Source: Ostreococcus lucimarinus (lineage: Eukaryota). Taken from it: a DNA stretch of 64,000 nucleotides. This document shows positions 1 to 64,000 of the stretch, piece by piece. The position numbers and the translations under genes were made by a program. Numbering within the stretch: position 1 is the stretch's first letter; each line of letters begins with the position of its first letter. The stretch lies in NCBI GenBank assembly GCA_000092065.1, contig CP000594.1; one strand, 5' to 3'. A model generated the notes under the pieces. That model saw only the letters and a list, made by a program, of their open reading frames with translations. It was not told where the DNA came from and did no database searches.

Positions 1-832
1 AATGCGAGAATGCTGAAACCGATGACGAAGATGCGCTTACCAACGTTACCGACGGCGTGAGTCACCGGAGCAACCTTGCCGAGCGCTTGGTAGGCGACTT
101 GGTTGTACATGTGGTAGTAGAAACCAACAGAGGCGAGCGCCATGAGGAATTCCGTTTTACCCTTGACGGCGATGGCTTTGCTGATGCCCGCCGAGAGCGT
201 CGGGCCTTCAAAGTAGACGGCGAACGGCAAGCAGAAGAGCAAGGCGACGATGGTGACCCAGTTGTACAGGTTAAGCGGAGACATCTTGCTCATGAGCTTC
301 TTGCTGAAGATGGCGCGCGCAGAGAACGCGATGTTGGAGCTCATGGCCGTCAAGAAGCCCAACCACGTGAAGGAAAGCTCGGTGGCGCTCGCGATGGCGA
401 CGCCGGCGATGACGGGAAGCAAGGACAAGTACACCGGAAGCGGGTACACGGTACCTGCGACCAAGTACGAGCCAATGGACGTGAACACCGGTTCGAGCGT
501 CTTAACGGTGTGCGTGAACGACACCGCCACCGCCGCGAACGAGACATTTGTCAAGCAGTGCCCGAACGCGTGCAAAAACGCCGGCAACGACAGCGCCTTC
601 AAAAACTCCTTGTCGGGTTGTTCGTACTCGACCAACTTGGTACCCCAAGAAGAACGCCATGATGAACAACCCGACGATCAAGTGCACGCAAGACACGAAC
701 CACGGGTACGGGAAGTAGTTGTAGATCGTCTTGTTGATGATGTTAAACTGCACGTTTAAAAAGTACCACGCCGCGAAGTAAAACACGGTTTCGAGCTGCG
801 GGTACTTTTCCTTGATCTCCGCCAGCGGTCCA
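1..832 (-). CDS. Plastidic phosphate translocator (TPT/PPT family, DMT superfamily). The 3' end is cut by the window edge and there is an internal +1 frameshift.
   Basis: Minus-strand translation gives [46 protein letters not shown], then (after a frame switch) [35 protein letters not shown], and at the window edge [23 protein letters not shown]; all three are TPT-family signatures. A CGACTGACGG branch box and AG acceptor lie near 832 to 840. A possible ATG micro-exon (MGKNVGILSRPPRAR, donor GTGCGTCG) sits near 1249 to 1294. Confidence 0.8.
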
Positions 833-1665
833 CTGTTCGCTCGAACGACGCGCGATTCGATCCGTCAGTCTTAGTCTTCGTCTCGCGTCCACCTCCCGTC
901 GCCACCTTCCATCGCGTCGAAACACCCGATCGTTCCGGCGCGCGCGCGCGACCGCCCCCTGGAAAAACCTAACGCAGGCCCCGCGGTCGAGGGCGATCCT
1001 GGACACCCGATTCTCGACCCCCCCCCCGCGTCCCACGCGCGCGCGGGCGCGCGTCCGCGCGCGCCGCGCGCGCCGTTTCGCGCGCGACGCCTCCGTCGCC
1101 CCCCCCGTTCGCGCTCGAATCCACCGTCCCGTCCCGCCCTCGCCGCGCGCGCGCGTCAACTCAAACCATCCGACGCGACGAAAGCGGTTGCCGTCGCGCC
1201 ATCGCCTCCGCGCGCCTCGCGCCTCGCGCGCGCGCTCGTTCGACGCACCTCGCGCTCGCGGCGGTCGTGATAATATCCCCACGTTTTTTCCCATCGCGCG
1301 TCGCGCGCGTCGCGCGTCGCGCGAGCGTCGCCGACGTCGCGAGCGCGACGCGCGAAACCTCGCGCGCGCGCGTCGCGCGCGGCGTCGCGAGCGCGCGCGG
1401 CGTCGCGCGCGGCGCGCGGCGCGTCGCCGGGCGCGCCGCGATCGCGGGGCGCGTCGTCGCGACGGTCGCCACGGTCGCCACGGTCATCATCGCGCGCGTG
1501 TCGTCGAGCGGTCGCGCGCGGCGTCGTCTGCCGCGCAATGCGACGCGCGAGGGTCGTTGCGCGTCGAAAAAAAAGCGCGCGCGAACTGTTTGCCCATAGC
1601 GGCGCTTTTTTTTCGTTCCGTGTTTACGCGCAGTCTCGTTTTTCGTACCGGTCGCGACCGGATGG

Positions 1666-1844
1666 ATGGATGGATGGCGACGCGCGACGGTTGGCGACGC
1701 GCGACGGATGGCGACGCGCGTTTGCTCGACGACGACGACGACGACCGCGCGGACGCCGTCGACGACGTCGTTCGTCGTCGCGCGGCGTCTGAGGGCGCGA
1801 CGACACCGGGGACGGGTTCGCGCGACGGCGGCGACGAAGGATGA

Positions 1845-1878
<34 letters not shown>

Positions 1879-3012
1879 ACGGCGACGGCGCGCAAGCGTC
1901 GGTACGTCAACGTGACGGGATTCCCGTTCCCGCTCACGCCGGTGCTGCGAAGGAAGACGACGATGGAGACGATCGTTCCGGGACGGGTGTGGGCGCTGGA
2001 GCAAGAGCAAGGGATCGGATTCGGGCTGGGGGTGACGACGAACGTGCGGATGACGGTGGTGAGAATGCGCGACGGCGCGCTGTGGGTGCACGACCCGATC
2101 GCGCCGACGGAGGAGTGCGTGGAGTTGTTGGCGAAGATCGGGGGAGAGGTGAAGTATTGCTGCTTGTCGACGACGCAGTACGAACATAAAATATTCGCGC
2201 CGGCGTTCACGCGCGCGTTTCCAAAGTGCGAGCTGTGGATCGCGCCGGGGCAGTTTTCGTTTCCTCTGCCGCTGCCGAACGCGTTTTTGGGATTGTTTCC
2301 GAAAGGTACGCTCGGTGACTCGCGTAATCCGCCGCCGTGGAGCGATGAGATCGAAAGCGAGCTTTTGTATCTACCGCCGTTGTTTTGGCACAATTACACG
2401 TACTGCGAGTGCGCGTTTTATCATAAAGATACGTCGTCGCTTTTAGTCACCGACGCGGCGGTGTACGTGGGAGAGAACGCGCCAGGAATCATCCCAGAGG
2501 ATGACTTGGAGAGTCTGGGGAGCGACGACTGCTTCACCATTCGTTTGCTGAAACTGGGGAATTATCGCGGCGGACGAAACATCGCGTCGCCTCAAATTCC
2601 GGCGAGTCAGCGCGAAGCGCGCGTGTCGAACGGATGGATGCGCATGGCGCTGTTTTCGTTGTTCATCGCCCCGGACGCGAAGAATATCTTAAACCCCGAA
2701 CGGAGCTTTCGCGGCATGGCGGGGAAATTCGTCGTGTCCCCGATCGTATTCAACGTCGTGTTTCAATTTTACCGCGAGGAAGTCGCGGCGTGGGCCGAAA
2801 AAGTCAGTCGCTGGAACGCAGAGCGCGTGATCGCCTCGCACTTCCCCGTTCCGGAGTCCGCCAGCAGTGCTGACTTTTTGCGAGCCTTTGATTTCGCAAA
2901 GTCACCGGACGCGATTCCTGCGGAATACGTCGATGCGGAAAACGACCTCGCGTCCTTGAATCTCGTCGTTCGCATCTTGGCCGCCATCAACGCGGTGCCG
3001 CGCATAGAATGA
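1666..3012 (+). CDS. DUF4336-domain protein conserved in plants and cyanobacteria; the N-terminus is low-complexity (poly-T, poly-D).
   Basis: The segment VNVTGFPFPLTPVLRRKTTMETIVPGRVWALEQEQGIGFGLGVTTNVRMTV...HDPIAPTEECVELL...KYCCLSTTQYEHKIF...WIAPGQFSFPLPLP matches the DUF4336 family. Start choice (ATG 1666 versus ATG 1708) is uncertain. Confidence 0.8.
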
Positions 3013-3020
3013 AGAATATT

Positions 3021-3025
3021 TGTAA
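3021..3025 (+). promoter_or_regulatory. Putative TGTAA poly(A) signal (chlorophyte type) for the DUF4336 gene.
   Basis: tttgtaaatt lies 9 nt after the stop codon. Confidence 0.4.
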
Positions 3026-3054
3026 ATTACACAATAGAGCATAGGTAGCATCAT

Positions 3055-5040
3055 TTACTCCCAGGACTCGTCGTCATCGTCTTCAGCCGCGGTGGTCGTG
3101 AGTGCGCCGTGATTTTTGTTCCATTCTTCATGGAATTCAACGTCTGCTCTCGTCACAGAAGGGCGCACTTGCTTAGCGGCGCGGCGAATGTCGGCCAATA
3201 CGATGGGTCTGAGAGTACTTGGCGAGAGCGGACCTTGAACGTCCTTTGTCTTTTGAAACGTCTCACGAACGGGCGCTCTCGCGGCTTCTTGGATGAGATG
3301 TTTCATGTCAGATCCCGAGTAGCCGTCAGTTTTCTCGCAAATTAAATCCAAGTCGGCATCGGTGAGGTTGTGCGCGACGCCTTTGCCAGAGCTGAGCGTA
3401 CGAAGAACCATGTCCCGCCTCGCGGCGGCGCACGGAAGAGGGATGTACAGCTGCTTAGGCATGCGCCGTCGAGCGCCATCATCGAGCTCTTGCGGCCTAT
3501 TCGTCGCTCCGATGAGCAACAATCTGTCGTTCTCACCGCCGCCTAAACCGTCCATTTGTACTAAAAATTCCGTCTTCATGCGACGCGAGCTCTCGTGCTC
3601 GCCGTCCGATTTACGAGCGGAGAGCAATGAATCGATCTCGTCCACGAAAATCACGGCGGGAGATAGGTGACGAGCGACGGCGAAGAGCGCACGAACCATT
3701 TTTTCGCCTTCACCAATCCACTTACTCGTCAAACTCGAGGCAGAGATCGAGAAGAACGTCGCGCCGCACTGACTCGCAACGGCGCGACCGATCAAAGTCT
3801 TACCAGTACCGGGCGGACCAAAGAGGAGCAAGCCTTTTGGCACAGCACGTGCGCCTACGAACAATTCTGGATTCATCATCGGCCACACCGCGAGCTCTTG
3901 TACCGCCGCTTTCGGGTGCTCCAAGCCCGCGATGCTGTCCCAATCCACGCTCTCGTGCTTGTCCAAAATCTCGCTCACCACTCGTTCGATGATTTCTCTA
4001 TCAATCTTAAGGATATCCTCCGCGATCGCTTCGCCGTTAGGGGATAGCTTTTGCATCACGGCTTCACTGAAAGGCTGCGCGTCGTCTTCGTTGCTCTCAT
4101 TCTGATTCGGCTTCACTCGCTGCCCATTCCCGTTCCCGCCGCCGTACGGAGGCACAAAGCCGCCCCGCCCGTACGTTCGAGTCGTTCCATTCGCTTCCCT
4201 CGCCGTGCGATACTGTGCTGTCGCCGGAGGTAAGCCTTTCGCCGCGTGCTCTAAATCCAATCTCTCTCCAGCGCTCATGAATCGTGTCGGTGGCTTATTC
4301 GCCGCGTCGCCCTCTCCTTTTCCCGACCACCTCGACGCCGGCTCGCCACCCTTTCTATTTCTCTTATTTTTCGGACTCTTTCTCGGACTCGTCTTTCTGT
4401 CCTTAAGTCCCGGTCGTTCGAACTGTTTCTGTCGCTTCGGCGCGCCGCCGCCGATCCCGATCCCCCCATCGCGCGCCGCCGGCGCCGGCGCCGCTCGCCG
4501 CGGTTCCAAGTATCGATTTAAATCCGCGTCGCCCAAAATTTCCATCTCGTCGTCGTCCTCCAACGTCACGATCGGCGGTGGCGGCACCCCCCAAGCGCTC
4601 GTCGTCTTTTTCGCCAGCATCGCATCGACCGCCTCGTAATTCGGCCGCTTGACGACTGTCTCATCCTTCCCTCCCGTCGTCGTCGTCGCCGTTCCCCTCG
4701 TCACCCGTTCCTCTCGCGCCGAATCCGACCCCTCATCGCTCGATTTTATCTCCGCCCCGTCCTTCGTTTCGACCTCACCCTGCCGCGCGTGCATCTCCCG
4801 TCGCACGTCTTCCATCTGCGCCGTGATTTTCGCCAGAACGGGCGCGATCATCTTCGCATCCGCGCTCGACGCCCGCATCGATGGTTGCAACAGCTCGCGC
4901 TGGGAGATTAACAATTCGAGCGCCTTGGTGTGGTTTCCGTCGCGTCGCGCGTCCGCGATGTCCTTGCGCATGGCGCCTAAACGCGCTAAGATCGCGGCGC
5001 CGTCGCCCATGGCGCGTCGGCGCGACGCGACGCGGCTCAA
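3055..5040 (-). CDS. Meiotic-clade AAA ATPase (spastin/fidgetin/katanin-like).
   Basis: Walker A GPPGTGKT, Walker B VIFVDEIDSL, and a C-terminal FHEEWNKNHG-type motif. Continuous 661-aa ORF. Confidence 0.85.
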   Translation of the reverse strand: MSRVASRRRAMGDGAAILARLGAMRKDIADARRDGNHTKALELLISQRELLQPSMRASSADAKMIAPVLAKITAQMEDVRREMHARQGEVETKDGAEIKSSDEGSDSAREERVTRGTATTTTGGKDETVVKRPNYEAVDAMLAKKTTSAWGVPPPPIVTLEDDDEMEILGDADLNRYLEPRRAAPAPAARDGGIGIGGGAPKRQKQFERPGLKDRKTSPRKSPKNKRNRKGGEPASRWSGKGEGDAANKPPTRFMSAGERLDLEHAAKGLPPATAQYRTAREANGTTRTYGRGGFVPPYGGGNGNGQRVKPNQNESNEDDAQPFSEAVMQKLSPNGEAIAEDILKIDREIIERVVSEILDKHESVDWDSIAGLEHPKAAVQELAVWPMMNPELFVGARAVPKGLLLFGPPGTGKTLIGRAVASQCGATFFSISASSLTSKWIGEGEKMVRALFAVARHLSPAVIFVDEIDSLLSARKSDGEHESSRRMKTEFLVQMDGLGGGENDRLLLIGATNRPQELDDGARRRMPKQLYIPLPCAAARRDMVLRTLSSGKGVAHNLTDADLDLICEKTDGYSGSDMKHLIQEAARAPVRETFQKTKDVQGPLSPSTLRPIVLADIRRAAKQVRPSVTRADVEFHEEWNKNHGALTTTAAEDDDDESWE

Positions 5041-5161
5041 AGTGACGATCAGCGCGGGCGCGGTGCTCGGTTTGGTTGTTTGAAATCGACGCGCGGCGGA
5101 GAGAATCGCGATGGATATTACGAAGTGAAGACGCTCGACGAGCGCGATCGCGCGAGCGCGA

Positions 5162-6700
5162 TCACTCGGCGTACGTGCGAGCGTCGTCGGCGGCGTCGTC
5201 TCGGACGTCGAGGGAGAGCTTGGACGTCGCCGATTCGAAGACGTCGCACGGGCGACACAGCGTGCCGATGGCTCCGTCGACTATGAGGGTGCGATCGAGA
5301 TCGATAAAGTGGAGGTAAACCGCGGTGAGGTGCTTCACGGCGTGGTCTATGTCGTCAGCGCCGCAGACTTCGCGGATGGAGTGCATGGAAAGCTGCGCGG
5401 CGCCGACGTCCACGGTGCGAATGCCGGTTCGGGTGGAGAAAATCGGCCCAATGGTGGAACCGCAACCGGTGTCGCTTCGCACGACGAACTCTTGCACGGG
5501 AACGCCCGCGCGCTCGCCAATCTCGCGGAACATGAATGCCGTCACGGCATCGGTGGCGTAACGCTGGTTGGCGTTGTGCTTGATGACTAAGCCGCCGTGC
5601 ATTTTCGGCGCGTGCGCCGGTTCGTGTCGATCGGCGTAGTTTGGGTGCAAGGCGTGCGCCATGTCGGAGCTGACGCAAAACGACGCGCGGCGCGTGCGCT
5701 CGTCCAAGCCTTCCACGCTTCCTTGGCTCAGCGCAGCTGCGATGCGTTTGATCGCGTCCGTGGTCATCGCGCCCGCGGCGCCGCTCGAAGACTCGCTTCC
5801 GACTTCTTCGTGGTCAAAGTGCATAATCATGCGCACGCCTCGCGCGTCCGCCAACGCCTCATCCGTCGAGGCGTTCATCAGCGCGTGCAACGATGTGTAA
5901 CAACTCGCCAGGTTATCCAAACGGCCGCTGTAAATGAACTCATTCTGCGCCCCACCGATCGCGCTCGGTTGCGTGTCGCACAGCTGTAGATCGAAATCGA
6001 CGATGTCGCCCGGCGCGCACCCGAGTTCCTTGGCGAGCAACGTCAGCAGCAGCGGGTGATGCCGTTCGCTCGACCCCTTACCGTCGCTCGCCGTCGTTTT
6101 CTCCCCACCCTCGTCGTCGTCTTTCGCTTCGGCCTTCGCGCGCGTCGCCAAAATCGGCGCCATGTGCTGCTGAAAGTTCACCTTCATCCCCTCGCTGTTG
6201 ACGTTTCGATCCAAGTGAATCGCCAGCGTCGGAATCCGACACACCGCCCGATCTATCCGCACCAATCGATGCAAAATCTCCCCCGTGTGCGACGATTTCA
6301 CCACCACCCGTCCCGCGATCCCTAAATCGCGATCGAACCACGTGTGCCACAGCCCGCCGCCGTACGGCTGCACGCGCACGCGCACCTCGTCGCCCCCCTC
6401 CACGCGCGTGTTCGGCTTCAGCTTCGGACACGGCGAGTCCGTGTGCGCGCCGACGATCACGAACCCATCTCCCGGTTCGTATCCACCCCCCACCGCGAAC
6501 GCCACCACCGCCGACGCGTTCCGCGTGTAAAAGTACCTCCCCCCGCGCGCCAACGACCACGTCGCGCGCTCGTCGAGCTCGACGAATCCTCGCCGCGCGA
6601 GCGCCTCGCACGTCGCGCGCGTCGCGTGGTACGCCGTCCACGCGTCGTTGAGATAATCCACGAGCCCGCGCGCGTGCGTTCGCGCCGTCTCGGTCGGCAT
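5162..6700 (-). CDS. Aspartyl aminopeptidase (M18 family, DNPEP-like).
   Basis: MPTETARTHARGLVDYLNDAWTAYHA...GGGLWHTWFDRDL...HFDHEEVGS...DMAHALHPNY are typical of M18 family aspartyl aminopeptidases. The track ORF extends to 8287 as an antisense artefact over eIF3b; the true ATG is near 6700. Confidence 0.9.
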   Translation of the reverse strand: MPTETARTHARGLVDYLNDAWTAYHATRATCEALARRGFVELDERATWSLARGGRYFYTRNASAVVAFAVGGGYEPGDGFVIVGAHTDSPCPKLKPNTRVEGGDEVRVRVQPYGGGLWHTWFDRDLGIAGRVVVKSSHTGEILHRLVRIDRAVCRIPTLAIHLDRNVNSEGMKVNFQQHMAPILATRAKAEAKDDDEGGEKTTASDGKGSSERHHPLLLTLLAKELGCAPGDIVDFDLQLCDTQPSAIGGAQNEFIYSGRLDNLASCYTSLHALMNASTDEALADARGVRMIMHFDHEEVGSESSSGAAGAMTTDAIKRIAAALSQGSVEGLDERTRRASFCVSSDMAHALHPNYADRHEPAHAPKMHGGLVIKHNANQRYATDAVTAFMFREIGERAGVPVQEFVVRSDTGCGSTIGPIFSTRTGIRTVDVGAAQLSMHSIREVCGADDIDHAVKHLTAVYLHFIDLDRTLIVDGAIGTLCRPCDVFESATSKLSLDVRDDAADDARTYAE

Positions 6701-6755
6701 CGTCGACGCCGACGACGCGCGCGCGACGATGCCGACCGACGACCGACGACCGGCG

Positions 6756-6890
6756 CCGCGATCGACGATCGATCGATCGATCGATCGTCGTTCGCGGGGA
6801 AACTCGATCGACGTCGCGAGCTTCGACGCGCGCGCGCGATCGGCGCCGATCGATCGATCGATCGATCGATCGTCGATGGATGCGAAACCC
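6756..6890. repeat. (TCGA/GATC)n palindromic tetranucleotide microsatellite in two blocks within the DNPEP/eIF3b bidirectional promoter.
   Basis: gatcgacgatcgatcgatcgatcgatcgtcg at about 6756 to 6790 and gatcgatcgatcgatcgatcgatcgtcgatgg at about 6856 to 6890, lying between ATG 6700 (minus) and ATG 6923 (plus). Confidence 0.9.
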
Positions 6891-6922
6891 CAAGAGCATC
6901 GGGAGTGCGCGACGCGCGCGCC

Positions 6923-9277
6923 ATGGACGACGTGCCCGCGAGCTTTCCGCGCGGCGAGGTGCGGACGACGCGACGCGAACGCGACGACGCGACGCGACGG
7001 CGACGCGGCGACGCGCGACGGCGACGCGCGACGACGCGCGACGACGAGGAAACCGATCGAGAGCGGGTTCGGCGGCTCGCGCGCGACGGCGAGGGGGAGG
7101 GCGGCGCGCGCGGGCGACGCGATGCGAGCGACGCGAGCGGAGACTGACGAGACGGACGATTCGCGGCGCAGGATGGATTCGTGGATTGGGACAAGGTGGA
7201 CGTCGAGAGCGTGGAGCTGCCCGCGGATGAAATCAAACGCGCCGGGTTGGATCAACCGGTGAAGGTGGAGTTGGAGGAAGCGAAGGAAGATACCGGGTTC
7301 GCGAGCGTGATCGTCGTGGATAATTTGCCGCAGATTCCCGAGGCGAAGTTTGGCAAGCTGTTGAACGTGCTGACGAAGATTTTTACCCAAATTGGTGAAA
7401 TCCGAGAGGGAGGGATGTTGATGCCGCAAGACGAGGCGACGAAGACGTCTCTCGGATACGCGTTTGTGGAGTTTGCGAACGAGCAACAGGCGCAGAGCGC
7501 GGTGGAACAAACGGATGGGTATAAATTGGATAAGACGCACATCTTCAAGGTTTGCAAGTTTGATGACTTTGAAAAGTACCAAAAGGTGCCGGATGAGTAC
7601 GTCGCGCCGCCGCCGAAGCCGTTCGCGCCGCGCGAGAACACTCAAGCGTGGATGATGGATCAGCGTGGGCGCGATCAATTCGTGTGCCGATTCGGCGATG
7701 AGACGCAAATCTTTTGGAACGATCCCCAGACGAAGAAGGGCGAGGATGTGTACACGCGTACGCACTGGACGGAGTCGTATGTGCAGTGGTCGCCCAAGGG
7801 GAGTTTCTTGGCGACGGTGCACAGACAAGGCGTTGCACTGTGGGGTGGTGATTCGTTCGGACGTATCGCTAAGTACGGTCACAATGGCGTTCAATTCATT
7901 GAATTCTCTCCATGCGAGCGATTCCTCGCCACTGGGTCCACGCACGATCCGACCACGGCGGACGGAGTGACATCCGTCCTCGTCAACTTTTTCGACACGC
8001 GCTCGGGCGCCAAGTTGCGTACTTTCATGGGACCTATTAGTGATTTCATAGCCCAAGGCCAACAAGGTTTGAGGTGGCCGGTGTTCAAGTGGTCGGGGCA
8101 GAGTAGCGATGAGAGCGGATGCTTCTTTGCCAAGATGGGCACAGGCATGATTTCCGTGTACGCCGCCCCGGAAATGACGCTGGTGGATAAGAAGTCCATC
8201 AAAGTCGACGGCGTGGTTGATTTCTGCTGGTCCCCGACGGATCCTATCTTGGCCACGTTCCAACCCGAACAAGGTCTCGGTAACCAACCGGCGCGCCTTT
8301 CTTTGATTTCTCTGCCGAGTAAGAAAGAAGTTCGTTCGAAAAACTTGTTATGCACCGGTAGCATCGTCGGCGTCAACATGTACTGGCAAGCGAGCGGTGA
8401 TTACTTTGGGGCTAAGGTTTTACGGACGACCAAGTCAGGGAAGACGACGTATAGTGGTTTCGAGTTGTTCCGCTTGCGCGAACCAAACTGCCCAATGGAA
8501 GTTGTTGAACTCGCCAACAAGGCTGAGAAGATTGTCGCGTTTGCGTGGGAGCCGAAGGGCCATCGCTTTGCCGTCATTCACGGCGACGGTGCGCGTCCGG
8601 ATGTCTCTTTCTACAGCATGAAGGATAAGCAAGGTAACAACAACTGCACGTTGATTGGTACCGTCAAGAATAAGACGGCCAACCATTTGTTCTGGAGTCC
8701 GAATGGGCGCGTCGTCATCTTGGCGGGTCTGAAGACGATGAACGGTCAGTTTGAGTTCTTCGACGTAGAAACCATGGAAACCATGGCGAGCGTCGAGCAC
8801 TTTATGGCAACTGATGTCGAGTGGGATCCCACCGGTCGTTTTGTCACCACGGCGGTGACGAGCGTGCACCAAATGGAGAATGGATACCACATGTGGACGT
8901 TCAACGGCAAGCTGCTGTACAAGTACGGCAAGGATCGTTTCTTCCAGTTTTTGTGGCGTCCTCGCGCAAAGTCCTTGCTCACGGCAGAACAAGAGGCCGA
9001 TATCGAGAAGAACATCAAGAAGTACAGCAAGAGGTTCGAAGAGATCGACGAGAAGATCAGAAACGAGGCGGATTCCAACGTCGCGAGCGAGAAGAGAGCG
9101 ACGGCGGAGAAGTGGAAGAAGTGGGTCGAGTCCAAGAAGGCTGTTCGGGACACCCCGATCTACAAGCAAGCGCTCGACGAGTTGCTTGGCGATCAAGCCA
9201 AGGCAAAGTTGGACTTTGTCGAGACCACCGTCATCGAGGAAGAGATTTTATCCATCGTCGAAGAACCGCTTTCGTAG
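6923..9277 (+). CDS. EIF3B: Translation initiation factor eIF3 subunit b (RRM plus WD40 propeller). Proposed structure is a 5' micro-exon at 6923 to 6958 joined to a main exon at 7172 to 9277.
   Basis: The main ORF (DWDKVDVESVELP...DTGFASVIVVDNLPQIPEAKFGKL...) aligns with the plant eIF3b N-terminus and RRM. The track start at 7181 is GTG, with no in-frame ATG upstream before a stop. Upstream, ATG 6923 (MDDVPASFPRGE) is followed by a GTGCGG donor, and a GAGACTGACGAG branch box lies 24 nt before the AG at about 7170, both in phase 0. Confidence 0.85.
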
Positions 9278-9384
9278 AGACTACGAGTTGCTTTGTCAAT
9301 ATCGACACCGAATTTATCATCAAAACGCCGCGCACGCGTCGTTCTCAAGACAGGAATGAATTCATCACTACAACACCTTAGATT

Positions 9385-9993
9385 TCATCGCCGCGACGGC
9401 ACGGTGCACCAGCCATCGTCGTCTGGCTCGTTTTTCAAACGTCGCGCCGACGTGTCCAGCGCGTCGTCGCCGCTCGGGTGAACGTTAAAAGCCCCACCCA
9501 ACTGCTCGGCGAGCCCATCGGCGTCGACGGCGTCCATTTCATCATCTCCTTCATCATCACTCGAGCTCGCTCCGGTGTCCATGTCCCCACCACCGTTCAT
9601 CGACCATCGCTTGTCTTCTTCGATTTGTCTGCTTCGCTCGATCGACTCGCGCGGGAGCGGCTTCGATTCAATCTGCGCAACCATATCGTACCTTCCCTCC
9701 GCACACTGCTCGTACATCATCCACAGCGCCTTCGCCACCTCACCCGGCGACCCATCCTCGCACGTGACGTTAAAATCATCCCCTAATATCTCAATCAACA
9801 AATCCTCCAACTCGAGCGCGTCCTTGCTCTTGCGCGACGCGAACCACTCCGCGATCTCCTCTTCCGCCTCCCGCGCCTTCCGTTCGCTCTCCGTCCCCCC
9901 CCACGCGTTCACCACCGCCAGCTGCATCGCCGTCCACCGATCGAACACCGCTTTCACCCCCCTGCGAAACGTCGGCGCGTGCTCGCTCGCCAT
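9385..9993 (-). CDS. TSR2: Pre-rRNA processing protein TSR2 homologue.
   Basis: FRRGVKAVFDRWTAMQLAVVNAWGG is the TSR2/WGG-domain signature. The track ORF runs to 10104 with a GTG start; the first ATG, MASEHAPT, is near 9993. Confidence 0.75.
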   Translation of the reverse strand: MASEHAPTFRRGVKAVFDRWTAMQLAVVNAWGGTESERKAREAEEEIAEWFASRKSKDALELEDLLIEILGDDFNVTCEDGSPGEVAKALWMMYEQCAEGRYDMVAQIESKPLPRESIERSRQIEEDKRWSMNGGGDMDTGASSSDDEGDDEMDAVDADGLAEQLGGAFNVHPSGDDALDTSARRLKNEPDDDGWCTVPSRR

Positions 9994-10554
9994 CTTCGTC
10001 CCGCCCGGCCGTCCCATGAGCATCGCCCTCGCCTCCGCCGCGCTCCTCGGCGTCGCTCGCGCCTCCGCCGCGCCTCCCACCGCGCGTCCCGAGCGCAGTC
10101 GCATCTCATCCTGCCTCGCGCGCGATCGCTCGCGTCGTCAGTCACCGTCGGGTCGTCGTCGTCGTCGCCGCCGCCGCCGCCGTCGCCGGCGCGTCTTCAT
10201 TCGCGTCTTCGTTCGCGTCGCCTCGCGCGCGCGCACCGTCGCCGCGCTCGACGCGCCGCTTCGAAGCTCCATCGCGCGTCGGCGCGTCGCGCGCCGTCGT
10301 CCGCCGTCGGTCGGCGCGCGCGTCGCGCCGTCGCGCCGTCGTTTTCGACGACGATTCCATCGATCGCGCGCGACGCCGGCGAACCTCGAACCGTCGATCG
10401 ACGCCGCGCGAACGAACCTCGCGTCCGAGGTTCGAGCGCGCGCGTTTTGGATAAAATCATCCGACGCCGCGCGAAGAACGACGCGCGCTCGAGAGACGGC
10501 GACGCGCGACGCGCGAGCGAGGCGACCGAGCGGGAAACGACGCGAGCGGGAGCG

Positions 10555-11700
10555 ATGCGCGCGACGGCGGGCGCGCTGGGCGGCGCGCGCGCGCGGTGCG
10601 AGCGCGCGATCGGCGCGCGATCGGTGACGAAGACGAGAAGCGCGCGACGGGGGGGGCGCGCGACTCGCGCGGCGAGCGCGGCGGAGCTGGCGAGCGAGGA
10701 GAATAAGGACGTCAAGGTGCTCGTCGTGGGGGCGACGGGGTACATCGGGAAGTACGTGACGCGGGAGTTGTGCGCGCGCGGGTACGACGTCACGGCGTTT
10801 ACGCGGGAAAAGAGCGGCATCGGCGGAAAGACGAACGCGACGGACGCGAAGGCGTTGTTCCCGGACGCGAAGGTGAAGTTCGGCGACGTTGGAAGCAAGG
10901 AGTCGATCGAGACGAAGGCGTTCGATGAGGGCGCGTACGACGTGGTGGTGTCGTGCCTGGCGAGCCGCACGGGCGGCGTGAAGGACTCGTGGGATATCGA
11001 TTATCGCGCGACGAAGAACGTGTTGGACGTGGCGCGCGAGCGCGGGAGCAAGCACTTCGTTTTGTTGAGCGCGATTTGCGTGCAAAAGCCGACGCTGACG
11101 TTCCAAAAGGCGAAGCTTAAGTTTGAGGCTGAGTTGCAAGCGGCGGGGGATATTTCGTACACCATTGTGCGCCCGACGGCGTTTTTCAAGTCTCTCGCGG
11201 GGCAAGTCGAAGTGGTGCAAAAGGGCGGCCCATACGTCATGTTCGGCGATGGACAATTGGCTTCGTGTAAGCCGATCTCCGAGAGCGATTTGGCCAAGTT
11301 TATGGCGGATTCTATTCGCGAGCCGGAGATGTTGAACAAGGTGCTCCCCATCGGCGGCCCGGGCGAGGCGATGTCGGCGCTTCAGCAAGGCACTATGCTT
11401 TTTGAACTCCTCGAAATGGAACCAAAGTTCATCAAAGTGCCGATTGAAGTGATGGACGTCGCTATCAAGGTTCTCGATGTCTTCGCTGGCTTCTTTAGCA
11501 ACATGAAGGATGCGGCCGAGTTCGGCAAGATTGGTCGATACTACGCCGCCGAATCGATGTTAGTGATGAACGATGATGGTAAGTACGACGCCGCCGCGAC
11601 GCCGAGCTATGGCTCGGACACACTTAAGGAATTCTTCGATAAGGTGAGCAAGGAAGGTCTCGCGGGCCAAGAGCTCGGCGACCAGGCCGTTTTCAAGTAA
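10555..11700 (+). CDS. DVR: Divinyl chlorophyllide a 8-vinyl-reductase (DVR/PCB2), chloroplast precursor.
   Basis: KVLVVGATGYIGKYVTREL...VVVSCLASRTGGVKDSWDIDYRATKN...FVLLSAICVQKP...IVRPTAFFKSLAGQVE...PYVMFGDGQLASCKPISE...AAEFGKIGRYYAAESML is near-collinear with plant DVR. The likely start is ATG near 10555 (MRATAGALGG..., transit peptide); the track ORF from 9979 is low-complexity. Confidence 0.9.
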   Translation: MRATAGALGGARARCERAIGARSVTKTRSARRGGRATRAASAAELASEENKDVKVLVVGATGYIGKYVTRELCARGYDVTAFTREKSGIGGKTNATDAKALFPDAKVKFGDVGSKESIETKAFDEGAYDVVVSCLASRTGGVKDSWDIDYRATKNVLDVARERGSKHFVLLSAICVQKPTLTFQKAKLKFEAELQAAGDISYTIVRPTAFFKSLAGQVEVVQKGGPYVMFGDGQLASCKPISESDLAKFMADSIREPEMLNKVLPIGGPGEAMSALQQGTMLFELLEMEPKFIKVPIEVMDVAIKVLDVFAGFFSNMKDAAEFGKIGRYYAAESMLVMNDDGKYDAAATPSYGSDTLKEFFDKVSKEGLAGQELGDQAVFK

Positions 11701-11785
11701 ACGCTGTTTACTCGCGAAGAATTTCATTTATTTTAATGCAACGTGCGCTTTCTTTCTATTTTCCATCGTATCATCTAAGGCTACC

Positions 11786-12779
11786 CTACTTTTTCGCCGC
11801 CAGCGGTCCTAGAATGTTCAACGCTCGCTCTAACGCCTCCACCGCGGTGTTCACGTCGTCGAAACCCAACGCGCTTACCGCATTCTTTGCGTGTCGCTGC
11901 GCGTCGGCGATGCTTCCAACGTCGATCTTCGGCGGTGTGACCCCAGGCGGCGCTCGACCGCCTCGAACCACCGGCGTTTTGCTCGTAGCCTTCGATGGGG
12001 CGCCCGTGTTTACACCAGCTGGTGGTCCACTGGCCACGTGTGGCGGTGGAGGTGGCGGCGGCGGCGGTTGATGCCTCGGCGCCGGCGGCAATTCCACCTC
12101 TGGCTCCGCCGACGACGCCTCCGCCTCGACGCCTATCTCGCTTCGCTCTTCGCCCTCATCATCTACTGGCGGTGCGGTCGCATTTCGACCCTCTCTACAC
12201 GCTTTCGTTATCTCCGCCGCACGCCACTCCGCGTACCGCTGCTTGTTCTCTATATCTGCGTCCAATTTCCCGTCGGCGTCAAACTGTCGCAAAACGTTGA
12301 AGAAGATTGATGACGCGTAAAACATTTTTGCCGTGTTCATCCCTCGCGAGCCACCCCGATCGGCCCGATCGGCCTTTACGAATATTTGCAAAGCGAACGA
12401 CTCGCACTCCAGCTCATCGTGTTCCTCGTTCAGTTCGTCTTTCATCTTCGCCTTGGCGCGCTCGAGCCGTTCCATGGCGTCCGACAGCGCCTCGTTAACC
12501 TCCGCCGAGCGATAATCGAGTTTCAGCCCCTCGCGCACGGCATGCATGCGGCAGTAATACGCAATTTTCGGTTTCGCCGCGTCCAACTCCTGCGCACGCT
12601 TCAGAATCGGCGCGATGAGCTTCAACTGTTTGACGAAGCGAATCTCTCGACGTGGTCAGTCGCGAACTTTGACACGACGATTCCGCGCGTTGCGGGACGT
12701 AAACGCGCGATGACGCGTTCGAGATCATGGTGTCATGTGCGTTATAGGTCGGAACGCGGTCACGCACCTGGTCAGCCAT
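11786..12779 (-). CDS. VTA1: Vta1/LIP5 (Vps4 cofactor). Two exons: 12779 to 12768 and 12625 to 11786.
   Basis: LKLIAPILKRAQELDAAKPKIAYYCRMHAVREGLKL and FALQIFVKADRADRGGSRGMNTAKMFYASSIFFNVL match Vta1/LIP5, as does the C-terminal VSALGFDDVNTAVEALERAL. The ORF-track start at 12625 is TTG. Upstream lie ATGGCTGACCAG, a GTGCGTGA donor, a GCGACTGACC branch box and a CAAACAG acceptor (intron about 142 nt). Confidence 0.85.
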
Positions 12780-12899
12780 GGATACGCGTCGAGAACGCGA
12801 GTCGCGTTGTGAAGGTGCCTCTCGAGTCGAACGCGTGGAGCGCGGAACGGATCATTCGAGCCGAAGCTTCGTGCGCGCTAGTACTACTGTAGGACTAAA

Positions 12900-14234
12900 T
12901 CACCGCTTGCGTAAGCGATGGACTATGTGTGCTATGGACGCATCGTCGGTGGCGTTCGAAGCGAGAGCTTCGCTCGTGGCGCATTTGCAAATACGCCGAT
13001 ATTCATCCTTCGTGACGTCTCCGGCGGCGTAGAGCGGACGCAAGACGGCTTTGACGCGATCGGCGATGGCGAATTTGAGTGATTTATCCGGTGATGATGC
13101 GGCGGGCAGTGGCCGAGAGGTGTGAGAGTGCGACGGTGCGGCCCGTTGCGGAACGGGCGTCGCTCGCGCCGTCTCCTCGCGCGGTTTCCACGCCGTAGCC
13201 GACATGCTCCAACCGGGAGGCTCGCTTCGAATGGATGGACGTTTGAGTTTCGGTGCACTGGTGCTAGCGACTGCGTTTGATGCTTTGTCCGATGTTGACG
13301 CCCGCTTCTTTTTCTTGTCGTCTGCGTGCATCGCCTTTTCAAGAACGTCCCACGCTTCGTCCACGACGTCCTTCGGTCCGTCTTCATCCGTGTTCGATCC
13401 TACCCGACGCGGTGCCGACGGCACCGACGAGCGAGGCGACGAAGGTGTGTTTTGTATCCGCGTCCAGCCCGGAAACTCGACTTCCCCGCTTTGTAACATT
13501 TCCCAGGCTTCTCTCAGTACGTGAACTCTCGAAATCTGCTCAACTCGAGCGTCGTCGCCGCCGCCCGAGCGACTGCGCATCACCGATCGCTCGCCGCCGC
13601 CCCCGCGTCGACGTATTTCCCCACGTTGACGCGCTCTCACCGCGCGACGCGCGCGATCCGCCCTGCGCTCTCTCGTCCGCACGGCTTCGACGCCGCCATC
13701 CGACCGTAACAAAATGTCCCGAGCGCGCGACTCCGCCTCGGCTCGTCGTCGGCGTCGACTCGACCCACCATCGCGCGCTCCCGCGAACTCTCCCTCCATT
13801 CCTCGGCATAGTTCGCAAAACCATCTTCCACGCGGCACGGACTCGAGTCCGACGCAAAACGTGTGCGCCCCGATGTCGCACGCGTCGCACAGCAACAGCG
13901 ACGCCTCGTCGTCGCCGCGTCGGCACACGTCGCAAAAGTACCGCTCCGCCTCGTCCTCCGATTCTTCCTCCGCCTCGTCCGGGCGTTCGTCGCCTTGATT
14001 CGTCTCTCGAAACTCCATCACCGGCCCCGCGCGCGCGCTCGTCGACGCGTCCTCGGGCGTCATCTTTGTGAACCTTTCCTTGCACAGGGGACATTTCGTC
14101 TCAATCGAAGCCCAGCGCACGATGCACGGGACGCAGAAGAGATGACAGCACGAGTCTAACCTCCCTCTTTGCTCGGGGATGGCCAAACAGACAGCGCACA
14201 CGTCGGCAGCGGGCAGCGCGGGTGCCGGCGTCAT
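12900..14234 (-). CDS. RING plus PHD finger protein (PHRF1-like).
   Basis: RING: CAVCLAIPEQRGRLDSCCHLFCVPCIVRWASIETKCPLC. PHD: YFCDVCRRGDDEASLLLCDACDIGAHTFCVGL...WFCELC. ATG at 14234. Confidence 0.75.
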   Translation of the reverse strand: MTPAPALPAADVCAVCLAIPEQRGRLDSCCHLFCVPCIVRWASIETKCPLCKERFTKMTPEDASTSARAGPVMEFRETNQGDERPDEAEEESEDEAERYFCDVCRRGDDEASLLLCDACDIGAHTFCVGLESVPRGRWFCELCRGMEGEFAGARDGGSSRRRRRAEAESRARDILLRSDGGVEAVRTRERRADRARRAVRARQRGEIRRRGGGGERSVMRSRSGGGDDARVEQISRVHVLREAWEMLQSGEVEFPGWTRIQNTPSSPRSSVPSAPRRVGSNTDEDGPKDVVDEAWDVLEKAMHADDKKKKRASTSDKASNAVASTSAPKLKRPSIRSEPPGWSMSATAWKPREETARATPVPQRAAPSHSHTSRPLPAASSPDKSLKFAIADRVKAVLRPLYAAGDVTKDEYRRICKCATSEALASNATDDASIAHIVHRLRKR

Positions 14235-14295
14235 CTCGACGCCGGCGAGCGGGACGGAGAGTGCGGCGCGACGAAACAGTTACACTATCGGTACT

Positions 14296-15453
14296 CTACG
14301 CGTGACGAAACGAATCGATCGCGGGTTGCGTGCGTAAGGCATAAACGTGACCACTTTCGGCCCAGCCCGCGAGGACGTCGCCGCGGCCGCACGCGGTCTT
14401 GCAGGAGTGCAATCCCATCCAACGCGTGTCGGCTCGAAAGGAAAATCCGCCGTCGGATTTTTGCGTTCGCCAACTGCCACACATGCACTCGTAATCTAAC
14501 CCGGCCACGTACGCAAATCCTGGGCTCGATGTGCTGAGTTCGAGCTGGGTGATGTCGAACTTGGCGGCGTTTCTCCAGCGTTCCATGGCGCCCCATTTGC
14601 GGATGTCGAGGACGTGCACGACGCGCTCCGCTCCGCCACACGCGATGACGGATTCCAATCCCGGCGTTCGAGACGTCGACACCGCGTACAGCGGCTTATT
14701 ATACCCTAATGATATTCTATTTGCGCACCCACCCCTTTCGGCGATTCGATCGTCGTACACCGCGAGCTGATGTCCCTCAGCGACGACGAAGACGTTGCCT
14801 CCGTTCCCAACCGCGGTGAGCTCTATATCGTACGGCGCTAATAACGTGCGAATCCGTCGCACGCGTCGATCACCGTCGTACAAATCCACCACACGCTGTG
14901 AACTCTTTGCGACGTATATCTTACCGTCTTCGCCTCCTCCCGTGACGGCGCCGCACCATCCGCCGACGCCCTCGACGTCGTTCGCGCCCACCGCCGCGAG
15001 CCGCGAGCCGTCGCCGAATTTCCCTCCCCCGCCCACATCGCGCGTCATCACGTCCACGACACCGTAATTATCCACCATCAACAGTTTTCTTGCGTCCTCG
15101 CTCAACGAAATCGATTGAATCTCCCGTTTTGTCGACGACGATTCCAGCCGTCGCCGTCGCGCCGCCGTCTCGCTCACCGCCGTCGGTCTCAGCGCGTTTT
15201 CCTTACCTCTATCGACGTTCGAGTCGCTCAAGTTGATCTCACACGCGAGAACATCGCATCCCGAAGCTATGATCACGTCGTACGTCTCTTCATCGCTCGC
15301 GCGCGCGTTGTACACGCACGCTCTCGACGCGTGATGTTCACCAGGGCTCGGGTGACTCGGTGACGGAAAAACGACGCGCGCGTGCGCGAACGCGCGAACT
15401 TCTAACGCTGATGGACCGTGCGCTATGGATTTGGGTAAGTTAGCGGGCGCCAT
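14296..15453 (-). CDS. WD40/beta-propeller-like protein of unknown function.
   Basis: Continuous ORF. The likely ATG is near 15453 (MAPANLPKSIAH); the track start at 15663 is GTG and overlaps KAS III. There is no strong family match. Confidence 0.55.
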   Translation of the reverse strand: MAPANLPKSIAHGPSALEVRAFAHARVVFPSPSHPSPGEHHASRACVYNARASDEETYDVIIASGCDVLACEINLSDSNVDRGKENALRPTAVSETAARRRRLESSSTKREIQSISLSEDARKLLMVDNYGVVDVMTRDVGGGGKFGDGSRLAAVGANDVEGVGGWCGAVTGGGEDGKIYVAKSSQRVVDLYDGDRRVRRIRTLLAPYDIELTAVGNGGNVFVVAEGHQLAVYDDRIAERGGCANRISLGYNKPLYAVSTSRTPGLESVIACGGAERVVHVLDIRKWGAMERWRNAAKFDITQLELSTSSPGFAYVAGLDYECMCGSWRTQKSDGGFSFRADTRWMGLHSCKTACGRGDVLAGWAESGHVYALRTQPAIDSFRHA

Positions 15454-15548
15454 GCCGCGAGGGCGCGCGCGAGGCGACGCGCGAAGGTGTGCGGCGCCGC
15501 GCGCAGGCTCGGGACAGCGGGACGACGCGCTTCGGTGAGAAGAAGAAT

Positions 15549-15553
15549 TTACA
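15549..15553 (-). promoter_or_regulatory. Putative TGTAA poly(A) signal for KAS III (minus strand).
   Basis: The minus strand reads ...taaatagtgtaaattc... just 3' of stop 15561. Confidence 0.35.
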
Positions 15554-15560
15554 CTATTTA

Positions 15561-16679
15561 TTAGAACTTCCAAATCGCGCTTGCCCACGTGAGACCGGCG
15601 CCGAACCCCGCGAAGGCGATAATGTCGTCCTCCTTGATCGCGCCGCTCTCGACGGCTTCGCACAAGGCGATCGGAACGGAGCCTGCAGAGGTGTTGCCGT
15701 ACTCGGCGATGTTACTAACTACCTTGTCTTCGCTCAAACCAAACCTTTGCGCCGCGCTGTCTATGATACGCTGGTTGGCTTGGTGCAAGACTAACTTATC
15801 GATGTCTTCGGCGGTCATGCTGGCCGCCGCGAGCGACTTGTTCACCGTCATCGGCACCGTGCGCACGGCGAATTTGAAGACGTCTTGACCGCTCATGGAG
15901 ATGTTGCAAAACGCCGCCGTTTTCGACGCACCATCGCTCATCGGCTTACCGTTATCACCAATATACTGTGCTACCAGATGATGATTTTGGCTTCCGTCTG
16001 AGTGCATGTCGAACCCTTTTAACGAACAATTCGCCGCATCCGTTGCCGTTAACACCGCCGCTCCGGCGCCGTCGCCGAAGAGAATGCACGTCCCTCGATC
16101 GCGCCAATCCACGTATCGGCTCAACACATCGCCTCCGATCACCAGTACATTCTTATAGCCCCCCGCTCGAATAAATTGCGCGCCATTCACCAACCCAATA
16201 ACGAATCCACTGCACGCCGCCGTCAAATCAAACGCCAACGCATTTTTTGCCCCAATCGCCGCCTGAATCGTGCACGCGCTTCCGAATATATCATCCGGGC
16301 TCGACGTGGCCAAAATGATCAAATCCAAATCCTCAGCTTTCACATTCGCTCTTTCAAGCGCTTGTTTCGCCGCGTGCGCCCCCAGGCTCGTCAGCGTTTC
16401 ATCCCCCGTAATCACGTGTCGCTTGCGAATGCCCGTGCGCGTCGCAATCCACTCGTCGTTCGTCTCCACGAGTTCGCTCAGATCGTCGTTCGTCAGGAAT
16501 TTCTCCGGTATCGCCTTACCGACGCCCGAGATCTTCGCCCCCGCGACGTCGAACGCGCGCGCCACGCACAGACCGCGCGGCGTTCGTTTCGCCGCGTTCG
16601 CTTTCGTCGTTTCGCTTCGACCTCGCGGCGCGCGCGACCGCGACGGCGCGCGCGCGACGGCGGACGCGAGAGACAGCAT
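15561..16679 (-). CDS. KASIII: 3-oxoacyl-ACP synthase III (KAS III/FabH), plastid precursor.
   Basis: AIPEKFLTNDDLSELVETNDEWIATRTGIRKRHV...ACSGFVIGL...HQANQRIID...GNTSAGSVPIAL are FabH active-site and family motifs. ATG at 16679. Confidence 0.9.
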   Translation of the reverse strand: MLSLASAVARAPSRSRAPRGRSETTKANAAKRTPRGLCVARAFDVAGAKISGVGKAIPEKFLTNDDLSELVETNDEWIATRTGIRKRHVITGDETLTSLGAHAAKQALERANVKAEDLDLIILATSSPDDIFGSACTIQAAIGAKNALAFDLTAACSGFVIGLVNGAQFIRAGGYKNVLVIGGDVLSRYVDWRDRGTCILFGDGAGAAVLTATDAANCSLKGFDMHSDGSQNHHLVAQYIGDNGKPMSDGASKTAAFCNISMSGQDVFKFAVRTVPMTVNKSLAAASMTAEDIDKLVLHQANQRIIDSAAQRFGLSEDKVVSNIAEYGNTSAGSVPIALCEAVESGAIKEDDIIAFAGFGAGLTWASAIWKF

Positions 16680-16954
16680 GACGCGACGTACGCTCGCGCA
16701 GGTACGTGCGCGCGGTCACGCGAACGCCTTGACGCCGACGGACGCCCAGACGCCGACGGACGCGCGCGTCCAAGACTGCCGATCGACCACTGGACCAAGG
16801 TTATCCAAAAGCTGTACACGCGAAGGCTTTGACGCGGGACGCGAGAGGCGAGCGGGACGAGACCGCGAGGCGAGACCGCGAAAACGCAGAGATATCTGAG
16901 ATGCACTAGGAATGACTAGGCTAAAATGACTATCGCGATGAATGCGTGCCGAGT

Positions 16955-18028
16955 TCAGGAGCGAGACGCGCGACGCGCCTTGTCGACGGCGTATTCGGCG
17001 ACGCGGAGCGCGTCCTTGGCTTGGATGTTTTTGGGATCTACGCTGAGCGTGCGCTCGAACGCGAGGACGGCGTCGGTGAATCGTTTTAAGGCGTGCAACG
17101 CGAGACCGCGGCGGAAGTGGGCCTTGACGTAGTCGGGTTTCACCGAAAGAGCGGCGTCGGCGTCGGCGAGGGCTTTATCGTGCTCGCCGAGCTTTAAAAA
17201 GCACTGCGCGCGGTTGCACAGAGCCACGACGTGCGATGCGTCGAGGTCTAGGGCTTCGGTGTAGTGCAACACGGCTTGAGAATAATTACCATCCTTGAAA
17301 GCGGCGTTGCCTTTGTCTTTGCGCAGCTCCGCGCGCGCCGGAGCGGTGTCCAAATGTTCCGCCGCGAGCGCGTCGCCGAGCGAATCGCGAAGTTCGCGTT
17401 CCGTCGTCGGGTACTCATCTTTCCCACGAATCAACCGCTCGGTGAGCAAATCTCCATCTATCACTCGCGTGATGAACTGTGGAATCTCTCTGTGATCACC
17501 GGGCGCTAAATCTTCCGAATCGAGCCTTTGAGCGTCGCTTCCGAAATCGCCAAACGCCACGTCGACGCCGACGCTCGTGGCGAATACCACCGCTCCCATG
17601 AACGCCCGTACCGCGTATTTCAACCGCACACCGCGACACTGATCGATTTGAGTCGTCCCGAGCGCGCTCTCGTACCTCACCTCACACCGCACGCAGTCCC
17701 AAATCTCCAAGTGTTCGCTCAGCACGCGTCCCGCCACGACGATTTCGCACCCCTCGCACCGCTCCACGAACACCTTTGCGCACTCCACGCTCGCATCGAT
17801 CGTCACGCGGCTGTCTTTACACCCCGCGACGTGAATCGCGCGTTTTGCATCGCAGTCCGACGCTCGCACGCGCGCGTGCGATCCATCCACGACGTCACCG
17901 ACGACGAGACGCGACGCTTTCTCTCGCGCCAAAGCGCGCGCGATGGCGATCGTTTCCGTCGTTTTATCGCCGTTCGCGGGCGCGTTCGAGCGCGTTTCGG
18001 CGTCGTTCGCGGGCGCGGCGTCCGGCAT
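16955..18028 (-). CDS. TBCC/C-CAP beta-helix domain protein with C-terminal TPR repeats.
   Basis: Beta-helix repeats (CEGCEIVVAGRV..., VECAKVFVERC) and TPR repeats (AAFKDGNYSQAVLHYTEALDLD...CNRAQCFLKLGEHDKALADADAALSV). ATG at 18028. Confidence 0.65.
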   Translation of the reverse strand: MPDAAPANDAETRSNAPANGDKTTETIAIARALAREKASRLVVGDVVDGSHARVRASDCDAKRAIHVAGCKDSRVTIDASVECAKVFVERCEGCEIVVAGRVLSEHLEIWDCVRCEVRYESALGTTQIDQCRGVRLKYAVRAFMGAVVFATSVGVDVAFGDFGSDAQRLDSEDLAPGDHREIPQFITRVIDGDLLTERLIRGKDEYPTTERELRDSLGDALAAEHLDTAPARAELRKDKGNAAFKDGNYSQAVLHYTEALDLDASHVVALCNRAQCFLKLGEHDKALADADAALSVKPDYVKAHFRRGLALHALKRFTDAVLAFERTLSVDPKNIQAKDALRVAEYAVDKARRASRS

Positions 18029-18299
18029 GTCGTCGCTGCGCCGTCGACGCGACGGCTCGACGCGTCGACGCGTCGCGAGGTGACGCCGACGATCGTTCGG
18101 TCCGTCGATCGACGTCGCGCTTCACCGTCAGTCGAGACACGCCGACGCGCGACGACGCCGACGACGCCGACGACGCGCCCGCGAACGCTCGATCGTCGCG
18201 GAGGGAGAATTTGCGGAGAAGAATCGGCGCGCGCCGTCGGAGAGCGACGACGCGCGATCGCGAGCGACGCGGCGCGCCGACCGAGACGACACGAGACTG

Positions 18300-18848
18300 G
18301 TGATATCAACCGACATGAGCGACCCCGCGCCGAGGCCGACGACGACGACGACGACGACGACGACGTTCGTGAAGCTTCAACAGACGGTGGACGAGCTCGA
18401 ACGCGAACTTGAGACCGCAGAGAGTCGATTAAAAACGCGCCGGAGCGATATCGTCACGCTCGAGGAGAATTTGGACGCGGAGCGCGCGCTCGCGAAGCGC
18501 CTCAGAGGCGAGTTTGCCGACGTCTTGGCGGAGATTGCGACCACTAAGGCGGCTTTGATGAAGTCGAACTTCGAAATCGAGGATGTGTTGCGCGAGATCG
18601 AACCGCATCGCCGACACTCGATCGGTGAACCATCGCCAGGGGCGCCAGAGACGATCGAAGAAACCGACGCCGAGGCGCCGGATCCCGAGCGGCGCGCCGC
18701 CTCGCGACGCGCCGCGCGGCTCGCGGCGTGCGAAGAAGGCTTCGAGCGCGAAAAGGCGCGCACCGCGGACTTTTTGAAGTCACTTCGCGCGTACGAGAAT
18801 CGTCTCCAGGCTGAGCGTCGACGCGACGCGCTTCAGCGCGCTCGTTGA
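18300..18848 (+). CDS. Hypothetical coiled-coil protein with an N-terminal poly-Thr run.
   Basis: ORF with heptad-like QQTVDELERELETAESRLKTRRSDIVTLEENLDAERALAKRL; the first ATG is near 18315. Confidence 0.45.
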   Translation: MISTDMSDPAPRPTTTTTTTTTFVKLQQTVDELERELETAESRLKTRRSDIVTLEENLDAERALAKRLRGEFADVLAEIATTKAALMKSNFEIEDVLREIEPHRRHSIGEPSPGAPETIEETDAEAPDPERRAASRRAARLAACEEGFEREKARTADFLKSLRAYENRLQAERRRDALQRAR

Positions 18849-19147
18849 CGCGCTCGTCGTCGCGCGAGAGGTCCCGAGCCCTCCGTCACCGTGCAATCAC
18901 TCCTCACATTTCGCCGCGCAATAACTCCGCGCGTCGCTCGAGTGTCGTCACGCGTCGCGCGCGCTAGTGCACCGCAGTCGGTCGTTCATCGCGGTCGTCG
19001 ATCGCGCGCGTCGCGATCGAGCGCATCGCGCGCGTCGTCATCGTTTGATCGAACGCGTTCGGGCCCTCGATCGAACTCTCGACTCTCGCCGCGCGCGCGT
19101 GACGGCTCCGCGGCCGGCTGCCGACGCGACGAGCGGGCAAACGCGCG

Positions 19148-20671
19148 ATGTCGTGTTGGTGCTGCTTTAAGGGCGCGCGAAAGCTCGATGTCGCGAGTTG
19201 GCGCGCGCGGTTTCAACCCGGGGAGGATGACATGTGGTTCGACGCGCGCGAAGAGTTACACTACGGCGACGAGGATGATGGCCTGGATGATTTGACGGAT
19301 GAGAATATCTCCATTGAAGCGAACAGTGAGTTCCCGTTCACGCTTGGCAAGGTTTGGGAACAGGAGGAACATCAGAGCTACGTGGCGACGGCGATTCGGG
19401 AGATGAAGGGCAAGGTGCGACACGTGTTGCGAAAACAACACGAGGAGGCGGTGAGACAGGCTGAGGAAGAGGCGGCAGAGTTGGAACGATTGGGTTTGAT
19501 GACGGCGGAGAAGCGAGCGATGCATGAACGCATGACTTCGGGTCAAGGTACGCAAGAGCTGGTGGGAATGACGAAGCACTTGAAGGTTGGTCAAGACTTG
19601 ACGGATATCGAACTGCCGCCGACGTTCTTCGTGCCGTTTAGTACGATTCAAGTCGCGGAGGACGTCGTGTACGTGATCGAAGGCTGCAACAATGATTGGA
19701 GCGACTTAAAGCATCCCGATCCCGAGCGTCGGATCGCACGTTTGGTGAAGTTGTACCTAGACATGAGCGCCATTCGAACGGAGCACGGCTCGAGCGCTGG
19801 GGTCAAGTCAGCGTACACGTTTGGAGCCATGAAGAAGCCTTTGAATCCGATTTTAGGCGAAACACATCGAATTAAAAGTGGCAACACTGAGTATTTAGCC
19901 GAACAGGTGTGTCATCACCCTCCCATCACGACGTGGGACTTGAGAAATGAAGAAATTGGTTTGCACCTGTCGGCTGACGTCAAGGCGAAACCCGTCTTCC
20001 GAGGAACATCGGTGCAAGTGCTCATCGATGGCGAGATGCGATTCGAAAATTTACACACGGGTGAAAAGTACGTCATGGATATGCCTTCGTTATTTATTCG
20101 ATTTTTTGGACTGAGCGGGAGCTATTCCGAAACGGTGGGTCACATCACACTCAGGCGCGTCAGCGAGGGTCCGCCTTTGTGCGCGGAGTTACACTTCAAA
20201 CCGCGAGGCACGACTGGCTTGCGCAGCCATGCGAATAAGGTTGAGGGATCGATTAGCTCTGAGACCACCACATTCATGCACTTCAAGGGTAAATTCAACG
20301 ACGCCGTGGACGAGGTCACAGAGAAGAGGGAGTTTGTGCGACCGTTTTGGCGTCCTGCACCTCCAAAATCGTCCAAAGCACCGAGAGCGGTGACGCGCCC
20401 GCTCAACGGATTCACAGACAGTCACTGTCTTTGGGGAGAGTTTTTCCAAGCTCTCATTGCCAAGGACATGAAAACTGCGAGCAAGGCGAAAAAGAAAGCT
20501 GAGCGTGGGCAGCGCAGCCTTCACAAAGCGATGAAAACCGGCGAACTCCCGCCGTGGGAGCCGACGATGTTCGCCACCGAGGACGGCGAGCGGTGGCTGC
20601 TGAAGCCCAATTTCAACCCCAGCGTGCAGCCGTCGTGGTTGAAGTACATTGGCTATAGAATTTATGAATAG
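19148..20671 (+). CDS. Oxysterol-binding protein-related protein (ORD domain).
   Basis: OSBP fingerprint EQVCHHPPITTW, followed by an ORD-like sequence. Confidence 0.8.
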   Translation: MSCWCCFKGARKLDVASWRARFQPGEDDMWFDAREELHYGDEDDGLDDLTDENISIEANSEFPFTLGKVWEQEEHQSYVATAIREMKGKVRHVLRKQHEEAVRQAEEEAAELERLGLMTAEKRAMHERMTSGQGTQELVGMTKHLKVGQDLTDIELPPTFFVPFSTIQVAEDVVYVIEGCNNDWSDLKHPDPERRIARLVKLYLDMSAIRTEHGSSAGVKSAYTFGAMKKPLNPILGETHRIKSGNTEYLAEQVCHHPPITTWDLRNEEIGLHLSADVKAKPVFRGTSVQVLIDGEMRFENLHTGEKYVMDMPSLFIRFFGLSGSYSETVGHITLRRVSEGPPLCAELHFKPRGTTGLRSHANKVEGSISSETTTFMHFKGKFNDAVDEVTEKREFVRPFWRPAPPKSSKAPRAVTRPLNGFTDSHCLWGEFFQALIAKDMKTASKAKKKAERGQRSLHKAMKTGELPPWEPTMFATEDGERWLLKPNFNPSVQPSWLKYIGYRIYE

Positions 20672-20776
20672 TAGAAGACCGCGCCAGAGCGCGCGCGTAG
20701 ACTTGTGAAATAGAAAATTTGTTGCATTTCTTCCGCTACGTCACTTCGCCCCTCGCCGCCGCTCCGCGTCACGGTC

Positions 20777-21331
20777 ATGCACGCGAGCGCTCGAAGAACC
20801 GCCCTCCGCGCCCTCGCGCGCGGTGTATCCTCCAGCGCCTCCACCAACGCCTGCGCGACGCGCACGAACGCGACGGCGTTCCTCGCGAGTCGCGCGTCGA
20901 CGTCCCCATCCCTCCCCGCGCGCGTTCGCGCCGCCTCGCGCGCGCGACGCGCGTTCGCGTCCGACACGCACGATGATTTCAAACCCAAGGTTGCCGATGC
21001 CTCGAACGAGGACGTCGAACGCGCGATCGAAAGCGACGTGCAAACGAACGCGGTGCTGATTTACATGAAGGGGTCGCCGAGCGCGCCGCAGTGCGGGTTC
21101 TCGAACATGGCGTGCCGCATCCTCGATCATCACGGCGTGGAGTACGCGTCGAGAAACGTGCTCGCGAGCGAGGAATTGAGAAATGGTATCAAGGCGTACT
21201 CGGCGTGGCCGACGATCCCGCAATTGTACGTCAAGGGAGAATTCGTCGGGGGCTCGGACATCATGATGTCGATGCACCAGAGCGGCGAGCTCGCGGAGTT
21301 GTTCAAGGACGTCGCCAAGCGCGCGGATTGA
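20777..21331 (+). CDS. Monothiol glutaredoxin (CGFS type, Grx5/GRXS14-15-like) with an organellar presequence.
   Basis: VLIYMKGSPSAPQCGFSNMACRILDHHGVEY...WPTIPQLYVKGEFVGGSDI. Confidence 0.85.
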   Translation: MHASARRTALRALARGVSSSASTNACATRTNATAFLASRASTSPSLPARVRAASRARRAFASDTHDDFKPKVADASNEDVERAIESDVQTNAVLIYMKGSPSAPQCGFSNMACRILDHHGVEYASRNVLASEELRNGIKAYSAWPTIPQLYVKGEFVGGSDIMMSMHQSGELAELFKDVAKRAD

Positions 21332-22070
21332 TGCACGCATCGCACGAGTAGGTTTGTCTATTTTACTTAGTCTAATTCCCGAGGCGTGCGATCGCATCGC
21401 GTTCGCGTTCCCATTCGGCTCGTTCCGGGCGCGACGCGTCTCGCTCCTCTCGCCGCGTCACGACGCCCAGTCTCGCGCCATCTGTTCGCTCTTGCGATCA
21501 CCGTGCGCGTCCCCGCTCGTTCTCGCGGCCGCCGCCTTGGACGCGCGCACTTTACTCGCCATCGCTTCGCTCTGTCGTCGTCGCGCGTCGTCGTCCTCGC
21601 CGTCAGTCGCGTCGTCACGCCGTCTCGAGCCAACCGTCGCGCACCTTGATCCCGCGCATCTCGCTTTGCTTATTCCGCGCTTCCGCGGCTTTCAGCGCCA
21701 TCGCTCGGCGCTCGTCGACCGTGGCGAGATCGTCGTACGGCGCCGAGGCGCAGCATCCCATCGGACGCGATCCCAGTCGGCGGCGTCGACGTCGCGATGT
21801 GACGGGGGCGCCGCCGCGGCGACGGGAGTGAGTTGAAGCAATGAATCGATTATTATTACATAACCTCGTAGTCGTATATGGTGGACGCGAGCCCCTATCG
21901 CGCGTTTAAAAACACGCGAGTTTATGGTATAGTTCGTTTTCACACCGCAGAAAGCATAGACTCGTCGAAGCGATATTTTCCATCGCTCGACGACGCTGCG
22001 TTTTTGCGAGCGCGCTCCTCCGTGGAACGCGCTCGCAGAAGACATTTTTCATATCATGATTTACATCATG

Positions 22071-22092
22071 ATTTCTCTGTACAGAGAAATCA
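22071..22092. repeat. Perfect 22-nt palindrome (hairpin) in the glutaredoxin/Pumilio convergent 3' region.
   Basis: gatttctctgtacagagaaatc equals its own reverse complement; it is flanked by the near-repeat atcatgatttacatcatgattt. Confidence 0.7.
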
Positions 22093-22154
22093 TCACCCTC
22101 TCACCCATTTCACGATTTTGACTCTTGGGAACAAGTAAAAATGGATCAACTGTT

Positions 22155-24257
22155 TTACTTCTTGTTCTCCAGGAGTAATCGCAAAATCCGTTTACCGAAC
22201 GGACTATTTTTGATCAATGGCAAGTGTGGTCTGATACGCTCGACAAGTTCGGTGTGAAGAACACCTTTTGTGACAGTGAGCGTTGACTGCACGACGTAGT
22301 TACCGTACGGATCCATGAGAAGACGGTCCAACAGGGGCGACTGCATGATTTCACGCACGACCGTGTTGCGATTCTTCTCGAGAGACGCGTCGGCGAGTTT
22401 GAGGCACTTCTCGACAACGTTGGAGCTGAACTTCTGCATGGAGAGTTCGGCATAGTTGCCGAGGAGCTGCGTCATAACTTCTCCGTTGGCCCAAGACAAT
22501 CCGAGGTCCAAAATGTATTGAACGACGTAGTTTCCAAAAGGATCTTGAGAAAGCACGAGCGCTTGAGAGGCGATTTCGAGCACCAACGGACGACGTTGTT
22601 CATCAATGGCGTGGTCGATGCAACGCTGAAGAACGCAACAACCGTGTCGGTGAGTCGCAATCTCAACACAGTGCACCTTGGCCGCGTCATAGATGAATTG
22701 GTTGTCTTCAGACGACAATCTTTGAAGGCACCGCTGAATTACGTGGTTACCATTCAAGTCCTTGATCAAAGTAACGACCCCAGGTCGTAATGCGTTCGTC
22801 GCCAGAGAAACCTCTTCGGGAGAGTTGAGCATCTCGATCAACTTTTGAACCGCGCGAGTACCGTGCGTGTTCAAAGCGATAGTGACGAGCTCAGGCAACC
22901 CATCAAGTGAATCATCCTTGACGACAGAAACCGCGCGTAGAACTCCAGAACGTTGTTCGTCGCTGCAGCACTCGATCAACTTTTGCACCAAATAGTTGCC
23001 AAAGGGATCCATCATTAACTCGACGGCTTCGGCGATGATTTCATCGTAGCACAAGTCGACGGCTTTGGCACCTTCTTCATCAAACTTCCGTTGTAAGAAT
23101 CGGCAACCGTGTTGATCGCGCGCGAGCACAGAAATCTGTCCGACGCAGTTGTCGACGGAGACGAAACGACTGTCCATCTCCGCGATTTCAGCCTCGGACG
23201 GAGGAGAATCAGATCGCGCAACCGAACCGGAGAGCGACTGTGAGCCACCCCCATTTCGATCGCCTCGATCACCCGCACGATTTCTTCCCATAGTTCTACC
23301 AACGCGAGAGCGATCGTCTCGACCGCTCATGCGCGAGCCGTAGCCACCGTTATCGCCCCCGGCCATCCCGCCGTCGAGACCAGAGAATTGCTGAAGCTGT
23401 TGCGCAGTCAAGTTCTGATGCATAAGTCCAGGAACTTGTTGCTGCATGCGCATCAAGTTCTGCAACTGCTGTTGCTGAGCGTAGAAAGCGGCAGCGTACG
23501 CAGCTTGGTAGACTTCAGCCATGGATTGCGGTTGACCATTCGCGCCGTAACCCGCACCGCCGAGCCCGCCGCCGAGGTTCGACGCGAGAAGCTGCGCCAT
23601 CTCCGGCGTTTGGACAGGCATACCGCCCGACATGCCGCCTAAACCGACACCAGCACCCATCCCAAAAGCATCCATGCCCGCCATGGACGGCGTGCCTTGG
23701 AGCTGCTGCATTTGCTGCAGCTGCTGCAACTGGAGCTGGAGCATGGCGGCGTTATCCATACCACCGCCGGCGCCCACGGCGCCGTAAGCGCCCATGACCG
23801 GTGCCGGAGAGGCACTTTGCGAATTCGCTTCAGTGCTAAATCGCGATGAGTTACCCACAAAGCTCGCTTGCTGTCCGTGAGGAGCGGCGTGCGAGCCGTG
23901 CGGCGGAAGCGGCGCGGTGGATGGCCGCAGCGGCACATCCGTCCCTAACCCGAAGCTGGAGAACGCGCTCACGACATCCGTCGTGCCTTGTCCCAAACTA
24001 CTACCCGCCATATTCCCCATACCATTCAGATCGCTCGGCAACCCAAACGCGCTCTCGTTGAACGCTCCGTTTGACATCGAGTTCGACCGCCCGTGGTGCC
24101 CCGACGGAATCGCCCCGTCGTCTCTCGACGCCCCAAACAACCCACCACCCTTCCCGAACCCCGCGGCGTGTCCGAAGTGTCCAGAGTTGTGCGCACTATC
24201 GGCATCACCCGCTGCCGTCTTCCCGTACGACAAATCTACCGCCGACGCGCTCCGCAC
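22155..24257 (-). CDS. Pumilio-family (PUF repeat) RNA-binding protein; the true N-terminus is unresolved.
   Basis: Eight PUF repeats (...DQHGCRFLQRKF..., DPFGNYLVQKLIE, HGTRAVQKLIE, NGNHVIQRCLQ, HRHGCCVLQRCID, DPFGNYVVQYILD, FSSNVVEKCL, DPYGNYVVQSTL) and a Q-rich N-terminal region. The track start is GTG, with no in-frame ATG before MSNGAF. Upstream lie a GTGACTGACGG branch box and a CGCAG acceptor near 24318 to 24345, implying a 5' intron. Confidence 0.85.
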   Translation of the reverse strand: MRSASAVDLSYGKTAAGDADSAHNSGHFGHAAGFGKGGGLFGASRDDGAIPSGHHGRSNSMSNGAFNESAFGLPSDLNGMGNMAGSSLGQGTTDVVSAFSSFGLGTDVPLRPSTAPLPPHGSHAAPHGQQASFVGNSSRFSTEANSQSASPAPVMGAYGAVGAGGGMDNAAMLQLQLQQLQQMQQLQGTPSMAGMDAFGMGAGVGLGGMSGGMPVQTPEMAQLLASNLGGGLGGAGYGANGQPQSMAEVYQAAYAAAFYAQQQQLQNLMRMQQQVPGLMHQNLTAQQLQQFSGLDGGMAGGDNGGYGSRMSGRDDRSRVGRTMGRNRAGDRGDRNGGGSQSLSGSVARSDSPPSEAEIAEMDSRFVSVDNCVGQISVLARDQHGCRFLQRKFDEEGAKAVDLCYDEIIAEAVELMMDPFGNYLVQKLIECCSDEQRSGVLRAVSVVKDDSLDGLPELVTIALNTHGTRAVQKLIEMLNSPEEVSLATNALRPGVVTLIKDLNGNHVIQRCLQRLSSEDNQFIYDAAKVHCVEIATHRHGCCVLQRCIDHAIDEQRRPLVLEIASQALVLSQDPFGNYVVQYILDLGLSWANGEVMTQLLGNYAELSMQKFSSNVVEKCLKLADASLEKNRNTVVREIMQSPLLDRLLMDPYGNYVVQSTLTVTKGVLHTELVERIRPHLPLIKNSPFGKRILRLLLENKK

Positions 24258-24639
24258 GAGGTCATCCGTCGCCCCCTCGCCCGCGGCGCGCGTCTCGTCC
24301 CGCAGTAACCTCGAAAACGTGCTCTCGTACTCCCTGCGTCCCGCGCGAGCGCGCGAAATCCGTCAGTCACCGAAGCGCGCGTGCGTTTCATCTCTCCTTC
24401 CCCGCATCGTCTCGTCTCGCGCGCTCCCGCTCGCGCGGACGTCGCGCGACGCGTCCAGAGTCACGCCGCGCGGATGTCTCGAGTCGCGCCGCGCGCGCGC
24501 CGCGACGAAACCGCGCGCGTTCGAGCGCCGCGACGCGCCCACGCCGCGTCCGCGTCCGCGCGCGACGCGCGACGTAAATTCTTCTTCCGGATTCTCGCCG
24601 CGCGAATCCCGCGCGCGAGCCCTCGACGACGACGACGCG

Positions 24640-24676
24640 TCCCATCGCGTCGCATCGCATCGCATCGCATCGCGTC
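24640..24676. repeat. (GCATC)n pentanucleotide repeat upstream of Pumilio.
   Basis: cgcatcgcatcgcatcgcatcgcg. Confidence 0.8.
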
Positions 24677-25094
24677 GCGAAACCCCCGCACCTCCACGAC
24701 GGTGACGTCCCCGCGATGTCGTGCGCGCCCTCGCTCGCGCTCGCGCTCGCGCCGCCATCGCTCGATGGTTTAAACATCTGCGTCCTCGCGGCGCGTCCGC
24801 GCGTCTATCGCCCGCCGCGCGGACGAGCGCGTCGTCGATCGACGCGCGGACGCGCGCGGATGTCGAGCGCGACGCGCGCGGCGTCGGCGCGTTCGAATCG
24901 ATCGTCGCTCGAGCGCGCGATGCGAATCCACCGAGCCCGCGACGCGGGCGTCGAGCGACGGCGTTCGAATCGATTCGCGCGCCCGCGTCGCCGTGCGTCG
25001 CGAAGCGCGCGCCGTGCGACCTCGACGACGGCGCGTCGAACGCGACGCCCGAGCGTGCGTGTGCGGGCGCGGCGGCGGCGGCGAGGCGCCGCGC

Positions 25095-25205
25095 GAACGA
25101 TCGAACGATCGATCGATCGATCGATCGATCGAACGATTCGCGAACCCGATCGATCGATCGATCGCGCGCGCGAACGATCGATCGACGTCGATCGATCGAT
25201 CGACC
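25095..25205. repeat. (TCGA/GATC)n microsatellite cluster in the Pumilio/TAPT1 divergent promoter.
   Basis: gaacgatcgaacgatcgatcgatcgatcgatcgatcgaacg...cccgatcgatcgatcgatcgcg...cgatcgatcgacgtcgatcgatcgatcgacc. Confidence 0.9.
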
Positions 25206-25292
25206 TCTCGCACACCCGGGTGTCTGCGCGCGCGCGTCGAACCGCGAAATCGCGTCGAATCGCGCGTCGGCAGACGGCGCCGGTCGTCGTCG

Positions 25293-26975
25293 ATGGAGAA
25301 GACGCCCGCGCGGGCGACGTCGGAGGACGAAGGGATCGGGATCGTCACCCCGGGCGCGGTGAACGATGGGATCGGGGCGCGCAGACGCGCGAAGAGTGGG
25401 TCGGAGACGACGACGACGAACGCCGCGAACGAGAACGACGAGGACGATGACGATGATTCGGTGACGATGGTGGCGCGAGCGAACGCGCGGGCGCGCGAAC
25501 GCGCGAGGATGGAGGCGCTGAGAGATTGGACGGTGATGCGGGAAGACGAAGGGCGATCGTCGCCGCCGCCGGTGGCGATCGAAGGGCTGACGACGATTCG
25601 GAAGTATTGCGCGCTCGAGTTGGGCTTGCGCGTGGGCGAACGCGAGGACGATCCGGACATGTCGCACGCGCGCGAGCGCGTGTTCGATTTATTGTGGTAC
25701 ATACCGTTGGAATTGGAAAAGTTTTGCCTGTACGGGGGGTTGCTGTGCGCGGATGCGATTTTGGGGTTGTTTACGTCGCTGCCGGTGCGCGTAATGTCGC
25801 AGACGGTGCGTTTGGCGTGGTCGGTGTCGGGGCTGAAATCGAGAGACAAGACGTCGTCGAAGCGTCGTGCGTGGGGGATACACCCGTATGCGCGCGAACA
25901 TTTGAACGATGTCTTGTGGCTGTTCATGCTGTGCGTCGCGGTGACGTACACGCACATGCTTGACGTGAGCGTGATTTATCACTACATTCGAGGCCAAGAA
26001 GTGATCAAACTTTACATGGCGTGTCACGTCCTGGAGACGTTCGATAAGTTGTTGTGTTCGTTCAATAGCAACGTGCTCGATGCGCTACAAAACAGCGTGC
26101 ACGGATGCGTCAGCGCGGCGACGAACGGGTCAAAAGTTGATCAAGTGAAGTCTGGTGTCAGGCTCGCCGTGGATGTGATTTTGTCCACGAGCGCGACGGT
26201 GGCGCACACGTTCATCCTTCTCACGCATGCCGTGACACTTTCGGTGGCGATCAACAGTCACACGAACGCTATGTTGCTCGTGCTCATCTCGAATAATTTC
26301 GCGGAGATGAAAGGTCACGTGTTCAAGAAGCAGGATCCAGAGAAGTTGTTTGGCGTCAGTCGACTCGACGTCATCGAGCGAGTGCATCTCTGCGTGTGTC
26401 TGATGTTCGTCACCGCACAAAGAATCATGGCTGCTGGAAATCTTGAAATGGCGCTCACGCGTAAATTTTTGAACGACATAGCCTTGGTGATGGGTTCGGA
26501 GATTTTCGTCGACGTTGTGAAGCATTCATTCATGGCGAAATTCAACGGCTTGCGCCCAGGCGTTTATCGACGATTCTATCGACAAATCTGTCGAGATCAC
26601 GTGCACTTGACGCAGTCATACAAGATACATCAAGTCGTTGGATTCGTCCCACTCGCTCCGGCGGCGGTTATCGTTCGCGTCGTTCCAGGTCTATATCGAA
26701 CACTCAAGCAAAACGCGATGTCCTCCGACATTGTCACGCGAGGAGCTTTCGATCGTTTATTGGCACATTTTAGCGGCCGTGTCATCGGTCTCGGGGTCAT
26801 GTTCATCGCGATTTGTTTTAAGCTCGCGTTCGGTATCGCTATTTACACCTGGGGTGCGCGCTCGCTCGAACGCACATCGAAAGTAACGCCGAGCGCCGAG
26901 CGATGGGGCGCTAAGACGCCGGGCAAGGTGACTGGAAGCATGCCGAGATCGCCGCCTAGGATCAAGGTCAATTAG
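25293..26975 (+). CDS. TAPT1/EMP65-like multi-pass membrane protein (DUF747).
   Basis: The C-terminal 400 aa match DUF747 (ERVFDLLWYIPLELEKF...HAVTLSVAINSHTNAMLLVLISNNFAEMKGHVFKK...DVIERVHL). The track ORF from 24993 translates a (TCGA)n repeat; the likely ATG is near 25293. Confidence 0.75.
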   Translation: MEKTPARATSEDEGIGIVTPGAVNDGIGARRRAKSGSETTTTNAANENDEDDDDDSVTMVARANARARERARMEALRDWTVMREDEGRSSPPPVAIEGLTTIRKYCALELGLRVGEREDDPDMSHARERVFDLLWYIPLELEKFCLYGGLLCADAILGLFTSLPVRVMSQTVRLAWSVSGLKSRDKTSSKRRAWGIHPYAREHLNDVLWLFMLCVAVTYTHMLDVSVIYHYIRGQEVIKLYMACHVLETFDKLLCSFNSNVLDALQNSVHGCVSAATNGSKVDQVKSGVRLAVDVILSTSATVAHTFILLTHAVTLSVAINSHTNAMLLVLISNNFAEMKGHVFKKQDPEKLFGVSRLDVIERVHLCVCLMFVTAQRIMAAGNLEMALTRKFLNDIALVMGSEIFVDVVKHSFMAKFNGLRPGVYRRFYRQICRDHVHLTQSYKIHQVVGFVPLAPAAVIVRVVPGLYRTLKQNAMSSDIVTRGAFDRLLAHFSGRVIGLGVMFIAICFKLAFGIAIYTWGARSLERTSKVTPSAERWGAKTPGKVTGSMPRSPPRIKVN

Positions 26976-27049
26976 TGTTGTAGTACATAGAATTGAAATG
27001 CATTTGTCGAGCGACGTCCACGGCTTCGCGCCGTCCGGACGCCCCGATT

Positions 27050-29047
27050 TTAGAGCGTCGTTTCGTCGGCTTCGCCAGATTTTTCTGGCTCTGGTGTGCG
27101 CCACTCGTCGGCGGACGCGCCGAATTCCTCCGCTAAGCCGCGCCAAAGAGAGAGTGAACGTTCGGCGTTGGCGACTTGCACACGGGAGTAGTTGAGCAGC
27201 ATGGCGTGAAATTGTGCGACGCGCTCTTTTTCTAAACGAGCGAATTCCTCGCGATGACGATCTTGGATGATTTTGTAATCGACTTTTGCCTGCTCTCCAG
27301 TCGCGCGCGTGGCGTCGAGTTCGAGCTTCAAATCTTCAACCTTTTTCATCTTGGTGAAGTCTGGCGTGAGCTTGGCGATTCTGGCTTCCAATCTATCCGC
27401 CTCAGCGAGCATGGTTTGAAGCGTCAAGAGAGATTCATTGCGGTCGCTGATGGACCTACGAACGGAGGGCATGATTTTCAAGTAGTCGTGAAGCGGCTCG
27501 AGCGATTGCGCCGTCTGCGCCGTCGCCGCGCGAGAGACGCGGCTCACCTTGATTGACGTGTTCCCAGCTTTTCTCATTTCATTCGCGGCAGTCATGCACT
27601 CGAGACCATTCTCGCTGTATTTGCCTAACCGCGTACCCTCCTCTTCTTGAATCTTTGCAAATTTCAAGCACTCCAAACCAAACTCTCCCACGGCTTCGCC
27701 AAACTTTTGCTGCAACGTCAGCAACTTCGTCGCCTTGGATGACATCCCGGATAACTCATTTTCCATGCGAACGACTCTATCCTTTTCAACCAAGAACGCG
27801 GCGTCCTCTTCCATCACTTTCGGTTTGGGAGTGTCCAGCCCCAACACGCCGCCGACGGCGCTCACCGCCGTCGACTGCACCACAGTCTGTCTCAGTTCTT
27901 TGAAAAATCTACCGAAGTCACGAGGCTGCCCAGGAGACGCCACCGCGATCGGAGGGCGTTGTGGCGTTTCCGGACTACTCGGTAGATCGCTCGGGATCGT
28001 CGTGATGACCCTTCCCGCGGTCATGTTGAACCAATCGAGACTCGACGCCAAATCTTGGTGAGTGAGGAAGATTCGAAGCGGATCCCCGAGACGAAGCTTG
28101 GAGTGCGATGCGATGCGATTGAGGTAGTGCTGCAGCTGTATCGCGCGTTCTGCGATGAAGTTGTCTCCCGTCGAGCTCACAACCGTCTTCTCCGGTCGAG
28201 GCGGGATGAAATAGCCTCGGTGAAGCGCCGAGAGTCTGGCGTCGAGGGCGACAAAGTCGCGAAATCGTCTCCAAACCACAACCTCTTTGTGAATGTACGA
28301 CGGAATCGTGGTGCGCGTGGTAATCTTGTAGTGCGTCACGCGCTTACCGACGAGCGCCGCGCTCGTATCGGCCTCAATCTTGGGATCGCTCACCCAAATC
28401 TGAAGCGTCTCCTCGTCTCCCGCTCCGTCGTCGCCGTCGAGGTAAACCGTCGTCGTCCCTCCCACCGCGTTCGCCCCGACATCGCGCGCTGGTTGAATCT
28501 CAGGCTGCGCGTACATCACGCTGTCCGCGTACGACGGCGGCGGTGCGAGTAAATCCCCGTACGACATCCCCGCGTTCGCGTGATAGCTCCCGTTTTCGAG
28601 CGCCTCCCCGCCCCCCCCCCCCGCCCGCGTCGGCGTTCGCGGCGACGCCGGTTCGACGTCCCGTTCCACCCCGACCCCGATCCCGATCCCGATCCCGCGT
28701 TCGTCGTCGAGCGACGCGTCCCGCGTCCTCGCGCTCGCGTCGTCCGCGCCCGCGTTCGTCTCCGCGCCCACCCCCAGCGGTTCGTCGCGCCGCGCCTCGA
28801 GCTCCGCCGCGTCCACGTCGAACGGATTCGTCGACCGCGCGTCGAACATCGCGCGCGTCGCGTCGTCCGTCGATTCGCGCGTCTCGATCGCGTCGCGCGT
28901 CGTCGTCGTCGTCGTCGTCGTCGCCTCCATCGCGCGTCCCAATCCTCCCAACGACCGATCGAGCGCCGGTCCCGCGAGCACGCCGAGCGCGGACGCGCCC
29001 GGGTCGAGATCGATCGATTCGTCGTCGCTGTCGTCGCGCGGCGTCAT
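27050..29047 (-). CDS. Sorting nexin (PX plus BAR, SNX1/2-like).
   Basis: PX domain with RRFRDFVALDARL and YLNRIASHSKL; the C-terminal coiled-coil is BAR-like. Confidence 0.8.
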   Translation of the reverse strand: MTPRDDSDDESIDLDPGASALGVLAGPALDRSLGGLGRAMEATTTTTTTTRDAIETRESTDDATRAMFDARSTNPFDVDAAELEARRDEPLGVGAETNAGADDASARTRDASLDDERGIGIGIGVGVERDVEPASPRTPTRAGGGGGEALENGSYHANAGMSYGDLLAPPPSYADSVMYAQPEIQPARDVGANAVGGTTTVYLDGDDGAGDEETLQIWVSDPKIEADTSAALVGKRVTHYKITTRTTIPSYIHKEVVVWRRFRDFVALDARLSALHRGYFIPPRPEKTVVSSTGDNFIAERAIQLQHYLNRIASHSKLRLGDPLRIFLTHQDLASSLDWFNMTAGRVITTIPSDLPSSPETPQRPPIAVASPGQPRDFGRFFKELRQTVVQSTAVSAVGGVLGLDTPKPKVMEEDAAFLVEKDRVVRMENELSGMSSKATKLLTLQQKFGEAVGEFGLECLKFAKIQEEEGTRLGKYSENGLECMTAANEMRKAGNTSIKVSRVSRAATAQTAQSLEPLHDYLKIMPSVRRSISDRNESLLTLQTMLAEADRLEARIAKLTPDFTKMKKVEDLKLELDATRATGEQAKVDYKIIQDRHREEFARLEKERVAQFHAMLLNYSRVQVANAERSLSLWRGLAEEFGASADEWRTPEPEKSGEADETTL

Positions 29048-29234
29048 CGCGCGGCGTCGTGTGCGCGCGACGCGACGCGACGCGCGATCGGAGGCGATGG
29101 CACGCGTGTCGTATGGGTAAACAGTGAGGCGTATGTTTTAGTTCGACCCGTCACCCTCGGCGCGACGACCCGCCACACCGCGACGGCGACGGCGCCGAGG
29201 GTGACCGGGACGAGGGAAACCGCGGTGACGACCC

Positions 29235-30548
29235 ATGACGACGCCGCGCGCGCGCGTCGCGGCGCACGCGGCGCGCGAGCGCGACGACGTCGAGGACGGC
29301 GGCGCGCTCGGAGGCGCGACGACGACGGCGCGCGCGCGGGGACACGGGAACAGGAGCCCGCGATCGATGGCGACGCACGGATTCGGACAGCCGACGCGAC
29401 GGACGCCGTGGGGGGCGAGGCTGCGCGCGACGCTCGGGATGGACGGAAGGAAAACGGGAGAGCGGACGCGGGACGGACGACGCGGGCGGGGACGGGGACG
29501 AGGGGACGCGAGGGAAGACGAGGAAGACGGCGATGGGAGCAAGGGAAGGCGCGACGGGCGACGGGAGGCGGAGAGAACGTCGAGATTGTGGTGGGTGTGC
29601 GCGGCGGTGCTGGTGTGGACGTTCGGGCCGTTCGCGTACAAGTGCGCGCAGGGGTTCAACAAGGTGTACGGGCGAAGATGGTTCGATCCGGTCGAGCGAC
29701 CGGTGCCGTGCGAACCGACGAGCGCGGCGGCGGCGAAGCTGGTGGATAACTCACCGTTACCGGGGCTCTTACCGGCGGACATGACGAATCTCCCGAGTTT
29801 ACTGCCGAAAAAGTTCAAGATTGGAATGATTTCGCTCTGCGACGACGGCGTCGAAGCCATCTGCGCGCAGTCGATGGCGAACAAGCAGGCGTACGCCGAT
29901 TATCACGGATACGATTTGATAGTGGATGAAGAAATTATCGATAGAAACCGGCCGACGAGCTGGAGTAAGCTACTGGCGATGCGCAAGTATTTGCCCGATT
30001 ACGACTTTATGCTCTACGTCGACGTCGACACGATCATCATGAATCCGGAGAAGAAGTTGGAAGACATCGTGGATTACAATTACGATCAGATGCTAGCGGC
30101 GGATAAAAACGGTTTAAATTGTGGGGTTTGGATGGTGCGCAACACGCCGTGGATGCTGTGGTTCATCGACGAGATGTGGGCGCAAGATCAACTCGTCGCG
30201 CCGAAGACGTGGAACATGCTCTTTAAATACGAGCAACGCGCTTTTCATTATCTCTATCAGTCAAAGATTTGGCGCAGCAAGGTAAAAGGTGATGCATACC
30301 CCAAAGCTAACACCGTTCGCGCGAGGACAAAGGTTTTGAACGCGTGCGTGTTCAATTCTCAGCCTTCGTTTTACGTCAAAGGCGATTTGCTCGTCCACCT
30401 CGCCGGTCTGAAGGGCACGGTAAAGTGCATGTGGTTTAGATATTACTACAAACAGTCTCTGAACACGATTCGGGCGGTGGGTGCGGTGTCATCAGACGCC
30501 GATCTCCCTCCGCCGTCGATTTGGACGTGTTTAACGAGGCAAACGTGA
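29235..30548 (+). CDS. GT34-family glycosyltransferase (Golgi alpha-1,6 galactosyl/xylosyltransferase-like), type II membrane protein.
   Basis: KIGMISLCDDGVEAICAQSMANKQAYADYHGYDL...WSKLLAMRKYLPDYDFMLYVDVDTIIMNP...NCGVWMVRNTPW...LVHLAGLKG. The start is uncertain (ATG near 29367 or 29439 before the TM LWWVCAAVLVWTF). Confidence 0.75.
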   Translation: MTTPRARVAAHAARERDDVEDGGALGGATTTARARGHGNRSPRSMATHGFGQPTRRTPWGARLRATLGMDGRKTGERTRDGRRGRGRGRGDAREDEEDGDGSKGRRDGRREAERTSRLWWVCAAVLVWTFGPFAYKCAQGFNKVYGRRWFDPVERPVPCEPTSAAAAKLVDNSPLPGLLPADMTNLPSLLPKKFKIGMISLCDDGVEAICAQSMANKQAYADYHGYDLIVDEEIIDRNRPTSWSKLLAMRKYLPDYDFMLYVDVDTIIMNPEKKLEDIVDYNYDQMLAADKNGLNCGVWMVRNTPWMLWFIDEMWAQDQLVAPKTWNMLFKYEQRAFHYLYQSKIWRSKVKGDAYPKANTVRARTKVLNACVFNSQPSFYVKGDLLVHLAGLKGTVKCMWFRYYYKQSLNTIRAVGAVSSDADLPPPSIWTCLTRQT

Positions 30549-30641
30549 AATAGCGTGCGCTAGCGTAGTGTATTGAACAGCGCAAACTCCGAACTCCCGT
30601 CCTCACACTCGAGCGCGCGCGTCGAGCGCGCACGCGTCGCG

Positions 30642-31161
30642 ATGGCGGATTCGGTGACGCAGTTACAGAACCAAATCAACACTCTGTGTCAGTTGATGTT
30701 CAACTACGCCGGGACGCTGCAGCGCGACGCCAAGCCGGTGCGACGACCGACGCGCTCGACCGCTCGAAAAATGCGCGACGCCGCGCGCGAACTCTCGCCC
30801 GTGCGACACGACTGACGCCGCGCGCGGCGCCGATGAACAGGCCACGATCGGACCGAACGGTGAACTCAACGATGCGCTCACCGAGGGTGGGGTGACGCGA
30901 GCGGAGATAGACGAAATGGCAGCCACGATCGCCGAGGCGAACCGAGTGATTATGGAAATCGCGCGCGCGCTGCCGGAGATCGATACGGATGAGAAAGCAG
31001 CGCGTAAACGCATCGCCGCGCTTCACGCGGAGCACGACAAGGTGAGTAAAGAATTAGAAACCGTCATCGCGCAGGCGAAGGCGGAGTTAGACGTCATCAA
31101 CGCCGCTTTCAAAGCCGCGGCGAGCGGCGTATTGGCGCTCGACGACGAAGCGACCGATTAG
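30642..31161 (+). CDS. MED21: Mediator subunit MED21 (Srb7). Two exons: 30642 to 30737 and 30841 to 31161.
   Basis: Exon 1, MADSVTQLQNQINTLCQLMFNYAGTLQRDAKP, resembles human MED21 [28 protein letters not shown]. It is followed by a GTGCGA donor, an ACGACTGACGCC branch box and a GAACAG acceptor. Exon 2 (...EIDEMAATIAEANRVIMEIARALPEID...) matches MED21 helix 2. Confidence 0.7.
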
Positions 31162-31248
31162 TCGATAGAAAATAGATCCGCGTTGAAGTGTACATCTTCG
31201 TTCGTATAGCAGTGACTAGTGTAACGTTACAATCTAAATTTCCCTCCC

Positions 31249-31536
31249 TCACGGCGCCGAAGACACGAGATCGCGCAGGCACTTCTCCACCTCCTTCGCG
31301 TCCAGTCCCTCGAGCTTCACGCACTTCTCCACGCCGTAGTCGTACCGCGCGTACAACTTCCCCTCGATCCCGCTCGCCTCGCGAATCAGCACCGGCGTCG
31401 TCGGCGACGCCGCCTTCAAGTTTTTATAGCTCGACATCAAGAAATTCCTCACGCCCTCGCTCCCTTTGCTCGTCTGACACAGGTGAAAGCGAAGCTCTTG
31501 CAAGGTTTTCAGTCCCGCGAACGCGGCTTTGCTCAT
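31249..31536 (-). CDS. NDUFA2: NADH:ubiquinone oxidoreductase B8 subunit (NDUFA2; L51_S25_CI-B8 fold).
   Basis: LQELRFHLCQTSKGSEGVRNFL...NPTTPVLIREASGIEGKLYARYDYG aligns with NDUFA2. Confidence 0.8.
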   Translation of the reverse strand: MSKAAFAGLKTLQELRFHLCQTSKGSEGVRNFLMSSYKNLKAASPTTPVLIREASGIEGKLYARYDYGVEKCVKLEGLDAKEVEKCLRDLVSSAP

Positions 31537-31617
31537 CGCGACGCCGCGACTTCCGTCCCGCGCGCGCGCGTCCCGCGTCCCTGAAAGAGTGAGCCCTTCG
31601 GCGTGTCCCGCTCGGTC

Positions 31618-31640
31618 GCCTCCGCGATCGATCGATCGAT
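31618..31640. repeat. (TCGA)n in the NDUFA2/RPS24 divergent promoter.
   Basis: gcgatcgatcgatcgatcgacg, lying between ATG 31536 (minus) and ATG 31813 (plus). Confidence 0.85.
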
Positions 31641-31812
31641 CGACGCGCGCGACGCACCGTGCGGACGCGCGCGCGATCGCGACCGAGGGCGCGATTCGAT
31701 TTCGACGCGCGTCCGTCGATCCGTGTTTTGTTCTCGAAAATCAGTCTCATCACCGCGCGCGCGATCGACGCGCGCGCCGTCTTTCCGTGGCGCGCGACGA
31801 GAACCAGACGCG

Positions 31813-32479
31813 ATGACCAACACGTCGTGCACGATCCGCACGCGCAAGTTCATGACGAACCGCCTGCTGCAGCGCCGTCAATTCGTACGTGTCGCGCGCG
31901 CGAGCGAACGCGAGAACCAGCGACGAGGACGAGGACGGGACGATGGGGCGATCCCGCGGCGGGCGGATGCGTCGCGCGCGACGCGCGCGGCGACGGATGG
32001 ATGAGACGCGCGATGGATGAATACTGACGATGAATACTTTTCACGCGCACAGATTCTCGATGTGCTTCACCCGGGTCGCGCCAACGTCGCCAAGGTGCGT
32101 CCAACATCGTGACGGCTTGGGGTTTTTTGACCCTAAAATGCCCGCGCGAGCGACGCGGCTGACTCGAACGCGACGACTGACGATTGATTGGTGTTTAACG
32201 ATGTAGGCTGAGCTCCAAGAGAAGTTAGCTAAGATGTACAACGTGTCCGATGAGAAGTGCGTGTCCATCTTCGGGTTTCGCACGGCGTTTGGTGGCGGTA
32301 AGTCCACCGGGTTTGGTTTGATCTACGACAACCTCGACGCGTTCAAGAAGTTCGAACCGAAGCACCGCCTCATCCGCGCTGGCTTGAAGGATGCCGTCCA
32401 AAAGTCCCGCAAGAACATCAAGGAGAAGAAGAACCGTGTCAAGAAGCTCCGTGGTGGCGCCAAGAACAAGGTTATGTAA
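31813..32479 (+). CDS. RPS24: 40S ribosomal protein S24 (eS24). Three exons: 31813 to 31884, 32052 to 32093 and 32207 to 32479.
   Basis: [24 protein letters not shown] | [14 protein letters not shown] | [60 protein letters not shown]... Introns have GTACGTGT/GTGCGTCC donors and TACTGACGA/CGACTGACGA branch boxes. Confidence 0.9.
32475..32479 (+). promoter_or_regulatory. Putative TGTAA poly(A) signal overlapping the RPS24 stop codon.
   Basis: gttaTGTAAatc. Confidence 0.35.
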
Positions 32480-32863
32480 ATCTTTTGGCTTGGTTCTCAG
32501 AGTGTATGGGGGATGTGTAGGCGAGCGCGCCTTGAAATTAGTTTGGGCACAGCTGTGTGCGACATTAGAAGACGAAGCTTTTACGTAGCGATTGTACTCG
32601 GCTGTTTCACGGCATCGAGTGATTGTAAAACGAGAGAAAGCTGTTTCGGATAAACTCAGCGCCGCGAATCCCGCAACTCGCGCGAGGCGCTTCGCGTCGC
32701 GTCCGAGCGCTTTGAACATAGCGCAGATGAAGGATTTTCGAAACAAAATCAGTCTAATGATCACCTAGGCCCGTATATAACTATTGGAGGGTTTGTGGCG
32801 CATTTTTTATTAGTGCGCCTCGCCCGAGCGCGTCTCTTGAGTTTCACTTCGCGCGCACGCCAG

Positions 32864-34294
32864 TTAGCTCAAGACGTTCATGCCCATCTCGAACGCTCTT
32901 TCTTTCTCAAACGTCTCAAAGTATTGATAAATGATCGTGACCGCGAGCAAGATACCAGTACCAGAACCAATCGCACCGAAGAAGTCGGCCACGATCGTCA
33001 ACGCGCCGATGCACATACCGCCGAACGCCGCGGCGATGGGGATGTACCTGTTGAGCTCCTTTTCAATCTTGACGTCGCGATGACCTTTGATGATCATTTG
33101 TTGTTGCTTGAGCTGCTTGGCAACATCTCTGGCGGAAGAACCCGCGACTTCGATCCAAGTCTTAGAGAACAACGCGCAAGCGGAGAGCATGAAGGTGACG
33201 TAGAAGATGGCGTGCAGCGGATTTGCCGCGACGTCAGCCAAAGACGTCGGCGGCGAAATGTAATATACCAAACCACCAGTGGGGATGAGCTGACCATTGC
33301 TTTCGCTCTCGTGCCAGCGACCAAAGAGTTGGATGAAAAAGTTACCACCGTATCTCTTGTATAAGAGTTGGGAGATGAAGTACAAGTTTGACACCAAGGC
33401 AGACTGCAAGATGATCGGCATGTTGGACGTGTAAAAGAGCTTGATGGGATAGTTTTGCACGTAGCCGCGGTTTTGCTTGGATTGGATCGGCAAGTCGACG
33501 CGGAATCCTTGGAAATAGATGACGATGAGGAAGATAAGGATTGTCGACAGCAGATTGGTGATGTTTGGCAAGTTGGTGCGGTAGAACGCTTCCTTGAGCG
33601 CGCGAATCTTGTCCGTGCGCGTGAGCATCAAGTGGAAAAACGCGATGATCGCGCCCTCGAATTCGGTGCCTCGGCCGGTGTTCACCGTGGTCGGAGAGAA
33701 CGCCTTCCAGATGATCGATTCGCACTGATTCGTGGCGATGAACAGAGAGATCCCCGACCCTAAACCGTAGCCCTTTTGCAACAATTCGTCCAAGCAAATG
33801 ACGATTATTCCCGCAAAGAAGAGCTGAATGATGATGAGCAACGCGTTGCCCACCCCCAAGTCGCGCACATCACCGTAGATCCCGCTCACGACGTACGCCA
33901 CGGCCTCGCCGATGGTGATCAACACCCCGAGAAGTTTCTGCGCGCCGTTCAACAGCGCTCTATCTTCCTTGACGCTCTCGTCCACCTCGATGATCTTCGA
34001 CCCCGACAAGAGCTGAATCACCAGCCCCGACGTCACGATTGGCGATATCCCGAGCTCCATGCACGTCCCTCGATTGCTCGCCATGATCACCCGCGCCCAG
34101 TAGAACGGATCCGCTCCGCTCGCGGTGTTGATCCCGTACAGCGGCAGCTGCGAGCACACCAAGAACACGAACAACGCCACGCACGTGTAGAGCGTCTTTT
34201 CGCGAAACGGAATCTTGCGATCGGCCGCCTTGACTTCGGGCAGGAAGCCCAAGAAGGGGCGCACGAGGTGCAGCACGCGGAATCCGCTCGACAT
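32864..34294 (-). CDS. SEC61A: Sec61 alpha (SecY) translocon subunit.
   Basis: [55 protein letters not shown]... is near-identical to eukaryotic Sec61 alpha over its full length. Confidence 0.95.
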
Positions 34295-34615
34295 CGCGCG
34301 CGTGCGTTATCTCAACACCAGCGCGCGGCACTGCGGGGACGCACACGCACGAAATCGAAATCCACCCCACTCGAAATCGCCGCGCGCGCGCGCCGACGAC
34401 GCGACGCGGGCGCGGTCGATCCCCCGATGCGCGCGCGAGATCCCTCGATGCGCGCATTCGAGCGACGCGAAACGCCATCATTTACGCCTAAACCGATCAT
34501 GGACAAAAAAATGACGGAAAAATCGTAAACCCCGACAACGCGCGCGGGCGCGCGGGCGTTCGCGCGTTCGGCGCGCGCGGCGTCGCGGCACTGGCGGGCG
34601 TCGTCGTCGCGCGCG

Positions 34616-35512
34616 ATGGATGCGGAGGCGCGAGAGGTGTACGAAGAGATACGCGCGCTGGAGCGGGAGGCGTTGGAGAGGGTGAACGAAGCCCTCGATG
34701 ACGGGCGCGAAGACGCGGAAGCGTCGCGCGAAGACGCGCTGACGAGGGCCAAAGCGTGCGCGCTTCGAGTGCGAGCGCTGATTGAGGAATTGCGGGAAAT
34801 CGGTGACGACGCGGAGAGCGTGGACGCGCGACGAGCGATCGCGAGCGCGGTGAGCGAGCGGGAGTTGGCGTTAGAGAACACGCGGGCGATCATGAGACAC
34901 GCGGTGATCGAGGCGGCGTCGAAAGGGCGAGCGAGAGAAGCTCGAGAACGCGAGGCGCTGCTGACGGGACAGAGCGGGACGAGTCGACACGACGCGACGA
35001 AGGCCAGCGGCGCGGTGTCGATCGCGAGCGAAGCCACGGAGGGATTACGAAGGGCTCGACAAATGATGGCGACGGAGTTGGAGAAGGGCGAGAAGACGTT
35101 GGCGGCGATTACGGAATCGACTGCGACGATGGAGCGAACCGGAACAGAGTACTCAAACCAAACCACAAAGCTTAAATCAGGTCGCCGTTTGCTGACGACG
35201 ATCGAGAGGCAAACATTCATGGATAGAATCATCCTTTGGTTCGGGTTCACGGTCTTTTTGTTGGTCGTTATACACATTTTGTGGAAGCGAACGCCCGTGC
35301 TCGCGAGGTTTCATCCGCTGTACTACAAGTGGTCTTCAAAGACCGCGGCTGTGGCACCGGTCCTCGGTGATTCTTCCAAAGAATCGGCGCATTCGTTCGA
35401 AATTACTCAGCATCCGTCCGATGGTGCGGTGAGCGGGGAATCTGGTGTCGGTGAGGAAGACGACCCTTACAAGATCGGCGTCGAGACGCGTCGCGGCGAC
35501 GGCGAACTTTAG
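34616..35512 (+). CDS. Sec20/BNIP1-type ER SNARE (tail-anchored).
   Basis: Sec20 domain: LRRARQMMATELEKGEKTLAAITESTATMERTGTEYSNQTTKLKSGRRLLTTIERQTFMDRIILWFGFTVFLLVVIHI, plus a C-terminal TM. Confidence 0.7.
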   Translation: MDAEAREVYEEIRALEREALERVNEALDDGREDAEASREDALTRAKACALRVRALIEELREIGDDAESVDARRAIASAVSERELALENTRAIMRHAVIEAASKGRAREAREREALLTGQSGTSRHDATKASGAVSIASEATEGLRRARQMMATELEKGEKTLAAITESTATMERTGTEYSNQTTKLKSGRRLLTTIERQTFMDRIILWFGFTVFLLVVIHILWKRTPVLARFHPLYYKWSSKTAAVAPVLGDSSKESAHSFEITQHPSDGAVSGESGVGEEDDPYKIGVETRRGDGEL

Positions 35513-35571
35513 ACATTTAGCGTCGTTTTAGTCGTGTAAATTACATATTAGCGTAAAGAATCGCGCGCCGT

Positions 35572-36348
35572 TCATTGCGGCGGCGGAACACCTCGGCGCT
35601 TGCGCGGTCGATTCGCTTCGAGAACGCGCTGCTCAGCGGCGCGTTCCTCCTCGGGCGTCAACTTTTCCTTCGTCGCCCACGGGTGGTTTGCAGGAATCTC
35701 CGCCTCGGAGAGGGACTTTTCAAAGTTATCGTTCCCGGCCGCGGAGGCTCGACGACGCTCGCGCGCCGCCAATATTTGTTCCTCCGTCAGTTCGGGCATC
35801 TCCACCGTTCGCACGGATTTCATCATGCCCTTGAAGAACTTTTCCTCGTCCACCTCTCGGTTTTCGTCCAACATCCCGCGCTCCTCCAAATCTCCGAGCG
35901 ATCCTTTGCTACCACTACGTCGCCCGAATAAGAGTTTTTTCAAAATCAACAGCGCCAACGCTCCTCCGGCGTACACCACCGGTCGAGGCGCTTGCTCCAA
36001 CGCGCGCGGTATCCCCTCCGGCACGTCCACGGCCACCGAACCAATCTTCAGCGTCCTCGTCCCCTCCGTCGGCGGTTTCAAGTGCTTCGAGCTCTTCTTC
36101 CCCGACGTCTTCGCGTTCTTCCCATCGCTCTTCCCTCGCTTGACGTTCTTTTTATTCTTTTTATCGTTCGCGTTCACCGCCGCGCTTTTCCGCGCGCGCG
36201 TCACGATCGCTTCACCGCGACCGTGGGTTCGGCGCCCGCGCGCGCGTTTTGAAGTCGAGCTCGAGCTCGAGCTCGACGACGGCCGCGCCGCGTTCGGCGC
36301 GCGCGCCGAGCCCACCATCGCGACGCTCGCGCGCATTACCATCATCAT
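35572..36348 (-). CDS. Hypothetical lysine-rich protein with one predicted TM, possibly organelle-targeted.
   Basis: Likely ATG at MMMVMRASVAMVG (about 36348); TM VVYAGGALALLILKKLLF. No family recognised, and the track ORF upstream is low-complexity. Confidence 0.4.
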   Translation of the reverse strand: MMMVMRASVAMVGSARAPNAARPSSSSSSSSTSKRARGRRTHGRGEAIVTRARKSAAVNANDKKNKKNVKRGKSDGKNAKTSGKKSSKHLKPPTEGTRTLKIGSVAVDVPEGIPRALEQAPRPVVYAGGALALLILKKLLFGRRSGSKGSLGDLEERGMLDENREVDEEKFFKGMMKSVRTVEMPELTEEQILAARERRRASAAGNDNFEKSLSEAEIPANHPWATKEKLTPEEERAAEQRVLEANRPRKRRGVPPPQ

Positions 36349-36825
36349 CACGCGACGTCGCGACCGTCGCGCGCCCGTCCGATCGCGTCGCGATGCGCCG
36401 TCGACGCGCGCGTCGCGATCGAGCGCCTTCGCGCCGTCGCGCCTTCGCGCGTCCGAATGTCCGAGCTGTCGCGCCGCGTTTGAACGCGTCGCGTGCGGGC
36501 GTCGGTTTCGCGATCGCGACGCGATATTTGAGATTTGAGATTCGAAACGCGTACACCGGCGGTTCGGAGCGCCATGTGGCACGATTCGAGTCGCCGACGT
36601 CGCGCGCGCGCCGTCCGCCGTCCGTCCGCGCGTCCGCGCGTCCGTCCGTCGTCGCGCGCGCGCGCGACGGTGCGAACGACGCGCGGGCGACGGTGCGCGC
36701 ACAGCGCGACGCGACGCGCGCGCGCACGGCGACGGCGAGGAAGACGCGAACGCGAACGCTCGAGACGCCCCGCGCGCGCGGAGGCGAGGCGACGGCGAGG
36801 AAGACGCGGACGCGACGCGAACGCG

Positions 36826-39006
36826 ATGGCGACGACGGCGACGGGCGACGACGGGCGATGGGAAATTGGCGGGAACTTTGACCGCGACGACGGCGCGGGA
36901 CGGGCGCGAAGCGCGATCGAATCGAACCGCTCGAGCGCGCAAACGCGCGATGGATCGCTCGCGCGCAAGCGCGCGACGGAAAGCTCGCCGACGAACGTCC
37001 TGAGCGCGGGCTCGTGCGCGAGCTCCGAGACGAGCGAAGATGGCGATCGGGACGGGCTCGATCGGGGAGGCGAGGAGACTCGGAAGTTTGGCGCGCGTAA
37101 CGTGGCGGTGACGACGGAGTCGTTCGAGTCGAAGGGCGACAAACGCGAGGCGAGGTCACGGGATGGGAGATTGATGCGCCCGATAGCGCCGAGCGCGGAG
37201 AACGACGGGTTGCAAAAGCGCGTGAGCGAGCTGCGAACCGCCTTGAGAACGGCGGAACAAGTGCTAGATAGAACGCAAAATCGATTAGAACTCGCGGAGG
37301 GGGCGAAACGAGCGGCGGAAGCTGAATCGGCCACTTTACGCGCGCGCGTTTGGTCGCTCGAAGGCGCTGAAACGCTGGCGAAGGGCGCCGAGAGCGGTGG
37401 TTCTCTCGACTCTTTGCGAGGACGGCTGCTGAAGGAAGCGACGGTTGAACTCTCGTACGCCGTAAAGATGACTTCTGCGGCCGATCGTAAGGTTCAGATC
37501 CTTCGCCAGGACTGCAAAAAATTACAAGACACTGTCGCCGCGCTTTCCGCGGCTTCTGCGGCTGAACACGCTACGCTATCGATGGAACTGGAGCAAGCGC
37601 GAATGCGCATTCGCTCGGACGCTCGCGAAATCGCCTCGCTCACGGATAGAATGAGACACGCCGAAGCGAACTCCGATCGATTGTGCGGGGCGGATGAATC
37701 AGCAAATAAAGCCATATGTCAGTATCAGGCGGCCGAGAAGGAGGCCCAGCAAGCGAAAGAATCTTTGGCGGAGACGATGCGCCACAACGAATTTCTGCAA
37801 GGACGCGTGAACGAGCTCGAAGAGATGGTCAAGTCTGACGGCACTGCACACTACGATCAAGAATTACGTCGCGTGCGAGAGCATTTGGGTAATGAAATCG
37901 CGCGACTGAACGCAGATTTGAAGCAGGAACGCTCTGGTCGAAAGGCGTTGGAGGTTGAATTGCGCGGCGCGATACAAACCGACACTCCAAAGCGCATCGG
38001 TTCGACAGAGGACGCCGAGCTTGACGCGGAAAGATCGAAGAACGCGGCATTGGTGATAGAAATCGGAGAGTTGAAAGCGCGACTTGAACAAACTCACAGT
38101 CACAGTGGGTCTCCGCGTAAAGATGACTGGTCCAATGCCCTGGGCCTTGGCGGTGACGAGGAGGACGACGACGGGTCCGTCGAAGCGCTGAGTCCTTCAG
38201 GGACGCCGTCTCGAGTACGCGACGCCTTGTTGGCCGCTGCTCGTCTCGAGGTCCAGAAGCTTGGTGAAATGAATCGTAAGCTCGTGCAAGCGAAGCTCGC
38301 GGCGGAAAATGAAAGCATTTCCAAGGCAGAATACGAAGCGGCGCTCACGCGACACAACGAAGCGTGGGCCTCCAAGGTCGCAGAAATCGAATTGGAAGTC
38401 ACGAAAACCAAAGAACAGCTGGCGACGATGCAAATTCAAAACGAAATACTCTCCAGAGAGGTCGAAACGAGCCGACTGGAGTTGGATGAGACGAAAATCG
38501 CCAATCGCGAGCTCGAGTCGTCCCTTGTGTCTCGAACCTCGAACCAACAACAAACGACGGATGAAGGAAGCTGGTTGAAGTTACTCCCGAGAAGGCACTC
38601 CAGCCCAGGCGTTTGTACTCAGCAAGATAATAATTTAGTGTGCTTGGGATCATGGGCGAGTTTAGCGGGCATGGACAACAGCAGTGATGATGATCTGTGC
38701 CGCTTGGAGGAGAATGACGTCGCCGAAGAAGCGACGCAAGAGTCCATTGAACAACCTTCTCGCAAGCAATTGCTGGAGGAGAAATCTCGAAACATCCGTG
38801 AAAGGTTAGCTTCGAGACGGATTAAGCCACCTCTAAGCCCGTTGAAGTTATCGGAACAAGCCATGGAACGATCTATTCGTGAAGGTAGACTGGCCATGGA
38901 AGCCATGAAGGCGTCGAGATCGTCTTTACTTCGCGCTTCGACGTCGTCTCTCAGGAAAGTGCTCTCTAATACGAGTACGATAGATAGACGCGATGGCGAA
39001 TGTTAA
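36826..39006 (+). CDS. Large coiled-coil protein (cytoskeletal/centrosomal-like); start uncertain.
   Basis: About 600 aa of continuous heptad-repeat sequence (LQKRVSELRTALRTAEQVLDRTQNRLELAEGAKRAAEAE...). The first plausible ATG, MATTATG, is near 36826; the track ORF from 36535 is Arg-rich low-complexity. Confidence 0.55.
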   Translation: MATTATGDDGRWEIGGNFDRDDGAGRARSAIESNRSSAQTRDGSLARKRATESSPTNVLSAGSCASSETSEDGDRDGLDRGGEETRKFGARNVAVTTESFESKGDKREARSRDGRLMRPIAPSAENDGLQKRVSELRTALRTAEQVLDRTQNRLELAEGAKRAAEAESATLRARVWSLEGAETLAKGAESGGSLDSLRGRLLKEATVELSYAVKMTSAADRKVQILRQDCKKLQDTVAALSAASAAEHATLSMELEQARMRIRSDAREIASLTDRMRHAEANSDRLCGADESANKAICQYQAAEKEAQQAKESLAETMRHNEFLQGRVNELEEMVKSDGTAHYDQELRRVREHLGNEIARLNADLKQERSGRKALEVELRGAIQTDTPKRIGSTEDAELDAERSKNAALVIEIGELKARLEQTHSHSGSPRKDDWSNALGLGGDEEDDDGSVEALSPSGTPSRVRDALLAAARLEVQKLGEMNRKLVQAKLAAENESISKAEYEAALTRHNEAWASKVAEIELEVTKTKEQLATMQIQNEILSREVETSRLELDETKIANRELESSLVSRTSNQQQTTDEGSWLKLLPRRHSSPGVCTQQDNNLVCLGSWASLAGMDNSSDDDLCRLEENDVAEEATQESIEQPSRKQLLEEKSRNIRERLASRRIKPPLSPLKLSEQAMERSIREGRLAMEAMKASRSSLLRASTSSLRKVLSNTSTIDRRDGEC

Positions 39007-39013
39007 AACTTGA

Positions 39014-39018
39014 TGTAA
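39014..39018 (+). promoter_or_regulatory. Putative TGTAA poly(A) signal for the coiled-coil gene.
   Basis: gatgtaag lies 8 nt after stop 39006, within a 46-bp convergent gap. Confidence 0.4.
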
Positions 39019-39052
39019 GATATATATACAACATGCCTACATGCTATCACTT

Positions 39053-40645
39053 CTAATATTCCACTCCTCGTTCTTGTGGCGTGAGCAACGTTCCGGCTCG
39101 CATACCGTACGTATCAACAATTTGTTCCTCGCGAGTTCTGAATTCCCACAAGTCTTCCAACTTTGGCCCAAGATCTTTGATGTCGAGCCATTTTTGATCC
39201 AACTTCATCGGTGCTCGCTGTGTCTTCAGTACCACCTTTTCAGGAATCTTGAGAACATTGGGGTACACTCGCTCGTCGCGCGGGATTGTTCGACTAACTT
39301 TCGCCGCCGCCTTGGCGTGAATGTGTGCTTCCGTCAGACGTCTGATTTCGTCCGGATCAGTTACGCCTAAAGTTGCCATATGATCGATCAATTCTGCTTC
39401 GACGTCGAAATCGTCCTCGACCGCCGTGTTTACCGGTTCCCAAACCGCTTCCTCTTGTCCGTCGTTGATGTTCACTTGCGGCACGCTCGATGGGACGTCA
39501 TCAGGCGTCGCTACCTTCGCTCGCGATGGCGTGGCGGCTCTGTCTTTCCTCAGAGCAGAGATCTGAAGCGCTCCTTCGAATATTTGAGGAGGAGTTTGCG
39601 GCGTGCACACCAAGAGTCGGTCGTTCGAAGATACCAAATAATCGCACGTCAGGCAGGCCGAGACGAGCTCGTGCGACGCCACTGTGGACCAATCCTTCGT
39701 GTCGAAAAGTTGCACCGTTCCCTTTCCGATAGTTTCCCCTATCTCTTGCGTACCTAAAGCGAGGATGGCTTCGTCAGCACGGAACGACAGGCAAGTGATA
39801 GCTAATCCTTCGTTATGATCCAACACCTTTTCCAAACGAGCGCTCGCTGCTTCGGTGTTCACACGCCAAACGTGCAAGCATCCATCAGAAGACCCAGCGG
39901 CTACAGTGATATCAGGATCTTTCTGCGTTACTGCTAACGACACGACGTACTTCAGCTGTTCAGATGCGAGTCTGTGCATCATTCGCAACCGAGGCCCGTC
40001 TGCTGCGACACTCCAAATTCTCACCACACCGTCTCTTCCGGCAGAGACGAGCGTACGATTCCCCGAAAGCGCAACGCATCGCACTAAGCCATCGTGCGCA
40101 GTTGTCATACTTGCCACTCGTCGCCCGTCGTCCAAAGCCCAGACCGCTAAGCTTCCATCTTCAGTTCCAGTTGCTGTAATGCTTCCATCCACGCTCACTG
40201 CTAAGCTCGTCACGGGCGCGCTGTGCTTCCCAAGAAGATACACCAAACTAGGCTCGGACTCGCTCTGGGGCAGCGACGTGAAGAGCAAATTTTGTGACTC
40301 CGCCTGGACGACAAGTATGGCCCCCGGTTGGCCTGGGATGAAAGCGAATTGCCACCACGGGCGTCCAGTCGGCGTCGCCACGCCGTCCTTGGCTGTTTGA
40401 AATTGGAACCGCCTGACTTTGCTATCGCCTTGCGTCACCCTGATCGTGCGCAACACCCCCATGTGTTCGATGACGGCGACTAAAGTGCAATCGTTCGGGT
40501 CACCGTGTCCACCGTCGTACAGTTTCCCATCTCTCACCTCCTTCGACGCGTCCTCGAGCACCGGTGCGCCTCGCAGCCCAGCGGCATGTCTCGGCGATGC
40601 GTCGTCCGCGTCGAGCGGTAGCGCGACGAGCTTGAGCCTAGACAT
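39053..40645 (-). CDS. WD40-repeat protein.
   Basis: Repeated ...GS.DG.L.VW.../...SAGRDGVVRIWSV... WD motifs; no specific orthologue recognised. Confidence 0.65.
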   Translation of the reverse strand: MSRLKLVALPLDADDASPRHAAGLRGAPVLEDASKEVRDGKLYDGGHGDPNDCTLVAVIEHMGVLRTIRVTQGDSKVRRFQFQTAKDGVATPTGRPWWQFAFIPGQPGAILVVQAESQNLLFTSLPQSESEPSLVYLLGKHSAPVTSLAVSVDGSITATGTEDGSLAVWALDDGRRVASMTTAHDGLVRCVALSGNRTLVSAGRDGVVRIWSVAADGPRLRMMHRLASEQLKYVVSLAVTQKDPDITVAAGSSDGCLHVWRVNTEAASARLEKVLDHNEGLAITCLSFRADEAILALGTQEIGETIGKGTVQLFDTKDWSTVASHELVSACLTCDYLVSSNDRLLVCTPQTPPQIFEGALQISALRKDRAATPSRAKVATPDDVPSSVPQVNINDGQEEAVWEPVNTAVEDDFDVEAELIDHMATLGVTDPDEIRRLTEAHIHAKAAAKVSRTIPRDERVYPNVLKIPEKVVLKTQRAPMKLDQKWLDIKDLGPKLEDLWEFRTREEQIVDTYGMRAGTLLTPQERGVEY

Positions 40646-40801
40646 CGTCTACCGCGCGCGAAGACGTTTGCGAGCGCGTTTTCGACCACGTTCGAGTTCG
40701 AGCGCGCCGCCGAGTGCGGTGCTCGTCGCCCGAGCGTCGTCGAGGCCCTTCGATTCAAAACGCCCACACTCTCGCGCGCTCGTTTCGATAACTACCAAAC
40801 C

Positions 40802-42346
40802 ATGGCGACGTTCGCTCGGGCGCTCGGATGCGAGCCGACGGCGATTCGGGAGCGCAACGAAATGAATACGCGACGTCCATCGCGTTCATCCGTCTCGCAT
40901 CGCGGGCGACGCGTCATCGCCGCGGCGCAGGCCCCGGACGGAACTGAGCTCGCGCGCGTGCTCGAGGTGCGTGCGCTCGACGAGTTCGTCGCGCTCGACT
41001 GACGCTCGCGAATTTTCTAGGTGGCCGTGGGCGCGGCGAAGGAGGGTGGAATCATCATGGCTCGAAAAGTCGGCGCAGATGTGATTAAAACCAAAGTGAA
41101 CGCGCGTGACTTGCTCACAGAGGTGGACGGAGAGGTGCAGCGCATCATAGAGACGCGCGTGGCTGAGGCTTTCCCAGAACACGGATTTTTGGTGAGTACT
41201 GCGCGAGCGAAGGCAACGGTATGAAACTCACGATGGACGTAGGGTGAAGAAAGCGTCGCGGCGGGCAAAGACGCGAGCGCGGACGCGCTGAGAGACGTCC
41301 TGCGACAAGGTAAGCTGTGCGCGACTCAGGGATTCGTGGGAATAATTTAATTAATTTTTTATATATAATAAACGAGTGTCGACGAGCGAGTGCGCACGCG
41401 ACTGACGATTCATCGCATTTACAGGACCGAACTGGCTTTGGATTGTCGATCCCATCGACGGCACGACGAACTTCGTGCACGGCATGCCATTATCCGCGAT
41501 TTCTATTGGCGTGGCGTACAAAGGGTGAGTATTAAATGATTTCCCGTCGGTTGTTTCACGCGCAAACGTCGCTCGCACGTGGCCTTTCGAGGCGCTGGTT
41601 TCACACGCGTACTGACAATAATTCATAAAACAGGGAATTACAAGCGGCTGTGATTTTAGATCCGTTCCGAGACGAATGCTTCACCGCTACGCTCGGTGGT
41701 GGCGCTAAATTAAATGGTTCGCCCATGAAGGTGGGAGAGGAGAGTACTGCGTTGGAAGCAGTCGTCGTCACTGGATACGCACCCACGGATGCATCGACAG
41801 ATGTCATGCTCAAAGGGATGACAGGTAAACACGCGCTCGCGCGTCGTTAACGTCGAAAATTGATTTCGTGACAAAATATTCTGACCAATTAATTATTTCG
41901 CTCGCAGCGCTGGCGAATTTACCCGTTCGTACGATCCGCATGTTAGGAAGTGCAGCCATCATGCTTGCGTGGGTGGCTTGTGGAAGGGTAACGGCGTACT
42001 TCGAGGCTGATTTGAATAGCTGGGACACCGCAGGTGGAGCTTTGTTGGTGGGTATTTCTATTAATTTAATTCACCAGAATTTAATTAGTTCTCGATGCAG
42101 ATCAGAGAAGCGGGCGGGCAAATGACGAACTTGGTCGGCGAGGAGTACGGTACGTCAGATAAAAAATCGAGCGATCGAAATACGACGGTATTGCGAACTT
42201 ACGCGCGGTCCACGCGATCGAAGATAACTGGACTGATTAAATAAATTCTTGTGCGCACAGACTTGACCACGCGCCCCATTTTAGCGAGCAACAGGGCGAC
42301 GCACGCAGAGCTCTTAGCTTGCCTGATGGTTTCTCTACGCCATTGA
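40802..42346 (+). CDS. Inositol monophosphatase (IMPase family) with 8 exons (approximately 40802 to 40966, 41021 to 41191, 41243 to 41309, 41425 to 41524, 41634 to 41824, 41908 to 42047, 42101 to 42149 and 42261 to 42346).
   Basis: The spliced product carries the IMPase motifs ...[24 protein letters not shown]|GEESVAAG...|[33 protein letters not shown]|...LGGGAKLNG...|...[34 protein letters not shown]|[10 protein letters not shown]...|[11 protein letters not shown]. All seven introns are short (51 to 115 nt) and AT-rich, with GT(R)AGT/GTACGT donors and CTGAC branch boxes. Confidence 0.85.
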
Positions 42347-42400
42347 ATAATTCACTACACTTTCTACAATCTATATCGCGTTCTATGCATTCGCGCACCG

Positions 42401-42814
42401 TTACTCACGCGCAGGCGCTTTCTTCTTTGTCCGTATGCCGAACGCCTCGAGGTCTTGCGTTGGTTTGTTCGCTCGACCTTTTAGCTGCGGAGGTAGGAGC
42501 GTGTTGATCTTGCCTAAAGACTTCGAATACTTCTGTTGCGCCGGTCGTGGATTCAGTGCGGGCGTCGGCGCGGTGCGTTTCGTTCCAATCGTCGTCGGCG
42601 CTCCAGCCGCCGCCCGTGTTGAGCTCAATTCCCGCTCAACCGTCTCGGCCTCGTTTGAAAACATCGCCGCCGCGGACGGTAGCCCCCCGGTCGGCTTCAC
42701 GCTCTTCACTGCCAGCACCGCGCTCTGGTCTTCCTCGGCGACGCCCTTCCCGACGCCCTCCGCGACGTCGGTGTCGGCGTCGTCGTCCGACGACGAGTAG
42801 TCCAGTCCGAGCAT
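42401..42814 (-). CDS. Hypothetical small acidic/basic protein.
   Basis: 137-aa ORF in a genic gap between convergent neighbours; no family recognised. Confidence 0.35.
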   Translation of the reverse strand: MLGLDYSSSDDDADTDVAEGVGKGVAEEDQSAVLAVKSVKPTGGLPSAAAMFSNEAETVERELSSTRAAAGAPTTIGTKRTAPTPALNPRPAQQKYSKSLGKINTLLPPQLKGRANKPTQDLEAFGIRTKKKAPARE

Positions 42815-43048
42815 GTTCGCGCGCCGCGGACGCTACGCGAAGACTCCGCGGCCGTGGCGTTTGTCTGCGCGAGCAGATGAGCGCGCTGCCCCTGGTCGTT
42901 GCCCAGACTCACGCCGAGCGCGCCTCGAGCGCGCGTCGATGTGCGCACACGCGCCTGACTGACGACGACGACGTCGACGTTCCTCGACACACCGACGCGT
43001 GCGCGAGCTCAAGCGCGCGACCGAACCGGACCAAAACCCCGACGCAGG

Positions 43049-43993
43049 GTGATGATGAAAGTCTTCGCATCACGCGCGAACGTCGGCGCGTGTACGACGG
43101 CGACGACGCGCTCTCGAACGACGACGACGATTCGCGCGTCGTCTCGCAAGTCCACCGGCGTGGACGCTGGTAAAGCGTCGGTCAAGGAGTGGAGCACGTC
43201 CAGGCGGAGCGCGTTCGTGGCGCCTGGTGCGTCTGCAATCTTGCGCACGATCGGTGCGGGCAGTGCGATGTTCGGGGGCGGGAAGGCGTACGCCAAGGCG
43301 CCGCGCGCGAAGGCGGACCCCTTTGCGGATGTTCTGAAGGACCCGGGCTTCCCGGCCGAATACCCGTTCGGAGAGAAAGAGATGGCGAGATACGACGAGA
43401 GCTCTGATTTTATCTTTTACTCTCAACCTAGATTCGTGACGCACATCGACGACGAAGCGATCGGCGCGTTGACGAAGTATTACGAGCGCTCGTTCCCACC
43501 GGCGAGCGAAGACGTGGCGATTTTGGACGTGTGCAGTAGCTGGATCTCCCATTATCCCGAAGGATACAAGGCTGGGAAGATTTCTGGGATCGGGATGAAC
43601 GAGGACGAGTTGAAGAAGAACCCTATTTTAACCGATTACGCCGTCCGGGACTTGAACGAAGATCCGACGTTTCCGTATGCGGACAATACCTTTGACGTCG
43701 TCACGAACACGGTGAGCGTCGACTACCTCACCAGACCTTTGGAAGTCATGAAAGAAGTGAGCAGAGTGTTGAAACCGGGTGGCACGGCGATCATGAGTTT
43801 CTCGAATAGATGCTTCCCCACCAAAGCCGTGGCCATTTGGACCGCCACGGGGGACTTGGATCACGTTTGGATCGTCGGCGCGTACTACCATTTCGCCGGC
43901 GGTTTCGAGCCGCCCGCGGCTGAGGACATCTCGCCCAATCCCGGCAAGACGGATCCCATGTACGTCGTCACAGCGAAGAAAATGACCGCGTGA
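43049..43993 (+). CDS. SAM-dependent methyltransferase (Methyltransf_11-like) with an N-terminal presequence.
   Basis: VAILDVCSSWISHY...FDVVTNTVSVDYLTRPLEVMKEVSRVLKPGGTAIMSFSNR (motifs I to III); Ser/Thr/Arg-rich N-terminus. Confidence 0.75.
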   Translation: MMMKVFASRANVGACTTATTRSRTTTTIRASSRKSTGVDAGKASVKEWSTSRRSAFVAPGASAILRTIGAGSAMFGGGKAYAKAPRAKADPFADVLKDPGFPAEYPFGEKEMARYDESSDFIFYSQPRFVTHIDDEAIGALTKYYERSFPPASEDVAILDVCSSWISHYPEGYKAGKISGIGMNEDELKKNPILTDYAVRDLNEDPTFPYADNTFDVVTNTVSVDYLTRPLEVMKEVSRVLKPGGTAIMSFSNRCFPTKAVAIWTATGDLDHVWIVGAYYHFAGGFEPPAAEDISPNPGKTDPMYVVTAKKMTA

Positions 43994-44104
43994 TAGATTT
44001 ATCATGTAGCACGTACGCACCACGCTTTGTTTGTTACGCATAGATTTCGACTTCCGCAAACGCCGCTCGCGCTCGCGTCGTCGCATACCTCGACTCTCGT
44101 CGAC

Positions 44105-44674
44105 ATGTTCGCCACGACTTTGACGACGCACACCGCTCGCGCTCGCGTTCAGGCGCCCACACGTGCGAGGACGCACTCTCACGCCGACGCGCGCGTCGTC
44201 CGGGCGTCATCCACGCCCTCGCGCGCTGTCCACGCCGCCGACTCGACCACCCGTCGACGCGCGTTGGCGTCCACGGCATCGCTCGCGCTGGCGCTCGTGA
44301 TGACGCCCGCGAACGCGCACGCCAAGGACGGTAAAAATGGAGTGTATTTCATCGAACCGCGCGGTGATAACCCCGTCGTCGGCCAAGAGTTCGTCGCCAA
44401 GTTTGGTGTGAAGGGTTACGAGCTCGCCCCGGCGTCCGCCGGGTTGCAAGAGGGCACGGGACATCACCACTTGATCATCGATGGACCGGCGTTCGTGGAG
44501 AAAGGACAAGAGATCCCGTTCGATGACACGCATTTACACTTCGGGAAGGCGCAAAAAGAGGGAACGGTGAAATTGAGCCCGGGCGAACACACGCTCACGC
44601 TGCAATTCGCCGACGCCAAGCACCGGTCGTTCGGGAAAAAGTTCGCAAAGCGAATCACGGTCGTCGTGGAGTGA
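44105..44674 (+). CDS. DUF4399-domain protein with a twin-arginine (Tat) thylakoid-lumen targeting signal.
   Basis: The ST-rich stroma-targeting region is followed by TRRRALASTASLALALVMTPANAHA|KDG (an RR motif, hydrophobic core and AHA cleavage site). The mature domain carries GTGHHHLIIDGP, typical of DUF4399. Confidence 0.7.
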   Translation: MFATTLTTHTARARVQAPTRARTHSHADARVVRASSTPSRAVHAADSTTRRRALASTASLALALVMTPANAHAKDGKNGVYFIEPRGDNPVVGQEFVAKFGVKGYELAPASAGLQEGTGHHHLIIDGPAFVEKGQEIPFDDTHLHFGKAQKEGTVKLSPGEHTLTLQFADAKHRSFGKKFAKRITVVVE

Positions 44675-44757
44675 TCGTCAATCGCGGGCCTTGGTAATTA
44701 TATTAATGTGTGTGTGTAAGCAGTACAGAATGAGAATTGAACGAACGACGTACGCGC

Positions 44758-45258
44758 TCAACGACGTTTCGATTTCGAGCGCTCGCCTTCGTCCGCGCCT
44801 CGAAACGCCGTCGCCGCGAGGCTCAGCGTCGCCGCCGCCGTGAGCCCGTAGCGCATCGGCAGTAACCATCGCGGGTACCCTCCCGCGCGCGCGTACACCG
44901 TGTCGACGCCCGCACACGCGAGTAAACCTCCCATGAGCGTCCCGCACGCCGCCACCTCGCTCGGCGCCGACAGCGCGGCCCACGCCAGCAGGCTCGGCGT
45001 CACCGACCACGCGTACCTCGCCGTGAGCTGCGCGGGCGTTGGATTCCAATGCTTCACCACCGTGTGCTTCACCGCGGCCAGGCCCCAGTGGATGCCACCG
45101 AGAAAGCTCAAAATCGTCGCCCCGTACGCGATTTGCGCTCGAGCGCACGTCTCGCCGCTCGCCACGGCGCGCAGACCGAGCGCGTCGCGCGCTTGCGGCG
45201 TGAGACCGACGAACGGCACCGCACCGAGCGCGCCCATGACGTGCGCCGCGTGCGCCAT
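44758..45258 (-). CDS. DUF3429-family membrane protein.
   Basis: ILSFLGGIHWGLA motif and several hydrophobic segments; ATG at 45258. Confidence 0.65.
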   Translation of the reverse strand: MAHAAHVMGALGAVPFVGLTPQARDALGLRAVASGETCARAQIAYGATILSFLGGIHWGLAAVKHTVVKHWNPTPAQLTARYAWSVTPSLLAWAALSAPSEVAACGTLMGGLLACAGVDTVYARAGGYPRWLLPMRYGLTAAATLSLAATAFRGADEGERSKSKRR

Positions 45259-45379
45259 GACGCGCGCGCGAACGCGCCGCGGACTGACGAATTCCGAACG
45301 CCGCGCCCGGGACGACGCGCGACGCCGTCACACGTCGACGCGCGTCGCGTCGCGTCGCGTCGACGCGCGGACGATCGCG

Positions 45380-46570
45380 ATGACGTCGTTCGAGTACATC
45401 GAACCGCGCACGCGCGTGGAGATTCACGGGATCAAGGCGAAACCCGAGCTGAACGGACGCGTCGGGACGGTGATGGAGTACGTCCCGGCGCGCGCGAGAT
45501 ATCGCGTGCGCGTGAGCGACGGCGACGACGGCGCGACGACGGGAGGAGGGAAGATGGAGGAGGTGTATTTGAAGCCGGATAACGTGCGGAAAGCGGAGAC
45601 GAAGGCGAAGGCGACGACGACGAAGGCGACGAAGGAGGTGGAGGCGGAGGCGGAGCCGACGCGGCCGACGGAGACGACGACGCGGGACGAGGTCGCGACG
45701 ACGTCTGAAAAGAGCGTGGATGAGATTTTGACGACGCAGAAGGCGATGGAAGAAATTGTGCCGAACCCAGACGCGGTGGCGGCGCCGATCGAGGAGATAA
45801 GAGATAGTGAGACGCTTTTGAAGGAATTCTTTCGGGACGTTTCCGACGCCACGCGAGACGCCGAGGTGGAACGTATTTTGTCTTGCTTCAAGCTGAATCC
45901 GTACGAGTTCTTAAACCTTCCGTTTGATTGCGAAAGGAAGGCGATTCCTCGCTCGTTTCGTAAGATTTCTTTGCTCGTACACCCTGATAAGTGCAAACAT
46001 GCGGATGCAAAGGCGGCGTTCGACGCGTTGGGACAGGCGCAAAAGCTTTTGCTCGACGAAGACTTCAAGCGCACCTTGGACTTTCACCTCGAGCAAGCGA
46101 AGGAATCTGTGCTAAAAACTTGGAAAAAAGAAGCCCGAGATGACGTGGCGCTTCGTGTGAAGTACGAAGGCAATAAGGAGGGGATGCTTGAAGACTTTTG
46201 CAAGACGGATGAATTTCACGAGCGCTGGAAGTACGAGGGACGCAACTACATCGTCGAATTAGAGTGGCGACGCCGTAAGATGGCGCTGCGAATCAAGGGA
46301 GAGGAAAAGCGGGTGACTGAGGAAGAGAAGGCTGAACTCGCGCAGCGTCGTAAAGAACACAAGGAAAAGAAAGAATGGGACCAAGACGAGAGGCGCGAAG
46401 CGCGAGTCGGCGGTTGGCGAGATTTCATGAAGGATAAAAAGGTTAAGAAGACAAAAACTGCGGGCGAGTTCAAGAGTTACCTAAAAACTGAAGTGAACCC
46501 GAGCAAGAAAGCGTTCGCGCTCGAAAAAGATAAAGTGCTTCGCCCTGATGAGATCAAGAGAGCGTTTTAA
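45380..46570 (+). CDS. J-domain protein (DNAJC8/Spf31-like).
   Basis: J domain: NPYEFLNLPFDCERKAIPRSFRKISLLVHPDKCKHADAKAAFDALGQAQKLL; charged C-terminal region. ATG at about 45380 (MTSFEYIE); the track ORF upstream overlaps the antisense gene. Confidence 0.75.
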   Translation: MTSFEYIEPRTRVEIHGIKAKPELNGRVGTVMEYVPARARYRVRVSDGDDGATTGGGKMEEVYLKPDNVRKAETKAKATTTKATKEVEAEAEPTRPTETTTRDEVATTSEKSVDEILTTQKAMEEIVPNPDAVAAPIEEIRDSETLLKEFFRDVSDATRDAEVERILSCFKLNPYEFLNLPFDCERKAIPRSFRKISLLVHPDKCKHADAKAAFDALGQAQKLLLDEDFKRTLDFHLEQAKESVLKTWKKEARDDVALRVKYEGNKEGMLEDFCKTDEFHERWKYEGRNYIVELEWRRRKMALRIKGEEKRVTEEEKAELAQRRKEHKEKKEWDQDERREARVGGWRDFMKDKKVKKTKTAGEFKSYLKTEVNPSKKAFALEKDKVLRPDEIKRAF

Positions 46571-46595
46571 GATTCTCGCTAATTTGTATTGAAAT

Positions 46596-49430
46596 CTATG
46601 ACTTCTCTTCGCTAGTTTCATCAACAGTCACCCAACTCGACGTTGGATTCGCTGTTTGCTTCACATCGTCCTTCTCTTCTGTTTCCTTATCGTCTTTCTT
46701 CTCTTCGTCGGGTTGAACCGCCTGAGGCTTGAAAGCGTTTCGTTGCGCGGCCGTCAAACTCTCGCCGCGAGGCGGCGAAGCGATACCCGGTTTCGATTTC
46801 TTCAAATTCTCCCCTGACTCTCCCGGTGATGCATCGTCCAAGCCAGGTGGTGGACTAATGGATCGTCCCCGCTTGCCCAACTCACCGTGCGTCGGCCCAG
46901 TGTCGACTTCATCCTCGAACACCGAGTGCGCCATGGGCGGCGGCGCAAAGCGCGAACCTTGGAAGTGGAGTACGGGCGGACTGTGAACTGCAGCTAAGTG
47001 CGGAGGCTGCTCGACGCCCGAGTCTGGATCATCATCGGATTCGAAGTAATCTTCTTCATCTTTGCTCATCGAGCTATCACGCCTCGCGCGCTGCTCTGAG
47101 AGCGCCTGCGCCGCCGCAATTTCTTGTCTCCCGTACGCCGTGGGGGCAACTCCGGCAAGCATAACTCCCGGGGGAAGCTCGATCGTCGTTGCGCTAAGGC
47201 CTTGCTGGTATCGAAGCTTGAGCAATCTAAACGTATCGACGTAGTACACCTCTTCGAACCACTCTTCGTACTTTTCTACTAGATGATGGATCAAGTTTCG
47301 AATGTTTTCACGACGAATAAAGTCGATCAATTCGAGCACGGAGCTGTTCAACAAGTTGTACTTGTCGCCATTAATCTTGAAGACTTTCATCACAGGATCG
47401 AATGCATTCATTTTAATGAAGTAGCGGTTGTAGAACTCATCTTTCAGGCTCACGCACGCGCGCAAGAAACGAATGGCTGACACCACGACGTACTTTTCTT
47501 TGCGCTCTGTGAGATGAAGGACGTGCTGCAACACGTGATTCCTCAGCATGTAATACTTGATTCGATATTGATGATTCTGCACCAAGAAGATGAGCAGATC
47601 GACGATCTTCGTAAGCGCCCATGGAGGGACGCTCTTTTCGTCGGGCGTGACGTCTTCTTTGCCGAGGGTTATGCGTGCCACCACCGCATCCATGTGCTTG
47701 TCGTAAAAGATGTCCAAAAGTTTATCCTTGTCTGAGGACGTGCCCTCCATCGTCTCCGGATCCATCAAAAACAACAAAATTTCCAAGTACGTCGCCTGAA
47801 TTCCGTCGCTCCCGACAAGAAACAGGCGCACTAATTCCGAGAGCATGTTCCGCTCCGCCGAGCTAGCTTGTTGCACCATGAAGTCTCGAAGCACCGCTGG
47901 ATCGTTTTGCAAGCTAGACATGATGACGTCCGCGGCTTTTAACTGCGAATATTCACCACCATGAATTAAGATGTCCGTCAACACGTCAAACAGCCCGTGG
48001 TTTTGCAGAGTTGAAAATACTTGCAAACGCGAGGCGTTTTGCAGGTGCCTCGCCAGAGTGCACAACTCTTGAAGGAATCCTACCAGGTCGTTCCAGTCTT
48101 CATCGCCGGGTTTGGACGCTTTTAACCTTTTGAATAACTCCCCGAAGAATTCTGGATCTCGATGGAGCTCTTGCACCACCTCGACGTTGTTACACATCAT
48201 CATCGACGTGAGCGTGCTAAACGCCGAGTCGTCGAGTGCACGAGGAAGAATGACATCTTTGAGATACCCTAAACGGCACGTCTGATGGATTTTCTCGCGA
48301 ATCATCGTATTTGTGATCGGTACCACCTCTTTAAAGGCGACATTTTTCTTTAAAAACTGTCGATGATGAACCCGCTCGATTTGGTCCGGGTCGTACTCCA
48401 ACGCGCCCACGAAGTCGAATACAAATTCTTCGCTCAGTAACGTTTCGTACAGACTCGGATCGTTCAGCATCACCATCGCCCTGAATATGGCGTAGAACAA
48501 ATGCAAGTTCTCGATGTCGTCCACGTCTTCGCACTGCCTGAATAGCTCGAATAGCCTGGGCAGATACTCTTTCGATTTCAAAATTTGCATCGGGATGCGC
48601 TCTCGAGCAAACAGCGAGCTCCCCGAGATGAGGTTGTAAAGCTGCTCCAAATTCTTCGTCTCGGGCTCGGGAAGTTCTATTTGCACGTCACGTTGCAGTC
48701 CTATGTATCTCACGCCGCCTTGCGCCTCGACGGCCTGAAACTGAAGCAGCTCTGACCCGACGTCCATCGCCGCCACCTTGGAACCGTCCTCCAAAGGCAA
48801 TCCTCCCGCGAGCTGCTCCACATCACCACCAGTCTGCTGCATGTACGCCCTCTGTACCGATTTGATCTGTTCCCAAATAAAGTTACATCCCATCCCTTCC
48901 TGAAAGCTCAGCGCTATGTCCGTCTCGAGCTCGGCGTCGACCCAGGAAATAATGGTCTCGTCCTCTTGTCTCGAGTAAAATCCCACCTCAGGCGATATCG
49001 CGTGCACTAAAAGCGGTTCTTGACTGTGTTCAGACATCACCACCAACCCAACCGATCCCGATTGCTGCGGAATCGCGAGAGACCCGTCAGTCGCGTCGTC
49101 TACGCGCGCGCGCCAGTCGTTCATTCGCACCTCCATGTACTCGCACGACGCGAACCCCGTGCCTTTATCGTCCCAATGTCCTCGGTCGTTCAGCCTGTAC
49201 AGCTTCACCCGCGCCATGGCGTTCCTTTTCTCTCCATCTTGCGCCGAAATCACCGAGCCCGGAACGTCGAGGTCGTCCGCCGCGTCGCCTCGCCGCGCCA
49301 CCAGAATCGTCTCCTCTTCCCTCGCGTCCCCCACCGTCGCGTCCGCCGCCGTCGTCGACGCCTCGATCGCGTCTCGCGCGTCGTCATCCCCGCCTTCATC
49401 CGCGCCGTCCATCGCGTCTGAATTCTCCAT
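46596..49430 (-). CDS. Protein phosphatase 4 regulatory subunit 3 (PP4R3/SMEK/Psy2).
   Basis: N-terminal EVH1/RanBD-like RVKLYRLNDRGHWDDKGTGFASCEY, then DUF625/ARM-like repeats over about 700 aa. The stop lies only 25 nt from the stop of the convergent DnaJ gene. Confidence 0.8.
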   Translation of the reverse strand: MENSDAMDGADEGGDDDARDAIEASTTAADATVGDAREEETILVARRGDAADDLDVPGSVISAQDGEKRNAMARVKLYRLNDRGHWDDKGTGFASCEYMEVRMNDWRARVDDATDGSLAIPQQSGSVGLVVMSEHSQEPLLVHAISPEVGFYSRQEDETIISWVDAELETDIALSFQEGMGCNFIWEQIKSVQRAYMQQTGGDVEQLAGGLPLEDGSKVAAMDVGSELLQFQAVEAQGGVRYIGLQRDVQIELPEPETKNLEQLYNLISGSSLFARERIPMQILKSKEYLPRLFELFRQCEDVDDIENLHLFYAIFRAMVMLNDPSLYETLLSEEFVFDFVGALEYDPDQIERVHHRQFLKKNVAFKEVVPITNTMIREKIHQTCRLGYLKDVILPRALDDSAFSTLTSMMMCNNVEVVQELHRDPEFFGELFKRLKASKPGDEDWNDLVGFLQELCTLARHLQNASRLQVFSTLQNHGLFDVLTDILIHGGEYSQLKAADVIMSSLQNDPAVLRDFMVQQASSAERNMLSELVRLFLVGSDGIQATYLEILLFLMDPETMEGTSSDKDKLLDIFYDKHMDAVVARITLGKEDVTPDEKSVPPWALTKIVDLLIFLVQNHQYRIKYYMLRNHVLQHVLHLTERKEKYVVVSAIRFLRACVSLKDEFYNRYFIKMNAFDPVMKVFKINGDKYNLLNSSVLELIDFIRRENIRNLIHHLVEKYEEWFEEVYYVDTFRLLKLRYQQGLSATTIELPPGVMLAGVAPTAYGRQEIAAAQALSEQRARRDSSMSKDEEDYFESDDDPDSGVEQPPHLAAVHSPPVLHFQGSRFAPPPMAHSVFEDEVDTGPTHGELGKRGRSISPPPGLDDASPGESGENLKKSKPGIASPPRGESLTAAQRNAFKPQAVQPDEEKKDDKETEEKDDVKQTANPTSSWVTVDETSEEKS

Positions 49431-49729
49431 CGCCACGACGTCGCGTCGACGCAGATTTCAATCGCCTCGAATCTTTCCTCGTCTCCGCGCGCGTCGCGCG
49501 GAGACCGAGCGTTCGTCTCCCGCGCGCCGGACGCGCTCGATCGCGCGTCGCGCGGTGCCAACCGTTCGTCTCCGCGCGTTCGCCGTCGCGTCGCGCGAAC
49601 GCGCGCCCGCGCGGTCGCGTCGCGCGTCGACGTCTGCGCGCGCGCGGCGCGCATTCGCGCGACGCCTCGACCCGAAACATAAAAAAAAATCACGAAAAGT
49701 CTCGCACCGTCGCGCGCGCGAACGGTATC

Positions 49730-49734
49730 AAAAA
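49730..49734 (-). terminator. RNA polymerase III T-run terminator for tRNA-Leu.
   Basis: A5 on the plus strand (T5 on the minus strand) about 5 nt after the discriminator base. Confidence 0.5.
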
Positions 49735-49739
49735 GTAGT

Positions 49740-49844
49740 GACAATGACGGGATTTGAACCCGCGCGCGTGAGCAGTGGAAAGTTTCGCGCGTCGATCCGC
49801 GTGCGGCCTAAATCCACCCCCTTAGACCACTCGGGCACATTGTC
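49740..49844 (-). tRNA. tRNA-Leu(UAG) with a roughly 20 to 26 nt intron.
   Basis: Minus strand: GACAATG TG CCCGAGTGGTCTAAGGG G GTGGA TTTAGG[intron]...TCCAC TGCTCACGCGCGC GGGTTCAAATCCCGT CATTGTC A. Perfect 7-bp acceptor stem, 3-bp D-stem and long variable arm (type II), loop UUUAGG (anticodon UAG) and A73 discriminator; followed by a T5 run. Confidence 0.7.
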
Positions 49845-50042
49845 GCGCGGTCGGCGGGCGCGCCGGCGTCGTCGCGCGAGGCGCGGATGGGGGTTAAGAG
49901 GGCGCGCGGTCGCGCGCGGCGGCGCGCGGGACTCGAGACCGAGCGAACGCGCGCGACGGTCGCGCGTGAGGATCGAGCGTTGGATACACGCGCGCTACGT
50001 GCTAATGATGATCTACGAGGGCGAGACGGGGACGAAGGACGA

Positions 50043-50517
50043 TCACGGCGACGGCGGCGCGGCGGAGACTTTGGCGGCGCGCGACGCGGGGTCGAGCGCG
50101 GCCGCCTTCTTCAGAGCCTTCTCCACGCCCTGGATCAATCTGGCGTTTTTCTGCGAGTCCGTGGAACGACGCGCGCGGCGTCAGTCGTCGAGTTTCGCGC
50201 GCGGGCGGCGCGCGAGCGAAGGATGCGAGCGTCGCGCGTCGACGGCGCGCACCAGGGCGTTGCGTTGGCGCGTTTGGGACATCTTCGCGAACGCGTGCGT
50301 CTTCCAGATGATCCCGCCTGCGCGCGAGCGACCGCGCGTGACGCGCGCGATGCGTCAGTCGATGATCGCGTTCGGCGCTCGCGCGTCTCGGCGCGCGCGT
50401 CGGGCGCCAGCGGTCGCGCGCGATCGAGTCGAGGTCGAATCCAGCGGTGCGCGCGCGCGACGTACCTCGCGCGAACGGGCCTTTCTTGACCGCCATGAGC
50501 ACGAACGAGGTGAACAT
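50043..50517 (-). CDS. Predicted 3-exon small protein (about 74 aa) of unknown function, approximately complement(50043..50150, 50253..50317, 50466..50517).
   Basis: Found only through splice grammar. Exon 1, MFTSFVLMAVKKGPFAR, ends at GTACGTCGCG; the intron has a CGACTGACGC branch box and a CGCGCAG acceptor. Exon 2, GIIWKTHAFAKMSQTRQRNAL, ends at GTGCGCGCC; the second intron has a CGACTGACGCC branch box and a CGCAG acceptor. Exon 3 is KNARLIQGVEKALKKAAALDPASRAAKVSAAPPSP*. Phases are consistent. Confidence 0.45.
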
Positions 50518-50781
50518 GGCGTCGACGAACGCGTCGACGCGCGCGCGTGCGTCGCGCGCGACGTCGCGCGGGACGGTGCGGGACAGCGCGCGACAGTGCG
50601 GGACGGTGTTCGAGGACGGCAAAGGGCGCTCGTCCAGTCGTCGCGCGGGCAAAAAAATGCCGAGACCTACAACATCGACTTGTCTATTGCAGTTTCTATT
50701 GCGGATTCGAGTCGCCCCGTGTCGTGACCGTCGCGGCGCTGAAGCTTACGGTTTCTTTCCTACACGATGTAACAATGACTT

Positions 50782-51564
50782 CTATTCTAGGCCGAGTCCG
50801 AGGATTTCGGCCGACTCGCGCGTCAATTCTGCGATCCGCACGCGCCCTTTCTCGGTGATGAAAGCCGCCACGCGTTCCATCTCTTCGCGCGAGACGTAAA
50901 TGAACGTCCCGCGGTCGTCCATGATGCCCGTGATTCGCCCCTCGGCTTCGAGCATTCGCACGCGCCGCACGGCGTCGGCGGTTCGCAAGCCAAATTTGGC
51001 GGCTAGTTCCTCCAAAACGACCACTTTTTTCGTCTTGATCTCGTCGGCAAACGCAACGAGCGCTTCCTCAGACTCATTTGCGGACGTCTCGTCCGCGGAA
51101 CTCGCCTCTTTGCCGCCGAATAATCCCCTCCGAGTCCCGCGCTGCTTGTCCTCCAGTCGACGCCGCTCCGCGCGCGCGGCGGCGGCGGCTTCCATCTCCG
51201 CCCTATCCTTCGCCTCGCGCTCGGCCCACTTTCTCCTATACTTTTCCTCTTTCTGTTCCTTCCACGTCAGCCCTCGCTGCTCGCGCTGCGCCGCCGCTTC
51301 GGCCTCCGCCTCCGCCTCGGCGCGCGCGCGCATCGCATCCGCCTCGCCGTTCGCGTCTTCATCCCTCCCTCGTCGTCTCCGCGCCCCCCCCCCGCGCGCC
51401 TGACCACGTCGCGCGCCTCCTCCGCCGTCGTCGTGCGCGTCTGCCTCCTCCAGCGTCGCTCTCATCCGCGCCTCGTGCGCGCGCCCGAGCACCAGCACCG
51501 AAGTCACGCCGAGCGCGAACAGCACCACGAACGCCACCAGCGCGCTCACCAGCGCGCGATCCAT
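50782..51564 (-). CDS. DDRGK1: DDRGK domain protein 1 (UFM1-system ER adaptor, DDRGK1/UFBP1).
   Basis: N-terminal TM (LVAFVVLFALGVTSVLVL), a charged coiled region, and the C-terminal GIMDDRGTFIYVSREEMERVAAFITEKGRVRIAEL (DDRGK/winged-helix motif). Confidence 0.8.
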   Translation of the reverse strand: MDRALVSALVAFVVLFALGVTSVLVLGRAHEARMRATLEEADAHDDGGGGARRGQARGGGARRRRGRDEDANGEADAMRARAEAEAEAEAAAQREQRGLTWKEQKEEKYRRKWAEREAKDRAEMEAAAAARAERRRLEDKQRGTRRGLFGGKEASSADETSANESEEALVAFADEIKTKKVVVLEELAAKFGLRTADAVRRVRMLEAEGRITGIMDDRGTFIYVSREEMERVAAFITEKGRVRIAELTRESAEILGLGLE

Positions 51565-51780
51565 GACGTGCGACCTTTTCGCCCTTCCCTCGCGCGCCCG
51601 CGGGTCGCGCCGCGCGCCGCGCGTCGTCCACTGGCGTCGTTCGCGCGGATTCGGAGACGCGATGGTGGCGCGAACGACCGTGCCTAGGGTTTTGTTTTAC
51701 ACTACTGTAGACCCACGAACGCCATCAAGGGTTTTTATCGGCACCGCGCGACACGTCCGCCGGGACGTCGCACATCGGCG

Positions 51781-51820
<40 letters not shown>

Positions 51821-51822
51821 GC
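51781..51822. repeat. (GTC)13 trinucleotide repeat in the DDRGK1/D27 divergent promoter.
   Basis: gtcgtcgtcgtcgtcgtcgtcgtcgtcgtcgtcg. Confidence 0.9.
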
Positions 51823-51831
51823 ACCTCAGGC

Positions 51832-52704
51832 ATGTCCGGCATCGCGCGCGCGCCGACGCGCGCCCGCGCGCCCGCGTCGTCGTCGTCGTCGTCGCGGGAC
51901 GGCGCGCGACGACGCGCCCCGACGCGCGCGCGACGCGACCGCGCGCGCGCCTCGCGCGTCGTCGCGCGCGCGTCCGCGCCGGCGACGGAGTCGTACTCGT
52001 TCTTCAACCTCGCCCGGGCGGAGTTCCCGGAAAACTGGCGCGAGCCCGCGGTGAAGGTGCGGTACGAGGACTCGGCGCTGGACCTGGCGCTCATGGCGTG
52101 GTTCATGGCGAAGATCGGCGCGGCTATCGACGCGCCGAAACCGAAAGAGATATCGTACGACGAGTTCATCGCGCTGTGTTTCTTGCAGATGAAAGGACGA
52201 GACGCGGTAGGGATGGGTGACGTGACGGCGGGGGTGATTCGGTCGCTGGTGCCGCCGGGAGGGAACGCGGCGTTCAGGGCGCTGTTCCCGCCGAATCGAT
52301 TTTCTTGCGAGCTCAACGCGACGATCACGAAAATCGTGTTCGCGTGGATGGTGGGACCGATGGAGGTGGAAACGACCACGGAGAATGATCTTGGGATCGA
52401 GATGGCGTCCAAGGTGCACATAAAGAAGTGTCGGTGGCTTCAAGAGAGCGGGTGCACGGCGATGTGCGTGAACATGTGCAAGTGCGCAACGCAAGAAGTT
52501 TTCACGGACGATTTCGGGTTGCCGCTCACCATCAAGCCGAATTTTGAAAACAAAAGTTGCGATTTCTACTTTGGACTCACACCACCGCCGATTGAAAAGG
52601 ATGAAGCGTTGTTGTTCGGATGCAATGCGTTGTGCGCGACGGCGGCGCCGGATTCGGAAGGCACGCCGTGTCATAAACTCCGTCCGTACGAAGGAGAGCT
52701 TTAG
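51832..52704 (+). CDS. D27: DWARF27-family beta-carotene isomerase-like protein (DUF4033), plastid precursor.
   Basis: CRWLQESGCTAMCVNMCKCATQEVFTDDFGLPLTIKPNFENKSCDFYFG matches the D27 family; Ser/Arg-rich transit peptide. Confidence 0.8.
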   Translation: MSGIARAPTRARAPASSSSSSRDGARRRAPTRARRDRARASRVVARASAPATESYSFFNLARAEFPENWREPAVKVRYEDSALDLALMAWFMAKIGAAIDAPKPKEISYDEFIALCFLQMKGRDAVGMGDVTAGVIRSLVPPGGNAAFRALFPPNRFSCELNATITKIVFAWMVGPMEVETTTENDLGIEMASKVHIKKCRWLQESGCTAMCVNMCKCATQEVFTDDFGLPLTIKPNFENKSCDFYFGLTPPPIEKDEALLFGCNALCATAAPDSEGTPCHKLRPYEGEL

Positions 52705-52874
52705 AAGATCACGCGTCTCGTTGGTTGTGTAATAGTAAACGTTAGTAAGCGCGCGCGCACATGATGCGAAGTCGACGTATGGTTATATCTTGCATGACTA
52801 AGGAATTATCTAAATTGTATGACGAGCCTGTTTCAAAACTCACGCTGAAACGGAAAAAATTATGACATGAATAT

Positions 52875-52920
52875 GGATGGTACAGTGGGCAGGTGATGTG
52901 GATGGTACAGTGGGTAGGTG
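52875..52920. repeat. Tandem 23-bp duplication in the D27/Myb convergent 3' region.
   Basis: ggatggtacagtgggcaggtga tgt ggatggtacagtgggtaggtga. Confidence 0.7.
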
Positions 52921-52948
52921 AAAACATCATCGCATCTTAAGCTCGTAG

Positions 52949-54160
52949 TCACGCGCTCGAGGAAGACTTGACCAAAGCTTGCGCCTTGATAACGAGGTCT
53001 TTGTAGTCCTTACTCTTGCAAACTTGGAGCACGAGTTCGCGGAATGCCATGTCGACGTGTCCAGAGATTTTGGACGAAAGCAATTTCCACCGTCGCATGA
53101 TTCGAGACAAATCACGGCCCCGAACAGTCGACGCCCATGGCACAGCTTCGGCAGTCATCGATCTGTACTTGATGACGTTATTCAACATCTCGTAGTCTTG
53201 TTCGACATCCCACTCGCCCGTACTCGTCATTGGAGGCGAGATTTGATACCATCGTTGCAAACAAGCCTGCTCGTTTCGAGTGCCCATTTTGGCAGAGATG
53301 GTGACCCAGTTGATATTGTCGCGAAGTGAAAGGTGTTCGTTGCCCGTTCCCGGCCCGCATCCAGCTTCCGCGCCTCGCTGGCGGAAGTGTTCCTTCACGA
53401 GCTCACACAACTTGTCGGTTTCTTCCTGGCTCCAGTGCCCCGACTTTTTGTGTTCACCTCCCTTGGCGAGACGCCACTTGTCACGGCACGCCGACGCCGG
53501 CCTGCCGACTATTTCCGCGATCTTGGACCATTTCGGGCCCAGTTTCGTGTATTGCTCGAGCAAAGCTTCCGTCTCCTCCTTCTGCCACTTCCCCGACTTC
53601 GACTTTTTGTCCATGTTTCTCAAAATCCAGCCGTAAATTTGCTTGGCGTTTCTTGTCGGCGTCTCGCGAGCGACTTCGATAAACGCGCGTCGCTCAGATA
53701 GCGGTAAGTGTGCACCTTTACCTCCTTGCTTTTGACGACGGTTGAACAAGAACTCATAGTTGCCATTCATGAAATCTTCTGCGAGCCCGTGCTCGTTGGC
53801 CCATTTCTCGAGCGAGCGCTTCATCTGTTCCACCTCGAGCGTGCTCCACTGCCCGAATCTCTGCCCCGGAAACTTGACGTCCCACTCGCTACTATCAGAA
53901 ACAGTTTGCAATTCCTTCTCCGAAGCCTGCGCCACCGGCAAGTCTGCATCCTTTGACTTGTCGTGCATCAACGCCGCGTACGCCGCGTCGTCGTCCAGCT
54001 GTCGCTTGCTCAACGGCGCCCTGACGTCGAGTTCCGCCTTACGTTTCTTCGATTCCTTCTTCATGTGAGCCTTCTTAATCGTCTCAGTCGCGGCGGCGAT
54101 ATCAGCCAACGCGATCGTCGCCGACTTCTCCGCCGGCTCCTCGCCTCGCGTGCGAGCCAT
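52949..54160 (-). CDS. Myb/SANT-repeat DNA-binding protein (Reb1/TTF1/DMTF1-like).
   Basis: Tandem Myb-like repeats: GKWQKEETEALLEQYTKLGPKWSKIAEIVGRPASACRDKWR and GHWSQEETDKLCELVKEHF. Confidence 0.65.
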   Translation of the reverse strand: MARTRGEEPAEKSATIALADIAAATETIKKAHMKKESKKRKAELDVRAPLSKRQLDDDAAYAALMHDKSKDADLPVAQASEKELQTVSDSSEWDVKFPGQRFGQWSTLEVEQMKRSLEKWANEHGLAEDFMNGNYEFLFNRRQKQGGKGAHLPLSERRAFIEVARETPTRNAKQIYGWILRNMDKKSKSGKWQKEETEALLEQYTKLGPKWSKIAEIVGRPASACRDKWRLAKGGEHKKSGHWSQEETDKLCELVKEHFRQRGAEAGCGPGTGNEHLSLRDNINWVTISAKMGTRNEQACLQRWYQISPPMTSTGEWDVEQDYEMLNNVIKYRSMTAEAVPWASTVRGRDLSRIMRRWKLLSSKISGHVDMAFRELVLQVCKSKDYKDLVIKAQALVKSSSSA

Positions 54161-55160
54161 CGCGCGTTCGATGACGCCCCGAATCTTGCCAGTCAGCCGT
54201 CACCCTCGAACGTGCGATCGACGCGACGCTTCGACGCGTCCCGTCGACGCTGAGACCGCGCCTCGATCACGCGCGCGCGTCGTCGCCGACCGCGTCGACC
54301 CGCCGCGATCGTCGCGCGCGCCGAACGCGAGCTCGATTCGATTCGCCGGCGACGTTTCGCAGTCAACGGCGAGCGTTAATTGCGCCTCCTCGGTGCGCTC
54401 TTCGCGCGTTTCCCGGCGTGCGCGCGATTCTCGCGGTGCGTTGACGCGTGGGCGTCGGAAATGCGACGCGCCTCGATCGCGGGCGTCGGAAAGTGCGGCG
54501 CGCGCGTCGTTCGCGAGGGGTACCGAGTCGCCAAAATCGGTCGCGATGGCGCGTGCGTTCGCGAGCGACAGGGAGCCTGACTCCCGGGTGTTTTCGGATC
54601 GGCGAGTCAGGATTCAAAAACGAGTCCCCCCTCGAGGGGGCCTCGTTTTCGGGTGTTTCGAGAACGCCCGCGAGATAGACCCCCCCTCGCGGCGACCGAC
54701 CGACATCGCGTTTCGTGGACGTCGAATACGAGCGCGGGCGCGTTTGTGCGATAAATCTGGCGATGTCGGTCGGTCGCCGCGCGGTCGCCGCGCGCCGCTC
54801 GAGACGTGACTGGGAAAGGAGCTGGACTACACGCGACGACGACGACTACGGCGGGGCGGCTACGAGCGAGTCGACGCTCGAGCGCTCGCGCGCGCGTCGG
54901 CGCGCGTTCGCGAGGTAGGTTTCGCGTCTTCGCGCTCGTCGTCGTCGTCGTGGACTCGGACGCCGCGCTTCGCGAGCTCGCGCCTGGCGCGCGCGACGTC
55001 TCGCGCGAGCGCCTCGGCTTCGGCTTCGCACGTGGGGAACCAAATCACGCCTCGCGCGATGACGACGACGGAGTACAGCGCGAACGCAACGACGGCGTAG
55101 ATCGGGGCCTGTGGATTTGGATTCGATCGCGCGCGCGTGGGGTCAGCGTCTTCGTCTCGC

Positions 55161-55196
55161 GTTCGCGTTCGCGTTCGCGTTCGCGTTCGCGTTCGC
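55161..55196. repeat. (GTTCGC)6 hexanucleotide repeat.
   Basis: gttcgcgttcgcgttcgcgttcgcgttcgcgttcgc. Confidence 0.9.
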
Positions 55197-55621
55197 GCGC
55201 GTCGAGCGTCGTACCGCGACCACCAGCGCTCGCGCGCTCGGCGTGAGCTCGGCGTTGCGAAGCGTGGCGTACCACACGCTCAGTAATACCGCTCCAACGC
55301 CACCTGCGACATCGCGCGGGGTCAGTCGTCGTCGTCGTCGTCGGTGCGCGCGACGTCGAGACGGTGCGTCCGCGTCGATCATCATCGCGCTCGATCGCGA
55401 CGACGCGCGCACGCACCGAACTGCTGCGCGCGCGTCATACCGCGCGCGCGCGCTCTCGACGCGCGCGCGCGATCGCGCCTCCAACGCGCGCCGCGTCGCG
55501 AAGTGCGGGCGACGAATCGACGACGCATCGCGACGCAACCACCGCGGAATCGCGCGATCGGCGACGTCACACGACGACCCCACCCGCGCGCGCGTCGACG
55601 CGACGCGCGAGCGACGCGAAT

Positions 55622-56485
55622 ATGTCGGACGCGCTCGACGCGCGCGCGGTGCCGCGAACGGGACGATATCGAGTGCGAAAACGCGTCGCATCGCGCGTCG
55701 TCGTCGCCCTGGTGGTGGTGTCGACGGCGATGTTTTCGCGCGTCGCGCGCGCGCACGGCGTGCCCGCGGCGGTGACGGCGGCGGTGCGAGGTGACCTGGC
55801 GTGGTTCGATGACGCCGCGCTGGCGTACGACGAGGAAGAGTTGAAGACGATGCTCGACCGACAGGAGAGCGACCACGGGTACGGCGCGCTCGTGACGGCG
55901 GTGGCGCGCGGCGACGAGACGACGGCGAAAAAAGTGCTCTCGATGGGTGCGGACGCGCGGAGCGAGGATCACGAGGGGCACACGCCGATGGATATGGCGG
56001 CGGTGTCGGGGAAGGTGAGCATGGTGAAATTGTTGCGCGAACACGGGGTGGACGCGGGGGCGCGAGCGCGAGACGGATTTACGGCGCTGCAGCGCGCGAC
56101 GTGGGGACAGACGGACGCGCACGCGGAGGTCGTGCGGTATCTCGTGCGCGAGTGCGGGATGGACGTGGATGAAACGGACGCCATGGGGATGAGCGCGACG
56201 TTCAGGGCGGTGGATCGCGAGAATACGTTCATGCTGAAGATATTGTTAGAGCTCGGGGCGGATCCAAACTTTGCGAACAAGCGCGGCGACTCGTTGCTCG
56301 CCACGGCGGTTCGTAAGCAAAACGCCGAACTAGTGTCGATGCTCTTGGAGGCGAACGCGGACGTCACGAAAGGAGATTCGAAAGGGCGAAACTTGCGCAA
56401 GCTCGCCAAGCAGCTTCGATCGAAAAAGGTGCTAAATTTAATCTCCGAGGCGTACGCCTCGGCGATGGGTTCCGCCGAGTTGTAA
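55622..56485 (+). CDS. Ankyrin-repeat protein with an N-terminal signal anchor.
   Basis: ATG at about 55622 (MSDALDARAV...); TM VVVALVVVSTAMF; ANK repeats (GHTPMDMAAVSGKVSMVKLLREHGVD, GFTALQRATWGQ..., GDSLLATAVRKQNAELVSMLLEANAD). Confidence 0.7.
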   Translation: MSDALDARAVPRTGRYRVRKRVASRVVVALVVVSTAMFSRVARAHGVPAAVTAAVRGDLAWFDDAALAYDEEELKTMLDRQESDHGYGALVTAVARGDETTAKKVLSMGADARSEDHEGHTPMDMAAVSGKVSMVKLLREHGVDAGARARDGFTALQRATWGQTDAHAEVVRYLVRECGMDVDETDAMGMSATFRAVDRENTFMLKILLELGADPNFANKRGDSLLATAVRKQNAELVSMLLEANADVTKGDSKGRNLRKLAKQLRSKKVLNLISEAYASAMGSAEL

Positions 56486-56490
56486 TCACG

Positions 56491-56827
56491 TCATTCCTCC
56501 ACGTCGTCCTCGTCGTCCTCGAACGTTTGCGTCTCGCGAGCGAGCGCGCTCAACAAAAATTCAGAGCTCTCGAGTATGCGATCGAGCGATGATTCACCCT
56601 CTTGAATGACTTTGTCGTACGCCTTGACGCGCTCGCGGTCCCGCGCCACGCGTTGTTCGAGCTCCTTCACCCGTCGTCGGAGCGTCTCTCCATCGCGCGC
56701 GCTCGCCTCGATCCGCGCCAGCGTCGCGCGTTTTCGTCTCTGCAGCTCGCTCAAACCTTTCTCGCGCGCGTCGTTCGTCCGCGTCAGTCACTCGTTCTCG
56801 GGCACACGAACCGTCGAGTTTTCCCAT
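56491..56827 (-). CDS. Small coiled-coil protein (about 93 aa) with 2 exons, approximately complement(56491..56756, 56812..56827).
   Basis: The track ORF starts at TTG. Upstream lie ATGGGAAAACTCGACG, a GTTCGT donor, a 55-nt intron with a GTGACTGACGC branch box and an AAAG acceptor, then GT TTG AGC..., in consistent phase. The product is MGKLDGLSELQRRKRATLARIEAS...KAYDKVIQEGESSLDRILESSEFLLSAL... Confidence 0.5.
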
Positions 56828-57141
56828 CCTTCATTCGTTCGACGCGCGCCGACGCGGGACGCACTCTTTCCCACGGCCTCTTGCGTCTGGCGCATCACGA
56901 GCGTCTTCGTCGTCTCCCCGGACGCCATGAGTTCGCGACGGCGCCGTCGCGAAGTGCGCGTCGTCGACGGCGCGGCGTCGCATCGCGCGGCGTCCTCGGG
57001 ATCGATGCTCGATGCGTAATATAAAAGACGAAAAGAGAACCATGTGTGAACGCGCCCGATGGCTAAATCGACGACGCGGTCCCGAACCCTCGCGCGGCGC
57101 CGACCGCGCGCGTCACTGCGCGACGCCGACGTTCGCGCGCG

Positions 57142-58007
57142 ATGCTCGCTTCGCAAGTCTCCACGTTCGCCCGAGGCGATGCCACGATTTCCCCGCAATC
57201 CACCGCGCGCGGTCGCACCGTCGTCCGCGCGACGATCGAGGCGAAGGAGTCGCGCATCGGGAAGCAGCCGGTGGCGGTGCCGAAGGGGGTGACGTACACC
57301 CTGAAGGATAACCATCTCGCGGTGAAGGTGCGCGCGGCGCGATGCGACGCGCGCGACGCGGGAAAGCGCGCGAGGGATTACGTTTCATCGACGCGCGCGA
57401 TCCGCGACGGCGTGACGGGGGAAAACGCGCGACGACGACCCCAATCCCACGCGACCAGGGCTTGAGGTTGTAGGGTTTTCCGCGCGCGTCGGACGGCGAA
57501 GAGACGAAGAGACTGACGAGAACGCATCGATCGCCGCGCGCCGCATCGCAGGGACCGAAGGGTAGCTTGGAAATGTCGTTCCCGGACACCATGGTGTTCA
57601 CGGAAGAGGGTGACTCGATCAAGATTTCTCGCGCGAACGACACCCCGGACGCGCGCAAGGGTCACGGGTTGTACCGCACGCTCGCGAACAACATGATGGT
57701 GGGCGTGTCTACTGGCTTTGAGAAGAAGCTGAAGTTGTTGGGTGTGGGTTACAAGGCTTCCATGCAAGGGAAGGACCTTAACTTGGCGTTGGGCTACTCC
57801 CACCCGGTGATTATGAAGTTGCCGGAGGGGGTCCAGGTGACGTGCCCGTCGAACACCGAGGTTGTCGTGAGCGGCTACGACAAGGTTGAAGTTGGTAACT
57901 TTGCGGCGATCATTCGCTCTAAGCGTCCGCCGGAGCCTTACAAGGGTAAGGGTATCAGGTATGAGAACGAGGTCGTGATTCAAAAGGAGGGTAAGCGCGG
58001 GAAGTAG
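57142..58007 (+). CDS. RPL6: Plastid 50S ribosomal protein L6 (uL6c). Two exons: 57142 to 57327 and 57552 to 58007.
   Basis: Exon 1 carries a transit peptide plus SRIGKQPVAVPKGVTYTLKDNHLAVK. It is followed by a GTGCGCGCGG donor, an AGACTGACGAG branch box and a CATCGCAG acceptor. Exon 2 reads GPKGSLEMSFPDTMVFTEEGDSIKISRANDT...LLGVGYKA...GYSHPVIMKLPEGV... (bacterial-type uL6). Confidence 0.85.
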
Positions 58008-58248
58008 GCGCGCGCTTCGATTCGTTTCGGGAAACGGCGCGACGAATGATTTTGATTCTTCATTCGCCGGCGTCGGAGCCGTGTACTTCTTGATTCAAAC
58101 CAACCGACGACGAACGAACACCATTAGTGATATTCTTACATCGACCGACCGACCGACGAGCAAAATAATCATCGCATCATGTAGCTTGTGATAACAATCT
58201 TATCTCTCATCGCGAGAAATATCGTCGAGCGTTGTGTAGGCGATCGAT

Positions 58249-59241
58249 TCAGTCATGAGCTATCAAGTTTCGAACGACTTCTAAGTGCGCGTCGCGGTAA
58301 CCTTCTCTGTGCGCTACCCATAACGGCAGGAACTCGCGCATGGAGATCTCGCCGTCGTTCGCTCGCTGGAACTCGAGCGCGACGTCGACGCCGAATGACT
58401 CGTCGACGTCTGGGATGACGACTTCGTTCAGCGCCTCGGCGTACCGATCGGAGCCTGGACATTTGCGAGCGCACGCGTACTTCAAACACTCCAACTGTCC
58501 ATACTTGGCGGCTCCCTCGCACGTCCGCTTGTCCCAACAACACCCGTTCTCGCGCGCGTATCGCAAACAGTCCAAGTGTCCATTCGAGGCGGCATGCGCG
58601 CACGTCACCTCGTTCCAAGGACACCCGTTCTCGTGCGCGTATCGCAAACAGTCCAAGTGTCCATTCGAGACGGCAAACAGGCAAGTCCACTCGTTCCAAG
58701 GACACCCGTGCTCGCGCGCGTATCGCAAACAGTCCAAGTGTCCATTCAAGGCGGCATCACGGCACGTCCACACGTCCCAAGGACACCCGTGCTCGTGCGC
58801 GTATTGCAAAGATTGCAAATTGCCGAAACCAGCGGCATACGCGCACGTCCATTGGTCCCACGGCGCCCCGTGCTCGTGCGCGAACTTCATACAAACCGAA
58901 CCTGGAATGCGCGTAGCCCGCGTGCACGGCGCCGCATATTCTGGAAAGACTCTCCTCTCGTCGTCCGCTTCAAAATACCCGCGACCGTGGCCAATCGAGT
59001 GCCACTCGACGCCATCGCGTCTCAAATCTTGTAAAAACGACGCCACCGCATCCCTTGCATCGCTCGAGACGTCCTCACGCTCGAGTTCACCGATGAGTCT
59101 CTCGTAGACTTCCTCGCGCAGTATGGCCTTCGTGAGGTCCACCCCGCCCGCCCGCACATGCTCGAGTTCAGCAATGTACGCACGCTCGAGTGCGTCGTAG
59201 ACTTCATTCTGCCTCCGCGCCTCTTCCTCGTCGAACTCCAT
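58249..59241 (-). CDS. Ankyrin-like repeat protein built from tandem 33-aa 'HGCPW' repeats.
   Basis: Five or more repeats of YAHEHGCPW(D/N)xWTC..AA.NGHLDCLRYA, encoded by 99-bp direct nucleotide repeats. Confidence 0.7.
   Translation of the reverse strand: MEFDEEEARRQNEVYDALERAYIAELEHVRAGGVDLTKAILREEVYERLIGELEREDVSSDARDAVASFLQDLRRDGVEWHSIGHGRGYFEADDERRVFPEYAAPCTRATRIPGSVCMKFAHEHGAPWDQWTCAYAAGFGNLQSLQYAHEHGCPWDVWTCRDAALNGHLDCLRYAREHGCPWNEWTCLFAVSNGHLDCLRYAHENGCPWNEVTCAHAASNGHLDCLRYARENGCCWDKRTCEGAAKYGQLECLKYACARKCPGSDRYAEALNEVVIPDVDESFGVDVALEFQRANDGEISMREFLPLWVAHREGYRDAHLEVVRNLIAHD
58480..58900. repeat. 99-bp tandem direct repeats (about 4 copies, roughly 85 to 90% identical) encoding the HGCPW ankyrin-like modules.
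   Basis: A recurring tatcgcaaacagtccaagtgtccattc(g/a)ag(g/a)cggca....cgt.cac.tcgt.ccaaggacacccgt(t/g)ctcg(c/t)gcgcg unit. Confidence 0.8.
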
Positions 59242-59267
59242 CCCGCGCGTCGCGCCGTGGCGCGCGT

Positions 59268-59299
59268 CGTCTCGTCTCGTCTCGTCTCGTCTCGTCTCG
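59268..59299. repeat. (GTCTC)6 pentanucleotide repeat upstream of the HGCPW-repeat gene.
   Basis: gtctcgtctcgtctcgtctcgtctcgtctcgg. Confidence 0.9.
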
Positions 59300-59599
59300 T
59301 CTCGGAGGACCCGAACCGCCGCGAGTGACGGGAGGGTCAGCCAAAGTTACGTACTGTTGGAGCGTCGACCTCGCAAAAAGCGGACCATCGATAGGTAAAA
59401 ATGCCGACACGAGCTCACAGTTAAACTAAAACCCAAAAAATATGACCCAACCGGTTGGAGACGTGAAGTGGAGGAATGAGCGCCGCACTCGGGCGCCCCG
59501 CGCGCGGCGCCGCTGTGGCGAAAGTTACGGTTTTCTACGGACATTCGGGTATAGAGAGCAATACGACGAAATAAATAAAAAGTGGAAAAATGATAGGAT

Positions 59600-59607
59600 A
59601 AAAAAAG
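59600..59607 (-). terminator. RNA polymerase III T-run terminator for tRNA-Tyr.
   Basis: A7 on the plus strand (T7 on the minus strand) about 12 nt downstream of the tRNA 3' end. Confidence 0.6.
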
Positions 59608-59619
59608 TTAATATACGGC

Positions 59620-59751
59620 TCCTCCCTACCCGAATCGAACGGGTGACCCGCTGATTACCACGTGGTCCTTCGTTCGCGATGACGCTGTGACGCGCCGTAT
59701 TTCAGGAGTGTATCCTACAGTCAGCTGCTCTTCCATCTGAGCTAAGAGAGG
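59620..59751 (-). tRNA. tRNA-Tyr(GUA) with a 59-nt intron.
   Basis: Minus strand: CCTCTCT TA GCTC AGATGGAA GAGC A GCTGA CTGTAG[GATACACTCC...CACGTGGTA]A TCAGC GGGTC ACCCG TTCGATT CGGGT AGGGAGG A. Stems pair perfectly, the anticodon is GUA, and the intron lies at the canonical 37/38 position; a T7 run follows 12 nt downstream. Confidence 0.8.
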
Positions 59752-59840
59752 CTTTATAGCGCGTACAACGACGTTGTAATCGCTATCAACGAAATAAAAA
59801 GCCGATCGCTCGCCCCCCGATCGCGTTCGCGGTCGTCGCG

Positions 59841-60899
59841 GTGAAGTTACGGGTAGAACCGCACACGCGCGCGATGGTCGTCTTCGATCGCCCGCGTCGC
59901 GTGTTGTTCTCGACGACGCTTCGCGCGTTCGTCGAGTCGCGCCCGCCGCGCGCGATCGCCCTCGCGACGCCGCGCGACACCGTCGCGAATTTACTTCGAA
60001 TCGCTCGACGCGCGCGCGCGTCGCAAGTCCTCGTCGTTCAGGACGACGCGGCGGAAAACCAATCGACGAATCCGTCGCGGCGAACGCGCGCGGTGAGCAT
60101 GCGCGACGTCGCGCGAGGGTGGATGCGCACGTCGCTGAGCGACGGCGCGTTTTAAGAAAGATTCACGACGCGCGAACTGTGCGACGCGATCGGGGCGACG
60201 ACGCCGGAGATCGTGTGGTACGACGAATCGACGCGCGCGTACGACGCGCACACGCTGTTGGACGTCTGCACGGCGTTGTCTCGAGGACGGAAAATCGCGG
60301 TCGTGCACGACGGCGGAGGCGCGATCAGGGACGTCGTGACGAAGTATGATTTGGTGTACTTTCTGTCGCGTCGAGCGGCGCACTTGGGAGAGATCGCGGA
60401 CATGCCCGTGGCGTCGTTGTTCCCGGGACGACGCGTCGTCTCGGCGCCGGCGTCGGCGTCGGCGCGGGGCGCGGTGCGCGACATGCTCGACGCCGACGTC
60501 TCCGCCATCGGCTTGACCACGCCGGTCGGCGACGGCGCCCCGAACGAAATCATCGCGTGTCTCTCCTTGAACGACTTCCGCCGCATCGATTCTCACGTCG
60601 ACTTCACCGCGATGAAGACGCGCACGGCGCTCGATTTCGTGTCGCGCAAGCGCGCCGACACCTTTCGCGCCGACGATCGCGTCCCGTTCGAGTCCCAACG
60701 CCACGCCACCGGTTCTCGAGCTCGACGGTACGTCGAGCTCGTTTTCGCCAAGTCCGACACCTCGTTCGAGCGCTTGCTCGCGCTTTTCGCCGAGCACGGG
60801 ATTCACCACGTCTTCGTCCTGCGCGCCGACGACGTCCAGCAGCGCGAGTTTCGCGTGCTCACGCCCTCGGACCTCATTGACGCCCTCGCGACGCGTTAG
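59841..60899 (+). CDS. CBS-domain protein, present as two same-frame ORFs (59841 to 60155 and 60213 to 60899) separated by a single TAA.
   Basis: Upstream ORF: TVANLLRIARRARASQVLVVQDD. Downstream ORF: HTLLDVCTALSRGRKIAVVHDGGGAIRDVVTKYDLVYFL and FERLLALFAEHGIHHVFVLRADDVQQREFRVLTPSDLIDAL (tandem CBS motifs). Confidence 0.55.
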
Positions 60900-60924
60900 C
60901 GTTGTCACGTCGTCACTCACCCCG

Positions 60925-62556
60925 ATGCTTCCCGCGCTGCGATACGACGTCGACGACGTTCGCGACGCGAGCGACGACGACGACGACCGCGACGACGCCG
61001 GCGACCGCGACCGATTCGTCCCCGGGACAGATGCGACCGTGACGACCGAAAACGCGCTTCTCGCGGCGCGAAAACTGGCGTTCGTCGAGCGCGCGTTCGT
61101 GGACGTCGAAGCGTCGCGATCGATGATGGCGCACGAGGTGCTGGAGCGGTGTAAACAACACGGGATGACGAATAAAGAGTACCAAAGCGCGTGCGCGGAG
61201 CGCGCGGCGTGCGGCGCGTGCGGCTGGACGCCGTGCCCGAACGCGCCGACGCGGGACGATGGGACGACGCAGCGGTACGAGATCGATGGGAAAGCTCGAA
61301 AAGTGCGAGAGATGGCGTTCGTGCGAGCGTTCTGCTCGCGAAAGTGCATGATGATGGCGGAGGCGCTGGGCGAACGCTTGGGCGAACGCGCCGACGCGGT
61401 GAGCGCGCGCGAGGGCGCGGCGCGAGGACGCGCGGCGATGGACGGCGAGGCGAGCGTGGTGAAACAAGACGTGCGCGAGCGCGCGACGACGGCAAAAAAA
61501 GCATTCGATGCGAAAATGCCGGTGCGAAAATCGGACGCCATGGCCAAAGCGGCGACGGTGGACGGGTACGTGCCCAAGGCGGCGCGGAAAAGGATCGAAG
61601 AGGAAAGGGAAAAGGAAAAGACCCATCGAGCCGCGTCGATCACGTGGAACGAGCCGGAGATTGAAAAGATAGAAGAAGAATTGTGGCGAGAGAAACGAGA
61701 GGCCTCGGGCGTCGACCCCGCGGGTGGGGTGTTTTATTTCGACACGTTCGGAGAAGGGAAAAAGCCCGAGGGCGACTTCGTGCCGAGCATCGGCGGCAGG
61801 TTCTCCGAGGGACAACTGCGCACGGAACCGCGCACGGTGGTGGACGAAACTTCGCGAGCGATGGAAAACTTATTGTTAGAGCGCAATGACGGCGAAGATA
61901 CCGAGTCACACGTCGCGTTGGAGGAAGACGTCGCGGAGACGACGCGAAGGATGCTCGCGTCCAAGTTGACGGCGACGCCGATTCCCGGGTTCGTGGACGA
62001 CGGCGACGACGACGACGACGACGCCATGACGGCGGGCTCAGAAGAAGAAGGAGAAGAATCGTTCACCACGGGTGCTCCGAAGATTTCGCAATTCGGCTTG
62101 ACGTGGATGGCGGTTGATAATTTAGTCACCGACGCGACGTTTGCTCTCGTCGCCGGCGACGGCGCGTTCGTGGACAAGCTTCCGCCGCGAGACAGGTACA
62201 CGGTGTCCGTGAGCGAGGCGTGGAACGAAAACTTGGCGAGAACGATTCCGAATTTGTGCGTCACGCTGAATATAAGCGCCGAAACTCGGCGCGTGGAACA
62301 AAATTTGACAACGCTTTTGCGAACGTTTGCGTTCGATCGCCCCGTGCCCGCGTTTACGAGCGAGCGGTGGGCGATGATGGCGCTGTTGTTTATTGAATTG
62401 TTGCTCCACGCCGATCTCGTGAGCAAGGAATCTATCGGGAAAGAAGTATTCGACAACGCGAACGCCATCGCGGTGTTCGCGAACGCGGGGGCGACGAGCG
62501 AGGAGGTGAACATCTTGCGCGAGCGTTTGCGCGGCGACGGCGTGAACTCGAATTAA
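60925..62556 (+). CDS. RPAP2/Rtr1-family RNA polymerase II CTD phosphatase (Rtr1-type zinc finger).
   Basis: ACGACGWTPCPNAP...YEIDGKARKVREMAFVRAFCSRKCMMMAE matches the Rtr1/RPAP2 zinc-finger domain. The start is probably ATG near 60925 (MLPALRYD); the track ORF from 60877 overlaps the CBS gene. Confidence 0.7.
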   Translation: MLPALRYDVDDVRDASDDDDDRDDAGDRDRFVPGTDATVTTENALLAARKLAFVERAFVDVEASRSMMAHEVLERCKQHGMTNKEYQSACAERAACGACGWTPCPNAPTRDDGTTQRYEIDGKARKVREMAFVRAFCSRKCMMMAEALGERLGERADAVSAREGAARGRAAMDGEASVVKQDVRERATTAKKAFDAKMPVRKSDAMAKAATVDGYVPKAARKRIEEEREKEKTHRAASITWNEPEIEKIEEELWREKREASGVDPAGGVFYFDTFGEGKKPEGDFVPSIGGRFSEGQLRTEPRTVVDETSRAMENLLLERNDGEDTESHVALEEDVAETTRRMLASKLTATPIPGFVDDGDDDDDDAMTAGSEEEGEESFTTGAPKISQFGLTWMAVDNLVTDATFALVAGDGAFVDKLPPRDRYTVSVSEAWNENLARTIPNLCVTLNISAETRRVEQNLTTLLRTFAFDRPVPAFTSERWAMMALLFIELLLHADLVSKESIGKEVFDNANAIAVFANAGATSEEVNILRERLRGDGVNSN

Positions 62557-62616
62557 GTAACGAGTGAAATGAATAGTGATTTGTGAGTTGACAAGCTAGA
62601 GCATCGTAGAGATTTA

Positions 62617-63208
62617 TTATTGCGACGCCATAACGTTTGCGTCTCGAAGAGGCGATCGATGCGTCACCGCCGGTCTCGTCGCGCACGCGGACGTGGGCTC
62701 GTCAAACATCGGAGGCGGCGTGCCGAGCGGCGACGCCCCGATGGCGACGGCGTTGCCGGAATCCACGCGATCGAGCGTCGTCGCCGCCAATTTCGTTTCG
62801 ATAGCCTCGAGCGTGACCGGTACTTCAACCACAGTCGCTTTCGGCGGCGTACTTTCCGGAGCGTCGTCCTTCGAAACGACGTTCGCGGTCGTCTCTTTCT
62901 CCTCGGCGAAGCACTCGGCGATGATCGCGTCCACGTCGGCTTTGCCGTCGGTGTGATACAGAATGCGTTCGACGACGTTTTTCAACGGATTATTCTCAAA
63001 CTCAGGACGTTGGCACACGTACTCGACGTCTTGAAGCTTTTCAAAGTAAAACTCTCGCTCTTGCTCGGCGCGCTCGACTTGAAGCGCCAACGCGGTGTTG
63101 GTCTCCGTCATTTCTCGCGCGCTCGCGCCGTTCCCCGTCGTCGCTCGCGCGTTCGCCCCAGACGTCGCTCCCGCCCCACTCGTCGTCGTCATCGAGCCTC
63201 GATGCGCT

Positions 63209-63241
<33 letters not shown>

Positions 63242-63762
63242 CTCGATCCTCGCCCCCGAGCGTTCCCTCCTCGATGTCCCGCGCGTTCGCTCGTCACGCT
63301 CGCCTTGCGCGCGCCCGCGTACTCCGCCCCTCCCCGCGCGCACGCCCGTCGCTCCTCGGCGTCGTACGTCGAGTTTTCCACTCCCGCCCCCCCCGTCGCG
63401 GTGTCGTAATAGCGTTTCATCCACTGCAAAAACTCCAAATTATCCAACGGCCGTCCCTTGATCAACTTTTGCACCTCCACGTTCTTCGCCACGTGCATTC
63501 GCTCAAACACCAATTGCAACACTTTATAATTTTGCACGAACTCGTGCTCGCTCTTCGCCTCGAAGTTCACCCTGCGCATCGGCACCACGTCTCCACCGCC
63601 TCCGCTCCAGTGCGCGGCGTCCATGATCTGGCAGTACACCGCCCCGCTCGCGCACTGCTCCACCTTGGTCAGCCGCAGCGCGAGCAGCGCGTTCACCCAC
63701 GCGATCAATTCGTTCCGTCCCACGAAGAACGCGTCGTGCATCATCCCGGTCGTGGACGCCAT
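62617..63762 (-). CDS. EB1: Microtubule plus-end binding protein EB1.
   Basis: CH domain (GRNELIAWVNALLALRLTKVEQCASGAVYCQIMDAAH...NFEAKSEHEFVQNYKVLQLVFERMHVAKNVEVQKLIKGRPLDNLEFLQWMKRYYD) and EB1-C motif (FYFEKLQDVEYVCQ). The likely ATG is MASTTGMMHD near 63762. Confidence 0.85.
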
Positions 63763-64000
63763 ATCGTGCGAACCGTTCGTCGTCTCGTCGCGCGTCCCTC
63801 GTCGTCGTCGCGCGTCGCGGTGTGCGCGCGCGCGCAATCATTCATTCATTCCGTCGACGATCCTTTCGCCCGTCGATTCGCGTCCCCGTGGTTCCCCTCG
63901 ATCGTGTTATATACACCAGCGCACTGTATACGCATAGAGACCATTCGGACAAACGGATACTGATGGGCCCAAACGCCCTCGAATGCGTGAGAGCGCGCCG

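Follow-up and report, generated by a model that had tools for sequence, protein, structure and literature searches.

A 36-nucleotide first exon of eIF3b, and the splice grammar around it, in Ostreococcus lucimarinus

Intron-poor yeasts have a strong TACTAAC box, introns biased toward the 5' ends of genes and, in their ribosomal-protein genes, very short first exons. Closer to the subject here, the EST-confirmed introns of Ostreococcus lucimarinus that lie outside chromosome 2 were described by Irimia and Roy (2008, PLoS Genet 4:e1000148; PMC2483917): ACTGAC is present in 87.2% and GACTGACG in 66.5%, the donor is GTGCGTG, 20-35 bp lie between branch and AG, and the acceptor is CGCAG, with first-exon length not being discussed; GenBank at that time had 17,592 ESTs for strain CCE9901. 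In Micromonas, Verhelst et al. (2013; PMC3879977) reported an AG/GTGCGT donor and an NCTGAC branch motif, with GACTGACG in the IE-C elements. Ostreococcus introns of the chromosome-2 type are a class apart, short, low in GC and with a weak branch signal (PMC2483917, PMC3879977). Both the splice grammar considered below and the headline micro-exons are already known, the former having been published in 2008 and the latter being in RefSeq.

The window is the whole stretch of DNA analysed, 64,000 nucleotides of O. lucimarinus contig CP000594.1 (Table 1). Species and signals are the same as in the published set (PMC2483917): outside the inositol monophosphatase (IMPase) gene ACTGAC is present in 14 of 15 introns versus their 87.2%, CGACTGAC is their GACTGACG displaced by one base, and nothing else of substance differs. 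Over all 22 introns defined in the window ACTGAC occurs in 17 (77%, a figure biased upward since some introns were found via the motif), CTGAC in 19, GACTGACG in 13 and CGACTGAC in 9, with 15-34 nt from the end of the motif to the AG. A preliminary description of this DNA had assigned every intron a near-invariant branch box and a GT(G/A)CG(T/C) donor. The latter fits only 13 of the 22, the GTGCGG of eIF3b itself not being among them, and the box is not invariant, but its enrichment at the expected place is sound. In total ACTGAC is only mildly enriched (29 copies versus 21.2 expected), but 17 of those 29 fall on the sense strand of the 22 introns, just 2.4% of the sequence when both strands are counted (binomial P about 1e-20). 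CGACTGAC is present 13 times versus 4.66 expected, a count reached by 0 of 100 shuffles. The branch motif is strongly position-specific, and the 12 other ACTGAC copies were judged to have arisen by chance, being antisense, within continuous ORFs, or without a usable donor or AG.

Table 1. Features of the window (positions are those of the window; for minus-strand genes exons are given in order of transcription)
Feature	Position	Strand	Remarks
eIF3b exon 1	6923-6958	+	36 nt, ATG at 6923, peptide MDDVPASFPRGE, phase 0
eIF3b intron 1	6959-7171	+	213 nt, GT-AG, phase 0
eIF3b exon 2	7172-9277	+	RRM and beta-propeller, stop codon included; homologues with PF00076, PF08662
Vta1 exon 1	12768-12779	-	12 nt, MADQ
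Vta1 intron	12626-12767	-	GTGCGT ... CGACTGAC ... CAG
Vta1 exon 2	11786-12625	-	
SSNA1-like conserved exon 1	56865-56928	-	64 nt, MASGETTKTLVMRQTQEAVGK, phase 1
SSNA1-like intron	56757-56864	-	GTGCGT ... GTGACTGAC ... AAG
SSNA1-like exon 2	56491-56756	-	
TPT-family transporter exon 1	1249-1490	-	242 nt, MMTVATVATVATTRPAIAAR..., transit-peptide-like, phase 2
TPT intron	833-1248	-	GTGCGT ... AAGACTGAC ... CAG
TPT exon 2	from 832	-	runs off the window start
Pumilio exon 1	24692-24777	-	86 nt, MFKPSSDGGASASASEGAHDIAGTSPSW + AG, phase 2
Pumilio intron	24334-24691	-	GTGCGG ... GTGACTGAC ... CAG
Pumilio exon 2	22155-24333	-	
TSR2 (WGG) exon 1	10237-10272	-	36 nt, MELRSGASSAAT; absent from RefSeq
TSR2 intron	10111-10236	-	GTGCGC ... 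GTGACTGAC ... CAG
TSR2 exon 2	9385-10110	-	
DPM3 gene	54860-55438	-	exons 55417-55438 (22 nt), 55215-55303, 54860-55108; introns with CGACTGAC, CGCTGAC
IMPase	40802-42346	+	8 exons, 7 short AT-rich introns
MED21	30642-30737, 30841-31161	+	identical to XP_001421312.1
RPS24	31813-31884, 32053-32094, 32207-32479	+	model found exactly in Logan assemblies
Small 74-aa gene	50043-50517	-	exons 50466-50517 (52 nt), 50253-50317, 50043-50150
SVIP-like gene	21458-21761	-	exons 21645-21761, 21458-21571; intron 21572-21644 with CGACTGAC; model identical to XP_001421493.1
Plastid ribosomal protein uL6	57142-58007	+	exons 57142-57327, 57552-58007; intron 57328-57551, GTGCGC; model identical to XP_001421323.1
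ACTGAC copies judged due to chance	18127, 42958, 45283, 49086, 2803, 26355, 3325, 3768, 8745, 30688, 35786, 37718		

The claimed box does occur in both introns of RPS24 and in that of MED21 (ACTGAC in 3/3, Pfam matches being obtained for the two genes), in the small gene at 50.0 to 50.5 kb (CGACTGAC in 2/2 introns; its product gave no Pfam family match and no exact record), and, as ACTGAC, in an 'RPL6' gene that is that of plastid uL6. The IMPase gene is a clear exception. Its 7 introns, defined by homology alone, are as many as had been counted, but of the boxes ascribed to all of them ACTGAC is present in 3, with TCTGAC in 1, ACTGAT in 1 and no CTRAY motif in 2; Pfam Inositol_P positions 2-266 match in one stretch over all the junctions. 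At 51-115 nt and 30-61% GC, with GTRNGT-like donors and 4 of 7 without ACTGAC, these introns resemble the chromosome-2 type, unlike which the gene is surrounded by ordinary high-GC genes with canonical introns.

Introns were found in 13 of roughly 45 genes in the window, the first always starting less than 250 nt from the start codon, and for this reason first exons of 12-64 nt are common. The pattern is that of an intron-poor genome, 5'-biased and with strong signals. As in the yeasts, introns are few, donor and branch signals strict and exon 1 sometimes only a few codons; unlike there, the DNA is GC-rich, and ACTGAC and GTGCGT stand in place of the yeast TACTAAC box and GTATGT donor. The likeness is one of convergence, not of shared descent.

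The exon 1 of eIF3b is real, and the coordinates proposed for it, 6923 to 6958 followed by a 213-nt intron, are exact. 'Cryptic', as it had been called, it is not: RefSeq XP_001421305.1 from O. lucimarinus CCE9901 has exactly the sequence of the spliced model. UniRef names the identical protein eIF3 subunit B, and the order expected of that subunit, an N-terminal RRM and then an eIF2A-type beta-propeller within about 700 residues, is present. The intron donor reads GTGCGG (6959-6964), departing from consensus at position +6; taken one base further, GTGCGGA matches GTGCGTG at 5 of 7 positions, GTGCG among them. The branch box ACTGAC (7143-7148) is part of a wider GAGACTGACGAG at 7140-7151, which contains GACTGACG, and 21 nt separate the box from the AG at 7170-7171, where the intron ends in GGCGCAG (its GCGCAG finishing at 7171). 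GT...AG ends, a near-GTGCGTG donor, the box spacing and a CGCAG-type acceptor are what characterize canonical introns outside chromosome 2. In two other Ostreococcus lineages (contigs L001 and L004) exon 1 is again 36 nt, and the orthologous introns have kept a GTGCGC donor (GTGCGCG over seven positions), ACTGAC and YAG, while the remainder differs in both sequence and length. A conserved form of the exon-1 peptide opens the O. tauri RefSeq protein P0280, which starts MDAIPSNFPRDEDGFVDW. Transcript-derived P0256, from a near-identical Ostreococcus sp., carries the spliced junction, with MDDVPASFPRDE running straight into DGFVDW, and the spliced N-terminus is also present in transcript-derived P0011/P0336 (Mantoniella antarctica MMETSP, MQAIPAHLPRGEDGYVDW) and in P0012. 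In CCE9901 itself the predicted 6958/7172 junction draws on the RefSeq model, the near-identical transcript-derived proteins and conservation.

With the sequence anatomy, the RefSeq identity, the transcript-derived N-termini, and an exon 1 that is conserved beside an intron that diverges all shown directly, we have little doubt that 6959-7171 is an ordinary U2-type spliceosomal intron, by its signals of the canonical non-chromosome-2 class, in the nuclear DNA of CCE9901, joining a 36-nt exon to the rest of eIF3b. The box would pair with U2 snRNA, the boxed A of ACTGAC being the putative lariat branch point, and splicing would join the ATG and 11 further codons, in phase 0, to the main exon and so yield a protein of 713 residues. 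Were the intron retained, translation is predicted to end after 74 codons at the TGA of the branch box, and the unspliced message would presumably decay.

Might there be no splicing at all? The ATG at 6923 would then open a 74-codon uORF closed by the TGA at 7145-7147, with eIF3b starting at a non-AUG codon or at an AUG about 94 codons in. The unspliced frame from 6923 is indeed open as far as that TGA, and prokaryote-style callers start eIF3b at a GTG beside the acceptor. However, transcript-derived proteins from near-identical Ostreococcus and from Mantoniella have the exon-1 peptide fused to DG[FY]VDW; that peptide is conserved over three Ostreococcus lineages and the rest of the supposed uORF is not; and the earliest in-frame ATG of exon 2, some 94 codons in, is within the RRM, so that a start there would cut into the domain. 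An unspliced eIF3b is very improbable.

Given a spliced intron, there is the question of whether its branch box does more than specify the branch. Eight introns have lengths divisible by three, and all 8 contain an in-frame stop. For three of them (eIF3b, TSR2 and intron 2 of the 50-kb gene) the TGA within ACTGAC, at 7145-7147 in eIF3b, is the only such stop. Counted over 19 introns, the box TGA falls in the upstream frame 10 times versus 6.3 expected. ACTGAC may thereby double as a built-in stop, with its TGA kept in frame in multiple-of-three introns and unspliced message removed, though judged from the sequence we consider this unlikely. It is quite unlikely, too, that retention is a regulated second state of a spliced intron, the box TGA being a fail-safe stop that tunes eIF3b output. 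The 10 of 19 is not significant (one-sided P 0.065) in a sample that is small and partly chosen by motif, and if selection favoured stops in retained introns generally, the same outcome would be expected with no special role for the box. Ordinary splicing remains the reading followed here.

Nor is the ordinary intron at all likely to be a member of a mobile repeated 'introner' family such as that of Micromonas, an idea to which we give next to no credence despite the identical GACTGACG box of the IE-C elements of Micromonas commoda (PMC3879977). Micromonas is another genus, with 43-52 bp from branch to acceptor, and its IE-C elements are repeated while the window introns are unique. When the 22 introns were compared all-against-all the matches were at most 22 nt, either GACGCG-type low complexity or the box itself, and the eIF3b intron has neither a match nor a second copy elsewhere in the window. 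Its position is common to three Ostreococcus lineages and hence it is old.

Short ATG-bearing first exons, of 12 to 50 nt, had also been proposed for other genes, together with a check against orthologous N-termini. For eIF3b and Vta1 both the exons and the check hold. The 12-nt MADQ exon of Vta1 is as described, though it too was already in RefSeq, the spliced model being identical to XP_001421488.1; the orthologue on L001 has MVDQ and that on L004 MADQ with the donor directly after, and the Pfam Vta1 match spans residues 8-149. For two other genes the check contradicts the exon. In the coiled-coil gene at 56.5 kb, SSNA1-like, the intron 3' end stands, but the 16-nt 'exon' (56812-56827, minus strand; MGKLD + G, donor GTTCGT) is rejected and placed inside the intron. 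A model with it is exactly RefSeq XP_001421505.1, and its ATG is missing from contigs L022 and L023, where the upstream 64-nt exon is conserved. Three other lineages (L022, L023 and L025) have kept the peptide of that exon together with its A/GTGCGT donor, and the spliced product P0248 reads ...KTLVMRQTHEAVEKSLQELQRRKRATL. Comparative evidence favours the 64-nt exon 1 over the 16-nt one of RefSeq. Sequence comparison of the SSNA1-like protein with PDB gave chance coiled-coil matches only and a local Pfam copy no match; precomputed tables do list PF27720 SSNA1.

For TPT the donor of the exon suggested near 1249 to 1294 is upheld, but not the exon. Aligned with L001 and L004, the acceptor proves conserved, and it requires a phase-2 exon, which the 242-nt exon supplies, whereas the 46-nt candidate (1249-1294) is phase 1 and out of phase with it; exon 1 is of comparable length in O. 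tauri-like L004. At 639-654 the TPT gene shows a frameshift, which may be either an assembly error or a culture mutation. The Pumilio exon 1, sought in vain earlier, was found with the grammar at 24777-24692. Two Pumilio proteins, P0360 and P0363 (754 aa, contigs of ~2.9 kb), have 4 residue differences and the same N-terminus, an intron-less contig (L008) reads ...AGCTGGAG directly followed by GGAGTACGAG, and exon 1, donor, branch box and acceptor are kept in L007 and L010.

TSR2 had not figured in the preliminary description. L001 and L004 retain its exon 1, with synonymous third-position changes, as well as the donor, branch box and acceptor, and RefSeq XP_001421487.1 begins 41 residues further in; comparative evidence favours the extra 36-nt exon. 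This, and not the exons of eIF3b or Vta1, is the one micro-exon that is truly unannotated. In DPM3, whose 22-nt first exon was likewise unlisted, Pfam DPM3 profile positions 1-90 match residues 1-88 of the model, and in L020 exon 1 is conserved and the intron variable. Exon chaining blind to the motif (a codon-usage model, GT/AG only and a fixed intron penalty) recovered the 64-nt exon of SSNA1, the 242-nt exon of TPT and the MED21 junction; it also fused adjacent genes and picked wrong donors, and for that reason was kept as a lead only. The reading of all this as spliceosomal intron structure is borne out by eIF3b, Vta1 and the finding of Pumilio exon 1; what falls away is that the exons are cryptic, that the signals are invariant and that they set the start codon. 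The grammar by itself does not fix a start codon: it mis-set it in 2 of 4 examples, and one such error is also in RefSeq.

How do existing annotations fare? The rebuilt eIF3b, Vta1, MED21, SVIP and plastid uL6 models are letter-for-letter the RefSeq proteins of CCE9901. No exact record was found for the Pumilio, DPM3, IMPase and 50-kb-gene models, so RefSeq either differs from or lacks them. Exact look-ups of Vta1, TSR2, TPT and eIF3b models spliced from L001 and L004 found none, probably because of strain differences, and O. tauri annotation was consequently usable for eIF3b only. Most of what a metagenome scan yielded came from the same species, at 99% identity, and so contributed little cross-species information. 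As to RNA genes, ARAGORN found no tRNA in the window, and Rfam has one, at 49739-49844, with nothing at 59.45-59.85 kb.

That ORF-based annotation misses short first exons, as had been predicted, is evident in metagenome gene calls for these genes, which take as start a GTG or TTG that lies within the intron or immediately past it, direct evidence that picoeukaryote proteins have their N-termini truncated when genes in marine metagenomes are called in prokaryote style. Beyond annotation the significance is slight and the biology ordinary. Within it, 5' ends are corrected or new for SSNA1-like, TPT, Pumilio, TSR2 and DPM3; the 2007 annotation may still hold systematic N-terminal errors, of which TSR2, SSNA1, Pumilio and DPM3 would be instances, and if the present reading is true, the published grammar coupled with cross-species comparison would fix them genome-wide.

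The long open reading frame of eIF3b has its first in-frame ATG ~94 codons in, inside the RRM, and therefore needs an upstream coding exon. The short ATG-bearing exon proposed for it in the preliminary description is exact, as are the intron and the start of exon 2, the locus reading ATGGACGACGTGCCCGCGAGCTTTCCGCGCGGCGAG/GTGCGG ... GAGACTGACGAG ... GGCGCAG/GATGGATTCGTG, with the TGA within ACTGAC as the sole in-frame stop of the intron. The actual donor, GTGCGG, lies outside the accompanying donor rule, GT(G/A)CG(T/C), and ‘cryptic’ is an inappropriate descriptor for the exon: the spliced product of 713 residues is identical to XP_001421305.1 (‘predicted protein’, O. lucimarinus CCE9901; UniRef name eIF3 subunit B), which assigns the window to that strain, and the micro-exon is already part of the reference annotation.

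Comparison of orthologous N-termini, suggested as a check, bears the exon out. Transcript-derived proteins from Ostreococcus sp. (P0256, UniRef A0A7R9XT05; MDDVPASFPRDEDGFVDW) and Mantoniella antarctica (P0011/P0336, MMETSP; MQAIPAHLPRGEDGYVDW), together with P0012, also transcript-derived (METIPSSLPRGEDGYVKW), have the exon-1 peptide joined to exon 2, and O. tauri RefSeq XP_022841172.1 begins MDAIPSNFPRDEDGFVDW. In two further Ostreococcus lineages the syntenic contigs, L001 (MEAIPSEFPRLE) and the O. tauri-like L004 (MDAIPSNFPRDE), retain the 36-nt exon, GTGCGC immediately after it and ACTGAC ~22-27 nt upstream of a CAG, in introns otherwise unlike that of the window in both length and sequence. 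Both the transcript-derived N-termini and this pattern of conservation contradict the alternative that there is no splicing and that the ATG opens a uORF; an introner-type mobile intron was looked for in the window and is excluded there. The feature is genuine, and reading it as spliced is right. Prokaryote-style gene calls on the L001 and L004 contigs start at a GTG overlapping the acceptor (P0001, ‘MQDGFVDW’), and exon 1 is lost.

The intron is very probably of standard U2-type, delimited by its donor, its branch box and the first YAG that is suitable, with phase-0 splicing yielding the full reading frame; ACTGAC would pair with U2 snRNA and unspliced mRNA would be expected to decay. A role of the box TGA as a fail-safe stop is no more than suggested, the TGA being in frame in 10 of 19 introns (P = 0.065).

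Positions in the window of the features considered
Feature	Position	Strand	Remark
TPT exon 2, extra T	639-654	-	TTCTTC-T-TGGGG
TPT branch box	864-869
TPT intron 1, variable segment	~960-1151	-	~200 nt
Telo-box-like element	~990-1002		TPT intron
TPT donor	1248
TPT exon 1, ATG	1490		242 nt, MMTVATVATVATTRPAIAARPATRR...
M18 aminopeptidase, ATG	6700	-
(CGAT)n microsatellites	6766-6785, 6847-6870		divergent promoter
Telo-box-like element GAAACCCCAAG	~6884-6896		upstream of eIF3b ATG
eIF3b exon 1	6923-6958		encodes MDDVPASFPRGE
eIF3b intron	6959-7171		213 nt; exon 2 from 7172, frame unchanged
TSR2 (WGG)	9385-10272	-
Pumilio intron	24691-24334
Pumilio exon 1	24777-24692		86 nt; donor GTGCGG
(CGAT)n tract	25106-25162
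(CGAT)n tract	31625-31640		between PF05047 gene and RPS24
Telo-box-like element	32118-32126		RPS24 intron 2
IMPase	40802-42346	+	seven introns
tRNA (Rfam)	49739-49844	-	106 nt
Telo-box-like element	51685-51693		intergenic
SSNA1-like 16-nt exon	56827-56812		donor GTTCGT, 55-nt intron
SSNA1-like 64-nt exon	56928-56865		MASGETTKTLVMRQTQEAVGK, ends A/GTGCGT
Telo-box-like element	57471-57479		uL6 intron
tRNA-like gene	~59617-59757	-	by eye

The eIF3b ATG and that of an M18 aminopeptidase gene flank a 222-bp divergent promoter with two (CGAT)n microsatellites inside it; further such tracts are in the Table. The telo-box-like element there is conserved in three Ostreococcus lineages (also L001 and L004). 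Translation-related genes have AAAACCC(T/C)A elements of this kind, or near variants of them, in their first introns and promoters, and these may be a common cis-regulatory element; land-plant ribosomal-protein genes share one of the telo-box kind.

Within the window 22 introns of 13 genes were defined, supported by exact RefSeq or Logan matches, by Pfam profiles unbroken over the junctions, or by related loci. Profiles continuous over junctions are Inositol_P (2-266 of 271), DPM3 (1-90 of 90), Ribosomal_S24e (1-93 of 95), Med21 (1-142 of 144) and Vta1 (2-145 of 145), and spliced models give exactly the RefSeq proteins of Vta1 (XP_001421488.1), SVIP (XP_001421493.1), MED21 (XP_001421312.1) and plastid uL6 (XP_001421323.1). 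The box had been described as near-invariant and in every intron, which is too strong: ACTGAC is present in 17 of the 22, CTGAC in 19, GACTGACG in 13 and CGACTGAC in only nine; the box ends 15-34 nt upstream of the AG. The GT(G/A)CG(T/C) donor is found in 13/22, GT(G/A)CG in 17/22 and C at acceptor position -3 in 18/22. Nevertheless the motif is genuine and useful. Whole-window enrichment of ACTGAC is modest (29 observed versus 21.2 expected) and that of CGACTGAC clear (13 versus 4.66, its four copies outside introns equalling the chance expectation), but the positional signal of ACTGAC is very strong: 17 of its 29 copies are in introns in sense orientation, and these introns make up 2.4% of the sequence of both strands together (P ~1e-20). 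All 13 intron-containing genes have their first intron beginning no more than 250 nt from the ATG, a 5' bias usual for intron-poor genomes. GAG and AAG between box and used acceptor are passed over in TSR2 and Vta1, so that phase and conservation are required for acceptor placement.

The exception is inositol monophosphatase (IMPase), whose introns (51-115 nt, AT-rich) have GTRNGT-like donors (GTGAGT, GTAAGC, GTAAAC, GTGGGT) and weak or absent branch boxes, ACTGAC being in only three of the seven; with this gene set aside it is in 14/15. Although the genes next to it are GC-rich and have canonical introns, the introns of IMPase resemble the chromosome-2 class, which in O. lucimarinus is short with weak signals (Irimia & Roy 2008, PMC2483917). 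That paper gives one section to strain CCE9901: of the EST-confirmed introns outside chromosome 2, 87.2% have ACTGAC and 66.5% GACTGACG; the donor is GTGCGTG, the acceptor CGCAG, and the branch lies ~20-35 bp from the AG. For Micromonas, AG/GTGCGT and NCTGAC are reported, with the Ostreococcus box cited (Verhelst et al. 2013, PMC3879977). The proposed grammar had thus been described before for this same genome and is a rediscovery.

The other short first exons proposed fared variously. The 12-nt MADQ exon of Vta1 stands: the gene reads ATGGCTGACCAG/GTGCGT ... CGACTGAC ... AAACAG/TTGAAG, the model equals its RefSeq entry, and both L001 (MVDQ) and L004 (MADQ) have the exon with a donor immediately after it. 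The coiled-coil gene at 56.5 kb is an SSNA1 homologue (PF27720, precomputed tables), and its 16-nt exon, exactly that of RefSeq XP_001421505.1, is rejected. An upstream 64-nt exon is in frame with the same acceptor, and three other lineages keep both its peptide and its donor (L025 MAAGDATKTLVMRQTHDAVGK, L023 MAREDSAKALVMRQTQEAVGK, L022 ...AKTLVMRQTHEAVEK); of these, L022 and L023 lack the 16-nt exon's ATG. The product P0248 (MATTATTVNDASSAKTLVMRQTHEAVEKSLQELQRRKRATL) fits splicing of an L022-type gene from closely related sequence and likewise favours the upstream start; the 16-nt exon is judged a mis-annotation common to RefSeq and the preliminary description. In a wild orthologue of 56757-56864 (P0241, ENA contig) the SSNA1 intron has CGA for TGA just upstream of CTGAC and no in-frame stop, and therefore the caller output a 145-residue read-through ‘protein’, an example of intron retention mis-called in metagenomes.

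For TPT the donor and box hold; the 46-nt exon is out of phase and rejected, contributing one base where the acceptor AACAG/T, which aligns with L001 and L004, requires two. The exon in correct frame, Ala/Arg/Thr-rich and resembling a transit peptide, agrees with a long first exon in L004. Exon 2 has an extra T shifting the frame, either a reference assembly error or a cultured-strain mutation; neither L027 and L028, which are wild contigs of the same species, nor L001 and L004 have it, and their ORF is unbroken. The otherwise near-identical L027 and L028 also lack a segment of intron 1, whose length is therefore polymorphic within the species.

Pumilio, noted for its branch and acceptor signature with no exon 1 found, now has one. 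P0360 and P0363 (754 residues; contigs ~2.9 kb) have the N-terminus of the model and differ from it by four residues; L008, a contig without the intron, has ...AGCTGGAG/GGAGTACGAG at the junction, and L007 and L010 retain exon and splice signals. In the orthologue of a more distant Ostreococcus there is a second intron (L010, ~1215-1420; GTGCGT ... CGACTGAC) that the window lacks, so that the presence of introns differs between lineages.

Short first exons beyond those proposed are present in DPM3 (22 nt, conserved in L020, with the Pfam profile matched from residue 1), in a 74-residue gene at 50 kb (52 nt) and in TSR2. Both L001 (MKLRSGAKSGET) and L004 (MMLRSGAQSGET) conserve the last, of 36 nt (MELRSGASSAAT, then GTGCGC, GTGACTGAC and CAG), several of the differences being synonymous and at third positions; it is the only clearly unannotated micro-exon found in the window, RefSeq XP_001421487.1 starting 41 residues downstream. 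At the TSR2 N-terminus an M-x-LRSG peptide occurs twice in all three lineages, in exon 1 and at the start of exon 2; metagenome callers chose the second ATG and RefSeq a third further downstream.

Rfam reports one tRNA, which is long enough for an intron; a second, tRNA-like gene recognised by eye (Tyr-like, GTA anticodon, intron ~70 nt) is reported by neither ARAGORN nor Rfam.

Two of the four micro-exons proposed were right (eIF3b and Vta1) and two mis-defined. With the correct pair annotated beforehand and the grammar known for O. lucimarinus, the gain is in small annotation corrections.

Follow-up and report, generated by a model that had tools for sequence, protein, structure and literature searches.

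Does the gap of approximately 940 nt between a DDRGK-domain gene and a tRNA-Leu(UAG) gene in the Ostreococcus lucimarinus contig CP000594.1 (assembly GCA_000092065.1) hold a gene of its own and, if so, to which family does its product belong? An earlier note on the 64,000-nt stretch of this contig that was analysed here (hereafter, the window) had placed in the gap a minus-strand micro-gene of three short exons, recognised from textbook splice signals and compatible phases, and had guessed that its product is a small protein of ribosomal or organellar-ribosomal type. The evidence assembled below indicates that the micro-gene is almost certainly a real coding gene and that it is, with a probability of roughly 0.85, a nuclear, spliced orthologue of mL60 (yeast MRPL31, Arabidopsis At1g27435, Pfam PF09784), which is a small protein, specific to mitochondria, of the mitoribosomal large subunit.

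The Gene Model

Scripted splicing of the minus strand gave a coding sequence of three exons and two GT..AG introns, 225 nt long including the TGA stop codon, which translates to the 74-aa protein MFTSFVLMAVKKGPFARGGIIWKTHAFAKMSQTRQRNALKNARLIQGVEKALKKAAALDPASRAAKVSAAPPSP (Table 1). The earlier three-exon model was reproduced base for base, down to the exact peptide, and its reading of the splice signals held as well: both introns carry branch motifs, the phases are compatible, and the intron positions and phases are conserved in Ostreococcus-type loci. The distance from the branch-site A to the acceptor is 37 nt in intron 1 and 30 nt in intron 2. The hallmark of the family, GG-[ILV]-x-W-K ... 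T-R-x-x-N, is encoded by exon 2, and exon 3 encodes a conserved helix part (KNxxLI..V...LKxAA) followed by a C-terminal tail that varies in sequence and length.

Table 1. Coordinates of the micro-gene, of its neighbours in the window, and of the probable third intron in other Ostreococcus-type loci (the last in the numbering of each locus).
Feature	Position	Strand	Description
Exon 1 (CDS part)	50466..50517	-	52 nt; ATG at 50517; encodes MFTSFVLMAVKKGPFAR and the first base of Gly18; ends in phase 1
Intron 1	50318..50465	-	148 nt; GTACGT donor, branch motif CGACTGAC at 50361-50354, CGCAG acceptor
Exon 2	50253..50317	-	65 nt; encodes (G)GIIWKTHAFAKMSQTRQRNAL
Intron 2	50151..50252	-	102 nt; phase 0; GTGCGC donor, branch motif CGACTGAC at 50187-50180, CGCAG acceptor
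Exon 3 (CDS part)	50043..50150	-	108 nt including TGA; encodes KNARLIQGVEKALKKAAALDPASRAAKVSAAPPSP; stop at 50045-50043
Myb	52949-54160		first in the minus-strand gene order
D27-like	51832-52704		on the opposite strand to the micro-gene
DDRGK-domain ORF	50782-51564	-	260 aa; directly upstream of the micro-gene
tRNA-Leu(UAG)	49738-49844	-	anticodon loop interrupted by a 26-nt intron; ~200 nt downstream of the micro-gene
PP4R3	46596-49436		last in the minus-strand order, beyond tRNA-Leu
Third intron (probable), L054	3369-3436
Third intron (probable), L058	~3397-3483
Third intron (probable), L063	~3226-3309

Taken alone, the splice signals on which the earlier reader relied are weak evidence and do not discriminate statistically in this DNA: the loose pattern GT[AG]CG..[AG]CTGAC..YAG has 23 matches on the two strands of the window, compared with 17.3 +/- 5.0 in dinucleotide shuffles. 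The longer branch motif CGACTGAC is enriched in the window, with 13 occurrences compared with 5.0 +/- 2.0 in dinucleotide-preserving shuffles. As splice grammar alone is not above chance in a window this rich in GC, the reality of the gene rests on comparative evidence.

The statement that no entry in the list of open reading frames corresponds to the gene requires some refinement. No entry equals the gene, but the list does contain a 216-aa ORF that includes exon 1 in frame, and two short listed ORFs cover parts of exons 2 and 3. It should be noted that this 216-aa ORF (50002-50652, minus strand) and a 530-aa ORF (49135-50727, plus strand), both with a high Arg and Ala content, overlap the locus on opposite strands. 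They are not genes; rather, they are stop-poor frames typical of GC-rich CGCG-repeat DNA, and long spurious ORFs of this kind show why ORF-based callers mislead in such DNA.

Orthologous Loci of the Ostreococcus Type

The initial protein search returned only two prokaryote-style read-through ORFs, both from environmental contigs; one of them holds exon 1, whereas the other holds exon 2, an in-frame intron 2, and exon 3 (intron 2 of locus L001 is in frame and was read through by the prokaryotic gene caller, P0001). Both contigs are syntenic with the window, having DDRGK or D27-like upstream and PP4R3 downstream, and hand splicing of both yielded full orthologues with intron positions and phases as in the window. 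A metagenome scan found 62 loci. The position and phase of intron 1 are kept in L001, L003, L057, L054, L058, and the O. tauri locus L069; the position of intron 2 is kept in all Ostreococcus-type loci examined; and four further Ostreococcus-type lineages share the intron positions and phases together with the exon lengths of 52 and 65 nt. The exons and introns of these loci differ in conservation. Exon 1 is 85-94% identical among Ostreococcus-type loci at a constant 52 nt, and exon 2 is 75-91% identical among orthologous loci at a constant 65 nt, compared with 56-79% identity for intron 1 (which ranges from 148 to 162 nt over four measured loci) and 55-68% for intron 2. A branch motif, ACTGAC or CTGAC, occurs in every one of the orthologous introns read. 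The coding sequence is under purifying selection, with dN/dS of 0.07-0.53 in all 10 of the 10 pairs tested.

An annotated orthologue is present in O. tauri, where a 67-aa 'unnamed product' (P0032) has the same splicing and lies in the syntenic position (L069 3980-4479, CAID01000015.2). It is 72% identical to the window peptide over a local BLASTP match covering 64% of the query, shares both intron positions, and likewise has DDRGK upstream and PP4R3 downstream; indeed, the O. tauri gene order is Myb, D27-like, DDRGK, the gene, PP4R3, DnaJ, and the order from Myb to PP4R3 is that of the window. Unlike the window gene, P0032 is annotated from the second ATG, and no tRNA-Leu gene separates it from PP4R3; it also bears no functional name. 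The annotation of O. tauri gives introns in 19% of genes, with a mean length of 140 nt, and 89% of them are validated by RNA-seq (PMC4378021). The O. tauri model thereby lends indirect support to the presumed expression and splicing of the micro-gene in O. lucimarinus.

Intronless Homologues and the History of the Introns

The earlier note had suggested looking for the locus in other Mamiellales, and it is indeed conserved there, with the same introns in Ostreococcus-type loci and as intronless homologues in Mamiellales-like contigs of low and high GC. Uninterrupted ORFs of 68-88 aa span both junction positions in L013, L024, and L035 (contig GC of 44-49%), L044 (37%), and L067 (69%); one example begins MFITKFLQMAVKKGPFARGGLKWKGHGAFKVTQTRKTNAKKRLKYVNENDSVLKEAAASDP. 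These ORFs often adjoin a D27-like gene, as in the window. The labels 'Bathycoccus-like' and 'Micromonas-like' used for such contigs derive only from GC (0.44-0.49 and 0.69, respectively) and synteny. A probable third intron, with a GTACG donor, an ACTGAC branch, and a CAG acceptor, lies in the region of the C-terminal tail in L054, L058, and L063; neither the window nor O. tauri has it. The L054 copy measures 66 nt and keeps the frame, so that its read-through also leaves an open frame. The land-plant orthologue P0099 (GCA_008831285.2) contains a single phase-0 intron after RVWQ, which corresponds to G47|V48 of the window peptide. This site lies eight residues downstream of Ostreococcus intron 2 and thus differs from the positions of both Ostreococcus introns.

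One tentative reading of this distribution is that the Ostreococcus lineage acquired the two introns, and in some Ostreococcus-type lineages a third, inside a coding sequence of only 225 nt; the lack of introns in the Bathycoccus-like and Micromonas-like copies and the different site of the land-plant intron would fit such a gain. Alternatively, introns may have been lost in the other genera.

The Neighbourhood of the Gene

The micro-gene lies on a nuclear-type contig among nuclear neighbours (PP4R3, DDRGK, Myb, and D27-like) and contains GT-AG introns with branch sites, which shows it to be nuclear-encoded. The adjacent tRNA-Leu(UAG) gene was found by Rfam RF00005 (48 bits) and by ARAGORN -i and was missed by ARAGORN in default mode. 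A tRNA-Leu(UAG) gene lies beside the mL60 gene in several other loci: it contains an intron in L001, L008, and L054, is intronless and on the opposite strand in L070 and L071, and is absent at the mL60 locus of O. tauri (L069), L003, and L017. With its intron option, ARAGORN also called a tRNA-Asn(GTT) with a 59-nt intron at 59620-59751 (minus strand) of the window; this call is doubtful because Rfam reports no tRNA there at the gathering threshold.

The DDRGK ORF has a hydrophobic, membrane-anchor-like N-terminus (MDRALVSALVAFVVLFALGVTSVLVLG). It is 100% identical over 183 aa to XP_001421503.1 of O. lucimarinus CCE9901, which assigns the window to this species or to a nearly identical strain, and that gene model is probably truncated at the N-terminus because it comprises only the last 183 of the 260 residues. 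JGI auto-annotations within the 90% cluster of this protein read 'ribosomal protein S25' or 'MarR regulator'; both names seem to be misapplied to its winged-helix part. The placement of DDRGK also differs among lineages: it sits between the D27-like and mL60 genes in O. lucimarinus and O. tauri, whereas these two genes are divergent direct neighbours in L003, L017, L067, and L070. In L001, DDRGK is upstream of the mL60 gene and the contig ends before the position of D27-like. The difference represents a small synteny change, either an insertion or a loss.

Proposed Assignment to the mL60 Family

The guess of a ribosomal or organellar-ribosomal protein was borne out by profile searches, which led to mL60, a family of the mitochondrial large subunit. 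With a profile of only three orthologues (A1), the mL60 chains of plant mitoribosomes ranked first (E = 0.012). A profile of ten Mamiellales-type sequences derived from the loci (A2) matched the mL60 chain 9evs_1q at E = 1.7e-7, 9gyt_1q at E = 3.2e-7, and Arabidopsis At1g27435 (6xyw_AL) at E = 6.7e-6. A green-algal set of 15 sequences without land plants (A3) matched the plant mL60 chains at E = 5.5e-9 to 9e-9, the Chlamydomonas chain 7pkt_I, labelled 'mL63/57/60', at E = 6e-6, the Polytomella 8a22 chain labelled 'mL63' at E = 3e-4, and Neurospora mitochondrial L31 at E = 0.028. The broad profile A4 reaches the mL60 chains of Neurospora (2e-4) and yeast (4e-3); since it includes plant sequences, its matches to plants are not independent evidence. 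Furthermore, PF09784 ('Mitochondrial ribosomal protein L31') is matched by 12 of the 15 members of A3 (best E 3.3e-6) and by 23 of the 39 members of A4, and four relatives carry precomputed matches to it. An exhaustive HMM search of 1.84 billion representatives found 88 proteins at E <= 1e-3, nearly all of them small.

A Pfam search with the spliced peptide, which the earlier note had proposed as a check, was not productive: the single peptide had no significant match, and PF09784 itself gave none at E <= 10. The PF09784 model looks too insensitive for a peptide this short and diverged. When the window peptide was compared with the PDB by phmmer, mL60 was the top match, at a non-significant E = 0.34. 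As the window peptide alone falls short of significance, the assignment to mL60 depends on profiles built from its orthologues. Other identities considered were TMP_N, a sub-threshold Pfam match of the single peptide (E = 0.05) that was taken as noise, and the bS21 C-terminus, bL35, UPF0390/L10K, and TMA7, none of which appeared in the Pfam and PDB searches at E <= 10.

Comparison with structurally placed members of the family shows both common and divergent features. Plant mL60 (At1g27435, 6xyw AL; chain '1q' of 9evs and 9gyt) is 78-81 aa long, compared with 74 aa in Ostreococcus, and has the same order of elements, i.e., a hydrophobic N-terminus, VKK, GG-L-x-W-K, T-R-K-x-N-A-K, and a helix ending in VLK-x-A/C. 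The two are approximately 30% identical; Ostreococcus has GPFAR where plant mL60 has HDS before GG, as well as three extra residues (HAF) after WK. The Chlamydomonas reinhardtii chain 7pkt_I is longer (132 aa) and has G-G-R-x-W-N-P where Ostreococcus has G-G-I-I-W-K-T. Fungal mL60 (yeast MRPL31 and Neurospora 54S L31; PF09784 'L31') shares its Pfam family with many relatives of the window peptide; however, it is 110-131 aa long, and only its first ~45 residues align. The choice among the names mL60, mL63, and mL57 for the green-algal counterparts is a matter of labelling, and the depositors' labels differ (the Polytomella chain, 8a22_AI, which A3 matches without the aid of land plants, was deposited as 'mL63'). 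The main text of the Chlamydomonas mitoribosome paper does not mention the mL63/57/60 naming.

Architecture and Proposed Role of the Protein

The family architecture (~60-130 aa with a hydrophobic N-terminus, GG-x-x-W, a basic T-R-K-x-N stretch, and a long helix) is found in the window peptide, and the 38 proteins aligned from among the 88 matches of the HMM search share the layout of a hydrophobic N-terminal segment, VKK, GG-x-x-W, T-R-K-x-N, and a helix ending in VLK-x-AA. In the A2 and A4 alignments (39 sequences), W22 is invariant and G18, G19, N37, and L52 are nearly so. AlphaFold2 predicts a confident helix at residues 32-58 (pLDDT 79-93) within a model of middling overall confidence (pLDDT 69). 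Foldseek found 0 matches to this model in the PDB, as is to be expected because a short, extended ribosomal protein is unsuited to fold searches.

[quoted passage not shown] By homology, it is reasonable to assume that the pre-mRNA of the micro-gene sheds two spliceosomal introns and that the resulting basic protein of 74 aa, synthesised in the cytosol, enters the mitochondrion and becomes part of the large ribosomal subunit there. In such a position, the GG-x-x-W-K ... T-R-K-x-N segment and the long basic helix might serve as an rRNA- and protein-binding element. Both the import and the ribosomal position of the Ostreococcus product are proposed by analogy with these systems.

The start codon also deserves attention. 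In the only curated model of the gene, P0032 of O. tauri, the first residue corresponds to M8 (MAVKKGP...), and a start at this second ATG would shorten the O. lucimarinus product to 67 aa. Such a start is nonetheless unlikely. O. tauri has an in-frame ATG 21 nt upstream that encodes MFTSFFL, and an MF-x-S/T-x-hydrophobic segment is conserved at the protein level in all Mamiellales-type sequences, with substitutions that include synonymous ones. Because of this conservation, and because the segment can be aligned to the first residues of Chlamydomonas mL63/57/60 (MFFSRCVMVV) and of plant mL60, M1 appears more likely than M8 as the start. The A3 alignment to 7pkt_I, in which profile and chain (MFFS...) are both matched from residue 1 onwards, supports M1 as well. 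Given the conserved ATG 21 nt upstream, the O. tauri model probably lacks 7 residues at its N-terminus.

Alternative Readings

The frequency of the loose splice pattern, similar in shuffled and in genuine sequence, and the 216- and 530-aa spurious ORFs that GC-rich DNA produces over the locus might suggest that there is no gene at all, i.e., that splice-like signals and short frames have coincided in stop-poor DNA and that the region is a UTR or an intergenic spacer. This reading is barely credible, as it is already contradicted by the comparative data: exons and introns differ in conservation, exon lengths are fixed, dN/dS is below 1, homologues without introns continue across the junctions, synteny at the locus extends to other genera, and the homology to mL60 is significant. 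It is also very improbable that the gene functions in relatives and is a decaying or silent pseudogene in O. lucimarinus. To judge from the protein collection, the public protein set of O. lucimarinus lacks the product, but the gene has an uninterrupted frame, canonical splice and branch sites, and both a start and a stop codon in place. Moreover, loci with identical products recur in several environmental samples (L005-L010), and the metagenome scan revealed no other type of mL60-like locus of the same identity class.

A different objection concerns function. The protein might be real and conserved but non-mitoribosomal in Mamiellales, with its likeness to mL60 stemming either from a motif of a short basic helix or from divergence of a relative that took on another role. 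Searches with the single sequence do not reach significance, the protein is short, basic, and Ala-rich, and the fold search is uninformative, all of which would be compatible with this view. Nonetheless, we consider it quite unlikely. Profiles without land plants match only mL60-type chains, at 1e-7 to 1e-9 and over nearly the full length, including the hydrophobic N-terminus and with a matching total length, and A3 also reaches experimentally placed chains of two green-algal mitoribosomes. Likewise, no second mL60-like type of sequence was found among the Mamiellales-type contigs searched. The identification of the micro-gene as an mL60 orthologue accordingly remains the preferred reading.

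Conclusions

The family to which the micro-gene is assigned is already known, and its O. tauri orthologue is annotated, albeit unnamed; the data support the O. lucimarinus copy being an unannotated mL60 orthologue. In the protein collection (NCBI, UniRef, and other sources), no product of an mL60 gene from the O. lucimarinus, Micromonas, or Bathycoccus reference annotation was present, nor was a spliced full-length O. lucimarinus product of the micro-gene. The reference annotation seems to have overlooked the gene on account of its shortness and its two introns. Indeed, very short genes with several introns escape both eukaryotic and prokaryotic gene callers.

The mL60 gene is otherwise an ordinary housekeeping gene, and its recognition supplies a missing entry in the gene list of a reference picoeukaryote. 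If the introns were in fact gained within Ostreococcus, the gene would be a small, naturally occurring case in which introns arose recently in a genome where approximately 19% of genes bear introns, and such a gain might be linked to the expression of ribosomal-protein-type genes. For studies of mitoribosome evolution, it should be noted that inventories of mitoribosomal proteins count mL60 and other short proteins as 'absent' where only their annotation is missing; the locus described here shows that mL60 is present in Mamiellales.

What the first reader, a model, noticed from the sequence alone, without database searches (positions are those of the whole stretch)
54161..55621. Unusually long (1.46 kb) structured spacer between divergent Myb and ankyrin genes
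Elsewhere in the window divergent gene starts are 100 to 450 bp apart; here the gap is 1.46 kb with no convincing ORF. It contains a GC hairpin on an XhoI-centred palindrome (cccccTCGAggggg) and two stem-loops, each followed by a GUUUUCGG(G) element (54548 to 54570 and 54600 to 54640), an arrangement like snRNA Sm sites or a terminator. It also holds a (GTTCGC)6 repeat and a short minus-strand ORF with a TM-like segment (IYAVVAFALYSVVVIARGVIWF). It may hide an ncRNA (snRNA or snoRNA-like) or a small tail-anchored protein gene with unrecognised exons.
Basis: seen in the sequence. Interest (0 to 1): 0.5.

Follow-up and report, generated by a model that had tools for sequence, protein, structure and literature searches.

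The report
Missed three-exon DPM3 gene, not spacer
The "empty" 1.46 kb between the Myb and ankyrin genes holds an ordinary small three-exon gene for DPM3, a membrane subunit of dolichol-phosphate-mannose synthase; the remaining 700 bp is untranslated and promoter DNA that carries a short motif conserved upstream of the Myb gene.

Summary
The region is not a spacer.

**The gene.** The minus strand carries a three-exon DPM3 gene (55438-55417, 55303-55215, 55108-54860) encoding 119 aa. It matches Pfam PF08285 at E 1.3e-18.
- Both GT-AG introns are precisely absent from an RNA-derived public contig and from two transcript-derived proteins.
- Exon 2 is 89 nt in all five species modelled, and intron positions and synteny (ankyrin <-> DPM3 -> Myb) match in the four related Ostreococcus-like picoalgae.
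- The (GTTCGC)6 repeat is a microsatellite in intron 2 whose copy number varies between strains.
- The true divergent gap to the ankyrin gene is 183 bp, which is normal.

**The remaining 699 bp (54161-54859).** This stretch folds unusually well (z about -5 to -6).
- No Rfam family matches it.
- The XhoI hairpin is absent from the orthologous spacers.
- The 25-nt inverted repeat is specific to this strain (7 clustered substitutions), so an ncRNA gene is unlikely.

**The conserved motif.** It lies upstream of the Myb gene in 9 of the 10 species examined. The Myb protein is Reb1-like, and the motif resembles the yeast Reb1 site TTACCCG. Autoregulation is a plausible idea but was not tested.

The parts
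55417..55438 (-). DPM3 exon 1 (ATG at 55438-55436; encodes MTRAQQF + first base of G)
   Evidence: Splice model. The RNA contig L001 block boundary falls here. MTRAQ.F is conserved in four other species.
55304..55416 (-). DPM3 intron 1, 113 nt: GTGCGT ... CTGACCCC ... CAG
   Evidence: Precisely absent from RNA-derived contig L001 and from proteins P0001 and P0002.
55215..55303 (-). DPM3 exon 2, 89 nt (first membrane helix)
   Evidence: Exon 2 is 89 nt in all five species modelled.
55109..55214 (-). DPM3 intron 2, 106 nt: GTACGA ... CTGACCCC ... CAG. It contains the (GTTCGC)6 microsatellite at 55161-55196.
   Evidence: Absent from L001. The repeat number differs between strains: read-through ORFs P0003, P0004 and P0005 show 4 to 6 units or a different unit.
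54860..55108 (-). DPM3 exon 3, coding part including the stop codon.
   Evidence: PF08285, 67.4 bits against a cut-off of 25. tblastn hits in L004, L007, L008 and L010.
55439..55621 (.). 183-bp divergent promoter and 5'-UTR region shared by DPM3 (minus) and the ankyrin gene (plus)
   Evidence: ATG positions. The transcript-derived ORF P0002 extends 24 codons upstream of the DPM3 ATG.
54161..54859 (-). 699-nt interval between the DPM3 stop and the Myb ATG. Inferred content: DPM3 3' UTR, Myb promoter and a long Myb 5' UTR.
   Evidence: Colinear with RNA contig L001, with no further intron. No coding conservation by tblastx. The orthologous intervals in L004, L007, L008 and L010, which are bounded by the DPM3 stop, are also long at about 480-1130 nt. 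An O. mediterraneus Myb transcript has a 328-nt 5' UTR.
54650..54658 (-). Conserved motif, copy 1: (G)AAACACCCG(A)
54585..54595 (-). Conserved motif, copy 2: GAAAACACCCG(GGAGTC).
   Evidence: ACCCGGGAGTC is identical in L009 and L007.
54617..54649 (.). XhoI-centred palindromic hairpin, 13 pairs. It includes the box GGCCCCCTCGAG, which follows the motif in L005 and L006 as well.
54685..54784 (.). Inverted repeat with 25-nt arms (54685-54709 and 54760-54784) and a 50-nt loop. It is specific to this strain.
   Evidence: L001 and L002 differ at 7 of 12 clustered positions (54691-54702) and keep only a 7-8 bp stem.
52949..54160 (-). Downstream neighbour: Reb1/DMTF1-like Myb protein, 403 aa
   Evidence: Pfam Myb_DNA-bind_6. 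The best solved relative is S. pombe Reb1 5EYB, E 5e-11 over 173 residues. [quoted passage not shown]
55622..56485 (+). Divergent neighbour: ankyrin-repeat protein, 287 aa
   Evidence: Pfam Ank_2, E 1.6e-30.

Best explanation
**Shown: the gene.** The interval is not a spacer. Its upper 580 bp is a small nuclear gene on the minus strand with three exons and two short GT-AG introns. It encodes a 119-aa orthologue of DPM3. DPM3 is the two-helix ER-membrane subunit that, in organisms with a human-type DPM1, tethers and stabilises the catalytic subunit of dolichol-phosphate-mannose synthase through its C-terminal cytosolic helix; that role is established family knowledge and was not tested here. 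With this gene in place, the ankyrin gene has an ordinary divergent partner 183 bp away.

**Inferred: the remaining 699 bp (54161-54859).** This is non-coding and is best read as three parts: the DPM3 3' UTR, the promoter of the Myb gene, and a long Myb 5' UTR.

**The hairpins.** They are real, but they evolve fast. One arose or was perfected in this strain by a clustered, template-switch-like mutation. They are most likely by-products of palindrome-prone, CG-rich DNA.

**The conserved motif.**
- Shown: it tracks the promoter of the Reb1-like Myb gene across Mamiellophyceae.
- Inferred, about 35% likely: it is the binding site of that Reb1-like protein itself. It could then act in autoregulation, as for yeast REB1. 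It could also shield the Myb promoter from read-through from DPM3, as in Reb1 roadblock termination.
For: **DPM3 gene.**
- The spliced ORF gives PF08285 DPM3 at E 1.3e-18, 67.4 bits against a cut-off of 25, covering profile positions 1-90 of 90.
- Logan contig L001 aligns to the window in three blocks. Positions 55304-55416 and 55109-55214 are missing, while the contig is colinear with both flanking genes.
- P0001 (119 aa, 98% identical) and the metatranscriptome ORF P0002 carry both exon junctions.
- Orthologous three-exon models exist in L004, L007, L008 and L010. Exon 2 is 89 nt in every case, introns are GT-AG, and all hit PF08285.
- Synteny RPL9-SSNA1-Ank-DPM3-Myb-D27 is conserved.
- The AF2 model has helices 3-24 and 29-84.

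**Spacer.**
- No Rfam hit and no tblastx conservation.
- The XhoI hairpin is absent from the orthologous spacers.
- The arm at 54691-54702 differs at 7 of 12 positions in L001 and L002, against 4 differences in the other 687 nt.

**Motif.**
- A[AC]ACCCG[CG] occurs 11 times in 4.9 kb of seven orthologous spacers, at least once in each. It occurs 10 times in 113.9 kb of flanks.
- In an a-priori test, it lies at -134 in L011 and at -248 and -200 in L013 (both Micromonas-like), where DPM3 is not the upstream neighbour.
- Orientation differs between species.
- The Myb protein's best PDB match is Reb1.
- The Reb1p site is TTACCCG(G)/CGGGTAA, and mutating CCC abolishes binding (PMC5052057, PMC3790011). 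REB1 is autoregulated (Wang & Warner 1998, as cited in PMC3790011).
- An O. mediterraneus Myb transcript has a 328-nt 5' UTR without the motif.
Against: **DPM3.**
- No biochemical evidence is available.
- No solved structure is detectable by sequence.
- The C-terminal 30 residues are low-complexity and not conserved.
- Whether this genome has the matching TM-less DPM1 was not examined.
- The library type of SRR28369218 is not stated. That it is RNA is inferred from the missing introns.

**Spacer.**
- Transcript ends were not mapped. The split into 3' UTR, promoter and 5' UTR rests on analogy with one transcript from another species.

**Motif.**
- It was defined post hoc in seven species, so that P-value is inflated.
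- The independent test has only three loci, and one of them (L012) has no hit.
- Window copy 1 (AACACCCGA) departs from the strict pattern.
- The motif differs from the yeast site in the 5' half (AAA or ACA instead of TTA).
- Many instances also contain a CGCG core, which other factors could read.
- The motif is rare elsewhere in the window, unlike the sites of a yeast-type general regulatory factor.
Confidence: 0.9

Rival explanations
1. A structured non-coding RNA gene (snRNA, snoRNA-like or another small RNA) lies at about 54540-54800. The stem-loops plus 'GUUUUCGG' would act as Sm-like or terminator elements.
For: - The segment folds very stably on both strands (z -6.1 and -5.1).
- It is present in an RNA-derived contig.
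- On the minus strand the XhoI hairpin is followed by TTTTT.
Against: - No Rfam family matches at gathering scores or at E <= 10. The only matches are weak miRNA-hairpin look-alikes driven by the inverted repeat.
- The 13-bp hairpin is absent from six orthologous spacers.
- The 25-nt inverted repeat is reduced to 7-8 bp in two other strains of the same species.
- The only conserved element is a 9-12 nt motif that occurs on either strand in different species and that stays with the Myb promoter where DPM3 is elsewhere.
- Equal stability on both strands is what a DNA palindrome gives.
Confidence: 0.04
2. The palindromic hairpins are functional 3'-end or termination signals for DPM3, or bidirectional insulators between DPM3 and Myb, acting through RNA or DNA structure.
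For: - The XhoI hairpin lies about 210 nt downstream of the DPM3 stop.
- It looks like an intrinsic terminator in both orientations.
- The spacer is long in the four species where the DPM3 stop bounds it.
Against: - The hairpin is not conserved outside this species.
- RNA contig L001 runs through it without interruption.
- RNA polymerase II is not known to use hairpin-plus-U terminators (established knowledge).
- The neighbouring inverted repeat is polymorphic within the species.
Confidence: 0.06
3. The conserved A(A/C)ACCCG(G/C) motif is a promoter element of the Myb gene, but it is read by a different factor (for example a CGCG-box/CAMTA-type or another GC-box binder) and not by the Reb1-like protein itself.
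For: - The motif is conserved and promoter-linked.
- Many instances read CCCGCGTGT, which has a CGCG core.
- The 5' half differs from the yeast Reb1 site.
- The motif is rare elsewhere in the 64-kb window.
Against: - Instances without CGCG (ACCCGGGAGT, ACCCGGAAGT, ACCCGGATT) share only the ACCCG core. That core is common to the Reb1 site TTACCCG and the Dmp1 site CCCG(G/T)ATGT (PMC5052057, PMC3161675).
- The gene it precedes encodes a protein of that family.
- Precedent exists for REB1 autoregulation (cited in PMC3790011).
Confidence: 0.4
4. The inverted repeats mark a miniature transposable-element remnant inserted between DPM3 and Myb.
For: Arms of 25 nt flank a 50-nt core, and the arms differ between strains.
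Against: - The difference between strains is a cluster of substitutions inside one arm, not presence versus absence of an element.
- No target-site duplication is visible.
- No other copy of the associated 9-mer AAACACCCG cluster, and no hairpin partner, was seen elsewhere in the window.
- Genome-wide copy number was not tested.
Confidence: 0.03

Closest known systems
DPM3 (dolichol-phosphate mannosyltransferase subunit 3; Pfam PF08285; human DPM3, plant DPMS3)
   Same: - Full-length match to the family profile.
- Small size: about 90 conserved residues.
- Two N-terminal hydrophobic helices, an F-P-x-C turn, then an amphipathic C-terminal helix.
   Different: - A roughly 30-residue low-complexity, charged C-terminal tail that is not conserved even among Ostreococcus-like species.
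- Function with DPM1 and DPM2 was not examined here.
Yeast Reb1p binding site TTACCCG(G), with REB1 autoregulation and Reb1 roadblock termination
   Same: - The core ACCCG(G) is identical.
- The site lies upstream of a gene encoding a Reb1-family Myb protein.
- It sits between two tandem genes, where a roadblock would protect the downstream promoter (PMC5052057; PMC3790011 citing Wang & Warner 1998).
   Different: - The 5' flank is AAA or ACA, not TTA.
- Binding was not tested.
- The motif is rare elsewhere in the window, so there is no sign of a genome-wide general regulatory factor role.
Dmp1/DMTF1 site CCCG(G/T)ATGT
   Same: - CCCG followed by a purine-rich or TGT tail: CCCGGAAGT, CCCGGATTT, CCCGCGTGT and CCCGGGAGT match 7-8 of 9 positions (PMC3161675).
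[quoted passage not shown]
   Different: - There is no exact match to the nonamer.
- The PDB sequence match to the DMTF1 fragment is much weaker (E 0.0033) than the match to Reb1.
Template-switch (inverted-repeat-generating) mutation clusters
   Same: Seven substitutions within 12 nt turn one arm into the exact complement of the other arm 50 nt away. The rest of the spacer differs at 0.6%.
   Different: Polarity (gain in this strain versus loss in the others) cannot be set without an outgroup that aligns.

Membership tests
DPM3 (PF08285) | Sequence match to the family profile above the curated threshold, over the full length | tested here: met
   67.4 bits against a cut-off of 25, E 1.3e-18, profile positions 1-90 of 90. 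All five species' models match.
DPM3 (PF08285) | Two N-terminal membrane helices followed by a cytosolic C-terminal helix | tested here: met
   Hydrophobic stretches at residues 8-22 and 38-60. The AF2 model of P0001 has helices 3-24 and 29-84, mean pLDDT 71, from a single sequence and therefore of moderate confidence.
DPM3 (PF08285) | Expressed, spliced mRNA with an intact reading frame | tested here: met
   Both introns are absent from L001. P0001 and P0002 carry both junctions.
DPM3 (PF08285) | Orthologues in related genomes with the same gene structure and position | tested here: met
   L004, L007, L008 and L010: same synteny, 89-nt exon 2, same intron phases.
DPM3 (PF08285) | Binds and stabilises a TM-less DPM1 and is needed for Dol-P-Man synthase activity | not testable with these tools
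   This needs biochemistry or genetics. Whether the genome has DPM1 was not examined, because it lies outside the window.
Spliceosomal snRNA / snoRNA (Rfam families) | Match to a curated covariance model | tested here: not met
   No family reaches its gathering score in the region. At E <= 10 there are only hairpin look-alikes and two trypanosomatid H/ACA models at E 7-9.
Spliceosomal snRNA / snoRNA (Rfam families) | Structure conserved in related genomes | tested here: not met
   The hairpins are absent from orthologous spacers. One is polymorphic within the species.
Tail-anchored membrane protein | A single membrane helix at the extreme C terminus | tested here: not met
   The helix lies at residues 38-60 of 119, is preceded by another hydrophobic helix and is followed by about 60 soluble residues.
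Reb1/TTF1/DMTF1-type Myb protein (the downstream gene) | Sequence similarity across the Myb-associated and Myb-repeat DNA-binding region | tested here: met
   S. pombe Reb1 5EYB, E 5e-11, query residues 153-325. Pfam Myb_DNA-bind_6, E 1.8e-18.
Reb1-type binding site (the conserved motif) | Bound by the Reb1-like protein in a CCC-dependent way | not testable with these tools
   Only sequence resemblance (the ACCCG core) and conserved position upstream of the gene are shown.

The most novel reading that the evidence does not exclude
The two 'GUUUUCGG' elements are the window's copies of a Reb1-type site, A(A/C)ACCCG(G/C), kept upstream of the Reb1-like Myb gene in nine of the ten species examined across Mamiellophyceae. 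Through these sites the protein would regulate its own promoter and block read-through from the upstream gene. That would make this a green-lineage counterpart of yeast REB1 autoregulation and roadblock termination in an extremely compact genome.
Probability: 0.3. Interest if true: 0.45.

Novelty: already known. Interest (0 to 1): 0.2.

Why it matters
The main value is corrective. A stretch that looks like an anomalously long, structured spacer is an ordinary small gene that single-ORF reading misses, because its exons are 22, 89 and 249 nt. Prokaryote-style gene calls in public metagenome records mis-translate it as intron read-through ORFs (P0003-P0005). DPM3 is needed for Dol-P-mannose supply to GPI anchors and to N- and O-mannosylation. 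Its presence therefore matters for reconstructions of glycosylation pathways in picoalgae, where small subunits are easily scored as absent.

The by-product is a short motif conserved upstream of a Reb1-like gene from Ostreococcus-like algae to Micromonas. It gives a directly testable hypothesis about autoregulation and promoter insulation in very gene-dense eukaryotic genomes.

Tried and rejected
- **Rfam.** I scanned the whole window at gathering scores and 54000-55800 at E <= 10. Nothing was credible.
- **ARAGORN.** It found no tRNA, although Rfam finds an intron-containing tRNA at 49739-49844.
- **blastn-short between orthologous spacers.** The output was swamped by CG-rich low-complexity matches. 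I replaced it with a k-mer presence test.
- **tblastx between spacers.** No hidden coding conservation.
- **Hairpin scan of orthologous spacers.** The window's hairpins are not shared.
- **PDB sequence search with DPM3.** No relative was found.
- **NCBIfam.** No match, as expected for eukaryotic proteins.
- **Structure prediction of the window's own spliced protein.** I used P0001, which is 98% identical, in its place.
- **Species identification from a D27-like protein.** Only unnamed environmental hits appeared at high identity. The organism can only be placed as an Ostreococcus-like Mamiellophyceae, from named Myb orthologues: O. mediterraneus 53%, Mamiellaceae sp. RCC2288 49%, Micromonas commoda 41%.
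- **Considered and dropped.**
  - E2F site: the pattern does not fit TTTSSCGC.
  - Telomerase RNA: I saw no CCCTAAA-type template when reading the sequence.
  - A 5'-UTR intron in Myb: L001 is colinear.

Full report
**1. The observation**

The window is GC-rich and gene-dense, with CG-rich intergenic DNA. The Myb ORF (52949-54160, minus) and the ankyrin ORF (55622-56485, plus) are real and have clear Pfam matches.
- The XhoI-centred hairpin lies at 54617-54649 and has 13 pairs.
- A small stem-loop at 54571-54585 is followed by GGGTGTTTTCGG.
- (GTTCGC)6 lies at 55161-55196.
- The hydrophobic minus-strand peptide is present.
- The segment 54540-54800 folds much better than shuffled sequence on both strands: z -6.1 and -5.1.

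Simple repeats like (GTTCGC)6 are very common in this window; Tandem Repeats Finder returns 246 rows, some of them overlapping calls of the same array.

**2. What fills the upper part of the 'spacer'**

Reading the minus strand shows canonical splice signals around the hydrophobic ORF. Joining 55438-55417, 55303-55215 and 55108-54860 removes two introns. They are 113 nt (GTGCGT...CTGACCCC...CAG) and 106 nt (GTACGA...CTGACCCC...CAG). The result is an open frame of 119 codons.

The product matches Pfam DPM3 (PF08285) end to end: E 1.3e-18, 67.4 bits against a cut-off of 25.

Public sequences confirm the splicing.
- P0001 (119 aa, 98% identical) and P0002 (a metatranscriptome ORF) contain both junctions.
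- The contig that encodes P0001 (L001, Logan SRR28369218) aligns to the window in three blocks. Exactly 55304-55416 and 55109-55214 are missing, and the contig is colinear with the ankyrin gene on one side and the Myb gene on the other.
- That this contig derives from RNA is inferred from the missing introns.

Prokaryote-style gene calls on metagenome contigs translate the same locus as intron read-through ORFs (P0003-P0005). This shows how the gene is missed.

An AF2 model of P0001 has helices 3-24 and 29-84 (pLDDT 71, single sequence).

The (GTTCGC)6 repeat sits in intron 2, and its copy number varies between strains.

**3. Conservation of the gene**

The Myb protein has orthologues at 41-67% identity in environmental contigs. 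Named members are Ostreococcus mediterraneus (53%), Mamiellaceae sp. RCC2288 (49%) and Micromonas commoda (41%). The window therefore comes from an Ostreococcus-like member of the Mamiellophyceae. I could not name the species.

In L003/L004, L007, L008 and L010 the order RPL9-SSNA1-ankyrin-[gap]-Myb-D27 is the same. In each gap tblastn finds DPM3 exons. Best-scoring three-exon models have the following features.
- Exon 1 encodes MTRAQxF.
- Exon 2 is exactly 89 nt in every species.
- Introns are GT-AG and vary in length (96-183 nt).
- All five proteins hit PF08285.

**4. The remaining 699 bp (54161-54859)**

- Rfam gives nothing at gathering scores. At E <= 10 it gives only hairpin look-alikes.
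- tblastx between orthologous spacers gives nothing.
- RNA contig L001 is colinear through the spacer, so no further intron is removed.
- The 13-pair XhoI hairpin has no counterpart in six orthologous spacers.
- The 25-nt inverted repeat (54685-54709 and 54760-54784) is specific to this strain. L001 and L002 are the same species and 98.4% identical over the spacer. They differ at 7 of the 12 positions 54691-54702 and keep only a 7-8 bp stem, while just 4 differences fall in the other 687 nt. A cluster of changes that makes one arm the exact complement of the other is what a template-switch mutation produces. It argues against selection on this structure.
- Equal fold stability on both strands is what DNA palindromes give.

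I conclude that an ncRNA gene is unlikely.

**5. What is conserved in the spacer**

I ran a k-mer presence test on seven orthologous spacers against 114 kb of flanking sequence. AAAACCCG, ACCCGCGT and CCCGCGTG each occur in 5 of the 7 spacers but only 1-4 times in the flanks.

Aligned instances give A(A/C)ACCCG(G/C), often continuing as GTGT or GAGT and followed by a GGCCCCCT box. The window's two copies are 54650-54658 and 54585-54595 on the minus strand.

The pattern A[AC]ACCCG[CG] occurs 11 times in 4.9 kb of spacers, at least once in each species, and 10 times in 113.9 kb of flanks. That statistic is post hoc and uses a mixed coding and non-coding background.

As an a-priori test I fetched three more distant, Micromonas-like loci.
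- The pattern lies at -134 of the Myb ATG in L011.
- It lies at -248 and -200 in L013.
- It is absent from L012.
- About 0.16-0.27 hits were expected in total.
- In L011, DPM3 is 4.3 kb away on the other strand.

So the motif belongs to the Myb promoter and not to the DPM3 3' end. Its orientation differs between species, which fits a DNA site better than an RNA element.

An O. mediterraneus Myb transcript has a 328-nt 5' UTR that lacks the motif. By analogy, the window's copies at -425 and -497 would lie roughly 100-170 bp upstream of the transcription start. This step is inference.

**6. Mechanism**

Shown: the gene, its splicing and its conservation. Also shown: the motif's conservation and its linkage to the Myb promoter.

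Established knowledge of the family, not tested here: DPM3 anchors and stabilises DPM1 at the ER membrane.

Inferred: the motif may be bound by the downstream protein itself.
- The best solved relative of the Myb protein is S. pombe Reb1 (5EYB, E 5e-11 over 173 residues).
- Yeast Reb1p binds TTACCCG(G)/CGGGTAA, and a CCC->CAA change abolishes binding (PMC5052057, PMC3790011).
- REB1 is autoregulated (Wang & Warner 1998, as cited in PMC3790011).
- Reb1p bound between genes terminates read-through polymerase II (PMC5052057).
- The related Dmp1 binds CCCG(G/T)ATGT (PMC3161675).

The shared ACCCG core and the position between two tandem genes make autoregulation or roadblock a reasonable hypothesis. 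I rate it at about 0.3-0.35. A different factor reading the same motif is at least as likely.

**7. Comparison and verdict**

The finding is explained by a member of a well-known family whose protein is already in public catalogues with a precomputed DPM3 domain. It is therefore not novel. The hairpins are real but unconstrained. The conserved promoter motif is a modest, testable by-product. Interest is low (0.2).

Noticed in passing
window 54685-54709 compared with L001 1600-1625 and L002 10680-10705: Seven substitutions are clustered in 12 nt between strains of one species. In the window strain they make a perfect 25-nt inverted repeat, which is a template-switch-like mutation signature. The rest of the spacer differs at only 0.6%.
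   Followed up: partly
window 25209-25226: A palindromic copy of the same motif (GCACACCCGGGTGTCTGC) lies in another GC-rich stretch with no long ORF, next to a (CGAT)n array and about 70 bp upstream of a possible ATG at 25294. It may be a second target of the same factor.
   Followed up: partly
window 49739-49844 (minus strand): Rfam finds a tRNA (48 bits) with a 29-nt insertion in the anticodon loop, which looks like an intron. ARAGORN reported no tRNA in the window.
   Followed up: no
window 58470-58893, compared with L002 5207-6918: The gene at 58249-59241, with repeated 'NGHLDCLRYAHENGCPW' units, matches the other strain's contig many times at 78-86% identity over a longer stretch. This suggests that the number of repeat units in this gene differs between strains.
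   Followed up: no
window 55161-55196; proteins P0003, P0004, P0005: The hexanucleotide microsatellite in DPM3 intron 2 varies in copy number or unit between strains: 4, 5 or 6 'AN' units, or 'RT' units, in the read-through ORFs.
   Followed up: partly
L005 323-390 and L006 132-199: In a related species the motif is part of a 38-nt tandem duplication (AAAAAAACCCGCGTGTAC[GA]GG...), and the second copy is followed by GGCCCCCTCGAG, as in the window. This hints at a bipartite element of ACCCG plus a GGCCCCCT box.
   Followed up: partly
L004, L007, L008, L010 (interval from DPM3 stop to Myb ATG): The spacer between the tandem DPM3 and Myb genes is long in each of these species, at about 480-1130 nt. 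Such lengths look long for so compact a genome and are consistent with a long Myb 5' UTR (328 nt in an O. mediterraneus transcript, L014).
   Followed up: partly
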